From NCBI GenBank assembly GCA_038207335.1, contig JBBQZX010000033.1, forward strand, positions 1-55,369: DNA of 55,369 bases. Reading direction: 5' to 3'. Positions 1 to 55,369 of the stretch are shown one piece after another (within the stretch, counting starts at the first letter, position 1; each line of letters starts with the position of its first letter). The notes under the pieces were generated by a model. The model ran no database searches, was not told where the DNA came from, and worked only from the letters and a program-made list of their open reading frames with translations. Position numbers and translations under genes: made by a program. This DNA is from Chthoniobacterales bacterium (lineage in GTDB: Bacteria > Verrucomicrobiota > Verrucomicrobiia > Chthoniobacterales > Chthoniobacteraceae).

Positions 1-1359
1 CCGGGCGAGCTCGACCTCTGCCCGGACGCCGACACGCCGCTTTTGCTCCGGCTGCGTCTCAGTGAAGAGCGGTCCGTCCGGCATTTCGAGTGTCAGATCC
101 GGACCCGCGCCGGCGAGCTTCGCGACTGCATGGTCTCGGCCGAGGCATTCGAGTTGGGCGACGAATCGGTAGCGCTCGTGGCGACACAGGATGTGAGCGA
201 GCAGCGGCAGCTTGAGAAGCAGTTGCGGCATTCGCAAAAGCTCGAAGCGGTGGGGCAATTCGCCGCCGGAGTCGCGCACGATTTCAACAACATGCTCACC
301 GTGATCCAGGGCCACGCCAGCATTCATCTCGCGGCGACTCACCTAGACAAGGACGTTGCGGATTCGCTGAACCAAGTGTCGATCGCCGCCGACCGTGCGT
401 CGGCGCTCACGCGGCAGCTCCTCACTTTCAGCCGCAAGCAGGTCGTGCAGCCGCAAGTGCTCGACCTGAATGCGATCGTCGGCAATTTGCACGACATGCT
501 GCGCCGCCTCATCGGCGAGCACATCGACCTGCAGTGCGACTTCGCGGCGGAACTCCCGCCCATTCACGCGGACGAAAGCAACATCGAACAAATCGTCGTG
601 AACCTCGTCGTCAATTCGCGCGATGCGATGCCGCACGGCGGCCGGCTATCGATCTGCACGCAGGCGATCGTTCTGGATAAAACTGAGATCAGTCGGCATC
701 CGCAAGCGCGCATGGGTGGCTTCGTGTGCCTTACCCTCAAGGACTCCGGATGCGGCATGGATGCCGAAACGCTGGGTCACATTTTCGAGCCGTTCTTTAC
801 CACGAAAGAAGTGGGCAAAGGCAGCGGCCTCGGCCTCGCTACCGTGTATGGCATCGTCGCGCAGCAAGGAGGCTGGATCGAGGTAGAGAGCGAAATCGGT
901 GCGGGAACGGAACTCCGAATCTTCCTCCCGGCGAGCGAAGAAGAAGTCGCCGCGACGCCTCGCTCGGACTACGCGGAATTGCGCGGCGGCGATGAGACGA
1001 TCCTTGTCGTGGAGGATGAACCGGCTGTGCGCGAGATCATCACCGAGGTCTTGCGCCAGCGCGGCTACGAAGTGATGGAGGCCGCGGATGGGCCGCAAGC
1101 CGTCGCACTCTGGAAGCAGAAGAGCCACGCGATCGACCTGCTGATCACCGACATCGTCATGCCAAATGGGCTGAAAGGAAACGTCCTTGCGGATCTGTTG
1201 AAGGCGGAGAAGGCAGACTTAAAAGTGATCTTTTCGAGCGGATACAGCTCGGATTTTGCCACGGGAGATTCCCCCTTGAATGAGCAATTCAGCTTTCTCG
1301 AAAAGCCCTACAAGCCCGACGTTCTAGTCCGCACCGTGCGCGATTGCCTCGATCGCTGA
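1..1359 (+). CDS. Hybrid sensor histidine kinase/response regulator (PAS-HisKA-HATPase-REC, CckA-like), 5'-truncated
   Basis: Frame is open from base 1. H-box AGVAHDFNNML, N-box NLVVNSRDAM, G-boxes DSGCGM and GKGSGLGL, receiver ILVVEDE...LLITDIVMP...KP. Confidence 0.93.
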   Translation, partial: PGELDLCPDADTPLLLRLRLSEERSVRHFECQIRTRAGELRDCMVSAEAFELGDESVALVATQDVSEQRQLEKQLRHSQKLEAVGQFAAGVAHDFNNMLTVIQGHASIHLAATHLDKDVADSLNQVSIAADRASALTRQLLTFSRKQVVQPQVLDLNAIVGNLHDMLRRLIGEHIDLQCDFAAELPPIHADESNIEQIVVNLVVNSRDAMPHGGRLSICTQAIVLDKTEISRHPQARMGGFVCLTLKDSGCGMDAETLGHIFEPFFTTKEVGKGSGLGLATVYGIVAQQGGWIEVESEIGAGTELRIFLPASEEEVAATPRSDYAELRGGDETILVVEDEPAVREIITEVLRQRGYEVMEAADGPQAVALWKQKSHAIDLLITDIVMPNGLKGNVLADLLKAEKADLKVIFSSGYSSDFATGDSPLNEQFSFLEKPYKPDVLVRTVRDCLDR

Positions 1360-1615
1360 GCCCAGACGGCATCAGCAGCTTTGCCATCCGAAAATCGCCG
1401 GACATCTCTCGGTGGAGGCCCCCGAACTGCTCCGCGTGATTTCAAAACGCCCTGCTTCATCTCCACGCTCTCCCCAAATTTGGACCCAACTCCATCCGCC
1501 GCCTCCACGTCCGCGGGGCAGACCGCGCTTCGATTCCGCGCGAGTTGACACAGGAGATTGCCGCCCGCCTCAGCCCAGCGGAACGGTCGCCTATCGCCAC
1601 GGCGCAGTTTCCGGT

Positions 1616-3751
1616 TCACTTCCCGGCTTTGACGTCCTTGACCGACCACTTGGTGATCGTGAGGCCCTTCGAGGAACGGCTGCTCACGGGCATTCGCGAC
1701 AAATCGAAATCGAGTTCGCGGACGCGCGCTCCACTGCGACCATCGACTGCGACGTGGAGCGTCTGCGGCATCTCCTTTTCCGTCGCGCTGATCTTTAGAT
1801 AAATGATTCGGGACTTCTCGGACTTGGCCAAGGGATAGAGCTTGTCGCGGGACAGGCCGCCAATCTGGAACTTCTTGGCGTAGGCCTTCCCGCTTTCGCC
1901 ATCCTGATAAACCATCGTGTAGAAGTTCTGGTCGCCGTCGCGCGGCCAGATGGAAATGTGGATGATCTCGCGACCCATGAAGACCTTGTCCGCGACCTTC
2001 GCTACCTTGAGCGTGCCGTCGCGCATGATGCACAGCACGTTGTCCGCGATGGTGCATTCAGTGACGAAGTCGTGCTGGCGCCAGTTCAGGCCGATGAAGC
2101 CGTCCTTGCGGTTCACGTAGAGGCGCTGATTCACGGAGAGCACGGCGCTCGCGTCGATCTGCGCGATCTCGTCGTAACTCGTGCGGCGCTTGTGACCCTT
2201 GCCATATTTCTCCTGCAACATCTCGAACCACGCCACGGCATACGCGGTCAGGTTTTTGAGGTCCTTCTTCACCGCCTTCATCTCCTCCTCGATCTTCTTC
2301 ATCGCTTCGTCCGCCTTGAAGCGATTGTAAGCCGAGATGCGTTTGATCCGGATCTCGGTGAGTCGCGTGATGTCGTCCTCCGTGACCTCGCGCCGGAGCT
2401 GGCCGAGGTGCGGTTTGAGGCCCTTGCGAATCTCCTCCAGCACACTCTCCCACGTCTGCGATTTCTCGATGTTCCGGTAGATGCGCTCCTCGATGAAAAT
2501 GCGCTCCAGCGAATCCCAATGCCACTGCTGCTCAAGCTCACCGAGCCGGATCTCCAGCTCACGTTTCAGCAGCTCCCGCGTCGCCTCCACGCTTGTCTTG
2601 AGGATGTCGCGCACGCCGACGAAATGCGGCTTGTCGTCGCCCGTCACCGGGTCGCGCACGATCACACACGCCGCCGGATTGAGCTGCACCTGGCAGCTCG
2701 TGAAAACGTAGAGCTGCTGGATCACCTTCTTCGGCTCCGCGCCCGCGGTCAGATGGATGAGGATTTCCACCTTGTCCGCCGTGTTGTCATCGACGTGCTT
2801 GATCTTGACCTTCCCCTTCGCGTTCGCCGCGAGCACCGATTCGATCAGCGAAGTCGTCGTCACGCCGAACGGCAACTCCGTCACCGCGAGCAGGATTTTC
2901 GACCGCAGCTCGATCGTGGCGCGCACCTTCACCTTCCCGCCGCGCGCCCCGTCGTTGTATTCGGTAAAATCCGCCGTCCCGCCCGTCGCGAAGTCCGGCA
3001 AAATGCGGAAGTTTTTACCCTGCAGATGATTGATCGCCGCGCGGCAGAGATCGTTGAAATTGTGCGGCAGAATCTTCGTCGAAAGCCCCACCGCGATCCC
3101 CTCGGCGCCTTCGAGCAGCACGATCGGGAATTTCGCCGGCAACGTCACCGGCTCCTGATTCCGTCCGTCGTAGCTGAGCTGCCACGTCGTCGTCTTCGGA
3201 TTGAAAAGCACGTCCTTTGCGAATGGCGTGAGCCGCGCCTCGATGTAACGCGGCGCCGCCGCGTCGTCGCCCGTGTAAATGTTGCCGAAATTCCCCTGCC
3301 CCTCGATCAGCCACCCGCGCTGGCCGATCGCCACCAGCGCCGCCCCGATCGAAGCATCCCCATGCGGATGCAGCTTCATCGTCGCGCCCACCACATTCGC
3401 CACCTTGTGAAACCGCCCGTCATCCATGTCCCACAGCGTGTGCAGCACCCGCCGCTGCACCGGTTTCAAGCCATCATCGATATGCGGCACCGCGCGATCG
3501 AGGATCACATAGCTCGCGTATTCCAGAAACCAGTTCCGATACGACTTCGCCAGCGGTGCCTCATCATCCTGCACCTTCCCCACGTGCACCTCCGGCGCAG
3601 GATCTTCCTCTGGCATCGCTATTTCCTCAGCCGGCGTTTCTGCGGCGGAAGCTGGTGTTTTCGGCTCAGGCGCTGCCGGCAGCGCTGCGCCGTTAGTCAG
3701 CGGGAGCTGCGGTTGATCGTCGTTGTCTTTCGAGGTCTTTTTCTTCTGCAT
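1616..3751 (-). CDS. parC: DNA topoisomerase IV subunit A
   Basis: YASYVILDRAVP, DGLKPVQRR, HPHGDASI, active-site AAAPRYIE. Short CTD; co-oriented parE upstream. Confidence 0.9.
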   Translation of the reverse strand: MQKKKTSKDNDDQPQLPLTNGAALPAAPEPKTPASAAETPAEEIAMPEEDPAPEVHVGKVQDDEAPLAKSYRNWFLEYASYVILDRAVPHIDDGLKPVQRRVLHTLWDMDDGRFHKVANVVGATMKLHPHGDASIGAALVAIGQRGWLIEGQGNFGNIYTGDDAAAPRYIEARLTPFAKDVLFNPKTTTWQLSYDGRNQEPVTLPAKFPIVLLEGAEGIAVGLSTKILPHNFNDLCRAAINHLQGKNFRILPDFATGGTADFTEYNDGARGGKVKVRATIELRSKILLAVTELPFGVTTTSLIESVLAANAKGKVKIKHVDDNTADKVEILIHLTAGAEPKKVIQQLYVFTSCQVQLNPAACVIVRDPVTGDDKPHFVGVRDILKTSVEATRELLKRELEIRLGELEQQWHWDSLERIFIEERIYRNIEKSQTWESVLEEIRKGLKPHLGQLRREVTEDDITRLTEIRIKRISAYNRFKADEAMKKIEEEMKAVKKDLKNLTAYAVAWFEMLQEKYGKGHKRRTSYDEIAQIDASAVLSVNQRLYVNRKDGFIGLNWRQHDFVTECTIADNVLCIMRDGTLKVAKVADKVFMGREIIHISIWPRDGDQNFYTMVYQDGESGKAYAKKFQIGGLSRDKLYPLAKSEKSRIIYLKISATEKEMPQTLHVAVDGRSGARVRELDFDLSRMPVSSRSSKGLTITKWSVKDVKAGK

Positions 3752-3766
3752 CTCCCAAAATTCTAC

Positions 3767-4144
3767 TTACCACCCGATACGTCGCACACCGGGCATCATG
3801 TCGAAGTGAGCGTCGCGACTCACCACGTTTAGACCGTGCTGGAGACTGAGCGCTCCAATCCACAGATCATGGTAAGGAACCTCGTTATTGCAGACGACGA
3901 GCTCCAGCCGCAACTCCGCATAATGCCGAGCCGTCACGGCATCGGCGCTCAACACCACGCAGGACTTCTGGATCGCATCCAACCACTTCTCCATCTCGGT
4001 TCGATGCGCCGATTTCAACAGGCCGTAGCGATACTCGCCCAGCGCGATGCTTGGCAGATACCAGGTTCGGTCAGGACGTAGCGCCTTCCACAGTCCGGCG
4101 TCGCCTTTCGACCACGCCGAAATCGCGTTCGTGTCGAGAAGCAT
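3767..4144 (-). CDS. vapC: PIN-domain toxin, VapC family
   Basis: 125 aa; MLLDTNAIS, GEYRYG, DLWIGAL, VVSRDAHF PIN motifs. Confidence 0.92.
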   Translation of the reverse strand: MLLDTNAISAWSKGDAGLWKALRPDRTWYLPSIALGEYRYGLLKSAHRTEMEKWLDAIQKSCVVLSADAVTARHYAELRLELVVCNNEVPYHDLWIGALSLQHGLNVVSRDAHFDMMPGVRRIGW

Positions 4145-4146
4145 CC

Positions 4147-4341
4147 TCAGCTCCGCTTCGTGGGAAACGCAGCTTCAATCTCCGCTTCGATCCGCTCCAA
4201 CTCCTCGCGCGGCACATTCGGCGGCGGCACCGGCCACGCCGTTACTCGCTTGCGCCGCTCATCAAGCCACCCGGCCACTTCCAACATCTGCGCAGGAGGC
4301 AGCTTCTCGATGGCGTGTTCGATTTCGGTAACGGTGCTCAC
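4147..4341 (-). CDS. Probable antitoxin of the adjacent VapC
   Basis: About 64 aa from GTG 4341 (MSTVTEIEHAIEKLP...EELERIEAEIEAAF). Acidic C-terminus; stop is 2 nt before the vapC ATG. Confidence 0.7.
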   Translation of the reverse strand: MSTVTEIEHAIEKLPPAQMLEVAGWLDERRKRVTAWPVPPPNVPREELERIEAEIEAAFPTKRS

Positions 4342-4395
4342 AACGCCGACGTTACCGACAGCGCGCAGTTCGATCAAGCTGCACGTCCAGAGCCG

Positions 4396-4899
4396 CTACG
4401 ACTTCAGTTTCCGCTTAGGTGCTCTCTGCCCCTGATGCTTCGGAGCTTTCCTTTTCGCGAGCAGTCGTTTTGCGGGGCGCGCGTCACCGCGTTCGATCAG
4501 GGCTAGAACGGAAGCGGGTAGATACGAATAACTCTGCGGTGGTGGTGACGACGAAATCCGCGTCAACGCTAGCGGTTTCCTGAGCCGTTGCACCGCGCTA
4601 ACGGAAATTGCCACTCCGCTCGCAGCTCCGGAATAATAGGCGCGAAAGTCATCGCGCGTGATTCCCCCAACGGTCGAGAATCGCCTCCAAAGACCCTTCG
4701 GGGAGAGTTCATGTAGTGCTCCCACCCTAAACCAACCAACAATGCGCATGATTGGAGCGGTCGCATAGATGACGACGTGGCTCACGGCTCTCCCGAATTT
4801 CCTTTTTCTGAACTCGACCTTCTTTCGTCCATCCAGAATTGCATTCGCATAGGGCGGTTTGATCGAGAGTAGGGCGACTACAGTTGATTCTGAATCCAT
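4396..4899 (-). CDS. ASCH domain protein
   Basis: LLSIKPPYANAILDGRKKVEFRK (GxKxxExR ASCH motif), VVIYATAP, PPQSYSYL. Start overlaps the end of the upstream gene. Confidence 0.88.
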   Translation of the reverse strand: MDSESTVVALLSIKPPYANAILDGRKKVEFRKRKFGRAVSHVVIYATAPIMRIVGWFRVGALHELSPKGLWRRFSTVGGITRDDFRAYYSGAASGVAISVSAVQRLRKPLALTRISSSPPPQSYSYLPASVLALIERGDARPAKRLLAKRKAPKHQGQRAPKRKLKS

Positions 4900-6353
4900 G
4901 TCAGGGCGGGTGGCTTGAGACTCGTAATCGATTGTGGCGCAGCGGTCACGATTCCATTCGCGATCAACTCATCGAGGGGCAGCGGTCTCCGCAGAATGTC
5001 TGCGTGTCGAAACAGCAGGGCCAACGCGCCGTCGCCTCGGCACATATTTTCGAGATCGGCATCGCCATACACGGTTCTTTTGCTTACCAAGGTCTTCATC
5101 TCATTCACATCCGCCGTCGCCAGTGTTTCCTCGACCACGCCCACGGTGGTGACCGACTGCCAGTCGCTGGACCGATAAAACAAGATGATGTCTCCCGGAC
5201 GGATCGCGCGCGTCTGCGCGCGACAGATGTAGGCCTTGCGCAATGTGTTTCCGAACGACTCAGCACCCGCAAAGAGCGAGCCTTGCGGCTCCAACTCGGG
5301 GAATAGGGCCGCGTGAAATCGTGGCTCGATCGGAACGACGAATCCGCAAACACCTTCCTGCTTAACTTGGTGCGGGCCAAACAGGCGGTGGAACGGAAGC
5401 GCCGGAAGGCGACGATCCTCGGTGTGGATCGGGCTGAATCGCTTTCTCAGCACAATCTCACTCGTTCCTTCTTTGTGGTCGGTCTGCTCAAAACCGAAGT
5501 CCCCAAGTAGATTCAAAAGCGCTCCGTGCTTCGGGAGGACCTCAACAAAGGCTGTTCGGAAGCGGTTCTTGCGCACGTAGTCGAAAATTGCGCGCAGCAT
5601 CAACTCCCCCAACTTCAGGCCAATCGCGTGCTCCGCGATCTTGAAGGTGCAGATCTTGAGCGTCGGATTTTCAGCATCGATCCAAGGCCGATCTTCGGGA
5701 TTTACGATACACACTCCCGCGTAACCTGCCCGGTCGGCTAGGCTCACTACCCAACCGTGCCGGTGCTCACGCTTGCATTTGTTGAGCCAGTCGTCGAACG
5801 GCGGATAATCTGCTCTCAAGCTTTGGAAGATCGGATCACCCGAGTCCATTTGATGAGCGTGGATCGCTCGCGTGGCCGGTGGTGCCAGCGGAGCGCTGAT
5901 GCGCTCGCTTTCGAGCAAATCGATGGCCGCTTCCAGTTTCAAACACCTGCCGTCGATGCCCAAGGCACGACACGTCCTGTGGATGCCATTATCTTCGGTG
6001 ACCAAAAAACCTACTGCGTTCTGTTCGAGGGCGGCAACGAGCTGGCTATCCACCCAATCGTTCGAGCCGCGCTGCGGATTGCCCGCCGCCGCTCGAATAC
6101 GATCAGGAACCGGCGGAGGGCTTTGGAGCTTGGGATATTTGTCCGTCAGCGAGAGACGTAGGGTTTGTCGCGCCGCGTCTTTGTCTGTCTGGAGGTCTTC
6201 GATCTGCGCGGGATGAAGGAATAACCCTGCGCCCACTTGATGAGCCAGACTTGCAACATGGAACGCGAGCGGACTACTTTCCTCAACATCGGCTGGCGAT
6301 GTTGGTTCCAGCGGGATCAGGACATTTGTATCGAGGAGAATCGTCAGACGCAT
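4878..6353 (-). CDS. PIN + GNAT acetyltransferase + EVE/PUA-like fusion protein
   Basis: Start moved to ATG 6353 (491 aa). PIN: ILLDTNVLI...NDWVDSQL...FLVTEDNGI. GNAT: LKICTFKI...GLKLGELML...FGF. C-terminal IRPGDIILFYRS...VGVVE...APQSI resembles EVE/PUA. Confidence 0.8.
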   Translation of the reverse strand: MRLTILLDTNVLIPLEPTSPADVEESSPLAFHVASLAHQVGAGLFLHPAQIEDLQTDKDAARQTLRLSLTDKYPKLQSPPPVPDRIRAAAGNPQRGSNDWVDSQLVAALEQNAVGFLVTEDNGIHRTCRALGIDGRCLKLEAAIDLLESERISAPLAPPATRAIHAHQMDSGDPIFQSLRADYPPFDDWLNKCKREHRHGWVVSLADRAGYAGVCIVNPEDRPWIDAENPTLKICTFKIAEHAIGLKLGELMLRAIFDYVRKNRFRTAFVEVLPKHGALLNLLGDFGFEQTDHKEGTSEIVLRKRFSPIHTEDRRLPALPFHRLFGPHQVKQEGVCGFVVPIEPRFHAALFPELEPQGSLFAGAESFGNTLRKAYICRAQTRAIRPGDIILFYRSSDWQSVTTVGVVEETLATADVNEMKTLVSKRTVYGDADLENMCRGDGALALLFRHADILRRPLPLDELIANGIVTAAPQSITSLKPPALTWIQNQL

Positions 6354-6490
6354 AAACACCGCAAGGCGCAAACCAGTGCCCGGGGCTTTGATCGCCCAAA
6401 ATAAGGTCCTTTGGCGATCGCGGATTACACGAGACGCTCTACCAATGGTACGAAGCACATGGGAGAGCGCTGGCGGTCGAAAGCTATGCG

Positions 6491-8332
6491 CTACGCCCCC
6501 ACCAAATCCTTCTCCACGCGCAGGTTTTCGATGATGAACTCCTGACGCTCCATGGTGTTCTTGCCCATGAAGAAGGAGAGCAGTTCGTCGCTGCTGTGGA
6601 GGTGGTGGAGGTTCACCGGGTCGAGGCGGATGTTTTCGCCGATGAAGTCTTTGAACTCGCCGGCGGAGATTTCGCCGAGGCCTTTGAAGCGCGTGATCTC
6701 GTGGCTGGCGCCGAGCGCTTTGACGGCGGCCTGCTTCTCCTGCTCGCTGTAGCAATACCGCGTGACCTTTTTATTCCGCACGCGGAAGAGCGGCGTTTGC
6801 AGGATGAAGAGGTGATTGTTGCGGATGACGTCAGGGAAGAACTGGAGGAAGAACGAGAGGAGCAGCAGGCGGATGTGCATGCCGTCCACGTCGGCGTCGG
6901 TGGCCACGACGATCTTGTTGTAGCGCAGGCCGTCGAGGCCGTCCTCGATGTTTAGCGCGGCCTGGAGGAGGTGAAATTCTTCGTTTTCGTAGATGACCTT
7001 CTTTGTCAGGCCGTAGGTGTTGAGCGGTTTGCCTTTGAGCGCGAAGACGGCCTGGGTCTGCACGTCGCGAGTGGAGGTGAGTGAACCGGCGGCGGAGTCG
7101 CCCTCGACGATGAAGAGGGTGCTCTCCTCGGCACGCGGATTTTTGTCGCCGAGATGCAGGCGGCAGTCGCGCAGCTTCTTGTTGTGCAGCGAGGCTTTCT
7201 TGGCGCGCTCCTTGGCGATGTTGCGGATGCCGGCGAGTTCCTTCCGCTCATGCTCGCTTTCCTCGATCTTCCTTTTAATGATCTCGGCGGTTTCGCGATG
7301 CTTGTGAAGGTAAGTGTCGAGCGACTGCTGGAGGAATTTGCCGACGAATTCCTTGATCGTGGGACCTTTCGGTCCGACGGACGCGGAGCCGAGCTTGGTC
7401 TTGGTCTGCGACTCGAAGACGGGTTCCTGCACGCGCACGACGATGGCGGCGTCGATGGACTGGCGGACATCCGCGGCGTCGTAGTCTTTCTTGAAGTGAT
7501 TGCGGATGGTGGCGACGAACGCCTCGCGAAACGCCGCGAGGTGCGTGCCGCCCATGGTGGTGTGCTGGCCATTGACGAATGACCAGTATTCCTCGCCGTA
7601 GTGATTGCCGTGGGTGAGCGCGACCTCGATGTCCTCGCCCTCGAGATGGATGATCGGATAAAGCGGCTCGCCGCTGAGTTCCTTGGTGAGCAGATCCTTC
7701 AGGCCGTGCTCGGACTTAAAGCGCTGGCCATTGAGCGTGAGCGTGAGGCCGCGGTTGAGGAACGCGTATTTCCACAGCATGTCCTCGATGAACTCGGTGC
7801 GGAACTTGAAGTCCCTCCCGAACAGCGCTTCGTCGGGCGTGAACTCCACGAGCGTGCCATTGCGCTCGGCGGTCTTGAGCACGCGCGACTGTGTCTTCAG
7901 CTTCCCTTGTTCAAACTCGACGACCTTCGTCTCGCCCTCGCGGACGGCCTGCGCGCGGTAGCTCACGGAGAGGGCGTTCACGGCCTTCTGCCCGACGCCA
8001 TTGAGCCCCACGGCTTTCTGAAACGTCTCGCTGTCGTACTTCGCGCCGGTGTTGATGATCGAGACGCAGTCCACGAGCTTGCCGAGCGGGATGCCACGGC
8101 CGTAATCGCGCACCTTCACGCTGCGGTCGGTGATCTCGACTTCGATCTTCTTCCCCTGCCCCATCATGAACTCGTCGATGGAGTTATCGATCGTTTCCTT
8201 GAGCAACACGTAGATGCCATCCTCCGCGTGGGTGCCGCTCCCGAGGCGGCCAATGTACATGCCGGGCCGGAGGCGGATGTGCTCCAGCGAACTGAGGGTC
8301 TTGATGCTGGCTTCGGTGTAGTTGGATGCCAT
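6491..8332 (-). CDS. parE: DNA topoisomerase IV subunit B
   Basis: [54 protein letters not shown]. Start ATG 8332. Confidence 0.92.
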
Positions 8333-8511
8333 GGGTGTAAACGGACACTGAAGCGCGAGACTTCGATTCTTTGCCACAAATAATCAATCTGCACGCGAGG
8401 GCTGTCATGGGAGTGCCAGCTTTGCGCAAAACTTTACCGGATGAGCGCACGCAGTTGCGCATCGCGCTGGCGGCGCGGGAGTCATCCACGCGATAGGTTG
8501 AATCTGGACCG

Positions 8512-8889
8512 TCAAAAGCGATCGGGGAGCGTCAGATGCAATGCGAGCTTTGACCGCAATTCGTCCAACAGAGCACCGTCCATAAAGGTGTATTCGTCGG
8601 GGATGTGCAGCGTGATGAACTCCTTGCTTTCGAGTGCCGTCGGGAATTTCTGACGCAACTTGCTGAGGTGGGATTTCTCCATGACAAAGATCACATCCGC
8701 CCAGCCGAGGTGACCTTCAGTGACGACAATCCTGGCCCCGGGCTGAGTGCCGGCAGAACGCGCAACGTAGCCGGGGACAGCCTCGAAAAGCCTCTCTGCC
8801 GTGAGGCTGCGGATCTTATTCCTGCTGCAGATGAAGAGGATTTTTGTCGGTGCGGACTGCTCCAGGGACGGTCGTGAAGGCCGGCTCAT
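8512..8889 (-). CDS. Low-molecular-weight protein tyrosine phosphatase-like protein
   Basis: CX5R P-loop [38 protein letters not shown] overlap with the kinase stop at 8886-8889. Confidence 0.82.
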
Positions 8890-10364
8890 TTCGCCCACTG
8901 ATTCAGTCGGATTTGCACCTCCAGACCGTGGGGACGGCGAAGGTGGGCGGTGACAGTTCCGCCGCAGGATTCGACACACGATTTGACGATCGCGAGGCCG
9001 AGGCCAGTGCCTCCGGTGGCGCGGGTGCGGGAGGGATCGACGCGATAGAATGCATCGAAAATTCGCGGCAAGTCCGCGTCGGGCACGCCGGGGCCGGAAT
9101 CACTGACGGTGACCACGATTTGGTCGCCGCGCCGTTCCGCCTGGAACGAAATCGGGCCGGCGGCGGCGGCGTGCTGAATGGCGTTGCGAAGCAGATTGGC
9201 GAGCGCGCGGGTGAGCAGCTCCGGGTTGGCTGAGACGACAAAATCCTCGGGAAGGATCAACCGCAGATCCGCGGTTTCAGTGGTCTCTCGGCGCACAGCT
9301 TCGGCGGTGGCGGTGGCGAGGTTGACCGGCTCGAGAGGGCCGGCGGACGCGCCGAGTTCTGCTTTGGAAAAGGAGAGCAACTCGCTGATCAACGCGGAGA
9401 TTTGCGCGGCCTTTTCGGAGGCGGACTTCACGAACGGAATTTGTGTTGGGGTGGCGTGCTGTTCGAGGACGCCGAGGGCCATCTGCAGGCGGACGAGCGG
9501 CGAACAAAGCTCGTGGGCGACGTCGCCGAGGAAACGCTTTTGTCCCGTCACGAGGCCGTCGAGCCGAGCGGCCATTTGATCGATCGATTCGGCTAAGCCA
9601 CCGAGTTCATCGCGCCGTCGCAAGTTCACGCGGACCTCGAAGCGCCCGTCGGCAATCTGCCGCGTCGCGTGCATCATACGGTTGATCGTGCGGGTGATGC
9701 CGCGAACGAGTGGCAGCCAGAAAAGCAGCGAGAACACGAACACGCCAGCGACGAGAGCGAGCCACGGATTCGGATTGAAAATGAGCCCGCCCGCGCTGAG
9801 CGAAGTCGAACGCGCGACGAGCACCACCCGCAGCGGATCGCCGAAAAGGAAATTGTCGATCCGCCCACTCGCCATCAGCCAATACTGCGTCGGGCCAGTC
9901 GTCCGCATGAGCGCGCGTATCGGTGGGCGCGGACCCCGATGCGGCGTGTCAGAATCATCGGAAGGCGGCGTGCTGCCGGGGAAAGGACGGGCGCCGGGAG
10001 GGCGACGCTGCACGATGCGCTCGCTCACCTCTGCTGGCACGTCGCTGGTTTCGCCGACGAGCGGATTCGCATTGTCATCAAACAGCGCGAAGCGGACGTG
10101 GTGCGCCTCGCTGTAACGCTTCAAGACGGCGGGCCATTCTTCCGGCAGCGTGGTGTCGAGTTCGCCGATGATCAGGTCGCGCACCGCCTCCATTCGTTCG
10201 CGCGCGCCGGTGAAGAAAAACCAGTCGAGATTGAAGTTGAACTGCGCGTTGAACAGCAGCGCGAACGTCGCGGCGACGATGACGAGATTAAGAAAAAACC
10301 AGACGAGAATTTTCCCGTAGAGCGGCAGGCGGACGCGCGACAGTGAAGGGCGCTCAGACATCAT
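8886..10364 (-). CDS. Membrane sensor histidine kinase (2 TM, HAMP, HisKA, HATPase; CpxA-like)
   Basis: Two hydrophobic segments, [43 protein letters not shown]. Confidence 0.92.
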
Positions 10365-11121
10365 CGGGATTGATGAGCATGTAGCCGACAGCGCGCACCG
10401 TGCGGATGAAATGCGGGTTCTTCGGATCGTCGCCGAGCTTCTTGCGGATCGCCCAAATGTGGACATCGATCGAGCGGTCGAGCCCGTCGTAATTGCGATC
10501 GGCGAGCGTTTCGATGAGTTGCTCGCGCGACTTCACGCGACCCCGCGCGCGAGCCAGGGACGCGAGCAAATCGAACTCGAGCGCGGTCAGCGTGAGCGGC
10601 TCTTCGCCGAGCAGCGCGACCCGCGAGCCGGGGTTGATCCGCAGCAGTCCGACCACGATCTCGGCTTCAGTGCGATCCTCTCCCGGAGCCGCCGGGCGGG
10701 CCGTCCGACGCGTGACGGCGCGCAGCCGCGCGAGCAATTCGCGGCTCGAAAAGGTCTTCGGAAGATAGTCGTCGGCGCCCATTTCGAGGCCGACGATCCG
10801 GTCGGTATCCTCGCCCCGCGAAGTGAGCATGAGGATCGGCACGTCGGATTTCGCGCGCACGCGTTTCATTACTTCGAAGCCGTCCATGCCGGGCATGTTC
10901 ACGTCGAGAATGATGGCGTGAAACTTCTCCGCGAGCGCTCGGTCGGAGCCGGCATGACCACTGTGCTCGGCGAGCACTTCGTAGCCGAGAGGGTCGAGGT
11001 AGGCTTTGATCAGCGCACAAAGTTCGCGGTCGTCGTCGATCACGAGCACCCGCGTGGAGGCCGCGGAATTCGAGCGGGAACTGGCAGTAGAGGAGGGAGG
11101 CATCACAAGTCTCGGATGCAT
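10354..11121 (-). CDS. OmpR-family response regulator (CpxR-like)
   Basis: [22 protein letters not shown], winged helix DRSIDVHI...IRTVRAVGY. Start may be 11103. Confidence 0.94.
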
Positions 11122-11155
11122 CTATTTAGCCGCAGGGACAGCGAGAAGCGGCAAA

Positions 11156-11208
11156 CTTAACTGACTCTTAACAATTCTCCGTGCCGCTCCAAACGCGGGC
11201 TTAACAAT
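11156..11208. promoter_or_regulatory. Phased CTTAAC direct repeats; candidate binding sites of the OmpR-family regulator
   Basis: CTTAAC at 11156, 11167 and 11200 (offsets 11 and 33 bp); the last two extend to CTTAACAAT. They lie in the divergent intergenic region. Confidence 0.55.
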
Positions 11209-11319
11209 CAGGGTGTTCATTCTCTCGAAATCCCGCCGTCCCGAATGTCCGACTCCCAGAATCGCACGTCCGGCGCGGCATCACCAAAAACGCAGACACC
11301 ACATCTAAAAACCCAGACC

Positions 11320-11898
11320 ATGAAATCGAAACCGACCATCCTTCTGACGGCGCTCGCGCTGGCAGCCACCACCATTCTTGCCACCGCGCAGGACACTCCG
11401 AAACCCGGCGCAACCGACCCAGGTGCCCGACGCCAGCGCGGCCAGGGCGGGCCCGGCGGCAACATGGAGGACTTCATCAAGCGCATGAACGAGCGCATGA
11501 AGACTTCGCTGAAAGTCACCGACGAAGAGTGGAGCGTGCTCCAGCCGCTCATTGAAAAAGTGCAGACCTCGCAGCGTGAAGCTGGCGCAGGACGCGGCGG
11601 CTTCGGCGGCTTCGGTGGATTCGGCGGCCGTGGCGGCACGGGCGGACAAGGCGGCAACAACAATGGCGGCGCGACTCCGCCCGCGGACACGCGCCCCGGC
11701 GCAGCGGAAGGCACGGCCTTGCGCACGGCGCTCGAGAGCGACAGCACTTCGCCGGAAGAGATCAAAGCGAAGCTCGCCGCTGTCCGCGAGATTCGGAAAA
11801 AAGGCGCTGCTGAGCTCGCCGTCGCGCGTGAGAATCTGAAGAAAGTCGTGACCGTGCGTCAGGAAGCCGTGCTCGTCTCGATGGGCCTGCTCGAATAA
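11320..11898 (+). CDS. Secreted Gly-rich helical protein, possibly Spy/CpxP-like
   Basis: Signal peptide MKSKPTILLTALALAATTILATA. Motifs LKVTDEEW and VVTVRQEA loosely resemble LTXXQ. First gene of the T2SS operon. Confidence 0.6.
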   Translation: MKSKPTILLTALALAATTILATAQDTPKPGATDPGARRQRGQGGPGGNMEDFIKRMNERMKTSLKVTDEEWSVLQPLIEKVQTSQREAGAGRGGFGGFGGFGGRGGTGGQGGNNNGGATPPADTRPGAAEGTALRTALESDSTSPEEIKAKLAAVREIRKKGAAELAVARENLKKVVTVRQEAVLVSMGLLE

Positions 11899-11909
11899 CC
11901 CGCCCGCGC

Positions 11910-13613
11910 GTGACCGGCAGCCCCCTCGCCACAACTTCCGAACCACGCCAGGACCTCCTTGCGTCCATGGTGGAGCGCCAACAGCTCTCCTCCATGGACG
12001 CCGAGGTGCTGGGGGGCAGCGCGGTGCTGGCGGAGACGGAGGAAGAAGTGCTGCAGTGGCTCGCCGAGGAATACGGACTCGGCTACACGCCGCTCGATAA
12101 AATCGAGCCCGACCGCGCTCTGCTCGCGCGCTTTCCCGCGCGCGTGTTGCTGCGCGAAGAGCTTCTGCCGCTGAGTGAAAAAGATGGCGTGATCGAGGTG
12201 GCGGTGAGCCGCCTTTTCGCGACGCCGGGGCTCGATAGCTTGCGGTCGATCACGAATCTCAAACTCGCGCCGATCCTCGCACCCAGCGAGGCGCTCCAGC
12301 GCGAAATCAAGAAGCATCTCGGCGTCGGCGCCGACACGCTCAACCTCCTCGAGCAGGAGGATTTTTTCCAAGTCGTCTCGGATGATCTCGAAGATTCCTC
12401 CGACCTCGACAAGGCCGCGGAAGACGCGTCGATCATCCGCTTCGTCAACCAGGTGCTCGGCGACGCGCTGTCGCTGCGCGCGTCCGACATTCACGTCGAA
12501 CCGTTCGAGCACGAGCTGCGGATTCGCTACCGCATCGACGGACTTTTGCAGGAAGTGCCGGTGCCTGCGCAGATCAAGCGCTTTCAGCCGGCGATCGTTT
12601 CGCGCATCAAAATTCTCAGCAACCTGAACATCGCCGAGAAGCGCGTGCCGCAGGATGGGCGCATCAAAATTCGCGTGAAGGCGAGCGATGTGGACATCCG
12701 CGTTTCGATCATTCCGATGCTGCACGGCGAAGCGGTCGTGATGCGTTTGCTGCGGCAAAACTCCGGGATGATCGGGCTCGACGGCATCGGAATGGCGGCG
12801 CGTGAGCGCGAGCTTTTCGACCGAGTGCTTGGGATGCCGCACGGCATCGCGCTCGTGACGGGACCGACCGGCAGCGGCAAAACGACGACGCTTTATTCCG
12901 CGCTGCACCAGATCAACGACGAAGTGCGGAAGATCATCACCATCGAGGATCCAGTCGAATATCAGCTCAAGGGGATCAACCAAATTCAGGTCAACGAAAA
13001 GGCGGGGCTGACCTTTTCGCGAGGTCTGCGGGCAATCCTGCGACACGACCCGGACGTCGTGTTGATCGGAGAAATTCGCGATCAGGAAACCGCGCAAATC
13101 GCCGTGCAGGCATCGCTCACGGGCCACATGGTTTTCTCCACGCTGCACACGAATGACGCGCCCGGCGCGCTCACGCGGCTCGTGGACATGGGTGTCGAGC
13201 CGTATCTCGTCGCGTCGTCGCTCGAGGCGGTTGTCGCCCAGCGGCTTGTGCGCGTGCTCTGCGAGGATTGCAAAGCAGACGACACATCCGCTCGAACGAC
13301 GGCGTTGCGCGAGCGCGTCGAGACGTTGCGCGGGGCAAAGATTTTCCGCGCCGTCGGTTGCAAGAACTGCCGGATGACGGGCTTCACAGGACGCCGCGCG
13401 GTCTTCGAACTGATGACGATGAGTGCGCCGATTCGCACCATTTTGCTGCGCGGCGGATCGAGCATCGAAATCAAAGACGCCGCGAAACGCGAGGGGATGA
13501 AAACCCTGATTGAAGACGGCTGGCGGCTCGTCTGCGACGGCGTGACGACGCCGACAGAAGTGCTGCGCGTTTCCAAAGATGAAGGCACCGACGGCTTCGC
13601 CGTGAGCGCATAA
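11910..13613 (+). CDS. gspE: Type II secretion ATPase GspE/PulE
   Basis: RASDIHVEP, PQDGRI, Walker A GPTGSGKTTT, TIEDPVE, LRHDPDVVLIGEIRD, STLHTND, two CxxC motifs. Confidence 0.95.
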   Translation: MTGSPLATTSEPRQDLLASMVERQQLSSMDAEVLGGSAVLAETEEEVLQWLAEEYGLGYTPLDKIEPDRALLARFPARVLLREELLPLSEKDGVIEVAVSRLFATPGLDSLRSITNLKLAPILAPSEALQREIKKHLGVGADTLNLLEQEDFFQVVSDDLEDSSDLDKAAEDASIIRFVNQVLGDALSLRASDIHVEPFEHELRIRYRIDGLLQEVPVPAQIKRFQPAIVSRIKILSNLNIAEKRVPQDGRIKIRVKASDVDIRVSIIPMLHGEAVVMRLLRQNSGMIGLDGIGMAARERELFDRVLGMPHGIALVTGPTGSGKTTTLYSALHQINDEVRKIITIEDPVEYQLKGINQIQVNEKAGLTFSRGLRAILRHDPDVVLIGEIRDQETAQIAVQASLTGHMVFSTLHTNDAPGALTRLVDMGVEPYLVASSLEAVVAQRLVRVLCEDCKADDTSARTTALRERVETLRGAKIFRAVGCKNCRMTGFTGRRAVFELMTMSAPIRTILLRGGSSIEIKDAAKREGMKTLIEDGWRLVCDGVTTPTEVLRVSKDEGTDGFAVSA

Positions 13614-13617
13614 AGCC

Positions 13618-14874
13618 ATGCCCGTCTTCGCTTACAAAGCCATGCAGGCCAATGGTTCCGCGACCGAGGGGAGCATCGAGGCCGGTGGGCGGCAGGATGC
13701 GGTCCGGACGCTCGAACAGCGCGGGCTCACGCCGATTCGACTGACGGAAACATCAGCGATTTCGTCGAATGGAGCGCGCGCCGCCAAGTCGCCAGCAACG
13801 GCAACGGCAAGTGGGAAGTTCGCGTGGAAATCGACGCGCGTGACGTTCGATGCACTCGAGGATTTCACGCGCTCGCTCTCGAGTTTGCTCGCGGCGAATG
13901 TGCCGCTCAGCCGCGCGCTGACTATTCTCTTCAAAGAATCCTCGAACCCCGCGGCGTCCGCGAAATGGCGCGAGCTGCACGATTTCGTGATCGACGGCGT
14001 GCCGCTCGCCGAGGCGATGAATCGCTCGCCGGAAGTCTTCCCGCGCGTCTATGTCGCGATGGTTGAGGCGGGCGAGGCCGGCGGCTTTCTCGACGTTGTG
14101 CTCGGACAAATCGCGGACTTCCAGGCGAGGGAGAAAGAGATGCGCGCGAAGGTCGTCTCCGCGATGATGTATCCTGCCGTGCTGCTCTGCCTCGCGACCG
14201 CGGTGCTGATCTTTTTGATGGTCTTTTTCATCCCGCGTTTTCAGACGCTTTTCGCGGGCTTCGACGCCGCGCTGCCGATGCTCACGCAAGTTATCGTCGG
14301 CATCAGCGACGCGATGCGGAACTACGGTTTTTACATGCTCGCGGCCGTGATCGCGGCGGTTTGGTTTGGGCGGAAGTGGTTCAAAAAAGAGAGCAGCCGG
14401 CGGCTGTGGGAATCGTGGATGTTGCGCATGCCGGTCATCGGTCCGCTGGCCGCGAAGATCGCGATGGCGCGCTTTTGCCGGATGCTCGGCACGCTGCTCG
14501 GCGCAGGCGTTTCACTCATCAACGCGCTCTCCGTTTCCCGCCGCTCGCTCGGCTACCAGACGCTCGTCGATCTCGTCACCGACTCGACGGAGCGCGTGAA
14601 AAAAGGCGAAGCGCTCGGCGCGAGTCTCGCCGATTGCCGCGCGCTTTTCGGCGGCTCGACGCTCGAAATGATCGCCGTCGCGGAAGAGAGCGGACGCTTG
14701 GATCAAGAGCTGGTGCGGCTTGCTGGAGCGACGGAGATCACTCTCGATCGCCAGCTCAAAACCGCAGTCGCGCTCGCCGAGCCGCTCATGCTTTTCGCCA
14801 TTGCCGGCCTCATTGGCACAATTTTCATCGGCATGGTCATCCCGATTTTCACCATCCAAGACTACATCAAATGA
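13618..14874 (+). CDS. gspF: Type II secretion inner-membrane platform protein GspF
   Basis: AGEAGGFLD, AMMYPAV, VAEESGRLD, AEPLML duplicated T2SSF motifs. Confidence 0.95.
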   Translation: MPVFAYKAMQANGSATEGSIEAGGRQDAVRTLEQRGLTPIRLTETSAISSNGARAAKSPATATASGKFAWKSTRVTFDALEDFTRSLSSLLAANVPLSRALTILFKESSNPAASAKWRELHDFVIDGVPLAEAMNRSPEVFPRVYVAMVEAGEAGGFLDVVLGQIADFQAREKEMRAKVVSAMMYPAVLLCLATAVLIFLMVFFIPRFQTLFAGFDAALPMLTQVIVGISDAMRNYGFYMLAAVIAAVWFGRKWFKKESSRRLWESWMLRMPVIGPLAAKIAMARFCRMLGTLLGAGVSLINALSVSRRSLGYQTLVDLVTDSTERVKKGEALGASLADCRALFGGSTLEMIAVAEESGRLDQELVRLAGATEITLDRQLKTAVALAEPLMLFAIAGLIGTIFIGMVIPIFTIQDYIK

Positions 14875-15323
14875 ACCCACAAATGCTCCATCTCCGACGC
14901 CCCAATCTGCGTAGTTCCCGCGCTTTCACCCTCGTGGAAATGCTGCTCGTACTCGTCATCCTCGCGGTGCTCGCCGCGATCGTGATTCCGAAGTTCGCGG
15001 GTCGCAGCCAGCAGGCGAAAATCACCGCAGCCGGCTCGCAAATCTCGGGATTCGAGCTCGCGCTGAATTCCTTTGAAGTGGACAACGGTTTTTACCCGCC
15101 GGGCAGCGCGGGGCTGAATGAATTGATCGAGCAGCCGAACAATCTGCCGAGCTGGAAAGGGCCGTATCTCAGCAAAGGCGTCCCGCTCGACCCGTGGGGG
15201 AATGCCTACCTTTACAGCTACCCGGGCAAGGGGAATCCGAAGGGTTTCGACATTCAATCGATGGGCCCGGACGGGCAGGCCGGCACCGATGACGACATCG
15301 TGAATTGGGATGTCAAAAAGTGA
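14871..15323 (+). CDS. gspG: Major pseudopilin GspG
   Basis: Prepilin site RA|FTLVEMLLV, FEVDNGFYP, WKGPYL, DPWGNAY, SMGPDG. ATGA overlap with gspF. Confidence 0.95.
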   Translation: MNPQMLHLRRPNLRSSRAFTLVEMLLVLVILAVLAAIVIPKFAGRSQQAKITAAGSQISGFELALNSFEVDNGFYPPGSAGLNELIEQPNNLPSWKGPYLSKGVPLDPWGNAYLYSYPGKGNPKGFDIQSMGPDGQAGTDDDIVNWDVKK

Positions 15324-15810
15324 TTCAACGCAGCTCGCGCCGGGCTTCACGCTCGTCGAACTCGTCGTCGTGATGGCGCTGCTGGCGATCGTCGCAGCAC
15401 TCTCCGCGCCTGCGATGTCGCGGTCGATTCGCGCGCGTAATCTCAATGGCGAAGCCGCGCGCTTCGTCGCCGCGACGGAATACGCACGCGACGAGGCGGT
15501 GTCGCAGGGCCTGCCGATGACCGTCTGGATCGATCCCGCGACCCAGCATTTCGGCATCGCGCCGCGCGCTGGTTACGAAGGCGTCGAGTCGCGCGACCGC
15601 GAGTTTGCGGTGAACACGGATATTCATTTCGAACTGGAGAGCGCAACCGCGGGCGGCGAGCTCGTGCAGGCGGTGGAATTCTCGCCGGACGGAACTCCGA
15701 CGACGACGAGTCTCGAATCACTGCGGGTCGTCGATCGGTTTGAAAACGAGGTCACGGTCGCGCGGACGAAGGACGGGTGGAGTTACGAAGTCGCGAAAGA
15801 TGAGCGATGA
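15310..15810 (+). CDS. gspH: Minor pseudopilin GspH/FimT-like
   Basis: G|FTLVELVVVM prepilin motif, YARDEAV, FSPDG; position in operon. Confidence 0.8.
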   Translation: MSKSDSTQLAPGFTLVELVVVMALLAIVAALSAPAMSRSIRARNLNGEAARFVAATEYARDEAVSQGLPMTVWIDPATQHFGIAPRAGYEGVESRDREFAVNTDIHFELESATAGGELVQAVEFSPDGTPTTTSLESLRVVDRFENEVTVARTKDGWSYEVAKDER

Positions 15811-16196
15811 ATCGGCGCGCTGCTTTCACATTTGTCGAGACGCTCGCGGCGATGGCGTTTCTAGGAATTCTGCTCCCCGTGCTCGTCTCGGCGCTGCACG
15901 TTTCGAGCGGCGTCGGTTCCGTGGCGGAGCGTTCGACGGTGGCGATGCAGCTCGGGGAAAATCGGCTGAACGAAATGACGCTCGGCGACGCGTGGAGTTC
16001 GGCGGAAAGCAAGGGGGACTTCGGCACGGACTGGCCCGGCTACCGCTGGGAGTTGCGGCAAACCGACTGGGAAACCGGCTCGATGACGGAACTCGAGATG
16101 GACGTTTTTTTCACCGTCCAAGGCCACGAAGACGAGGTGCGCATGAGCACGCTGGTGAGCCAATCACTCACGCAAGCGCAGACGCAAAGCCAATGA
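15807..16196 (+). CDS. gspI: Minor pseudopilin GspI-like
   Basis: A|FTFVETLAAM prepilin motif, 129 aa, GYRWE; position in operon. Confidence 0.78.
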   Translation: MNRRAAFTFVETLAAMAFLGILLPVLVSALHVSSGVGSVAERSTVAMQLGENRLNEMTLGDAWSSAESKGDFGTDWPGYRWELRQTDWETGSMTELEMDVFFTVQGHEDEVRMSTLVSQSLTQAQTQSQ

Positions 16197-16897
16197 AACG
16201 TCGCGCGTTCACCCTCATCGAACTCGTGCTCGCGATGGCAGCGTGCGCGATTCTGCTCTCGGCGATTTACAGCTTTTTCGGGAACGCGGTGCATCTGCGC
16301 AACAACCTGATGAGCCGTACGCGCGAGGCACGTTTGCGCGCGCGGGCGGCGAGCGTGATTCGCAACGATCTGCGCAACGCCATCGTCTCCGGCGGCAGGA
16401 TCGCCGCGACGCTGGAGGGTTCGCAGCAGAGCCCCGGCGGAAGCTTTCCCGGCTATTTGAAATTCGATACGACCACGGCAACCGACGCCGACGACGTGCC
16501 GAATCCGGACGTGCAGCAGGTCGAATATTATATCGTAACCGACCCGGATACGAAGGATCAGAAGGCCGGTCTTTTTGTCCGCGCCGCCACCCGTAATTTG
16601 CTCGCGACAACGACGGAGGCACCCACAGAAGAGCCTTTGCTGGCGGGCATCGAATCGATGGACGTCTCATTTTACGACGGCAGCGACTGGCAGAATTCGT
16701 GGACGTTTTCGACAGAAGAAACGACGCTGCCGGAAGCGGTGCGCGTGCGGCTCCAACCAGCGCGAACAGCGACTGATGATTTCGTGCCGCCGCCGATCGA
16801 AGTGCTCGTGCCGTGGCCGACGGAAATGGCCACGCCGCCGGTTTCAACGACCGGTACCACAGCCTCTGGATCATCTGGAACGGGAGGGACGCCGTGA
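16193..16897 (+). CDS. gspJ: Minor pseudopilin GspJ-like
   Basis: MKRRA|FTLIELVL, IRNDLRNA, FYDGSDWQNSW, LPEAVRV. ATGA overlap. Confidence 0.82.
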   Translation: MKRRAFTLIELVLAMAACAILLSAIYSFFGNAVHLRNNLMSRTREARLRARAASVIRNDLRNAIVSGGRIAATLEGSQQSPGGSFPGYLKFDTTTATDADDVPNPDVQQVEYYIVTDPDTKDQKAGLFVRAATRNLLATTTEAPTEEPLLAGIESMDVSFYDGSDWQNSWTFSTEETTLPEAVRVRLQPARTATDDFVPPPIEVLVPWPTEMATPPVSTTGTTASGSSGTGGTP

Positions 16898-18258
16898 GCC
16901 GACATTTTCGACAACCCGAACGCGGTTCGGTGCTCATCGTGGTGCTCTGGGCTTGCGTCGGACTGGTGAGTGTTTCGCTGCTGCTTGGACATTCGATGAT
17001 GATGGCGGCGCGCGGCGCGGACAACGATCTCGCGGGTCGTCAGGCGGATCAGGCGATTGACGGCGCGGTGCGTTACGCAGAGTCGCTGCTCGTCAATCCC
17101 ACGACACCCGGCGTGATCCCGGAGGCGACGAGTTATCAAGGCGAAGCGGTGCCAGTCGGCGAGGCGCAGTTTTGGCTATTCGGGACACCTGCGGACACGA
17201 CCGCCGGCACGACGGGTGAATACGGGCTCGTCGATGAAGCCTCGAAGTTGAACCTCAACTCGGCGACCCCCGCCATGCTCTCGAATCTGACGTCGGTGTC
17301 CGGCATGACGGCGGATTTCGCAGCGGCGATCAAGGATTGGCGCGACACGGATGACACCGAGACGTCGGGCGGCGCGGAGTCTTCGACCTACGCGCAGAAG
17401 TCGCCGGCGTACGCCGCGAAGAACGCGGACTTCGAATCGATCGAAGAACTGGCGCTGGTTAGCGGTGCGTCGCGCGAACTGCTTTACGGCGAAGATGCGA
17501 ACCTCAACGGCGCGCTTGATCCCAATGAAGATGACGGTGAGAAAAACTTACCGTCCGACAACGCGGATGGAAAACTCGACGCAGGTTTGCTGGCGTACGT
17601 CACGGTCTTCAGCAAGGAACCGAAGAAGCTGACCGATGGCACCGCTCGGGTTGACCTCACGCCTCCGGGGCCGAACCAGACGCTCATTCAACTCCTCACC
17701 GACAAACTCGATGCGAGCCGTTTGGCGGCGATTCTGGCCGCGATCGGACCGGCGGGTGGTCTGAGCCCGCTGCAGCTTTACGCGAACAGTGGAATGACTG
17801 CGGAGGAGTTTGGAAAGATCGTCGATTCGGTGATGGCGGATACCGTTCCACCGACTACGGGCGATTATCTGATCGGGAAAATCAACGTGAACACGGCCAG
17901 CGCGACGGTGCTCGCTTGCCTGCCGGGGATGGATGCGAGCAAGGCTCAGCAGCTCGTGAGCGCTCGGCAGAGCCGAGCCACGGTGGACACGAACATTGCG
18001 TGGGTCGCCGACGCGCTGGGCAAGACCAGCCCGTTGCTCGCGCAGATCGGCCCGCTCATCACCGGCCAAACTTTTCAGGTTAGCGCGGACGTGGCAGCGG
18101 TCGGGCGACATGGACGCGGATATCGGCGGACGAAGGTCGTCATCGACACGAGCACGGGCTCGCCGCGCGTTATTTACCGGCGGAATCTCGCGCCACTCGG
18201 TTGGGCGCTCGGCAGTCAGGTCCGGCAGGATTTGGCGCAACAAAAAGCGACGAAATGA
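16894..18258 (+). CDS. gspK: Minor pseudopilin GspK
   Basis: RG|SVLIVVLW, DEASKLNLN, AIKDWRD, FESIEEL, KINVNTA helix-hairpin-helix. GTGA overlap. Confidence 0.88.
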   Translation: MSRHFRQPERGSVLIVVLWACVGLVSVSLLLGHSMMMAARGADNDLAGRQADQAIDGAVRYAESLLVNPTTPGVIPEATSYQGEAVPVGEAQFWLFGTPADTTAGTTGEYGLVDEASKLNLNSATPAMLSNLTSVSGMTADFAAAIKDWRDTDDTETSGGAESSTYAQKSPAYAAKNADFESIEELALVSGASRELLYGEDANLNGALDPNEDDGEKNLPSDNADGKLDAGLLAYVTVFSKEPKKLTDGTARVDLTPPGPNQTLIQLLTDKLDASRLAAILAAIGPAGGLSPLQLYANSGMTAEEFGKIVDSVMADTVPPTTGDYLIGKINVNTASATVLACLPGMDASKAQQLVSARQSRATVDTNIAWVADALGKTSPLLAQIGPLITGQTFQVSADVAAVGRHGRGYRRTKVVIDTSTGSPRVIYRRNLAPLGWALGSQVRQDLAQQKATK

Positions 18259-19670
18259 AGTTCGACCTCGCTGAATTACAGAAGCGTTTGCAAGTCCGCG
18301 CCGTGCTCGCGGTGACGTTGGAATCCGGGCGGATGGTCGTCGAGTATGTGCGCCAGGACGACAGCGTGAGCCAAAGCGCACGCTCGATCGTTCTGCCCCT
18401 CGGCGCGGACGCGGTCCTCGCCGATCCGGAACGTGCGGGCCAGCGATTAGCCGCTGAGCTAGCAACTGCGGGCCTTCGCGAGCGACGGTGCGTGGTCTGC
18501 CTCCCGGCGGGGTGGGCCATGGCCACCTCCACGGACGTGCCCGGAGTGACGGCAGAAGACCTGCGCGGATTTTTGGAACTGCGTGCCGAACGCGAATTTC
18601 CGATGCCCGTTTCTGACCTGCGGCTGGCGCATTGCGAGTTCGTTTTGCCGGATGGAAAAGAGCGCGCGACGCTCGCCGCGGTGCCGGCGAAAAGAGTCGA
18701 AGCGATCGAGCGAATGCTGGCCACGGCGGAGTGCCGCGCGGTCTCGCTTTCACTCGGTCTGGACACTTGCCTGCCGATCGGCGGCGCGCCTGCGGCACTG
18801 CATTTTCTCGCGAATGGCAATCACGTCGATGTGGTGATTGCCGCCGGCGGCGGCATCGCGGCGGTGCGCACTTTGCCGACTTCGGTGAATGCGGAAACCA
18901 CCGCTTTCGAAGCCACGCTTTTTTCCCGTGAAGTCCGCATCACGCTCGGCCGTTTGCCCGAGGCGCTGCGACAGCAGGTGCGCGAGGCGCGGTTCGGCGG
19001 CGCGCCTAATTCGGCGCAAAACCTCTGCCAGGAAATGCGGCCGCATTTGACGCGGATGGGCATCGAGAGCCGGCTGGAAAACAAGGCTGGCACTGATCCC
19101 GCGGCCCACCCGGCTTCCGCGCACGCTGCCGCGACGCGCTACCTGCGGCAGCTCCCGGTGACGTTCGAATTTCTGCCGCCGCAGGTGAATCGCTGGCAGG
19201 CGATGGCGCGGCAATTAGAGGATCGCCGGCGGCGATGGGCCGCCATCGCTGTGCTGGCGATTCTGATGCTGCCGATCCTCACGTATTTCGTGCGCGCGCA
19301 CATGGAGAGCAGCCTGAATTCGGAGTGGAGCGGGATGCAGGGGAAGGTGAATCAGCTCGATAAATTGCAGCAGCGCATCCGGCAATTCCGCGCGTGGTTC
19401 GACCCGGCACCGCAGAGCGTGCAGGCGCTGGAAACGCTCGATTCGTCGTTCCCGGAGCAAGGCGATGTTTGGGCGAAAAGCGTGCAGATCAACGACGGCG
19501 CGAAGGTCGTCTGCACCGGATTTGCGCGCAGCCACACGGCGCTGCTTGGCTTCCTCGACAGCCTCCGCAAGCACCCGGAAATCTCCGCCGTCCAGCTCCA
19601 GCAGGAGCGCGGCGAGAAGCCGGTGCAGTTTTCCATCATCTACAAATGGGGGGCGAACGATGTCCGCTAA
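18255..19670 (+). CDS. GspL-like / PilM-PilN-like assembly platform protein
   Basis: Large N-terminal cytoplasmic region, one TM (WAAIAVLAILMLPILTYFV), coiled coil, PilN-like C-terminus (VWAKSV..CTGFA); synteny. Confidence 0.7.
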   Translation: MKFDLAELQKRLQVRAVLAVTLESGRMVVEYVRQDDSVSQSARSIVLPLGADAVLADPERAGQRLAAELATAGLRERRCVVCLPAGWAMATSTDVPGVTAEDLRGFLELRAEREFPMPVSDLRLAHCEFVLPDGKERATLAAVPAKRVEAIERMLATAECRAVSLSLGLDTCLPIGGAPAALHFLANGNHVDVVIAAGGGIAAVRTLPTSVNAETTAFEATLFSREVRITLGRLPEALRQQVREARFGGAPNSAQNLCQEMRPHLTRMGIESRLENKAGTDPAAHPASAHAAATRYLRQLPVTFEFLPPQVNRWQAMARQLEDRRRRWAAIAVLAILMLPILTYFVRAHMESSLNSEWSGMQGKVNQLDKLQQRIRQFRAWFDPAPQSVQALETLDSSFPEQGDVWAKSVQINDGAKVVCTGFARSHTALLGFLDSLRKHPEISAVQLQQERGEKPVQFSIIYKWGANDVR

Positions 19671-20205
19671 ACGGCGCGAAACCCTGCTGAAAATCGGCGT
19701 CGGCTTGATCGTCGCGCTTTTTCTCCTCGACCGCATGGTGCTATCGCCGGCGATCGCAGGCTGGAAGGCGCAGAGCGTCCGGCTCGCCGCGCTTGAGCAG
19801 AAAGTGAAGAACGGGCGGCAGCTTTTGCTACGCGAGAAATCGCTGAGCGCGCGGTGGGACGAGATGCAGCGGGCGAACCTCGCGGAGGATCGATCGTCCG
19901 CGGAGAACGATGTCTATAAAGCCTTGGCGCGCTGGAATTCCGAGAGCCACGTCAGCTTCACGAGCCTCACGCCGACTTGGCGCGATCATCTCGATGAGGG
20001 TTACTCGACGTTCGAGTGCCGCGCGACGGCGGCGGGCGATCAGGCGTCGCTGGCACATCTCGTTTACGAAGTCGAAACTGATCCGTTGCCGGCGCGAATC
20101 GAGGAGTGCGAATTGACCGCGCACGATGCGAAAGGCGCGCAACTCGGACTCGCGTTGAAGTTCAGTTTCGTGCGGATTCTGGAAACAGGGAAGAACGCGC
20201 GATGA
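19660..20205 (+). CDS. GspM/PilO-like protein
   Basis: MSAKRRE followed by an N-terminal TM and coiled coil; follows the GspL-like gene. Confidence 0.65.
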   Translation: MSAKRRETLLKIGVGLIVALFLLDRMVLSPAIAGWKAQSVRLAALEQKVKNGRQLLLREKSLSARWDEMQRANLAEDRSSAENDVYKALARWNSESHVSFTSLTPTWRDHLDEGYSTFECRATAAGDQASLAHLVYEVETDPLPARIEECELTAHDAKGAQLGLALKFSFVRILETGKNAR

Positions 20206-20789
20206 AGGCTCCTGCTCGTTTTGCGGTCGTTGCGTTGCTTTTGCTCGTCGCCGGAAGCGGAGTCGCGCGTGCGGCGGAAAAAGTCGCGGGCTTCGAGGCG
20301 TTTCGGCTGATGCGGACGCGGAACATGTTCGATCCCAATCGACGTCCCGCGCGTTCCGAGGCTCCGCAGCGATCGGTTGCGCCGGTGCGCGAGAATCGGT
20401 CTAGCACGCTTTCACTCACCGGGACGATGGTAACCGAAGGAAAGTCGCTCGCGTTTTTCTCTGGCAGCCGTGCGGATTACAGCAAGGTGCTCGCGGTCGG
20501 CGACACGATTGCGGGGTGCAAAATCACGGCGATAAAATCGACGGAAATTGAGATGGAGCGCGGCGGAAAGCCGGGGACATTGGCGGTCGGGCAGCAGCTT
20601 CAAATCGACGGCGCGCCATCCGATCTTCCGCCGCCGGAAGCTGCCGCACCGGCGACTGCCAACGCCACTCCCGGCGACCCTTCCCCGCCGACGCCTGCGG
20701 CACCCGGTGCTACTCCCGCCGCTTCCAATGACCCCAGTGATGTCCTCCGCCGCATGATGGAGCGCCGCGAAAAAGAGATGAACAAATGA
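20202..20789 (+). CDS. GspC/PilP-like HR-domain protein
   Basis: RNMFDP, LSLTGTMV...LAFF...VGDTIAGCKITAI resembles an HR domain; Pro-rich tail; directly upstream of the secretin genes. Confidence 0.6.
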   Translation: MKAPARFAVVALLLLVAGSGVARAAEKVAGFEAFRLMRTRNMFDPNRRPARSEAPQRSVAPVRENRSSTLSLTGTMVTEGKSLAFFSGSRADYSKVLAVGDTIAGCKITAIKSTEIEMERGGKPGTLAVGQQLQIDGAPSDLPPPEAAAPATANATPGDPSPPTPAAPGATPAASNDPSDVLRRMMERREKEMNK

Positions 20790-22567
20790 ACGCCACCCTC
20801 CCAAATTCCGTCCTGAAATTCCTGCTCGCTTCGACTCTGATTTTTCCCGGCCTCGCCGAGGCTCAGACGCGCCGCACCAATCGTCCCACTTCAGATTCGT
20901 CGCGGTCGAACAACGCTCCGCCGCCGAGTTCGCCGGCCGTAGCCTTGCCTTCTCCAACCGCTCCCGCCGCGCCGTTCCGCGGACCGGCGCTTTCGGAGCC
21001 AGTGGCGCCATCGGTCGCGCTGCCGGAGGTCGACCCGGTGCTTTTTCAAAAGGAACTGACGCCTTTGAAAACCGAAACGACCACGAAAGAAGTGACCCCG
21101 GAGAAGACAGAAACGGTCACGACGACCACGACGACTCCGCCGACGAAACCCTCGCCGCCGGCTGCGCCGCTTCCGAAAGGGATGATCATGCTGAATTTCC
21201 AAGGCGCGTCGCTGACCGAAGTGTTGAACTATTTGAGCGAGGCGGCGGGCTTCGTGATCGTGCAGGAAACGCCGGTTACCGGCACCGTGAACGTCGTCAG
21301 CCGGCAGCCGATCACCTCGGAGGACGCGGTCGATTTGGTCAACGCGGTGCTCATCGAAAAGGGCTACGTCGCGATTCGCAACGGCCGCATTTTGAAAATC
21401 GTGAAGCGCGAAGGGGCGCAAAAACGCGACCTGCCGGTCCACACGGGCAGCGACCCGGAGCAGATCCCGCGGAAGGACGAAATGGTCACGCAAATCCTGC
21501 CGCTGCGTTTCGGGGAAGCGGCGAAGCTCGTCGAAAACCTGCGCCCGCTGCTCGCTGACAACGCGGCGATCAGCGCGAACGAGAGCAGCAACTCCATCCT
21601 GCTCACCGACACGCAATCGAATATTCGCCGCATCGCAGAAATCATCCGCGCCATCGACACCTCCGTCGCCAGCATCTCCACGCTCCACGTTTACGAGCTG
21701 AAATATGCGAATGCCAAGGCACTCGCCGAGGTGATCACGGAACTCTTCGCAACTTCGACCGCGGGCGGGACCGGCGGCAGCACGCGGAGCGGGCGGAGCG
21801 GGCGGGGCGGTGGCGGTGGCGGAGGATTCTTTCCGGGCTTCGGCGGCCCGGGAGGACCGGGCGGCGGAGATCCGACGGCGGGGCAAAGTGAAGCGCGGCA
21901 GGCCAATTCCCGCGTCATCGCCGTCGCTGACGACCAGAGCAATTCGCTCATCGTCAGCGCGCCGGAGGATGTCATCCCGAACATCACGGAAGTGGTGAAC
22001 AAGATCGACACGAACATCACCGACGTCACCGACACGCGCATTTTCCGGCTGCTCCACGCCGACGCCATCGAGACCGCGACGATCCTCAACACCCTCTACG
22101 GCGACGCCGCTACGCAGACCAGTCAATCGACCGGCCGCAACAACAACCAGCGCGGCCAGAACGGGCGGGGCGGCGGATTCCCCGGCCAACAGCAGCAACA
22201 AGCGGCCACGGCCAACAAGAGCGAGCGCGCTTTGCAGCAGTCGAAAGTCGTCGCGGTCGGTGACGGGCGCACCAATTCCCTCATCGTCACCGCGGGGCAG
22301 GAAACGATGACGCAAATCGCCGAGACCGTCGGCCGGCTCGACTCCAGCGACGCCAAGAAACAGCACGTCTATGTGCATTCGCTCCAGCACGCGGATGCTG
22401 AAAGCGTCGCCGATGTACTCCGCGGCATGCTGGGCCAGCAGACCAATTCCAATTCCAGCCAGAACGGACAGAGCCGACTCAACCAACGGAGCAACAACGG
22501 CGCTGCGATGGATACCTCAGACTCCTCCAGCAATCTCTCCGGCTCCGGCGGAGGGCGAGCGCGCTAG
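20786..22567 (+). CDS. Secretin N-terminal-domain protein (N0 + 3.5 Secretin_N repeats, no barrel)
   Basis: Signal peptide; N0 MLNFQGASL; repeats ILPLRFGEA..SNSILLTD, VYELKYANA..SNSLIVSA, IFRLLHADA..TNSLIVTA, then a half repeat VHSLQHADA..VLRGML; stop TAG. Confidence 0.88.
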   Translation: MNATLPNSVLKFLLASTLIFPGLAEAQTRRTNRPTSDSSRSNNAPPPSSPAVALPSPTAPAAPFRGPALSEPVAPSVALPEVDPVLFQKELTPLKTETTTKEVTPEKTETVTTTTTTPPTKPSPPAAPLPKGMIMLNFQGASLTEVLNYLSEAAGFVIVQETPVTGTVNVVSRQPITSEDAVDLVNAVLIEKGYVAIRNGRILKIVKREGAQKRDLPVHTGSDPEQIPRKDEMVTQILPLRFGEAAKLVENLRPLLADNAAISANESSNSILLTDTQSNIRRIAEIIRAIDTSVASISTLHVYELKYANAKALAEVITELFATSTAGGTGGSTRSGRSGRGGGGGGGFFPGFGGPGGPGGGDPTAGQSEARQANSRVIAVADDQSNSLIVSAPEDVIPNITEVVNKIDTNITDVTDTRIFRLLHADAIETATILNTLYGDAATQTSQSTGRNNNQRGQNGRGGGFPGQQQQQAATANKSERALQQSKVVAVGDGRTNSLIVTAGQETMTQIAETVGRLDSSDAKKQHVYVHSLQHADAESVADVLRGMLGQQTNSNSSQNGQSRLNQRSNNGAAMDTSDSSSNLSGSGGGRAR

Positions 22568-22580
22568 CCGACTTTTTTTC

Positions 22581-23984
22581 ATGAATACGCCTCTTCCGTC
22601 CCTCGCGCTGTTCCTCCTCGCCAGCGTCATTTTCACCGCGCCGCTCCAGGCCCAGCAAACCGCCCGCCCCGGCGGCAACGCCCGCGGCACCACCGGCACG
22701 ACTTCGCGCAGCGGCGGGGTGTCCAGCAGTTCGAGCAACCGCACCACCAGCACCGGCTCGCGGCAATACCGCAGCAACACCGAAATTGGCGACGCCGTCA
22801 TCACCATCGACCCCGAGACCCGCTCGCTCATCATCGTTACCGACGAAGACACGCATCGCGAGATGACCGGCGTCATCAAATCCCTCGACCAGCCCAAGCC
22901 GCAGGTGCTCATCAAGGTCGTCTTCCTCGAAGTGACCTACAATAAGGGTCTCGATGTCGGCCTCGAAGGCAGCTACACCTTCAACCTAAAGAACCCCGTC
23001 TCGGCGACCACGGGCACCAGCACGACCACGACGGCTACCTCCGGCACGATCTCGGGCGGCACGACGAACACCAACACCAGCCTCGTCTCCCCTCTCGGCA
23101 GCGCCGCCCGCGCCGCTCAGACGGCCATCGCTTCGAGTGCCTTCGGCGCGCCTTTGACGGGCAGCTTCGTCCGCCTCGCCAGCGATGACTGGTCCGCCAC
23201 GCTCCACGCCCTTGCCAGCAAGGGCAGAGTCGAAATCCTCTCGCGGCCCTCCGTCATGGCGCGGAACAACCAAGAAGCCGTCATCGTCGTCGGCTCCGAG
23301 GTCCCGTTTATCACCTCCAGCAGCCTCACTTCCACCGGCCAGACGAACAACACGATCCAATACGACAACGTCGGCATCATCCTCCGCGTCACCCCCTTCA
23401 TCACCTCCGAGGGGACCGTCGAAATGATCGTCGCCCCCGAGATTTCCGCACTCACCGATCAGACCGTACCGATCGGCAACAACACCTTCGCCCCCGTCAT
23501 CTCCAAACGCTCCGCCGAAACCGTCGTCGTCACCCCGCACGCCCAGACCGTCGTCATCGGCGGCCTCATGCAAACGCAGAAGACCTCCAACGTTCAAAAA
23601 ATCCCGCTCCTCGGCGACATCCCGTTTCTCGGTGCCGCATTCCGCCGCACCATCGCCAGCGACACCAAAACCGAGCTGCTGATATTCCTGACCCCCTACA
23701 TCCTGAACAATGCGGAAGGCCTCGCCGCCGCCACCTCAGACGAGATGGGCCGCACCGAGCTCGTCGATCGCTCCTTCGCCCCTCACGAGCTCGAAAAATA
23801 CCTCGACAGCCTCCCTGAGCCCAAGCTCGACCTCGAACACCCGCGCGTGCCCGGCACCTTCTCGAAGGCGGAGAAAGTCACCAAAACCACGACCACCACG
23901 ACCATCCGCAAAGCAACCCTCCCCACCGCCCCTTCCCCCCTTAAGACCAAGCCCGCGACCCTCGTGCGCCCGAGCAATCACTGA
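22581..23984 (+). CDS. gspD: Secretin C-terminal (barrel) protein, GspD family
   Basis: Own signal peptide MNTPLPSLALFLLASVIFTAPLQA; IDPETRSLII, PQVLIKVVFLEV, ILSRPSV..NNQEA, VGIILRVTP, KIPLLGDIPFLG, TELLIFLTP. Confidence 0.9.
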   Translation: MNTPLPSLALFLLASVIFTAPLQAQQTARPGGNARGTTGTTSRSGGVSSSSSNRTTSTGSRQYRSNTEIGDAVITIDPETRSLIIVTDEDTHREMTGVIKSLDQPKPQVLIKVVFLEVTYNKGLDVGLEGSYTFNLKNPVSATTGTSTTTTATSGTISGGTTNTNTSLVSPLGSAARAAQTAIASSAFGAPLTGSFVRLASDDWSATLHALASKGRVEILSRPSVMARNNQEAVIVVGSEVPFITSSSLTSTGQTNNTIQYDNVGIILRVTPFITSEGTVEMIVAPEISALTDQTVPIGNNTFAPVISKRSAETVVVTPHAQTVVIGGLMQTQKTSNVQKIPLLGDIPFLGAAFRRTIASDTKTELLIFLTPYILNNAEGLAAATSDEMGRTELVDRSFAPHELEKYLDSLPEPKLDLEHPRVPGTFSKAEKVTKTTTTTTIRKATLPTAPSPLKTKPATLVRPSNH

Positions 23985-24079
23985 CCGGCACGATCCCGGT
24001 TTGGTCATGTTGGGAAAGTGGGGAGTCGGGGCACGGAGAGCCTCGCGTGGAACTTGTCCTCGTTTTGAGGCGCTTGAAT

Positions 24080-24289
24080 CCGGGGGTAGGGCGGATCGAA
24101 ATCCGCCGTGCGCCGAGCGCAACACCTTCATCGTGCAATCCCCTTTGCTCGAATCCGCCCAGGCCGAGATCCTGGCTCAGTGGATTATCGAATACCACCG
24201 CTTGGATCGTTCGCCCCCCACACAATCTCCTCCCCAGTGGCGGCGAGAACCTCAGCGAGCGCGGCGGCCTTTTCATCGATCAGCGACAT
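24080..24289 (-). pseudogene. Frameshifted remnant resembling a phage head-tail joining protein
   Basis: Joining three frames at two G-runs gives MSLIDEKAAALAEVLAATGEEIVWG/RTIQAVVFDNPLSQDLGLGGFEQR/DCTMKVLRSAHGGFRSALP. Family resemblance is from memory only. Confidence 0.4.
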
Positions 24290-24375
24290 GCCGAGGTCGA
24301 CCCGTCAACAAAGGCGCCCGTCCTAAATGAGCTGCAAACCATTCACCGGTTTCGCTTAATTGTAGGCAGAACTAA

Positions 24376-25119
24376 ATGACTCCTTCCGTTCCAAACGAGG
24401 GCGGCTCACCGCTTTTCCTGACCACGCGCTGGTCGGTCGTCGTGTCGGCGCAAGGCAAAGGCTCGGGCGATGCGAATGCTGCGCTGGAGGCACTCTGCAG
24501 CGGGTATTGGTATCCGCTCTACGCCTATGTGCGAAGGCTCGGCCGCAGCGCGCACGATGCACAGGATCTGACGCAGGATTTCTTCGCGCGGTTGCTCGAA
24601 AAGAACTATCTGCGCGCAGCGGATCGCGAAAAAGGACGCTTCCGCACGTTTCTCCTCGTGGCGCTGAAACGCTTTCTGGCCAACGAGTGGGACCGCGCCA
24701 AAGCGCAGAAGCGCGGCGGCGGAAGCGTGGCCGTGCCCTTCGATACAGACTTCGCGGAAAGCCGTTATGCGGCGGAACCGACGGCAACGCAGGCGGCGGA
24801 CCGCGAATACGAACATCGCTGGGCGATGACGCTTCTGGAGCAGGCGATGGCGCACTTGCGCGCGGAATATGAGCGCGCTGGGCGGGCGGCGGAGTTTGAG
24901 CAATTGAAGGAGCATCTCACTGCCGAGCGTGGGGCGATCCCGTATGCGGCGATTGCGGCGACGCTGGGGGTCGGCGAGAGCGGAGCACGGGGCGCGGTGC
25001 ATCGGCTGCGCAAGCGCTTTCGCGATCTATTTCGCGCGCAAATCGCCGACACGGTTTCAGATCCGACCGCAGTGGATGACGAGGTGCGGCATGTAGTCGC
25101 GGCGTTGAGTGGGGAGTGA
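24376..25119 (+). CDS. ECF-type sigma-70 factor, Ser/Thr-kinase-associated
   Basis: FLTTRWSVV, YWYPLYAYVRR, DAQDLTQDFF, GRFRTFL, region 4 YAAIAATLG..AVHRLRKR. Confidence 0.92.
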   Translation: MTPSVPNEGGSPLFLTTRWSVVVSAQGKGSGDANAALEALCSGYWYPLYAYVRRLGRSAHDAQDLTQDFFARLLEKNYLRAADREKGRFRTFLLVALKRFLANEWDRAKAQKRGGGSVAVPFDTDFAESRYAAEPTATQAADREYEHRWAMTLLEQAMAHLRAEYERAGRAAEFEQLKEHLTAERGAIPYAAIAATLGVGESGARGAVHRLRKRFRDLFRAQIADTVSDPTAVDDEVRHVVAALSGE

Positions 25120-25153
25120 AAAACAAGTCGCCCCGAATGCTTAACTCATTGGT

Positions 25154-28100
25154 ATGAACCAACCCGGCTCTCCAGCAAAAGTCTGCGGACGCTGTGGCTC
25201 GACGCTGCCGACGAACGCACCGGAGGGTCTGTGTCCGCGGTGCCTCGGCGCGCTGAACCTGGCCGATGAGACAGTCTTCACAGAAACCGACGCGCCCCGG
25301 ATTCCCCCTCCCTCGCCGGAGCAAATCGCCACGCACTTTCCGCAACTCGAAATCATCGAGTGCCTGGGTCGCGGAGGGATGGGCGTCGTTTACAAAGCGC
25401 GGCAGAAATCGCTGGGCCGGCTGGTCGCGTTGAAGCTGCTCGCGCCGGAGCGGGAAAAGGATCCGCAGTTCGCCGAACGGTTTTCCCGCGAGGCGCAGGC
25501 GCTCGCGCAACTCGATCATCCGCATATCGTCACCATTTACGATTTCGGGCAGACGAACGGCTTTTTCTATCTCCTCATGGAGTTTGTCGATGGAGTGAAT
25601 CTGCGCCAGCTCCTGCGTTCGCGGAAACTTACACCGGAAGAGGCGCTGGCGATCGTGCCGCCGCTTTGCGAGGCGCTGCAATTCGCGCACGAGCGCGGCA
25701 TCGTGCATCGCGACATCAAGCCCGAGAACCTGCTCCTGACCAAAGACGGTCGCGTTAAGATCGCGGATTTTGGCATCGCGAAGATGCTCGGAGACGAGAC
25801 GCAAGTCGCCGAAGAAAAGGCCGCGGGCACGCCCGGATACATGGCTCCCGAGCAGATGGAAATGCCGCCGCGTGTCGATAGCCGCGCGGACATCTATTCA
25901 CTCGGCGTGGTCTTTTACGAGATGCTTACCGGGGAATTGCCGAAACAGAAATTCGCAGCGCCCTCTCGGAGAATCGCGGTGGATGTGCGGATCGATGAGG
26001 TGGTGTTGCGCGCCTTGGAAAAGTCACCCGAACTGCGCTGGCAGACGGCTGCCGAAATGCGAACGCAAGTGGAAGCCATCGCCGCGGCAGGCACCACCGG
26101 GACAGCAAAAGAGTGGCATCCGAAGCGGCAGTGGCTGTTCTGGCTTCTCGCAGTGCCCGGCACGGTCGCGCTGCTCATTTTCAACAGCTTCCTCCTCTAC
26201 TTCTATGTGCCGTCCACGAACTGGTCGCACACCTATGGCTACGCATCGAACGTTGGGCAGCTTTTGATGACAGTGAACGCGCTGCTTCTGTGTGTCGCAC
26301 TCGACGTTGGTGTGCTGCGATCCCTATGGGTGTGGGCGCACGCCGCACCGGCGCAACCCGCGCGCCTCTGGCACCACACCCGCCTCTGGTGGGCGTTCGC
26401 GCTGATTTGCGCTCTCTTCCCCTGGCTGCTATTTCCACACGCGCCTCGCATCGAGTCGCCCGCACAACGCACGGAGGTTGGACTGCAAGATTTGTCGAGC
26501 GACGCACAGATCCGGATCGCCAAAGCGACTGAGGCACTACGAGGAATCGCTGACATTCAGAAACGTGGGCGCGTCAGCGCGGCGGATTGGACCATCGCTC
26601 AGGAGGCAGCAAAAACGATCCAGGAGCTTCAGCCCGCGAACGACACTGCCAAACGCGAATGGGAGATTCATCGTGCCGATGGTAAAGTGGAACTGCTTCA
26701 CAAAAACATCGAGGGAAAGGTAATGGATCGAGACATCGTAATGGCGCCCACCGCGACGCAATCGACGAACGAGCGAAACGCAGAACCGCCCGCGACCGCT
26801 GCCAACAAACTCTCCGCCACCGCGTTGAAATTCCGGGTGGATGAAGCGGAGATTCGTCTAGCCGCGGCGGACAAGACGGCAAAGCGTCAAGCGGAGTTGC
26901 TGAACCAGGGCCAGATCAGCAACGAAGAATACGATAAGACCGCGTTGGATCTCGAGCTTGCAAAGATCGCTTTGCGGGCGGCGCAAGCGGAGTGGCGGGA
27001 GGCGCAACAAGCACCGGAAACGCCAGCGACCAAGTCGAGTCTGCCCCCGACCCTCTCGGTCATCACGGATGGCAACGTGATGCATCCCGATTTGCCAGTC
27101 ACGAGCGGCGAGACAGCCCTGCGCAAACGGGATGACGCTCGGAAAAGCTTAAAGGAATCAGAGCAAACATTACGACTGCTCCAGCAGCGATTGATCGAAG
27201 GCACCATCAGCCCGGAAGATTACCGCAACGCGGAGCGCAGCGTCCAAGCGCTGCGCGATACCGTCCAGGCACTGGAGGAGAATCCGAACACTGTGACGCT
27301 TCCGTCTGGCACGGCAGGCCCGTATCCCCCGCTAGTCCCGGGCGAGCCGCGAGTGGAAACATCGCCCGACGAAAATCAGCCTGCCAAGACAGCGCCAGCA
27401 TCTGTCGCTGCGAATACGGGAGGCATAGGCGTTGCACTGAAGGAGGAAAGCGGAAGCTTCACCATCGGAAGCATCCTTCCCGACTCTCCCGCCGCAAAGG
27501 ACGGCGCGCTCAAGCCCGGTCACGAAATTCGCAGCATCGGAGACAGCGGAGATCACCTCGTGAGCATTGCCGGTTGGAAGCTGCCGGATGTTGTCGCACG
27601 GCTGCGTGGGAAGGAAGGAACGCAAGTCAGTCTCTTTGTCGTTAAGGACGGCGTCGGAACTATCGTGACACTCATCCGCCGACATTTGCCGGAGTTGGAG
27701 GCAGGACGTGAGCATCCGAAAACCGAAGCCGAGCTCTCCAATGCGCAATTCAATCAGACGCCGCGCCAAGGCGGGCTGGGCTTGCGGCCCGTGTGGCGCT
27801 TCAGCCGCGTCGTGAATGCTTTCGCTGACGACGACGAGACGGCGACCTCACCGGCGACTTGGATTCCAAGCAATCCGCCGCTGCTTCTCGTCCGGCGCAA
27901 GAACGACATTGCGGCATTCAGCACCGCAGAAGATCGAACCGAGGCAGGATGGTCCTTTGGTCTCGAAGGAGAGCGTTCCAGCCCCCCGGCTTGGGATGCA
28001 AAGCGGCGACAGATTTACTTCGGAAACGGAACTCAGATGATCGCACTGGACGAACGCGGTCATGTCGTCTGGAACTGCGAGACGAATGGGAAGATTCTGG

Positions 28101-28840
28101 CACGCCCCGTCGAAATCGGGGGACTCGTGATATTTGGCAACGAAGACCAGGCGATCTATGCGCTCGATGCGCAAACGGGCGGCGCGACGTGGAAGTTCGC
28201 CACGGGTGCCGCCGTGGCTTCGACCCCAGCGGTGGGATTGAACTTTCTGGTCATCGGTGCAGACGATGGAGTCGTTCGTGCCCTCGATCCCAGAACGGCT
28301 GAAGAACTCTGGCGCTACAAAGCAGGTGCGGCGATTAGGGCACCGCTGGTGATGGGAGAGAACGCCGTCTATGGGGCCACGCGCGCGGGCGATGTCGTGG
28401 CGCTCGAAGCGAAGACCGGCAAGCTGCTTTGGACTGCACGCCTCGGTGGGCCGATCGAAACGGCGTTGGCAGTCGGAGCCGACCGGCTTTTCGTCGTCGA
28501 AGGCGGGCGCGTCAGCGCGCTCGCTTTGAACAACGGCACCCAGTATTGGCAAACGCCTCCCAGCGAGTATATCGGCGCACCCATGATCGCCGACGACACA
28601 CTGATCGTCGCCTGCCGGCTGGGAAACGTAAGGAGGCTCGATTTCACCAGCGGCAGAATTGTAGTTGAATGGAAAGCCCCCGGCGCCCAACGCAAGGATG
28701 CACCGACCTTTGTTTCCGGACCGACGGCCGGCGAAGGAGCGCTTTGGCTGACCGACACGCGTGGTGCCGTCTGGCGATTGGGCCCTGAAATGCCGACGTT
28801 GCAAAGAACCGACGCACCGCCAACGATATTGAATCGGTGA
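25154..28840 (+). CDS. Membrane Ser/Thr protein kinase with coiled-coil, PDZ and PQQ-type beta-propeller regions
   Basis: N-terminal CxxC..CxxC; GRGGMGVVY, VALK, HRDIKPEN, DFG, GTPGYMAPE; 3 hydrophobic segments; PDZ GGIGVAL..SPAAKDG..LRGKEGT; repeated ALDA.TG...W blades. Confidence 0.9.
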   Translation: MNQPGSPAKVCGRCGSTLPTNAPEGLCPRCLGALNLADETVFTETDAPRIPPPSPEQIATHFPQLEIIECLGRGGMGVVYKARQKSLGRLVALKLLAPEREKDPQFAERFSREAQALAQLDHPHIVTIYDFGQTNGFFYLLMEFVDGVNLRQLLRSRKLTPEEALAIVPPLCEALQFAHERGIVHRDIKPENLLLTKDGRVKIADFGIAKMLGDETQVAEEKAAGTPGYMAPEQMEMPPRVDSRADIYSLGVVFYEMLTGELPKQKFAAPSRRIAVDVRIDEVVLRALEKSPELRWQTAAEMRTQVEAIAAAGTTGTAKEWHPKRQWLFWLLAVPGTVALLIFNSFLLYFYVPSTNWSHTYGYASNVGQLLMTVNALLLCVALDVGVLRSLWVWAHAAPAQPARLWHHTRLWWAFALICALFPWLLFPHAPRIESPAQRTEVGLQDLSSDAQIRIAKATEALRGIADIQKRGRVSAADWTIAQEAAKTIQELQPANDTAKREWEIHRADGKVELLHKNIEGKVMDRDIVMAPTATQSTNERNAEPPATAANKLSATALKFRVDEAEIRLAAADKTAKRQAELLNQGQISNEEYDKTALDLELAKIALRAAQAEWREAQQAPETPATKSSLPPTLSVITDGNVMHPDLPVTSGETALRKRDDARKSLKESEQTLRLLQQRLIEGTISPEDYRNAERSVQALRDTVQALEENPNTVTLPSGTAGPYPPLVPGEPRVETSPDENQPAKTAPASVAANTGGIGVALKEESGSFTIGSILPDSPAAKDGALKPGHEIRSIGDSGDHLVSIAGWKLPDVVARLRGKEGTQVSLFVVKDGVGTIVTLIRRHLPELEAGREHPKTEAELSNAQFNQTPRQGGLGLRPVWRFSRVVNAFADDDETATSPATWIPSNPPLLLVRRKNDIAAFSTAEDRTEAGWSFGLEGERSSPPAWDAKRRQIYFGNGTQMIALDERGHVVWNCETNGKILARPVEIGGLVIFGNEDQAIYALDAQTGGATWKFATGAAVASTPAVGLNFLVIGADDGVVRALDPRTAEELWRYKAGAAIRAPLVMGENAVYGATRAGDVVALEAKTGKLLWTARLGGPIETALAVGADRLFVVEGGRVSALALNNGTQYWQTPPSEYIGAPMIADDTLIVACRLGNVRRLDFTSGRIVVEWKAPGAQRKDAPTFVSGPTAGEGALWLTDTRGAVWRLGPEMPTLQRTDAPPTILNR

Positions 28841-28871
28841 GCGGGGAACTAACCACATCGTGGCGCTGCCT

Positions 28872-29069
28872 ATGGAACAAAACGAAAAAGAGAAGAACGG
28901 GGACTCTTCAAGGAATCGGATTACTTGGGCGTTCCCGTTGGGCATGGCCGTGGGAATTGGCTTTGGAATAGCATTGAGCGTGGCAATGCCGTTGCCCATC
29001 GGCATGGGGATTGGAGTGGCTCTCGGAGCCGGATTCACCATCGTCTTTCGGGCGATCAACAGAGCGTGA
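28872..29069 (+). CDS. Small Gly-rich membrane protein
   Basis: 65 aa with two GxxxG-rich hydrophobic helices. Confidence 0.6.
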   Translation: MEQNEKEKNGDSSRNRITWAFPLGMAVGIGFGIALSVAMPLPIGMGIGVALGAGFTIVFRAINRA

Positions 29070-29515
29070 CGCCTCGCCATGCGGCCAGCCTCTTGAAACA
29101 ATCCATTGGGTTAATCTCCCTCGTCGTGCGCGACTACGACGAAGCTTTGGCGTTTTTCGTCGGAAAGTTGGGCTTTGTCCTGGTTGAGGATTCTGCTGTT
29201 CCCGCACAAGGCAAGCGCTGGGTTGTTGTCGCACCTCCCGGTGCGAGCGGGCCTGGCCTGCTACTCGCCAGAGCTTCAACGCCGGAGCAGGAGGCCCGCG
29301 TCGGCCTCCAAACTGGCGGTCGCGTCTTCTTATTTCTCTACACCGACAACTTCTGGAGGGACTTCGAACGCTACAAAGCCAGCGGGATTGAATTCGTCCG
29401 TGAGCCAAAGCGTGAGTCCTACGGGACGGTCGCAGTGTTCAAAGATCTGTATGGCAACTTATGGGATCTTCTCGAACCGAGCCCGCCTGACGCGGCATCT
29501 CCACGAGGAAGCTGA
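29066..29515 (+). CDS. VOC/glyoxalase family protein
   Basis: ISLVVRDYDEALAFF..KLGF, KRWVVV, QTGGRVFLFL, YGTVAVFKDLYGNLWDL. Start is GTG 29066 or TTG 29093. Confidence 0.9.
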   Translation: MTPRHAASLLKQSIGLISLVVRDYDEALAFFVGKLGFVLVEDSAVPAQGKRWVVVAPPGASGPGLLLARASTPEQEARVGLQTGGRVFLFLYTDNFWRDFERYKASGIEFVREPKRESYGTVAVFKDLYGNLWDLLEPSPPDAASPRGS

Positions 29516-29543
29516 AGTGAGTATCCCTTAACTCAATAATCAC

Positions 29544-30398
29544 ATGCCTGGCATCTACCTCACCGCGATCATCACCACTGCCGTGGCGCTCGCGGTCTTT
29601 GGGACGTTACTGCAAAAGCTGCGACTCCCAGCGCAAACCCGGCTCCTCTGGCTGACGCTGGCAATCGCGTTGCCGCTGCAACCGCTGACCTTTTACCTCA
29701 TCCGCGTCCCGCTTGATCACTGGCTCGCGAGCCATCTCGCAGACACGTCGGCATTCTACCAATGGGTAAGGTCGTTTTATGCTCCAGTGACCGAAGAGTT
29801 CGCCAAGCTCATTCCGTTGCTGATTCTTGCAATCCGTCGTGACATTCGTCCGGACAACTTCGTGCGTTACGCGCTGGCGATCGGGCTCGGATTTGCGTTA
29901 GGGGAGATGGGATTCGTCGCCGACCGTATCGCGCGCACGCCTTCCCTTGCGGCTCTTCCTTTTTACCAATTCACCGGCTACGCGGTGGAACGGTTGATGA
30001 CCTGCGTTTTCCACACCGCATTTGTGTCCGTTGCTTTGTGGCGTCTGCGGCGAAGGTTCGCGTTCGGCATTGCCGGAGCGATTGCACTGCACTGGCTCGG
30101 AAATGCACCTATCTTCCTGCTGAATTGGAACGTGGGCGGGCTCGGGAAGGATGTCTGGATGATGATCGTGCAATTCTGGCTGCTCGGTTATTGCGCGCTG
30201 CTCGGAGCGATGCTGGCAGCGTTTGCTTTCGGACGCTGGCCTACGCTCAACGCGGTGTATGGACGCCGGTCCTGTCCCGAGTGCCACGGCGAATATGCCG
30301 CCCCGCTCTTTGCGCTGAATTTCGGACGCACCCGCTACGAACGCTGCCCTCACTGTCGGCGATGGCATTGGACCGAAAGAGCCGCGCCGAGTTCTTGA
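29544..30398 (+). CDS. PrsW/YhfC-like glutamic intramembrane protease with C-terminal Zn ribbon
   Basis: Multi-TM; APVTEEFAK, GLGFALGE, FH and ALHW motifs; CPEC...CPHC at the C-terminus. Confidence 0.78.
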   Translation: MPGIYLTAIITTAVALAVFGTLLQKLRLPAQTRLLWLTLAIALPLQPLTFYLIRVPLDHWLASHLADTSAFYQWVRSFYAPVTEEFAKLIPLLILAIRRDIRPDNFVRYALAIGLGFALGEMGFVADRIARTPSLAALPFYQFTGYAVERLMTCVFHTAFVSVALWRLRRRFAFGIAGAIALHWLGNAPIFLLNWNVGGLGKDVWMMIVQFWLLGYCALLGAMLAAFAFGRWPTLNAVYGRRSCPECHGEYAAPLFALNFGRTRYERCPHCRRWHWTERAAPSS

Positions 30399-30502
30399 TT
30401 AGATGAACCGCGTCGAGTCGCCGGCGGCAGTCATGGAGCGCTTGCCCTTCCAAAACGCGGCCACTTCCCTAATGTGCGCCAGCTCCGATCCGTCCCTTCA
30501 GT

Positions 30503-32530
30503 ATGCCCCGAATTTCATGGTCCACGCTGGTCCTCACGATTCTCGTGTTCGGGATGCTTCCCGTGAGGTCCGCCGAGCCGCCTTACGTCCACGAGGCAGT
30601 GACTTGGTACGACACCCTCGGCTACCCCAATGCGAAGGACCTTCCTTATGTTCGAGTTGCCACGGGCCGGGCTACCAAGACGGGCAACCAGCCTTTTGAA
30701 AACTCCTTCGTCGAAGGTTTTCTTCTCGGCGAAGAAGCCGGCGCCTTCACTGTTTTCATCGGTAGTGTCTCGAAATTTAGGAGCCACTGGGATGAGTTTG
30801 AACCGTATCCACCGCTGACCACCGAGCGTTTTGTCCTCAAGGTGACCGGCCCGGACTACGAGCGGGTCGGCTACGAAATTCTGGACTTCCCCAAGGTCGC
30901 CGCGGAAGCCCTGGAGCGCGTGAAGAAGCGTGCTCCGAGCCGGGACATCGACGGTCTCCGCTGGGGCCGGCCCGTTTCGCACCGGGTGCGTATCTTCGCC
31001 TTCGCCCGCGCCTGTGCGCAAAAGCGTCTCGCCGACACCGCCACCACGCTGGAGGAGATTGCCACGAACATTCCGCAGGAGCAGACGGGCAATGTGGAGC
31101 CGGAAAGGCTTCGCGAAAATCTCCAGCAACAAATCGGGGAGGCAGCACTCGAAAAGGGTGAGGTTGCGGCCCTCGATCCTGCGATCTCTCGGACCGAACT
31201 GCTGAAAACCTACGCCGATTTCCCCGCGCGCTTCCCCGCCAGCACCCGCATCGCTTACGCCCACGAAGCCGCCACCGCGCTGGAGGTCATGATCGCCGAG
31301 GACGCCGCGCACCATCCCAAGCCGCTCGCCGAAATGTCACCCGCCGAACAGGTGGCGGAGAATATTTACCAACTGCGCGATGTGAAAATCTGGATGTGGA
31401 CCATGCACGGGCGTTACCCCATCGATGCCCGCAAGCGCGAAGGCGAGGAGGAGGTCACGCCGGTCCATCGGCTCGTGGATCTCGGCGAGGCTGCCATCCC
31501 GCAATTGATTGCGGCCCTCGAAGACCGCCGCTTTACGCGATCGCCGGTGCCGAGTTGGCACGGAGAGCCCGCGCGAGCCATGCGCGTCGGTGATTTTGCC
31601 CAGCGTATCCTCGAACACATGTCGGGCCGAAATTTCTATCCCCGTCGGGCGGACGATGGGCATCTCATTGCCGGGACCACCCGGCAGCAGGCAGAGGCAT
31701 GGTGGGCGGAGATGCAGGCCAAGGGCGAAAAGAAGCAACTCACGGAGGTCACCGCCGCCGGTGGCGAAGGAGGCTCTGCCGCCGCCTACAAGCTGGTCGA
31801 AAAATACCCGGACGCGGCGATCGGGGCGATCGAAAAGGGATTCCGCGTCACGCCCGAGGACGGGGTCCGTTGCCAATATATCCAAGCCGCGGCGAAACTT
31901 CCCGGAGAGGCCCCGGTGGCGTTTCTCCGTTCGACGCTGGCGAAAAAAGGCACCGGCTTATACTCGCAAAGCTACGCCGCGCAGGCCCTCTTCACCCGTA
32001 GCCAGCCCGATGTCGTCCCGGCGATGATCGACGCCTGGAAAGCTGTCCAGCCGCGCCTCCTGGCGAATGAAGGCGACGCCTACGGCCAAGTGGGCTACGT
32101 CATTACCTTCCTCGCCAAAAGCGGCCACGCCGAAGCCATCGATGCCCTCGCGCACGATTTCGGCAAGGTGCCGCTCGACGTGCGCCTCGCCATCGTCACC
32201 GTGTTTTTACCCTGGCCAAAAAGCAGCGGCATGTCGTCGATCGGCCCCAGCGTGCATGTCGAGGCCGACATCCCCAAGCTCCCCGCCGGAGAAGCCGGCG
32301 CGGCCATCGAGCGCCTCCTCCTCGCCGCACTCGCCGACCCCACTCCGCGCCTCAACATGCAGGGTCATTACGACGAAATCGCCATCGACGACCCCCGCAT
32401 CTGCGACTTCGCCGCCCTCGTCCTCTCGAAACGCTGGCCGGAAAAATACCCCTTCCAGTGGAGCCCCAACACCGCCGATCGCGATACCCAGATCGGCAAA
32501 CTACGCGAGCCACTCAAAGCGAGAGAATAG
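30503..32530 (+). CDS. Secreted hypothetical protein with HEAT-like repeats
   Basis: Signal peptide; LVDLGEAAIPQLIAALED, RVGDFAQRIL, RICDFAALVL. Confidence 0.7.
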   Translation: MPRISWSTLVLTILVFGMLPVRSAEPPYVHEAVTWYDTLGYPNAKDLPYVRVATGRATKTGNQPFENSFVEGFLLGEEAGAFTVFIGSVSKFRSHWDEFEPYPPLTTERFVLKVTGPDYERVGYEILDFPKVAAEALERVKKRAPSRDIDGLRWGRPVSHRVRIFAFARACAQKRLADTATTLEEIATNIPQEQTGNVEPERLRENLQQQIGEAALEKGEVAALDPAISRTELLKTYADFPARFPASTRIAYAHEAATALEVMIAEDAAHHPKPLAEMSPAEQVAENIYQLRDVKIWMWTMHGRYPIDARKREGEEEVTPVHRLVDLGEAAIPQLIAALEDRRFTRSPVPSWHGEPARAMRVGDFAQRILEHMSGRNFYPRRADDGHLIAGTTRQQAEAWWAEMQAKGEKKQLTEVTAAGGEGGSAAAYKLVEKYPDAAIGAIEKGFRVTPEDGVRCQYIQAAAKLPGEAPVAFLRSTLAKKGTGLYSQSYAAQALFTRSQPDVVPAMIDAWKAVQPRLLANEGDAYGQVGYVITFLAKSGHAEAIDALAHDFGKVPLDVRLAIVTVFLPWPKSSGMSSIGPSVHVEADIPKLPAGEAGAAIERLLLAALADPTPRLNMQGHYDEIAIDDPRICDFAALVLSKRWPEKYPFQWSPNTADRDTQIGKLREPLKARE

Positions 32531-32776
32531 CTTGCGTGGGTGGATGCGGATTTCGGACTGGTGCGGGTGCTGAGTGAGGCGGATGAGGGGAATAGCCGCG
32601 ACTCGAGCGAACTCAGCGCGGAGGCGAGTATCGTGGTGGCGTGATTTTCCCACCGGGGCCGTTCATTTCCACGCGCGAAAACCGCGAAGAGCGCGGGGCG
32701 TGGGAAATCATCGACCGCTCGGCGCGCCATAATTGCCCGCGGTCCGGCTACCGCTTGAAGGTGCAACTGCGCACCG

Positions 32777-34423
32777 TCACTTCCCGAAAATCGCTTCGCG
32801 GAGCAGGGGCGTGTTGGCTTCCTTGTCCCAGTAGGCGAAGCCTGCTTTCCAGTCCCAGAGCGTCCAGGGGATGCCGTGGGACTCTGCAAGCGTGCGGACA
32901 TCGCGGACGTATTTGATTCGGTCTTTGAGCTCGGCCGTCGTGACGACACCGAATTCGCCGAGGTGGACGGGACGGCCGTATTTTTCGGACCATGCCGCGG
33001 CTTTGGCGAGGAGCTCCTTCGCGATGGCGGATGAGCACGGGTTCTGTTCAGCAGGGAGCGTGTTGTAGTCTTTGATGAACTTCACGATGTCGCCGCGGTT
33101 CTTGAGCGAGTCGGGGACGGCGAGCGGCGCTTCCGGCGGACCGGGGTAGTGGACACCTTTGAGGGCTGTCATCCCGGTCCAGTTGGCGCCCTGATGGGTG
33201 AAGAAGAAAGGATCGTAGTTGTGGAGCGTCACGATCAGACGGTCGTCATCGGCGGGAAGGCGCAGCTTTTCCAACTCCTTCACGCTGCTCCACTCGCCGC
33301 AGGTGACGAGGATGATGCGCGTGGGGTCGATGCGGCGGATGGCCTCCAGGGTGTGGGCGTTGAGAAGGTTGAGGCGCGAGGTGGTCATCGCGTCCTTGGG
33401 CTCATTGAGGAGCTCGAGGAAAAGCTCCGGCGAGCGGCTCTTGAAATGAGTCGCGATGGCTTTCCATCCATCGACGAAACGCTGCTGGAAGGCATCGGGA
33501 TCGGAGGTGAGGGCATCGTAGTGGTGCCAGTCGATGATGACGTGGAGCTTCAGCTTGAGCGCGAGGTCGATGAGGGGCTCGATCTCACCGAGGAGCGCGG
33601 GGGAGATCCCGGTTTTGCCGGCTTTTGTGGTGAGATAGTGGTGCCACGCGATCGGGATGCGGATGTGGTCGAAACCTTGAGCCGCCGCGAGACGGACGTC
33701 CTCGACGCTGTAGGGGATTTGCCAGGAAAACGGGGGCGGGACTTCCCATCGGTTACCGAAGTTCACGCCGCGCTTGATCTTCCTCGCGGCGGCGTGCGCG
33801 GGTGTGTCGCTGCCCAGCTTCACCATCGCCTCCATCCCCGGAATGCTCGCGGCCATGGCGTGAACGGTGAGAGTCACCCGAGTGCCGCCTTTCACCGCAA
33901 ACGACTGGGACATCGTCCGGTTGTTCCATGCAGCGGCGAGGTGTTTCCCGGAGAGCGGTGTGGCGTCCGCGAGAGGCCACGTTTTGAAGGGGATGGCATC
34001 CGACTTCCAAGACGCAAAGTTCTCGCCGGAGATTTGCTCGAAGTCGGCGTTCAGGAGCGTGGCCCCTTCGATGGCGAGCTTGTCGTAGAGGACTTCTGTC
34101 TGCGTGCCGCTCTGATCCCAAGGGCCGAGCAGAGAGAGTGTGACGGAGGTGTCCTTGGCCGGAGTGAAAGAGACGGTCGCTTCCGTCCATCCGCCAGTGG
34201 TGATGGGGAAAGTGATATCGGTGAGCCGTTCGTTCTCGGCGGGTGTGCCCAGCCAGCCCGCGGGGCCGGCGGCACCTGCCGACGTTTGGACGGTCACCGG
34301 CGGGGAGTCGGCTGGCACCTGGAGCCAGAGCCGGGCATCGGCGGCGACACCGATCTTCGGAGCAGCGTTGGCGAGGGAGGCGGTGAACAGGCAGGCAGCG
34401 AGCAGGAGGAAGGCAGCTTTCAT
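32777..34423 (-). CDS. Secreted glycoside hydrolase family 5 with an N-terminal accessory domain
   Basis: Signal peptide; RGVNFGN, GFDHIRIP, IIDWHH, ELLNEP (acid/base), HNYDP, HLGEFG (nucleophile), WTLWD. Confidence 0.9.
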   Translation of the reverse strand: MKAAFLLLAACLFTASLANAAPKIGVAADARLWLQVPADSPPVTVQTSAGAAGPAGWLGTPAENERLTDITFPITTGGWTEATVSFTPAKDTSVTLSLLGPWDQSGTQTEVLYDKLAIEGATLLNADFEQISGENFASWKSDAIPFKTWPLADATPLSGKHLAAAWNNRTMSQSFAVKGGTRVTLTVHAMAASIPGMEAMVKLGSDTPAHAAARKIKRGVNFGNRWEVPPPFSWQIPYSVEDVRLAAAQGFDHIRIPIAWHHYLTTKAGKTGISPALLGEIEPLIDLALKLKLHVIIDWHHYDALTSDPDAFQQRFVDGWKAIATHFKSRSPELFLELLNEPKDAMTTSRLNLLNAHTLEAIRRIDPTRIILVTCGEWSSVKELEKLRLPADDDRLIVTLHNYDPFFFTHQGANWTGMTALKGVHYPGPPEAPLAVPDSLKNRGDIVKFIKDYNTLPAEQNPCSSAIAKELLAKAAAWSEKYGRPVHLGEFGVVTTAELKDRIKYVRDVRTLAESHGIPWTLWDWKAGFAYWDKEANTPLLREAIFGK

Positions 34424-34462
34424 GGGGATTTCTAATCTTTGGTGGGAGGCATTCGCGGGGCA

Positions 34463-35986
34463 TCAATCTTTCCGCACGGCGGGCTTGAGCGTCCAGGCTT
34501 GCTGGCGCGCGACTTCGAGGATCTTCGGCGCGCGGAAGTCGGCTTTGTGAATCACCCAGCCGCCGAAAAGATTCGGCGTGTCATCGGCGACGTGGCGGGC
34601 GGGCGCGATGACGGTATTCGCGGGGATCGGAACTTCGTCAGCGATCGGCAGCACGCCGTGCTTCATCTGCGCGTCGAAGACGAAGGCGAGGGCGACGAGG
34701 AAATCCGACGGTGCCACCGCGTCGGCACCGATGAAGACTCGCGCGGGAATCCGCAGTTGCGTCTGGATAAAATCGCGCGCATCGAGCGCCGCAGCGCGAA
34801 AGGCCGGCCACGGGAGGCGCTGTTCATTCGTGGGCGCGGGCGGTGCGGCGTCCGGGCCGAGGAGACTGCGCGCGGGAAGGGGGAACGCCGGCGCTTTGTC
34901 GTCGATCAATCCACCCACCGCGAGCGTCAGCAGCTCGAATTGGTCGGCGAGCGAGAACGCCCTCTTCCCGATCACTTGAAAGTCCACGCCCGCGGCGTCG
35001 CGAGCCAGAATCCGGCGCGCGAGTTCCGCCAGCTCAGGCTTCGTCGCGCCGTCGGTACGGACGGCATCGCGATAGATCGCGGGCAGCTCGCTCGCGGTCA
35101 CGAATCGCACGCCGGGGATCGTGAGGAGATGATCCAGATACTCGCCGAAGCGCTGGAACGCGGCCTCGGTTTCCTCCGGCGGAAGCTGAGCGGGCGGTCG
35201 CCAGTCGGCGCGCGGCGGATTCGCACCGCGGGAGAAATTCACGCCATCCCAAAACTCGCGATGCACCCATTCGCACGGGTGATAGAAGATGCTGATGATG
35301 CCGCCGCCATCCTCGCGCGCGAGCCGCTCCGCCATCGCCGAGACTTCCTGCTTCGCCGGCTCGACGGCTGCCGCGTCGTGCAACTCCATCCGCGTGTAGC
35401 CCCGCCCGTGTCCCATCTTGTAAACGTGCAGCGCTCCCGCGAACCAAAACGGCTTCTCGTTCAAACCGATCGGCGACCCCTCGTCCACGTAGCACGGCGC
35501 GACGCCGATCTCCGGCAGCGCCGCCGTGGATTGCGCGGCCCACGACGACCCCGGCTGTCCGTAGCACGCGAGCTTCTTTACACCGAAAATACGCCGCACA
35601 TCCGCCGCGCCGCTGCGCTCGCGCCGGACAAATTCCGCCATACCATCGAGCAGCCCGCAGGGCGCGAGATACTCCGTGGGCGTCGGATGTGTGGAGTGAA
35701 AATCCGAGTGGTAGCCGATGTCATGCTGCTGGAGCGCGGCGATCACGTCGCGCCGCCCGCGCCCCTCCAGCACGCGCGCCTTTTCACCCACGACTTTAAA
35801 GGTGGCGCGCATCTTCCGCGCCGTGAGCATCTCGGCGATCCGCTTGGCTGCATCGTCCGCGGCGGGCAGCAGGTAATCCTCCGTATCGAACCAAAGGATT
35901 ACGTCGATGCGCGGCTCGGAGGCGCGAGCGCTCGGAGGCAGGCAAACGCCCGCGAGCAAGAGAAGAATCCCCAACGCAGTTTTCAT
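34463..35986 (-). CDS. Secreted polysaccharide-deacetylase-like (NodB/CE4 fold) protein
   Basis: Signal peptide; LWFDTED, ATFKVVG, HDIGYHSDFH, FYHPCE. Confidence 0.62.
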   Translation of the reverse strand: MKTALGILLLLAGVCLPPSARASEPRIDVILWFDTEDYLLPAADDAAKRIAEMLTARKMRATFKVVGEKARVLEGRGRRDVIAALQQHDIGYHSDFHSTHPTPTEYLAPCGLLDGMAEFVRRERSGAADVRRIFGVKKLACYGQPGSSWAAQSTAALPEIGVAPCYVDEGSPIGLNEKPFWFAGALHVYKMGHGRGYTRMELHDAAAVEPAKQEVSAMAERLAREDGGGIISIFYHPCEWVHREFWDGVNFSRGANPPRADWRPPAQLPPEETEAAFQRFGEYLDHLLTIPGVRFVTASELPAIYRDAVRTDGATKPELAELARRILARDAAGVDFQVIGKRAFSLADQFELLTLAVGGLIDDKAPAFPLPARSLLGPDAAPPAPTNEQRLPWPAFRAAALDARDFIQTQLRIPARVFIGADAVAPSDFLVALAFVFDAQMKHGVLPIADEVPIPANTVIAPARHVADDTPNLFGGWVIHKADFRAPKILEVARQQAWTLKPAVRKD

Positions 35987-36108
35987 TCGTTCGTCTTGTC
36001 ACGCCCCGTCCATGAAAGCGAGAACGCGTGGAGCGCGCGGATTCCGCGTGGCGCGAGACACGCCGACGAGACAGGATGCGGGCTCTTTCAAGCCCCCAGT
36101 TTTACCCC

Positions 36109-37371
36109 ATGAATATCTCCCGCCGATCCGCCCTGAAACGCACCGCTTCGCTCTCGATGGGCGCTGCTTTTACCATCCTCCCCAGCCTCCACGCGGCGGG
36201 ACGAAAGCTCCGCGTGGCCGTGGTCGGCCTTGGCCGCGGGATGGCGCATGTGAAAGCGCTTCTGAGCCTCCCGGACGTCGAGATCGCGTATCTGGCCGAG
36301 GTGGATGAGGGGCGGTTGGCGCGCGGTTTGAAAGCGGTCGCCGATGCGCAAAAGGCGCCCTGCACCGGCGCGAAAGACTTCCGCACCTTTCTCGATGATC
36401 CCTCACTCGATGCGGTGTTCATCGCGACGCCGAACTTCTGGCACACTCCCGCAGCGCTGCTGGCGCTCGCGGCAGGCAAGCATGTGTATGTGGAAAAGCC
36501 CGGCAGCCAGAATCCGCACGAGGCGGAGCTCATCGTCGCCGCGGCGAAGAAGTCCGGCCGGCTCGTGCAGATGGGCAATCAGCGGCGGACCTGGATGCGC
36601 GAAGCGATCGCCGCGTTGCACGCCGGGGCGATTGGCAAGGTGCGATTCGGGCGTGCCTTTTACTACAATGCCCGCGAGTCCATCGGCCAGGGCGCGATCA
36701 AGCCCGTGGGCGACGTGGACTTCGACCTGTGGCGCGGCCCCGTCGCCGACGAGCGCGACATGCGGCCCTTCGTCCATTACGACTGGCACTGGCTCTGGCA
36801 CTGGGGCAACGGCGAGCTCGGCAACAACGGCATCCATTACCTCGACATCCTGCGCTGGGGCCTGCGCGTCGATTACCCGCAGCGCGTCACTTACAATGGC
36901 GGCCGCTACTGGCACGACGACAGCCAGGAGACCCCCGACACCGCCACCGCCGTCTTCGATTGCGGCGACACCGGCATGGAATGGATCCAGAGCAGTTGCC
37001 AACCGCGCGCCGCCGAGACGCCGCTCGCCGAGTGCGTATTCTATGGGGAAGGCGGCACCTTTGCCATCGAGCGGGACGGTTGGGCGGTCTATGATCCGCA
37101 GGGCAAAAAGACCGGTGAGGGAAAAGCGGCCGGCGGCGGCGACCCCGCGCACATCAGAAATTTCCTCGAAGCCATCCGCGGCAACGGCCAGCTCAACAGC
37201 CCCATCGACGACGCGCAGAAGAGCACGATGCTCTGCCACCTCGGCAATATCGCCTACCGCACGCGGACGACAGTGCAATGCGATCCCAAGACCGGCCGGA
37301 TGCTAAACAACCCGGAGGGCGAGAAGCTCTGGAAGCACGACTATCGCTCAGGCTGGGAGCCGAAGCTCTGA
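36109..37371 (+). CDS. Gfo/Idh/MocA oxidoreductase with Tat signal
   Basis: MNISRRSALK twin-Arg signal, VAVVGLGRG, IATPNFWH, GKHVYVEKP, GELGNNGIHYLD. Confidence 0.92.
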   Translation: MNISRRSALKRTASLSMGAAFTILPSLHAAGRKLRVAVVGLGRGMAHVKALLSLPDVEIAYLAEVDEGRLARGLKAVADAQKAPCTGAKDFRTFLDDPSLDAVFIATPNFWHTPAALLALAAGKHVYVEKPGSQNPHEAELIVAAAKKSGRLVQMGNQRRTWMREAIAALHAGAIGKVRFGRAFYYNARESIGQGAIKPVGDVDFDLWRGPVADERDMRPFVHYDWHWLWHWGNGELGNNGIHYLDILRWGLRVDYPQRVTYNGGRYWHDDSQETPDTATAVFDCGDTGMEWIQSSCQPRAAETPLAECVFYGEGGTFAIERDGWAVYDPQGKKTGEGKAAGGGDPAHIRNFLEAIRGNGQLNSPIDDAQKSTMLCHLGNIAYRTRTTVQCDPKTGRMLNNPEGEKLWKHDYRSGWEPKL

Positions 37372-37379
37372 AACGATCC

Positions 37380-37636
37380 GTCGAGTAATCGAACTGAATG
37401 ATCGAAGGCGTCTCGATCTTTCCCGGTCAGCGCACCGGACGCACCATGTACCGCGGAGAGTTTTTCGCGCGATAATTCCTGCTTCCGTGCGAACCGCCTC
37501 CTCGGTGGAAAAGTTCCGCTGCTGGGATCGCCCGCCATCGTGAAAATCGAAGGAGAAAATGGGCCTCGCGATTAACCGGCTCCTTGATTTTGAGGGTGAC
37601 GAACCCGTGTTTGACCGCAGTGGATTGCTTGGGCAA
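37380..37636 (-). pseudogene. Degenerate N-terminus of a probable tyrosine integrase next to the tRNA-Glu 3' end
   Basis: Three frames join to MPKQSTAVKHGFVTLKIKEPVNR/RPIFSFDFHDGGRSQQRNFSTEEAVRTEAGIIA/EKLSAVHGASGALTGKDRDAFDHSVRLL, which resembles an arm-binding N-terminus. No catalytic domain remains. Confidence 0.5.
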
Positions 37637-37692
37637 CGGGTCATACTGCTAGGCAGTCAAGCCCACCGCCCGGAAACCCCCATAAATACAAG

Positions 37693-37765
37693 TAGCGCTA
37701 ACGGGATTCGAACCCGTGTCCCCGCCTTGAGAGGGCAGTGTCCTAGGCCCCTAGACGATAGCGCC
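37693..37765 (-). tRNA. tRNA-Glu (anticodon CTC)
   Basis: GGCGCTATCGTCTAGGGGCCTAGGACACTGCCCTCTCAAGGCGGGGACACGGGTTCGAATCCCGTTAGCGCTA folds as a cloverleaf with T-loop GTTCGAAT. CCA is not encoded. Confidence 0.95.
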
Positions 37766-37825
37766 GTTTTCAGGGGCGGCGACGGTAGCGCACCGCAGCC
37801 TGTTGGCAAATGGAAATGTCTCGCG

Positions 37826-38359
37826 CTACTGGTCGCTGTCCGCTCGCTCGAATGGCTCGGTCGCCGCCACGCGCGTCTGCTGGAGCTTGTGGATGGATTT
37901 CTGCCGCTCGGTCTCGATCAGTTTTTTGATCGACGGATCGAGCGCCGCCATCCGCCCGTAGAGCTTTTTGTAAAATTCCTTCAGCGCCTCGCGCCGCTCG
38001 TAATCCGTTCGCGTCCGATGCGCCACATCCCAGTCGGCTTGAAGCGCAGGGTCTTGCAGCGCTTTAGTTTTTGCCTGCCGAAAATGGATGCGATCCTGCA
38101 TCTCATTCGCCGCGATCTCGGTCTTGGTTTTCTTTTCCTTCGTCGGGGCGGACGGTTCCGTGATCGCGCTGCCACGTGGCTTGCGGGTCGCCTCCGGCGT
38201 CTCTGGGATGAGCGGCAACTGCTCCGGCGCGACCTGCTCTCCCTGCGCGGGCATGAGCTCGAGCTTCTCGCCGGCGGGCTTTGTCGGCGCGGCATCTTGG
38301 GCGAAAAGTAGCGCGCTCCCGAGGAGGCAGAACGTCAGTGAAAGGAGTGTTTGTTTCAT
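37826..38359 (-). CDS. Secreted hypothetical protein
   Basis: Signal peptide MKQTLLSLTFCLLGSALLFA; helical charged mature region. Confidence 0.75.
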   Translation of the reverse strand: MKQTLLSLTFCLLGSALLFAQDAAPTKPAGEKLELMPAQGEQVAPEQLPLIPETPEATRKPRGSAITEPSAPTKEKKTKTEIAANEMQDRIHFRQAKTKALQDPALQADWDVAHRTRTDYERREALKEFYKKLYGRMAALDPSIKKLIETERQKSIHKLQQTRVAATEPFERADSDQ

Positions 38360-38438
38360 GGCGGAGCGGAGTGCGCGGACGATACCGGATAGATTTCATT
38401 TGAAAAGTCCGCCTTCCTCGCGCACAGCGCACAGCCTC

Positions 38439-39698
38439 ATGCCGCAGCTCGCCAGCGCCCCGCATCCCCTCCAAATCGACCTCACTCCGGTCGAGGTCGC
38501 GGCGCGCTGCCGCCATCTCGCGGGCTTCGTTTTTTTCGACAGCGCGGTCGCGTCCGGAGACGCCTCTTCGCTCTCGATGATCGCCGCCGAGCCGTCGCTG
38601 ATTTTGCGCGGTCACGATTGGAGTGCGCTCGCCGCGGAACTGGATGCGCGGGAACGCGCCGGAGCGGATGATGGGCTGCCGCATGGCTTCGCAGCAGGGT
38701 TTGTCGATTACGAGGGCGAGTTCTGTTTCGGATTTTATGATAATGCGCTGATCTTTCGGCACTCCGGCGCGAGCTGGCATGAGGTCGGCGATTTTGTGGA
38801 AAAAGTCGCATCTTTCGACTCTCCGGCAGCGCCCGCGTCGGGGCCGAATTTCACGACCTCGATGACCCGCGAACGCTTCTGCGCGATGGTCGCCGAGGCG
38901 CAGGAATACATTGCAGCGGGTGACATCTATCAGGTGAATCTCGCGCACCGCTTTCACGCGAAATGGCGTGGCGATTCGTTCCGGTTTTACGAAGCGCTTC
39001 GACACTACTCGCCTGCGCCGCACGCCGCGTTTTTGAATCTCGATGCTCGTGCTATCCTCTCCGCATCGCCGGAGTCGTTCCTTAAAATGTCGGGCCGCAC
39101 AATCCGCACCTGTCCGATCAAAGGCACCCGCCCTCGCCGCGCGGATGCGAATGCCGACGAAAAATCCGCATATGATTTGCTCACCTCGCGGAAGGAAATC
39201 GCCGAGCTCGTGATGATCACCGACCTTGAGCGCAACGACCTCGGCGCGGTGTGCGAATACGGCAGCGTCCGCGTGAAAGAACTGCTCGGGCTCGCGCGGT
39301 TCGAGCAGGTCTTTCATCTCGTCTCGACGGTCGAGGGAACGCTGCGGCCCGGCATCGGCCATGTGGAGGCATTGAGAGCATGTTTCCCCGGCGGCTCGAT
39401 CACCGGCGCGCCGAAAATGCGCGCGCGGGAAATCATCGCCGAGCTCGAGCCGGAGCCGCGCGGGCTCTACACCGGTGCGATCGGTTGGCTCGGGTTCAAC
39501 GGCGAAAGCCAGTTCAACATCGCGATCCGCACCGCGATCGTGGAGGATGGATGCGCTCATTTCCACGTTGGCGCCGGCATCGTCGCGGACTCGATCCCGG
39601 AGAAGGAATGGCAGGAGACGCTCGACAAAGCCGCCGGCATCCTCCTCGCCGCCGAGCGCATGGGCGACGACGCAGGCGTCAGTTCTGGTCGAGTTTGA
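38439..39698 (+). CDS. pabB: Aminodeoxychorismate synthase component I / anthranilate synthase I family
   Basis: GDIYQVNL, SASPESF, PIKGTRPR, AELVMITDLERNDLG, FPGGSITGAPK, GAGIVADS. Confidence 0.85.
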   Translation: MPQLASAPHPLQIDLTPVEVAARCRHLAGFVFFDSAVASGDASSLSMIAAEPSLILRGHDWSALAAELDARERAGADDGLPHGFAAGFVDYEGEFCFGFYDNALIFRHSGASWHEVGDFVEKVASFDSPAAPASGPNFTTSMTRERFCAMVAEAQEYIAAGDIYQVNLAHRFHAKWRGDSFRFYEALRHYSPAPHAAFLNLDARAILSASPESFLKMSGRTIRTCPIKGTRPRRADANADEKSAYDLLTSRKEIAELVMITDLERNDLGAVCEYGSVRVKELLGLARFEQVFHLVSTVEGTLRPGIGHVEALRACFPGGSITGAPKMRAREIIAELEPEPRGLYTGAIGWLGFNGESQFNIAIRTAIVEDGCAHFHVGAGIVADSIPEKEWQETLDKAAGILLAAERMGDDAGVSSGRV

Positions 39699-40662
39699 AG
39701 TTGATGTTGATCTCCAGCGTGTCGCCGCCGAGGCCGGCGGGGAGCGGATCGACCGAGAGCACCTGCGCGGCGGCGGCGAGGACCGAATCGTCGAGAACGG
39801 TGTTGCCGGAGGAATGCGCGATTTCGCGCGACAAAATCGTCCCGTCTTTCGAGATGCTCAGCTTCAGGGTCGTCACAAATTCCAGCGAAGAGCGGACGAT
39901 CGAGGTCGGCTGATTCCATCGGTTGTGAAGCCGGTCGTGCAGCATCTCGAAATACCATCCGAAGTCCGACGTTCCCGTGCTGCCGGTGCCGGTGCCCGAT
40001 TTGCCCGTGCCCTTTCCAGCGCCTTTCGCATCGCCCGAATTCGAGCCGCCAGCGCCTTTCTTCGCGTCCGTCGATGCCGTCTTCGCCGAGCTTTTCTCGG
40101 CTCCCTCCACAGCCGGTTTGGGTGAAGATTTCACCGTCGGCGAAGCCTTCGCTTTTGGCGAAGCGGACGCCGTCGCCTTTGGTTTCACGGATGCTTTTGG
40201 TGAAGGTTTCGGCGTGGACTTCGGTGTTGATTTTGGCGTCGGCTTCGGAGTGCTGGGCTTCGGCGTGGCAGGTTTTGGTGTTGCGGGCTTCGGAGTCGCC
40301 GGCTTTGGAGTCGGTGCGGGCGTCGCTTTTGGCACCACGATTTCGCTCGGCGCAGGAGGCTCTGGCGCGGGCGGATCGGGGACCGATGGCTCTGGAATCG
40401 GCTTTGGAACAGGATCGGGAGTCGGTGCGGGCTCCGGCTCCGGTTCTGCTCCCGCTGGCTCCGCAGCATCCGCCGCTCCGCCGCCGAGTGTCCCCGCGTT
40501 CATCCACACGAGCTGCTGCGCGGGCGGTTTCGGAGTCCAATTTGCCACCCAGAAAAGCACGGCGACCACCACGAAGTGCGCCGCGACGACGAGCAGCACA
40601 TTCCTCCGAAAATCGCGCGCATCCGCGGCGTGGGCCGACTCCTCTACGAGGTCGCGCTCCAT
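39679..40662 (-). CDS. TonB/TolA-family energy transducer
   Basis: TM containing His (VVAAHFVV), EP- and KP-rich linker, C-terminal domain WNQP..ISKDG..SSGNTVLDDSVL. Confidence 0.85.
   Translation of the reverse strand: MERDLVEESAHAADARDFRRNVLLVVAAHFVVVAVLFWVANWTPKPPAQQLVWMNAGTLGGGAADAAEPAGAEPEPEPAPTPDPVPKPIPEPSVPDPPAPEPPAPSEIVVPKATPAPTPKPATPKPATPKPATPKPSTPKPTPKSTPKSTPKPSPKASVKPKATASASPKAKASPTVKSSPKPAVEGAEKSSAKTASTDAKKGAGGSNSGDAKGAGKGTGKSGTGTGSTGTSDFGWYFEMLHDRLHNRWNQPTSIVRSSLEFVTTLKLSISKDGTILSREIAHSSGNTVLDDSVLAAAAQVLSVDPLPAGLGGDTLEININFKLDQN
40195..40335 (-). repeat. Coding tandem repeats (KPATP/KSTP/KPTP) in the TonB linker
   Basis: PKATPAPTPKPATPKPATPKPATPKPSTPKPTPKSTPKSTPKPSPK; 12-15 nt periodicity. 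Confidence 0.8.
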
Positions 40663-40666
40663 CGCT

Positions 40667-41080
40667 TCAATTCTCCGGGTTCGTCACGACGGCGATTTTC
40701 GTGATCTTCGCACGCTGCACCGCATCCATCAGGTCGATCAGCTTTTGCACAGGCAGCTCCTTGTGCGCGCGGATTACGACCGCGACCTCGCCGCGCTGCG
40801 TTTTCAGCTCCGTGAGATCGGCCGAGAGCTGTTCCAGCGTCGTCGGCTCGTCGTTGAATTTCACCAACTCCTCCCGATCGATCGAAACATTTTGCACCGC
40901 ACTCGGGTCCACCGCCTTTGCTGCGGCCTCGCTCGTCGGCACCACGAGATCGACGCTGTTATCCATGAGCGGCGTCGTGATCATGAAAATGATGAGAAGC
41001 ACGAACGCGAGATCGAGCAGCGGCGTGACATTCAGCTCGCTTAGCGTCTGCAAGCCGTGGCGTTCAGAGAAGCGGCGCAT
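40667..41080 (-). CDS. ExbD/TolR biopolymer transporter
   Basis: ELNVTPLLDLAFVLLIIFMITTP. Confidence 0.93.
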   Translation of the reverse strand: MRRFSERHGLQTLSELNVTPLLDLAFVLLIIFMITTPLMDNSVDLVVPTSEAAAKAVDPSAVQNVSIDREELVKFNDEPTTLEQLSADLTELKTQRGEVAVVIRAHKELPVQKLIDLMDAVQRAKITKIAVVTNPEN

Positions 41081-41103
41081 GGATCAAGTGGGGCTGCTCG
41101 TCC

Positions 41104-41865
41104 TCACAGTCGGCGACGGTCTCCATGATCGACGAACTTGTGCTCGAACTCGCTGCCGAGTTCCGCCGCGAAATTATCCAGTCCGACGATCAGCGCGCGC
41201 AGCGTCGTGACGAGGTAGTTGTAGCCGAACATCGCCGGGATCGCGACGAGCAACCCGGTCACGGTCGTGATGAGCGCCGCGCTCACGCCAGGCGCCATTG
41301 CGGCGAGATTTGCCGAGCCTGCGGCGGCCACATCGCCGAATGTCTCCATGACGCCCCACACCGTCCCCAGAAGTCCGAGAAACGGCGCGCCGCTCACCGC
41401 CGTCGCGAGGATGATCATCTGTGATTCAAGGCGCAGAGCCGTTTCCCCGACCGCGCGCTCCATGGCACTCGTCACCACGCGCATCTGCGCCGGTGAGATT
41501 TTCGGCGCGGACTCGAGCCGTGCACGGAACGTCTCATCGACCTCCGCCGAGCCGAGGAGCTGGAAAGTGAGCTCCTTGCATCCCGCCTTGTACACCGCAA
41601 AAACCGGTGCGCCCTCGAATCGCAGCCGATCCGTGTAAATCCGCAGGGGCTGGCGATCGGCGTGAAATAGATCGAGAAATTCTCGGCGACGGTCCTGTGC
41701 GCGGCGCAGAAGCGCGAACTTCGTGACCATTACCGACCAGCTAAAAACGGACGCGAGGAAGAGCGCGAGAAGGATGATCCTCGCGGGCGTCGTCGATTTC
41801 TCGAGGGTGAAAAGAAGACCTCCGCCGGAAGCGAGAATCGTGGCCGGGAAAAGCAAAAGCGCCAT
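41104..41865 (-). CDS. MotA/TolQ/ExbB proton channel protein
   Basis: LATAVSGAPFLGLLGTVWGVM, APGVSAALITTVTGLLVAIPA. Start ATG 41865. Confidence 0.93.
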   Translation of the reverse strand: MALLLFPATILASGGGLLFTLEKSTTPARIILLALFLASVFSWSVMVTKFALLRRAQDRRREFLDLFHADRQPLRIYTDRLRFEGAPVFAVYKAGCKELTFQLLGSAEVDETFRARLESAPKISPAQMRVVTSAMERAVGETALRLESQMIILATAVSGAPFLGLLGTVWGVMETFGDVAAAGSANLAAMAPGVSAALITTVTGLLVAIPAMFGYNYLVTTLRALIVGLDNFAAELGSEFEHKFVDHGDRRRL

Positions 41866-41914
41866 GAGTTGAAATGGAGTAATGGAAAGCGTAGCCGCCT
41901 TCAAAGCCAAAGCC

Positions 41915-42688
41915 GTGAAACTCAAATCCGCCGTCCCTGTCATCGCCGCCATCGCTGTATCCATCAGCCTCGGAGCCGCACGCGAGCCCGAGAATAAATA
42001 CGACGTCCTCGCGAAAACCCTCGCCCCTTTCGTGAATGTCTTCGCGCAAAAGACGAAGAATCCCAACCGCGCACTCACGCTGAAACTGCGCCTCGAAACC
42101 ATGACCGGCATGAGCCTCGAGCTCGCCGGAGCCCACGCGGAAGTCGCCCTCCAGTACCCCGACAAGCTCCGCGTGCGCGGCCCATTTCTCGGCGAAGAGC
42201 TCACCGTCTGCCGCGATGGGCAGGACATCTGGATGGCCCCCGGCTCGAAACTCGCGCCACTCCTCGCCGCCGCGCGCACCGCGAAAAAGCTGCCGAAGCC
42301 CGACCCCGATTTCCGCCTCGCGCCCTTCCGCCTGCCCGTCCCCGACAAGCAACTCGTCTTCCTCCCCGCCCTCTTCCAGGTGCGCGACGCCGGCACCGAG
42401 CCACTCGATGGCGCACCCTGCCGCGTGCTCGATCTCACGCTCATGCCCGAGCTCGCGCGCTCCGTCGGCGCGGGCTGGAGCGTCCGGCTGTGGGCGGGTG
42501 AAAATCACATCCCCATGCGCCTCGCGCTCACCCGCGCCGACTGGCAGATCAGCGTCCGCATCGACGCCGTCAGCTTTCTCCCCGCGCTGCCGGAGGCCAC
42601 CTGGCAGCCCGCCGGGCAGGAGGACATCCTAAAGATCACCCCCGCGCAGTACCAGCAGCTCCTCGGGCTCCTGAACGCCGCGCGCTGA
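41915..42688 (+). CDS. Secreted hypothetical protein, possibly LolA-like fold
   Basis: Signal-like N-terminus; YPDKLRV..VCRDGQDIWM, GTEPLDGAPCRVL, RLW. Start is 41915 or 41882. Confidence 0.6.
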   Translation: MKLKSAVPVIAAIAVSISLGAAREPENKYDVLAKTLAPFVNVFAQKTKNPNRALTLKLRLETMTGMSLELAGAHAEVALQYPDKLRVRGPFLGEELTVCRDGQDIWMAPGSKLAPLLAAARTAKKLPKPDPDFRLAPFRLPVPDKQLVFLPALFQVRDAGTEPLDGAPCRVLDLTLMPELARSVGAGWSVRLWAGENHIPMRLALTRADWQISVRIDAVSFLPALPEATWQPAGQEDILKITPAQYQQLLGLLNAAR

Positions 42689-42944
42689 GCACGGCGCACA
42701 TTGTTGGCCCGCTGCCGGTGCCCATCACGCCTGAGGTGCGGGCGTATAGGGTGCGCTATTGGGATAAAGGCACGCCCAATGGCGACTGATGCGATGTGGC
42801 GAAGGTGACGGTCGCGCAGTAAAGAATTGCGAAAAGCGGGAGCCGGGGGAAAGTCCCCACGCTCTCGCGCCCCCACCTGCCGCCCGCCATGAATACTCAA
42901 TACGTCGGCCCGCACCAGACGCCCACATTTTCCCCGCTCTTCCT

Positions 42945-45900
42945 ATGAAACTCCGCACCTTCCTCTTTGCCACCTTGGGCGCCGCGCTCACCGTGAACGT
43001 GCCGGCGACCGCGGAGGCGCAGACGGTGATGCAAAAGTGGGTGGCGCGCTACGACGGGCCGGCGCATGGCAACGAATACGCGCAGGCGACGGCGGCGGAT
43101 GGGAGCGGGAATGTGGTGGTGACGGGGACTTCCCTCAACGGGAGCAACAACGACATTTACACGGCGAAGTATGCGGCGGCGGACGGGGCACTGGTGTGGG
43201 AGAATCGTTACAATGGCCCGGCCAACGGCGATGACTGGGGGCTCAGCGTGGCGGTGGACGGGACGGGGAATGCGATCGTCACCGGGTTCTCACGCGGGAG
43301 CGGGACGACCGGTAACGATATCTACACGGCGAAGTATGCCGCCGCGGATGGAGCGCTGCTGTGGGAAAAGCGTTACGATGGGACGGGTCATTACGACGAT
43401 CTCGCGAACAGCGTGGCGGTGGATGCCGCGGGGAATGTGGCGATCGTGGGCGTCAGCAAAGGCGTCGGCTCGATGGATTACTACACGGCGAAGTATGCCG
43501 CCGCGGATGGGGCACTGCTGTGGGAGAAGCGCTACGAGGGGCCGGGCACCCGCGACGATCTGGCCTACAGCGTGGCGATGGACAGCGCGGGCAATGTGGT
43601 GGTGACGGGTGGCTCCTCGAACACCAACAATGCGAACTTCAGCAATAACGACTTTTACACGGCGAAGTATGCCGCCGCCAACGGGGCGCTCCTGTGGGAG
43701 AAGCGCTACAATGGCCCGGCGAACCAGGCCGACGTCGCCACGAGCGTGGCGGTGGACGGCTCGGGCAACGTGGTGGTGACCGGCTACTCCTACAACAGCA
43801 GCAGCGAAGATATTTACACGGCAAAGTATGCCGCGGCGACGGGCGCGCTGGTGTGGGAGAAGCGTTACAATGGCGCGGTCGATGGGCGCGATCGCGGGGC
43901 GAGTATCGCGGTGGATGCGGCGGGCAATGTGGCCATCACCGGCGAGTCTTTCAACGGCCGGGCCATCGACATGTACACGGCGAAATATGCCGCCGCGGAC
44001 GGCGCACTGCTCTGGGAGAAGCGCTACGCCGAAGGCGACAATGGGAACGGTGACAACGGTGCCCGCAGCGTGAAGATGGACGCTGCGGGCAATGTGGTCG
44101 TGGCCGGGCAGTCGTACAACGGCCTCAACTTCGACTATTACACGGCGAAGTATGAGGGGACGACCGGCACGCTGCTGTGGGAGGCGCGCTACGACGGCCC
44201 GGCGAGCGGTCACGATCGCAATGATTTGAGTTACATCTATCCCCTTCCCGGAAAGCTCGCGCTCACCCCGGATGGCGGCGCGGTCGTGACCGGAGAGTCG
44301 TACAATGGCGCCAACTATGACTTTGCCACGGTGCGCTACGGACCGGCGGATGGGACGACGACGCTGCTGCCCACGTTGACGGCTCCGGCAAGCGGGACGA
44401 CGAGCGGGAGCCCGGTGGCCGTGAGCTACACGCTGCCGGAGGCGGCGGCGGCGGGGACGGTGACGCTGAGTTTCAACGACGGGACGGAGCGGACGCTGCA
44501 TCTCACGGGGGAGAGCGCGGGGATGCACAGCTTTGCCTTCGATCCGGCAGACCCGGTGGCGACGAGCGGCGGCGCGGTGGCGAGCGGTGTGGCGATCCCG
44601 GATGGGACTTATACGGTGACGCTGGCGTATCAGGACGCGCTCTCGAATCCCGCGGCGTCCGCTTCTTCCACCAATGTGACGATCCGCACGGCACCCGTGA
44701 CCGATCCCGTGACGACGGTGCTCTACAGCAAGGGCGGGGCGGTGCCGGGGGCGGGCGCAGGGCCGGGCGGGGGTTACGGGCCGGGCGAGGTGCCGCCGGG
44801 CGCGGTGTGGAAAAGTCTCGGGGTGCCTGCGGTGAACGATGGGGGGAAAGTGGCATTCCTCGGCGGCTGGAGTGCGGCGGCGACTGCGGGCGGCGCGGCG
44901 GTGAAGACGACCGGGATTTTCCTGTCGGACACGGGCGGCGTGCCGCTGGTGGCGGTGGGCGATCCGGTGCCGGGCGCGGGCTCTGGCGGCATCCCGAGCG
45001 AGGCGATTTTCAAGAGCCTGAAAGATCCCGTGCTGGATGAGGCGGGGCATGTGGCGTTCCTAGCGGTGATGAAGGGGCGGGGGATCACCGGCGGAAACGA
45101 TGGGGTGGTGGTGACGAATGCCGGGGGGACGTTGGCGGTGGTGGCGGTCGAGAAGAGCGCCGCACCGGGGGCGGATGGGGCGGGGTGGAAGAGCTTTGCC
45201 GCGGTGTCGCTGCACGGGACGGCAGGCAGCGAGTCGCTGCTTTTCACCGCCACGCTGAAGAGCTCGGCGGCGACGGATCGCGGCGCATGGCTGTGGACGC
45301 CCGCGGGCGGGACGACGCTCGCAGTGCGCGAAGGGGGGACGGCAACAGGCTTCGCAGTCGGGGAGAAGATCAGGAACTTCAAGCTGCAGGTGGATGTGGG
45401 AGGCTCGACCGGCCACGGCGGGCAGCATCTGGGCAACGGCACGGCGCAATTTTCGGCCACGCTGAGCACGGGGCGTCAGGCGCTGCTGCGCGCGGATGGC
45501 TCGCTCGCGGCACTCGCGCTCACCGGCGACCCGCTCGGCGGCACGGCGCTGCCGGCTGCGACGTGGAAGACTTTCGGCCCCGCGCGCTCGAGCGACGACG
45601 GGGCGATCGTGACGTTGAGCGGCGTGTTGACGAACAATGTCGGCGGCGTGAGCGGCACGGCGGCGACGGGGATTTTCCAAAGCACGGACGACGCGGCGAC
45701 GTGGGAGCCCGTGGCGCAGATCGGAGACGGGGCTCCGGGCTTCGCGGCGGGTCAGCTTTTCTCTGCTCTGAAGGACCCGGTTTCGTCGGCGGCGGATGCG
45801 GGGCTCGCATTCCTCGGCACGTTGAAGGGCGGCGGCGTGAAGGCGAATATGAACACGGGCGTCTGGTGGCAGCCCGACGGCGGCGCGCTCACGCTGCTCG

Positions 45901-46262
45901 CTGGCGAAGGGGCGCAGGCCGCGGAGTGCCCGACGGGCGCGGTGTGGAGCAGCTTCACGAGTCTCGCGCTGCCCGGCGGCACGACGGGGCCGCTCTTCGT
46001 GGCGCGGTTGCTACCCGGAAAGGGCGGCGTGAAGGCGATGAGCGACTACGGTCTCTGGGCCGTGGACAACGCGGGCGCACTGCGCCTGCTGGTGCGCGAA
46101 GGCGCGACGCTCGATGGCAGGACGGTGAAGATTTTCACCGTGCTCAAAGCGACCAGCGGCAGCGCTGGAGTGGCGCGCGCCTACACGAACAACGGCGACG
46201 TTGTGCTGCTCGTGAACTTCACCGACGCCACGCAGAGCATCGTGGAAATCGCCGTGCCGTAG
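42945..46262 (+). CDS. Large secreted protein: 8-repeat beta-propeller, Ig-like linker and NxxGxxAF-type repeat region
   Basis: Signal peptide; 7 YTAKY...W..RY repeats plus an eighth blade; DGTYTVTL; VNDGGKVAF, LDEAGHVAF. Confidence 0.82.
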   Translation: MKLRTFLFATLGAALTVNVPATAEAQTVMQKWVARYDGPAHGNEYAQATAADGSGNVVVTGTSLNGSNNDIYTAKYAAADGALVWENRYNGPANGDDWGLSVAVDGTGNAIVTGFSRGSGTTGNDIYTAKYAAADGALLWEKRYDGTGHYDDLANSVAVDAAGNVAIVGVSKGVGSMDYYTAKYAAADGALLWEKRYEGPGTRDDLAYSVAMDSAGNVVVTGGSSNTNNANFSNNDFYTAKYAAANGALLWEKRYNGPANQADVATSVAVDGSGNVVVTGYSYNSSSEDIYTAKYAAATGALVWEKRYNGAVDGRDRGASIAVDAAGNVAITGESFNGRAIDMYTAKYAAADGALLWEKRYAEGDNGNGDNGARSVKMDAAGNVVVAGQSYNGLNFDYYTAKYEGTTGTLLWEARYDGPASGHDRNDLSYIYPLPGKLALTPDGGAVVTGESYNGANYDFATVRYGPADGTTTLLPTLTAPASGTTSGSPVAVSYTLPEAAAAGTVTLSFNDGTERTLHLTGESAGMHSFAFDPADPVATSGGAVASGVAIPDGTYTVTLAYQDALSNPAASASSTNVTIRTAPVTDPVTTVLYSKGGAVPGAGAGPGGGYGPGEVPPGAVWKSLGVPAVNDGGKVAFLGGWSAAATAGGAAVKTTGIFLSDTGGVPLVAVGDPVPGAGSGGIPSEAIFKSLKDPVLDEAGHVAFLAVMKGRGITGGNDGVVVTNAGGTLAVVAVEKSAAPGADGAGWKSFAAVSLHGTAGSESLLFTATLKSSAATDRGAWLWTPAGGTTLAVREGGTATGFAVGEKIRNFKLQVDVGGSTGHGGQHLGNGTAQFSATLSTGRQALLRADGSLAALALTGDPLGGTALPAATWKTFGPARSSDDGAIVTLSGVLTNNVGGVSGTAATGIFQSTDDAATWEPVAQIGDGAPGFAAGQLFSALKDPVSSAADAGLAFLGTLKGGGVKANMNTGVWWQPDGGALTLLAGEGAQAAECPTGAVWSSFTSLALPGGTTGPLFVARLLPGKGGVKAMSDYGLWAVDNAGALRLLVREGATLDGRTVKIFTVLKATSGSAGVARAYTNNGDVVLLVNFTDATQSIVEIAVP
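43035..44345 (+). repeat. Intragenic tandem repeats of about 160-180 nt (propeller blades)
   Basis: Recurrent TACACGGCGAAGTATGCCGCCGCGGA...TGGGAGAAGCG core. Confidence 0.85.
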
Positions 46263-46280
46263 GAGCCGGGCGACCACTCA

Positions 46281-46303
46281 GGGACGGGCGGGTTGCCCGT
46301 CCC
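46281..46303. terminator. Perfect 9-bp hairpin between convergent genes (terminator or REP-like)
   Basis: GGGACGGGC-GGGTT-GCCCGTCCC; no poly-T tail. Confidence 0.5.
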
Positions 46304-46313
46304 ACCGGGAGCT

Positions 46314-48152
46314 TTAGAGCCCCGAGCCGGCTTGGAGGGTCTGGCGACCCTCGTAGATCACGTCCTTGTAGGTCGCGCCTGCCGGGATCATGGGGAGCAC
46401 GTGCTCCGTGTAGGGCACCATCACGTCGAGGACGTAGGCTTCCTTTGAGTCGAGCATCCGCTGGATCGCGGCGGCGAGGTCCTTCTTGTGCATGACCCGC
46501 TCGCACGGCACCGCGAAGCCCGCGCACATTTTCACGTAATCCGGGTAGATGCCCGTCGGGTCTTCGAGGCTGCCGGAATACACATTCTTCGGATTCCCGA
46601 GGAACGTGTGGCCGCGATTGCCGGCGAAGAAGCGGTCCTCCCACTGCATCACCATGCCGAGCCACTGGTTGTTCAAGATCATGACCTTCGCAGCCACACC
46701 CTCGACGTGCGCGAGCGCGAGCTCCTGCACATTCATGAGGAAAGAGCCGTCGCCATCGATATCGACCACCTGCTTGTCGGGGAATGCGACTTTCGCCCCT
46801 ATCGCCGCCGGGTAGCCGAAGCCCATCGAGCCGAGTCCCGCCGACGTGATGAACGTGCGCGGCGACTCGAAATCGTAGAATTGCCCCGCCCACATCTGGT
46901 GCTGCCCCACGCCGGTCGTGATGATCGCTTCGCCTTTCGTCAGTTCGTAAAGGAGCCGGATCGCATACTGCGGCTGGATGATGTCGTCCGTGTCCTTGAA
47001 GGTGAACGGGAACTGGTCCTTCCAGTTGAAGATGGTCGCATACCACTCGGGGAAGGCGGTGAAGTCCTTCTTCACGCGCTCGTGCCCGGCGCTCGCGAGC
47101 ATCTCGTTCAGCCGACGGAGCGCGTATTTCACGTCGCTCAGGATCGGCAGTTTCACGACCTTGTTTTTGTTGATCTCCGAGTTGTCGTTGTCGATGTGGA
47201 CGATCGTCCCGTGCTTCGCGAACTCGCTGATTTTCCCGGTCACGCGATCGTCGAAGCGCACGCCGAGCGCGAGCAGGAGGTCGGCTTCGTTCACCGCGTT
47301 ATTCGCATACACGGTGCCGTGCATCCCGAGCCATTTGAGCGAAAGCGGATGCGTCTCCGGGAAGCAGCCGATGCCCATGAGGGTCGTGGCCACCGGGATG
47401 CCCGTGCGCTCCACGAATTCCAAAAGCTCCTCCGACGCGTCGCCGGAGATGATGCCGCCACCGCAGTAAATCATCGGGTTCTTTGCCGCGCGGATCAGCC
47501 CGATCACTTCATTCAGCGCGAGATCGTCGGCGTGCTGCTCCGGCTTGTAGCCGCGCAATTTCACCTCGGTCGGGAACACCGGCTGCGTGCGCGCCATCTG
47601 GATATTCTTTGGCACGTCGATGAGCACCGGACCCGGGCGGCCCGTCTGCGCGATGTAAAACGCTTCCTTCACGATGCGCGGGATCTCGTTCACGTCGGTC
47701 ACGAGGTAGTTGTGCTTCACGATCTGCGCCGTGACGCTGAACACGTCCGTCTCCTGAAACGCGCCCTTTCCGATCATCGCCTGCGGCACCTGCCCCGTGA
47801 TCGCCACCAGCGGCGTCGAGTCGAGATACGCGTCTGCGATACCGGTCACCAAGTTCGTCGCGCCCGGCCCGCTCGTCGCCATCACCACGCCCGCGCGGCC
47901 CGTCGCCCGCGCATAGCCTTCCGCCGCGAAAACGCCGCCCTGCTCATGCCGCGGCAGATACGTGCGAATCTTGTCCTCCCGCTTCGTCAGCGCCTAGTGC
48001 ATCACCATCGACGCGCCGCCGGGATAGGCAAAGATCGCCGTGACGCCCTCGCGGATGAGGCACTCGATGAGAATCTCCGCGCCGCTCATGGTCTCTCCGC
48101 GCTCGAGCGGGGCTGTGGCTGTCTTCGGTTGGGTCGTCGTGGTCGTGCTCAT
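46314..48152 (-). pseudogene. ilvB: Acetolactate synthase large subunit with an in-frame TAG at codon 53 (nonsense mutation or sequence error)
   Basis: [43 protein letters not shown]...GDGSFLMN..NN. TAG at 47996-47994; frame otherwise intact. Confidence 0.88.
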
Positions 48153-48207
48153 TTTAGAAAAAGGGCCGGGAGACTAGCAGCCGCGCCGCACATCGGCAAG
48201 GCGCGAT

Positions 48208-49167
48208 TCACTTGCTCTCCCGGAGCGCCGCGGCGATCGCAGACAGCAGCGAGTGATCCCCTTTCGCATCCTCATCGAGAGACCAAATCATAATGCCTGC
48301 GAGACCTTGTTCTTTGGAAAAGCGGACCTTGGCTTGGATTGTCGGGATTCCGTTGTACCAGATCGTCTCGCCCGTTTCGTCCTTCATCTCCGCGCCCGGA
48401 TGCGCGGCGACGATGGCAGAATAGGCATAGTCCCCTTTGCGAAAATCTTTGCCAAAGCCGTAGCCGTAAAAGGGTACGCCGAGCACCGCTTTTTCCTTCG
48501 GCAAACCGCGCCCCAGCCAGTAGCTCACATTCTCTTTCGCAAAGCTCAGCGACGAATGCTGCCCCGGCGAATTGCGATCCCATGGCCCCGCCCCGTCGTA
48601 GGCCATGATGTTCACGAAATCGAACCACTCGAAGACCGAGCCCGGCACATTCGCGCCGCCGTATCCGCGAGAAAGCGCCGCCGTCAGCAGCTTGCCTTCC
48701 GCCCGCATCGCCGCGCCCAACTCCGTGATGAATGCACCGTAGTCCTTGTTGATCGACGGCCCCTCAATATCCACATCCAGCCCATCGAAATCATGAGCCT
48801 TCACGTAGGTCACGAGCTTCGCCACGAACTCCGTGCGTTTTTCCGCTCCGATCAGTTTAAAATATCGCGCCTGCAGCGCCTTGTCACCGGAAGCCGAACC
48901 GCCGCCGATGGAAACGAGAACGCGAATCCGGTGCGCGTGCGCCTCCGCGATAAGCGTTGCATCCTGCCTTGAAAAAGTCAGATCGCCTTCCTCATTCGAC
49001 GGGTTCTCGAATGCCACGTTGACGTGCGTCAGCTTCGCGTAGTCGATCGTCTTGGCAAACGCAGCGAGGTCGATCCAGTTCGGCACATAAGCCACGACTT
49101 TTTCTTCACTCCACGCAGGCAGTGTGCAGACGAAAAGGAGAGCCGCTAAGGGAACGAAAGATTTCAT
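48208..49167 (-). CDS. Secreted glycoside hydrolase family 18 (chitinase-like)
   Basis: Signal peptide from ATG 49167; VLVSIGG, catalytic FDGLDVDIE, NIMAYD, LGVPFYG, GIMIWSL. Confidence 0.92.
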   Translation of the reverse strand: MKSFVPLAALLFVCTLPAWSEEKVVAYVPNWIDLAAFAKTIDYAKLTHVNVAFENPSNEEGDLTFSRQDATLIAEAHAHRIRVLVSIGGGSASGDKALQARYFKLIGAEKRTEFVAKLVTYVKAHDFDGLDVDIEGPSINKDYGAFITELGAAMRAEGKLLTAALSRGYGGANVPGSVFEWFDFVNIMAYDGAGPWDRNSPGQHSSLSFAKENVSYWLGRGLPKEKAVLGVPFYGYGFGKDFRKGDYAYSAIVAAHPGAEMKDETGETIWYNGIPTIQAKVRFSKEQGLAGIMIWSLDEDAKGDHSLLSAIAAALRESK

Positions 49168-49242
49168 GGAGCACGCGAAACGTAGCTTTTCGGCCAAAGC
49201 GGGCAAGGTCAGGCTATAAACCTGCTCAGGGGGGGGTTTCCG

Positions 49243-49820
49243 ATGCGCCCCTCCATTGCCTGCCTCCTCCTGCTTCTCCCAGCGTCCGCATTCTCGCGTC
49301 TCGGCGACACGCGCGACCAAGCCGAGGCGCGCTACGGCTTGGAGAAAAGTGAAACCTCGCCAAAATCCAGCACGCTCCTCCCCGGCGCGCTCGAGCTGAA
49401 ATTCGAGTTTCACGGCTGGATCATCCGCTGCGCCCTGCTGCGGGCGACGGATGAGAAGGATTACGTCGTGCGCGAGGAATATCGAAAGTCTGGAACCCGG
49501 AGGTGGAGAAAAAGGGCGGCGTAAGCGAAATTCGCGATTTCGAACGCAACGCGATCCTGGATGGAGAGGGCAGCACAAAGTCATGGCAGGAAAAGCTGCT
49601 CGGCACTCCGGGGTCATCCAATGCTCAAACGCTCCCAAAACTGGTAATGCAACTTTCCGGGATTACGGGAAAAGTCTGGGTGCGGCAGGATGGGGCCGTC
49701 GCGCGAATCAACAGTGCTACCGACATCCTCCTGCTCGATCTGTCCCAGGCGCGAAAATTCGAAGCAGAGCGTAAGATGGTCAAAGAGCAAACCGCGCACA
49801 AAGCCGCGCCAGCGTTCTAA
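49243..49820 (+). pseudogene. Secreted hypothetical protein split by a 1-nt frameshift near 49487
   Basis: Signal peptide + RLGDT. Restoring one base at CGA-AA-GTC-TGG joins ORFs 49243..49524 and 49503..49820. Confidence 0.6.
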
Positions 49821-49895
49821 GGCGCCAGCAGCCGTCCGCCTCGAGGCTTCAAATGCGTGGATTGCGGGCGGAGTGGAAGCGTTCCAGTCTCTGGT

Positions 49896-50375
49896 GTGAA
49901 CAAGCACGAGTTACTGGATCAAATTATTGCTCATCTTTCAGCAGAGATCGAGGCCTACGAAAAAAGTGCGCGCTCCGCGCATGCCGAGGCCACGCACGAG
50001 CAAAATAAAGCCGAGAATAAATACGATACTCGCGCCTTGGAGGCCTCTTATCTGGCCCATGGACAGTCAAAGCAGGCAGCCGACGCGCACGTAGCGCTCC
50101 AGCAGTTCCAGGCCCTCGCGTCGCGAGCGTTTGGATCAGGGAACTTGGTGGATCTCGGCGCGCTAGTTGAATTGACCGCCCACGAAGATCATTCCTTTTA
50201 CTTCATCGGACCGCGCGCGGGCGGCATCGAAATCACCCAAGACGGAAACACCGTCCTCGTCCTCACCCCGCAGTCGCCACTGGGACGGCAACTCATGGGA
50301 AAGCGAAAGGGTGATCGAGTCAAAATCGAGCAATCTGGTATCAAGAAGGAATACCTGATCAGTGCGGTGTCGTGA
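49896..50375 (+). CDS. GreA/GreB-family protein (non-canonical N-terminus)
   Basis: KAENKYDTRALEASYLAHGQ, LGALVEL, LTPQSPLGRQLMGK..GD. Confidence 0.85.
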   Translation: MNKHELLDQIIAHLSAEIEAYEKSARSAHAEATHEQNKAENKYDTRALEASYLAHGQSKQAADAHVALQQFQALASRAFGSGNLVDLGALVELTAHEDHSFYFIGPRAGGIEITQDGNTVLVLTPQSPLGRQLMGKRKGDRVKIEQSGIKKEYLISAVS

Positions 50376-50393
50376 CCACTGAGGAAATAAAAG

Positions 50394-51656
50394 TCAGTCC
50401 CGAATTGCGGCACAAACCATCTCCAGCACCCGCCTCAATCCATCGTCTCCTCCCATGCTACCTTCGTTGAATGGAGTCCGAGGTATCGGTTGCCAGTTGT
50501 CGCGGGAAGTATCCGGTGGAGGCTGTGACAGTCCCGTCAGCGCAGTATCATATTGTGAATCTTTGCCGCCTAACTTGTAGATCACCAGATCCAGTGACGG
50601 AACGATGAAGATTCCAAAGCCACCTGCCCCTGATTTGTAGTAGGCATCTTTGGGAGCGCCGGCGACGTGGTCATCCGAGTTGTTCTCGAACTGCAGCGTG
50701 AATGGGCAGTGCGGATTGAACTTCGACGGCTGGTTGCAAAGCGCGATGTAATCCGCGGGAACAAGCTGCTGCTCACCCCATTTGCCGTGATGGAGCAGGC
50801 AGTAACAGAAACGCAACGCATCCGTCGCGTGAACAGCGATACTCCCAGCCCCATTGGCATGCGGCATGTCGAAATCGCCTCGACGCAGGCAATAGCCCCA
50901 AGCTCCCCAACCCATCGGCTGGGCCAATCGCTCACGGATGTAGTCCTGCAATTCCATCCCGGTCACATGCCTGAGAACGATGGATGCGATGTGCGGCGAA
51001 GGTGAAGAGTAGGAGTATCCCGCACCGGGATCCGTCCAGAGCGGGACGTGCAAAGAGGATGAATCCAGTTCACGAATGTTCTGACCTGGCACGGGCTTTA
51101 ACTGCGTGACCTTTCCGTTGACGATCCCTGTAGGTGCCTGCCCCTCACCCCAGAACCCGGCGCTCATGCACAGCAACTGTCCGAGCGAGATCTCGGCTTT
51201 GCGGGGATCATCCAATGGCAATGCCTCCGGGAGATACTTCTCGTTGAACACCTTGGTTTCGAGCCCGTCTGGAACCTTGCCCTGAAACTCTTTGAGCATG
51301 ATGCCGCAAGCGATGCTCGTGTAAGCCTTCCCCGTGGAAGCCATGTCGGGATTGGCGTCGCGGCTGGCTCTCCCAAAGTATTTCTCGAAGACAAGATAGC
51401 CATGCCTGACGACGAGAAGCCCTCCATTTTGAGTGCATCGCTGGGTGAAATCGTATGCCCGCTCCAGCCTTTGGAGATCCATTCCCGCAAGGTCACCAAC
51501 CTGTTGGGCATCTTTCGTGGTTCGCCATCCTCCCTCGGTGTCCGGCACCGGAAAGTATTCTGAGGCATTAAGAATCCCTGCGAAAGTGAGTATGCAGATT
51601 GAGCAGCTTGCTGCCAAAAACCGAGAGTAATGCGCGCGCTTCATCATTAACCTCAT
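50394..51656 (-). CDS. Serine hydrolase, beta-lactamase-related family
   Basis: Signal peptide; LLVVRHGYLVFEKY, SxxK (ASTGK), YSYS, YYKSGAGG. Confidence 0.85.
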   Translation of the reverse strand: MRLMMKRAHYSRFLAASCSICILTFAGILNASEYFPVPDTEGGWRTTKDAQQVGDLAGMDLQRLERAYDFTQRCTQNGGLLVVRHGYLVFEKYFGRASRDANPDMASTGKAYTSIACGIMLKEFQGKVPDGLETKVFNEKYLPEALPLDDPRKAEISLGQLLCMSAGFWGEGQAPTGIVNGKVTQLKPVPGQNIRELDSSSLHVPLWTDPGAGYSYSSPSPHIASIVLRHVTGMELQDYIRERLAQPMGWGAWGYCLRRGDFDMPHANGAGSIAVHATDALRFCYCLLHHGKWGEQQLVPADYIALCNQPSKFNPHCPFTLQFENNSDDHVAGAPKDAYYKSGAGGFGIFIVPSLDLVIYKLGGKDSQYDTALTGLSQPPPDTSRDNWQPIPRTPFNEGSMGGDDGLRRVLEMVCAAIRD

Positions 51657-51672
51657 AGATGGTCATCGATGT

Positions 51673-52128
51673 TCATGGCGAGAATTCTTGGATTCGCGAC
51701 GCCAATGACTTCGTGACTTTGCGGTGCGGGATCGTCGCCTCCACGAACGGCTCACCAATCGGGTCGTAGCCTAGCTTTTCGTAAAACTCCAAAGCTGTCT
51801 GTCGCGCGTGAGCAAACACCGTCTGAAAACCACGCTTCATTGCAACCCCTTCGGCACTCGAGACAAGCTTTGCTCCGACGCCTTGCCTTTGGAGATCCGG
51901 ATGCACTGCCACTTGTCTCATCTTTACCGTCGCCGCATCAATCGGCTTCAGCAGCAGGATTGCCATCAACCGATCACCGTCGAAACCCGCCAGATGGATG
52001 CAGTTAATTTCATCGCCCAGCTCTTCATCGGAGAAGGTCAGGCCCAGCGGCATCCTCAATACCGATGCCCTCAATCGCAAGGCATCGGCATGTTCGACTG
52101 ACCCGACTGCGATTTCGCGAAAAGTCAT
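51673..52128 (-). CDS. GNAT N-acetyltransferase
   Basis: VLRMPLGL, KMRQVAV..QRQGVG, HAR..FYEKLGY, IPH. Confidence 0.9.
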   Translation of the reverse strand: MTFREIAVGSVEHADALRLRASVLRMPLGLTFSDEELGDEINCIHLAGFDGDRLMAILLLKPIDAATVKMRQVAVHPDLQRQGVGAKLVSSAEGVAMKRGFQTVFAHARQTALEFYEKLGYDPIGEPFVEATIPHRKVTKSLASRIQEFSP

Positions 52129-52176
52129 GAACTGGTAGAGGGTCGCCTATCGGACGAGCGCGTTTCCCAACCGCCG

Positions 52177-52533
52177 TCACCGCACGAGGCCACACTCTCC
52201 TTCAAACCACGCCGCATTCAGGTGAGCCAAGGGGCCCTTGAGCTTTTCGAGTTCGTCGGAAGGCCCGTGGAATTCAATCCGTGCGAGATCGGAATTCGTC
52301 AGCATTTCCGCCAGCAGATCACCGACGTTGGCGAGATGCGCGAGCACGCTTTCAGCATCCACATACGCTTCACGGCAGAAAATCTCGTCATCGTTGATGG
52401 TGAATTCGTAGTGCAGGACTTTTTGTTCGCTGGCGGTCTTCTCGACGAAGCGCGGAAGGAGAGCTTTCGCGGCGTGAAGTTTTCCAGAGTGCACTTTGAA
52501 ATACGGGTGGATGCTAACCGGAGAGATATTCAT
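52177..52533 (-). CDS. Putative quinol monooxygenase / ABM-like protein
   Basis: VSIHPYFKV, CREAYVDAESVLAHLANV, EFHGP. Confidence 0.72.
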   Translation of the reverse strand: MNISPVSIHPYFKVHSGKLHAAKALLPRFVEKTASEQKVLHYEFTINDDEIFCREAYVDAESVLAHLANVGDLLAEMLTNSDLARIEFHGPSDELEKLKGPLAHLNAAWFEGECGLVR

Positions 52534-52642
52534 GGGTCTTCCTCAGACTATCCGGGCGATTCTGGCAAACGAGAAAATCCGAGGAGAGGGTGGACCTCAA
52601 TTTCATCGTGCATAGGAACAAGGTCGATGAGTTGATGGTCGC

Positions 52643-52864
52643 ATGAGCCAGCCAAATCCGAACGATCCTCTCCATGGAATCACACTCGAGAAAATCCTGG
52701 TTTTTCTCGTGGAGAACTACGGATGGGAGGAACTCGGCCAGCGCATCGAAATCCGATGTTTCAACTGTGACCCGAGCATCAACTCGAGTTTGAAGTTTTT
52801 GAGGAAGACGGAGTGGGCGCGAAAGAAGGTCGAAGCCCTTTATCTTTGGACGAAAGAGCCGTGA
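52643..52864 (+). CDS. VF530-family (DUF2132) small DNA-binding protein
   Basis: [40 protein letters not shown]. Confidence 0.9.
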
Positions 52865-52932
52865 GACCGGACGAACTCGAAATGCGTGGCGCGCACGTCC
52901 AGACACGAACACTCTCGTGAGTGGATTTGCTT

Positions 52933-52958
52933 CTCCCCTTTTGGAAATCCAAGGGGAG
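52933..52958 (-). terminator. Hairpin directly downstream of the tRNA-Gly 3' remnant
   Basis: CTCCCCTT...AAGGGGAG 8-bp stem. Confidence 0.55.
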
Positions 52959-52985
52959 AGCGGGTGAAGAGACTCGAACTCTCGA
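52959..52985 (-). mobile_element. tRNA-Gly 3'-end fragment; probable att site of an integrated element extending to the right
   Basis: Minus strand TCGAGAGTTCGAGTCTCTTCACCCGCT = T-arm + acceptor 3' strand CACCCGC + U discriminator. No D or anticodon arm upstream. Confidence 0.75.
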
Positions 52986-53045
52986 TTCGAGTCTAGCCCT
53001 TGGATAACTCCAACTCACTCTGTAGAAACACATCGCTGGACGTCT

Positions 53046-53080
53046 TTGACACGCCTGGATGTTCTGACTACGTTCTGACT
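53046..53080 (+). promoter_or_regulatory. Sigma70-like promoter overlapped by a 9-bp direct repeat
   Basis: TTGACA(53046)-17 bp-TACGTT(53069). GTTCTGACT at 53061 and 53072. ATG 53082 sits at the expected start site, implying a leaderless transcript. Confidence 0.62.
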
Positions 53081-53081
53081 T

Positions 53082-53192
53082 ATGGCGACACTAATCAGAG
53101 ACTCGCAAGGGCGCTCGGGCACAGAGCATAGTCCTCTCGACTTGCTCGTTCCTCGTAGCATTAACTTCCTACTTCAACGCGCCAAACAATGA
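53082..53192 (+). pseudogene. 36-codon ORF beginning like an integrase N-terminus (stub)
   Basis: MATLIRDSQGRS then unrelated GTEHSPLD...AKQ*. Located about 100 bp inside the att site and ends 10 nt before attC1. Confidence 0.45.
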
Positions 53193-53202
53193 GACCGGAA
53201 AC

Positions 53203-53317
53203 GCCTAACCATGCGCTGCAGCGAACTGCTCCGGGCGTCACGGCTCCTGCTCCCCGCAGACCCGCCGCGCAGGAGCCGCGCCGCCCCCCGCAGTCGCTGA
53301 GCTTGGGGTCGTTAGGC
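53203..53317 (+). mobile_element. Integron attC site (attC1, 115 bp)
   Basis: R'' GCCTAAC ... R' GTTAGGC are exact complements; inner pairings CAGCGA/TCGCTG and CGGCTCCTGC/GCAGGAGCCG form a long hairpin. Confidence 0.88.
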
Positions 53318-53346
53318 GCTCCTACGCGCTCACTGTGAATGAAGCC

Positions 53347-53781
53347 ATGAAAATAGTCGTCCTTGCGCTGACTCTCTTGCTCATCCCCTCTCTTACCCGT
53401 GCGGAGGAGTATGATTTCCGCTCTGACCGTTACGGGGACATCTTTCTCTACACCGACAAAGGCAAAGAGCGGGTCGTTGTCATGCGGACCAGCAAGACAC
53501 CCGGAAATGAGGAAACAATCTTTGAGTCCCGCCTCACCCCTTCCGGCGTCGGAATCTACGTGACGCCGAAGGGCACCGTATTCACGCTCAAACACCTTCC
53601 AGCGCCAGTTATCAATGATGGCAACCGGCACATTAACAGCGGCGACTGGCAGCTCACCGTCAGCGGACACGGTGCTGAATTCAAGCGCCTGAAACCCAAA
53701 ATGCCCATTGTAGAGCTCGAGGAAACGCCGCCGCTCGTGTATCTTGGCTCAAAGGCGAATCTAAAACTCTTCCGCCCGTAA
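53347..53781 (+). CDS. Integron cassette gene: secreted hypothetical protein
   Basis: Signal peptide MKIVVLALTLLLIPSLTRA; lies between attC1 and attC2. Confidence 0.72.
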   Translation: MKIVVLALTLLLIPSLTRAEEYDFRSDRYGDIFLYTDKGKERVVVMRTSKTPGNEETIFESRLTPSGVGIYVTPKGTVFTLKHLPAPVINDGNRHINSGDWQLTVSGHGAEFKRLKPKMPIVELEETPPLVYLGSKANLKLFRP

Positions 53782-53907
53782 GGATGGTCTTCGTCCTTCT
53801 CCGCACGCTGCCAAAGTGGCGTAGCCTTTGGGGTTTACCTCTCGGCAGTGAGTGGTTGGGCCTGCCTCTTTTATGGTTTCGGATCCACGAGAGACTCCAA
53901 TGAATGC

Positions 53908-53947
53908 GCCTAACCAAATCGATGCAGCTAACTGCTCCGAGTCGTTA
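53908..53947 (+). mobile_element. Left arm of a second attC (attC2), cut off by the IS
   Basis: GCCTAACCAAATCGATGCAGCTAACTGCTCCG aligns with the attC1 start GCCTAACCATGCGCTGCAGCGAACTGCTCCG. Confidence 0.75.
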
Positions 53948-55369
53948 GGAGCCTGTTGAAAAACCTCGCCAGAGCGTGGGCCGATTGAGTAGGAGGAGGG
54001 ATGTTCAAGCCGCGCCAAAAGAAGCCGCAGCAAAAGGAGTTTTGGGTGGCGGCGGATCGTCTGCCGCAGGCCAGTCCGAGTCGGTTTTATGAGTTACTCA
54101 ATGGAACTCGAAAAGATGAAGTTCGCGGAGCAAGTGTGGGCGGGTTGTGCGGCGGCCTATGCCGACGCGGCCCGGGGCGGGCGGCCGGGGATTGATCCAG
54201 TGGTTTATTTCAAGATGTTGATGATCGGCTTCTTTGAGGGCCTGGGCAGCGAGCGGGAGATTGCGGCGCGGTGCGCGGACTCTCTTTCCCTGCGGGGCTT
54301 TCTGGGCTACCGGCTCGACGAGGCGACGCCGGACCATTCCAGCATGACGGTGATTCGGCAGCGGCTGGGGAGTGAGTGCTTTGAGCAGGTGTTCGCCCTG
54401 GTGCTGGCGGCGCTGCATCGGCACGGGCTGCTCAAGGGCCGGCATCTGGGGATCGACTCCAGCGTGATCGAGGCCAACGCCAGCCTGCGCAGCCTGAGCG
54501 AGCGCAACACCGAGGAGGCTTACTGGGACTATGTGCAGAGACTAGCCAAAGAAGCCGGCCTGGAGACGACGGAGGGCGCGGCCTTGCGCAACTTCGATCG
54601 CAAACGGACGGGCAAGAAGCTCAGCAATGAGCAGTGGCAAAACGCGCATGACCCGGACGCGAAGATCGGCCGAACCAAGGATGGGGCCACCGACATGGTC
54701 TATCTGCCCGAACACACCGTGGACCTGGAGACGGGCGCGATCGTCCAAGCGCAGGTGCTGCCCGGCGATCACCGGGACAGCGAAGACTTGAGCACCCGCG
54801 TCATCGAGGCGGTAATCAACGTGCAGGTCGCGCAGGGCGTGACCGATCAGGAGAAGGTGCCGCAGACACTGACCGCGGACAAAGGTTACTTCTCTTTGGA
54901 GGAGATCGGACGCCTGCAGGAACTAACATTGAAGACGGTGATCAGCGACCCACGCCGGGACCAACGACGGTTGGACAAACTCGAGCCCGCCCAGCGTCAG
55001 ACCCTGGCCCGAGCGCAACGTTCGGCGAGCAGCAAGTATGGCCGGGCGTTACTGCGCAAACGAGGTCAGCACATCGAACGCAGCTTTGCCCATCTGCTCG
55101 ACGCCGGCGGTCTGCGGCGGGCCACCGTCCGGGGACTGGAGAACCTCAACAAACGGCACCAGATCGCTGCCGCCTGCTACAATCTCTCCCAACTCCTGCG
55201 CCGCCTCTACGGAATAGGCACTCCCAAGCAGTGGGCGGCTTGTTTTTGGCTCCTGATTGTGGTCTGCAAGGCACTTCTCCTCCGCTTGGGCGCCCTTCGG
55301 TCCACCCACCGCCCAAATCTCTCCACAACTGCCGACGTTCTCGCCTTTAACCGGGTATCTGGATTCGGC
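53948..55369 (+). mobile_element. Insertion sequence, IS1182/IS5-like (right end outside the window)
   Basis: Candidate left end GGAGCCTGTTGAAAAAC; RBS AGGAGG before ATG 54001; DDE transposase follows. Confidence 0.85.
54001..55369 (+). pseudogene. DDE transposase with a frameshift near 54106; runs off the window end
   Basis: MFKPRQ..FYELLNG then a shift to LEKMKF..GRPGIDPVVYFKML..PDHSSM..GIDSSVIEANAS..DPDAKI..TADKGY..IERSF..AACYNL. Confidence 0.85.

Follow-up and report, generated by a model that had tools for sequence, protein, structure and literature searches.

A type II secretin encoded as two chains divided within its barrel-proximal N domain in Chthoniobacterales and related bacteria

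The window analysed here, a 55,369-nucleotide stretch of a Chthoniobacterales contig, carries a type II secretion system (T2SS) operon whose secretin, GspD, is encoded by two adjacent genes for the chains D1 and D2 (Table 1). The sequences directly show the two ORFs, their complementary domain halves, the operon context, a breakpoint that is conserved, and additional cuts that recur at the equivalent loop. The best explanation, with a probability of about 0.8, is a type II secretin cut inside the loop of its N3-equivalent domain, with D1 and D2 probably exported as separate chains that then probably re-form the domain in the periplasm, fragment complementation of the two halves being the likeliest reading.

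Table 1. Features of the T2SS operon and the divided secretin in the window.
Feature	Position	Strand	Details or basis
gspD part 1 (gene 1; D1, 593 aa)	20786..22567	+	ATG 20786, TAG 22567
gspD part 2 (gene 2; D2, 467 aa)	22581..23984	+	ATG 22581, TGA 23984
Spacer, 13 nt, T7 run, without Shine-Dalgarno motif or terminator	22568..22580	+	Sequence inspection
Predicted D1 signal peptide, residues 1-26, AEA then Q	20786..20863	+	Sequence, judged by eye
Predicted D2 signal peptide, residues 1-24, AQA-like end then Q	22581..22652	+	Sequence; orthologue conservation
N0 domain, D1 residues 136-205	21191..21400	+	PF21305, E 4.5e-11
Three complete Secretin_N repeats, D1 residues 235-291, 300-408, 417-519	21488..22342	+	Pfam, position-specific scans
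Orphan beta1-alpha1 half of barrel-proximal (N3-equivalent) repeat, D1 residues 528-549	22367..22432	+	Position-specific scan
L-x-x-R motif in D1 tail, predicted short helix	22472..22492	+	Conservation, AlphaFold2 model
RQYxxNT motif ahead of D2 half domain, Y63 invariant	22761..22781	+	Orthologue conservation
beta2-beta3-alpha2 half of barrel-proximal repeat, D2 residues 72-103	22794..22889	+	Pfam, model, scan
Secretin beta-barrel (C-domain)	22899..23705	+	PF00263, E 1.7e-48
Secreted helical protein (Spy/CpxP-like lead), first in operon	11320..11898	+	Conserved among relatives
Rest of T2SS operon, gspE-F-G-H-I-J-K-L-M-C	11910..20789	+	Profile matches and position
gspE	11910-13613	+	Profile matches
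gspF	13618-14874	+	Profile matches
gspG	14871-15323	+	Profile matches
gspH	15310-15810	+	Profile matches
gspI	15807-16196	+	Profile matches
gspJ	16193-16897	+	Profile matches
gspK	16894-18258	+	Profile matches
gspL-like	18255-19670	+	Weak match and position
gspM-like	19660-20205	+	Weak match and position
gspC-like	20202-20789	+	Weak match and position

The ORF coordinates agree with the initial annotation, which had described two ORFs, the second beginning 13 nt on in a different frame, and the gene-2 frame is open from 22371 as stated there. No sigma-70 promoter was detected in 20500-24400, and no terminator between the D1 and D2 genes. A Logan contig spans the whole D1/D2 junction with zero differences, but it belongs to the contigs of the probable source run, probably the source sample itself, and is not independent.

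Conservation of the cut was examined in several sets of relatives. Fused D1-D2 genes occurred at none of 80 non-duplicate genome loci, none of 80 from metagenomes (65 of them split, 12 holding just gene 2 and 3 cut) and none of 60 further loci, which partly overlap the earlier sets; loci missed by motif filters (29, then 21) were assigned by BLAST. Among 80 orthologues, the D1/D2 frame offset is 0, 1 or 2 in 28, 34 and 18 cases, and the D1 stop codon is TAA, TGA or TAG in 34, 29 and 17. Since none of the 80 genome and 80 metagenome loci is fused and frames and stops are mixed, the split is not an error. Sequencing error or a decaying pseudogene might be suspected in a metagenome-derived assembly, and a few relatives (L041, L046, L048 and L052) do carry private frameshifts or stops, but the operon is intact and the same cut recurs in more than 100 distinct loci (129 unique half pairs), including the single-contig genomes G029 and G291; this reading is refuted by conservation, no fused orthologue being present among the examined loci. 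In a sample of the phylum, the split was found in 6/400 genomes, a lower bound because the 82-residue query is insensitive.

Both N-termini look like signal-peptidase-I peptides, as judged by eye and with a hydrophobicity heuristic. At the start of D2, a hydrophobic signal-like segment is present in 78/80 orthologues, with A24 conserved at 82% and Q26 at 87%. With no fused locus and this segment in 78/80, there is strong support for the postulated natural split and for its second signal peptide; orthologous pairs keep both the breakpoint and the second signal peptide, and single-chain orthologues are absent from the examined loci. These features also bear on the idea that one chain is made by read-through or programmed frameshifting: the open gene-2 frame upstream of the D1 stop and the 28/80 orthologues that stay in the same frame across it would permit this, but all three offsets and all three stop codons are found, the D1-D2 gap varies between -38 and 335 nt, and any fusion would hold an internal hydrophobic signal peptide, which makes a single product very improbable.

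The two chains carry complementary parts of a secretin. D1 comprises, in order, the signal peptide, a Pro/Thr linker, N0, three whole Secretin_N repeats, an orphan beta1-alpha1 half and an S/G/N tail; D2 comprises the signal peptide, an S/T/G linker, a half repeat, the secretin barrel, C-terminal helices and a T/P tail. Pfam matches in D1 are N0 at 136-205 and Secretin_N in four stretches, and the Secretin_N match in D2 is limited to profile positions 31-69 (residues 70-108), followed by Secretin at 210-375. Position-specific scans found four beta1-alpha1 and three beta2-beta3-alpha2 halves in D1, compared with none and one in D2. The claims that D1 holds N0, three whole repeats and the first strand-helix of a fourth, and that D2 supplies exactly the missing half before the barrel, are thereby borne out. 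The single-chain model of D2 likewise holds beta2-beta3-alpha2 only (E73-77, E82-86, H89-102), and in the AlphaFold2 model of D1 the orphan half appears as a helix with an unpaired beta1 strand; Foldseek with the D1 C-terminal model returned weak secretin matches only (best E 1.7e-3). The orphan half is conserved in 60 orthologues, and the D1 tail has a conserved L-x-x-R motif (L565 97%, R568 100%). The loops within the D1 repeats are G/S/Q-rich, and that of the second repeat is the cut site in three-gene relatives. For repeat counting, general profiles were used, the half-domain HMMs built from the split family being too specific. A conduit one ring longer does not hold as a trait of the split: single-chain relatives have 3 to 10 repeats, and 15 split loci show the canonical N0-N1-N2-cut N3 count.

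The D1 and D2 genes close a complete gspE-F-G-H-I-J-K-L-M-C operon. Its first gene (11320..11898) is present in 12/12 long relative loci and has Atlas look-alikes at 0.95-0.96; its product is a candidate accessory factor. Assignment to GspD follows from N0 at the N-terminus, N1-N3 repeats before the barrel (the last divided between D1 and D2) and the gsp gene context, and T2SS secretins fill the first 10 places among the sequence matches of the D2 C-domain and the first 12 among its fold matches. Against TIGR02517, D1 scores 216 bits (profile positions 1-325) and D2 248 bits (262-597); because each chain falls below the cut-off of 351 bits, the pair is a variant GspD rather than a plain member, and split systems risk being scored as broken in annotation. 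With regard to a pilotin-bound S-domain, the model of D2 has helices at 378-408, and a pilotin lipoprotein gene was not recognised within the operon, the region searched.

In the proposed mechanism, Sec would export D1 and D2 individually and signal peptidase I would cleave each of them, after which beta1 of D1 would pair with beta3 of D2 and alpha1 would pack beside alpha2, restoring N3. The D1:D2 protomer would then oligomerise into a GspD-type ring, in which D1 would form the N0-N2 conduit, the part meeting GspC, and D2 would form the gated barrel. The fission may have arisen when a stop codon and a further signal peptide appeared within a long loop of low complexity, where continuity was not needed, and a speculative side effect is that the barrel would be unable to oligomerise before meeting D1. 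Since the cut falls inside the domain core, a stable D1:D2 complex would be expected, and the 'detachable' conduit suggested earlier finds no support. Trypsin-nicked PulD reportedly keeps its N3 fragments together, which is not used as evidence here.

Several comparisons address complementation. Conservation reaches 0.65 in the orphan half, which has no partner in its own chain, versus 0.59 in the same half of the preceding intact repeat. Couplings between the halves were learned from single-chain repeats; over the 12 strongest, cognate split halves score 5.25 versus 2.85 and 2.14 for non-cognate pairs, which they outscore in 103 and 95 of 129 cases. The cognate value nevertheless lies below the 11.16 reached by the gene's own intact repeat, shuffled training pairs reach 5.45, and over all couplings cognate halves score 68.9 versus 68.8 for one non-cognate control. 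At the 12 contacts, within-family covariation and the positive control share percentile 0.60, with negatives at 0.50 and 0.47, related loci not being independent in this evidence. Covariation support for D1/D2 complementation is weak.

This weakness would suit an alternative, modelled on a proposal for rhizobial RhcC1 with RhcC2, in which D2 assembles alone, its half domain and RQYxxNT forming a reduced ring beneath which a D1 ring docks with no shared fold. The invariant Y63 motif could provide a surrogate element, and, according to PMC8134430, truncated mitochondrial GspD makes pores by itself and without any N domain, so D2 might oligomerise alone. Complementation, in turn, is favoured by the statement of the same paper, citing its ref. 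39, that N3 is needed for pore assembly. Against D2 acting alone, its residues 20-69 are disordered in the AlphaFold2 model, without a surrogate strand, the orphan half of D1 retains its buried-face residues (V528, L533, V541, L545 and M548) at 95% or more, and the middle pieces of three-gene relatives have complementary halves at both ends. Such independent assembly is unlikely. Complementation might also take place chiefly between adjacent protomers, in trans, or with unequal copy numbers (e.g. 12 D1 to 15 D2); this would be a version of the favoured explanation, not a competitor of it. The split would then ease the known mismatch in symmetry between the barrel and the platform of the inner membrane: the 15:12 conflict between C-module and GspC is an open question in PMC10550240, and separate genes permit unequal numbers. 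A cut between N2 and N3 would serve this better than one inside N3, and because N3 belongs to the C-module, a D1 half would be required for every subunit of the barrel; the variant is rather improbable.

A three-gene form, new from this analysis, was identified in seven genomes and one contig. Here the second repeat is also cut, at the equivalent loop, an additional signal peptide is present, and the middle piece begins and ends with complementary halves, which fits a chain of complementations. Split forms occupy one side of a 100/99 branch, and three-gene forms sit at three places on the tree (AU p 5e-6); the second-repeat cuts apparently represent three separate events. One of the trees left out rows P0148, P0186 and P0191, which had no motif match. 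Among single-chain proteins, the closest relatives are Planctomycete-type GspDs, in which a long G/S/T loop occupies the position of the cut, and a second N3 split is possible in P0213, P0392 and P0397. An origin of two-repeat forms by loss of the three-gene middle gene was rejected, as only one whole repeat would then remain instead of two.

If the proposed reading is true, a widespread N3-cut, sometimes twice-cut, form would show a ring domain assembling from separate chains, in a native system that allows barrel and conduit to be produced, counted and withheld independently. Two questions, the order in which secretins assemble and their 15:12 mismatch with the platform of the inner membrane (PMC10550240), would become directly testable. 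A broader interpretation, advanced tentatively, is that the Secretin_N loop between beta1-alpha1 and beta2-beta3-alpha2 may be a reusable natural split site, and that Verrucomicrobiota and their neighbours would build the channel as a daisy chain of two or three subunits, exported separately and locked together because each completes a ring domain of the next. Cuts would be recurrent (once in N3, about three times in the second repeat and possibly again in N3 of Planctomycete-type proteins), and they may gate pore assembly on meeting the conduit, without a pilotin.

Bacterial T2SS secretins are described as single chains that depend on N3 for ring assembly, and literature searches found no description of the present split secretin. 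Canonical GspD (E. coli GspD 5wq7, Klebsiella PulD 6hcg, Pseudomonas XcpQ 5wln; TIGR02517) shares the N0-repeats-barrel order and the operon type, provides the best sequence and fold matches of D2, and has in 5wq7 an N3 loop that aligns with the D2 linker; here, in contrast, there are two chains, each with its own signal peptide and cut inside N3, and usually one extra repeat. The nearest whole relatives, Planctomycete-type GspDs (Phycisphaerae/Tepidisphaerales labels; 41-46% identity to D2), carry, within their last repeat, an extended loop rich in G/S/T/N (median 117 aa between units), but they are one chain, with 3 to 10 repeats among 120 examined and up to 5,500 aa in other relatives. In rhizobial T3SS, an N-terminal gene and a barrel gene, RhcC1 and RhcC2, likewise share the secretin function, but they are of different origins and non-adjacent, RhcC2 coming from a Tad locus with a BON domain (PMC3574062, PMC3459982). 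That case is a partial replacement, whereas fission within one domain is seen here, in a T2SS operon, with no BON match and with D2 nearest to GspD. The mitochondrial T2SS, with GspD/GspDL and GspDN1-3, is T2SS-derived as here; PMC8134430 describes it as eukaryotic, with no N0 or GspC, stand-alone half proteins and a truncated barrel, whereas the present system is bacterial, has N0 and a GspC-like gene, and joins its halves to larger chains. In that same account, GspDN2 matches the C-terminal half and GspDN3 the N-terminal half of a single Secretin_N domain; halving of this fold thus has a precedent.

The operon gspE-F-G-H-I-J-K-L-M-C ends with two genes, gspD part 1 (D1, the N-terminal chain) and gspD part 2 (D2, the barrel chain), which are spaced by 13 nt and read in different frames. 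Pfam assigns N0 and four stretches of Secretin_N to D1; D2 matches positions 31-69 of Secretin_N and, in addition, the Secretin domain. With each repeat read in the familiar strand order of the Secretin_N fold, half-repeat profiles detect beta1-alpha1 four times and beta2-beta3-alpha2 three times in D1, with corresponding counts of zero and one in D2; the two chains therefore carry exactly complementary halves of N3, the barrel-proximal domain. The TIGR02517 model is covered at positions 1-325 by D1 and 262-597 by D2, with neither chain reaching its cut-off. On sequence grounds, the pair is a real, conserved two-gene GspD that is predicted to work like a canonical T2SS secretin, yet it is not a single chain. 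Other secretins are also encoded in the same genome. They include a GspD-like paralogue in a single frame on contig C6, where a second T2SS-like cluster (L003) combines gspE with a single-frame GspD.

Features of the window and of selected related loci
Feature	Coordinates	Strand	Remarks
Two-component pair	8886-11121	-	response regulator + HAMP histidine kinase; divergent from operon
Secreted helical protein	11320-11898	+	192 aa; Spy/CpxP-like by Atlas features
D1 ORF	20786-22567	+	593 aa
D2 ORF	22581-23984	+	467 aa
ECF sigma factor, then Ser/Thr kinase	24376-28840	+	kinase of 1,228 aa with PDZ + PQQ-type propeller domains
Second T2SS-like cluster (L003)	G000:C6:131500-134574		gspE + single-frame GspD (821-aa frame)
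GspE-D2 fusion	L056:2756-4976		in frame
Three-gene secretin	L109:3916-7026		
Three-gene secretin	L128:4103-7020		
Three-gene secretin	L223:1086-4087		

The initial annotation had proposed a natural split with a second signal peptide, and comparison with relatives has borne this out. Among 97 loci (17 regions from relatives and 80 from a genome collection), both halves are present in 94, of which 80 are left once duplicates are removed; no fused D1-D2 was found in these 80, although the searches were seeded with split forms and are thus biased against distant fused ones. The orthologous pairs keep the breakpoint, and a hydrophobic signal-like segment is found at the D2 start in 78 of 80, while the other two D2 genes have no in-frame ATG at the start and appear frameshifted. 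D1/D2 frame offsets are distributed as 28/34/18 and D1 stop codons comprise TAA (34), TGA (29) and TAG (17), with a median of 31 nt between the two genes. Scanning metagenomes with divergent members as queries yielded 80 loci, duplicates kept: 65 carried the split, 12 showed gene 2 alone, three were cut and none was fused. A set of 60 further loci, partly overlapping the earlier sets, contained no fused form and three cut by contig ends. In addition, the D1 C-terminus was matched in 84 of 400 other genomes of a class-wide sample (E 4e-35 or better), and a search for fused forms among proteins of 819-2335 aa returned none above 46% identity in the best 120 of 7,999 scored. Judged from these comparisons, the split is not an assembly or sequencing error. 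The remaining three of the 97 loci are two contig ends and L056, in which GspE and D2 are joined around position 3786, within a short sequence common to both, and the intervening operon is missing, reflecting either a microhomology deletion or a misassembly.

Strong D2 orthologues occur in only 17 of 36 genomes of the window's own family, and the system is therefore patchy. Split-carrying records are titled Chthoniobacterales, Limisphaerales/Pedosphaera, Verrucomicrobiales and Kiritimatiellae, and a divergent protein of the D2 type carries the label Ca. Sumerlaeota. Three split loci (L106, L112, L122) come from records titled Akkermansia muciniphila, and L106 and L112 sit among other Verrucomicrobiota on the tree; these labels look doubtful and offer no evidence for Akkermansia.

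Solved secretin structures show a disordered loop in N3. Single-chain relatives that are longer carry Planctomycete labels where named. In the best 120 of 7,999, repeat numbers are 3 (43 proteins), 4 (10), 5 (42), 6 (2), 7 (1), 8 (20) and 10 (2), and the last repeat contains a long loop rich in G/S/T/N. Split forms fall on one side of a 100/99 branch from single-chain relatives (31 rows, half domain in the alignment), a separation reproduced in a larger FastTree run. The simplest history would be fission in the long loop of the last repeat; since the trees are unrooted, its direction is taken from the fact that every solved GspD is a single chain. Three proteins consisting of a signal peptide, a half repeat and a barrel (P0213, P0392, P0397; one labelled Ca. 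Brocadiaceae) are placed among Planctomycete-type single-chain GspDs. An AU test weakly rejects a single origin for them and the main split group (p 0.038), and they possibly represent an independent N3 split. Three whole repeats form the commonest D1 layout (107 loci, duplicates included) and 15 loci have two, so that a conduit one ring longer than usual, previously read as a feature of the split, is incidental. Giant proteins with many Secretin_N repeats (P0179, P0184, P0196 and similar) reach 5,532 aa with a terminal secretin barrel, comparable repeats occur in frames of 2,900-4,300 aa in G453-G457, G667, G688 and G708, and some giants share a genome with the split system.

In seven genomes (L109, L110, L115, L128, L130, L234, L254), D1 is cut again after beta1-alpha1 of the second repeat, and the metagenome contig L223 also has this three-gene form. 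A separate signal-like peptide opens the middle gene, followed by half-whole-half repeats, and the six junctions measured have gaps of 36-53 nt with all frame offsets present. A barrel-only tree with seven of the eight forms places them at three separate points, namely a 100/100 clade, L223 and L254, and an AU test rejects their grouping in one clade (p 5e-6). The second cut appears to have arisen in about three independent events, two of which each rest on one sequence. A stop also interrupts this second-repeat loop in L041, but no signal peptide accompanies it, and the locus was not counted. Repeated cuts at one structural position represent the best indirect evidence for reassembly of the fold from halves.

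The AlphaFold2 model of D2 alone (mean pLDDT 65) places beta2-beta3-alpha2 at 73-102, preceded by a disordered stretch and followed by a GspD-like barrel, and the D1 C-terminal model shows an intact repeat, then a lone helix with no strand to pair with, and in the tail a short helix of low confidence. The orphan half of D1 retains a hydrophobic face, and its D537 is invariant; R81, invariant in D2, lies beside the position of strongest inter-half coupling, and a cross-chain salt bridge between the two residues is possible. A coupling model was built from 1,587 intact repeats. At its 12 top contacts, cognate halves reached 5.25 versus 2.85 and 2.14 for non-cognate ones; the intact repeat scored higher (11.16), and shuffled training pairs about the same (5.45). 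With all couplings used, cognate halves and one control were inseparable. The couplings weakly suggest that the halves pair.

In the proposed mechanism, D1 and D2 would each be exported and then cleaved, their halves would complement, and the chains would then form the ring. Because PulD is described in PMC4604470 as assembling by itself when N3 stands ahead of the barrel, and as inserting wrongly if its pilotin is missing, withholding half of N3 could by analogy serve to check assembly. The data fit equally well with neutral fission of a loop that tolerates cutting, and no benefit of the split is claimed.

Among neighbouring genes, the secreted helical protein has no match in Pfam or NCBIfam, lies immediately 5' of gspE in all 12 long relative loci, and is a candidate chaperone or assembly factor. 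The two-component pair adjoins the operon in 7 of these 12 loci and may regulate it, and the ECF sigma/kinase pair was not found next to it in the relative loci compared.

A literature search for this type of split, covering mostly open-access papers, found no description. The term "split secretin" was encountered only for rhizobial-type T3SS, whose RhcC1 and RhcC2 are given two different origins in sections of PMC3459982 and, in part of PMC3574062, lie apart rather than as neighbours. In the portions consulted of a type IV filament survey (PMC6668835), fission is treated for TadB/C only and the main text does not mention Verrucomicrobia; in those of PMC10550240, N3 is counted in the C-module and the 15:12 mismatch is presented as an open question. 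For the cut site, the nearest precedent is mitochondrial: sections of PMC8134430 describe GspDN2 and GspDN3 as half Secretin_N proteins.
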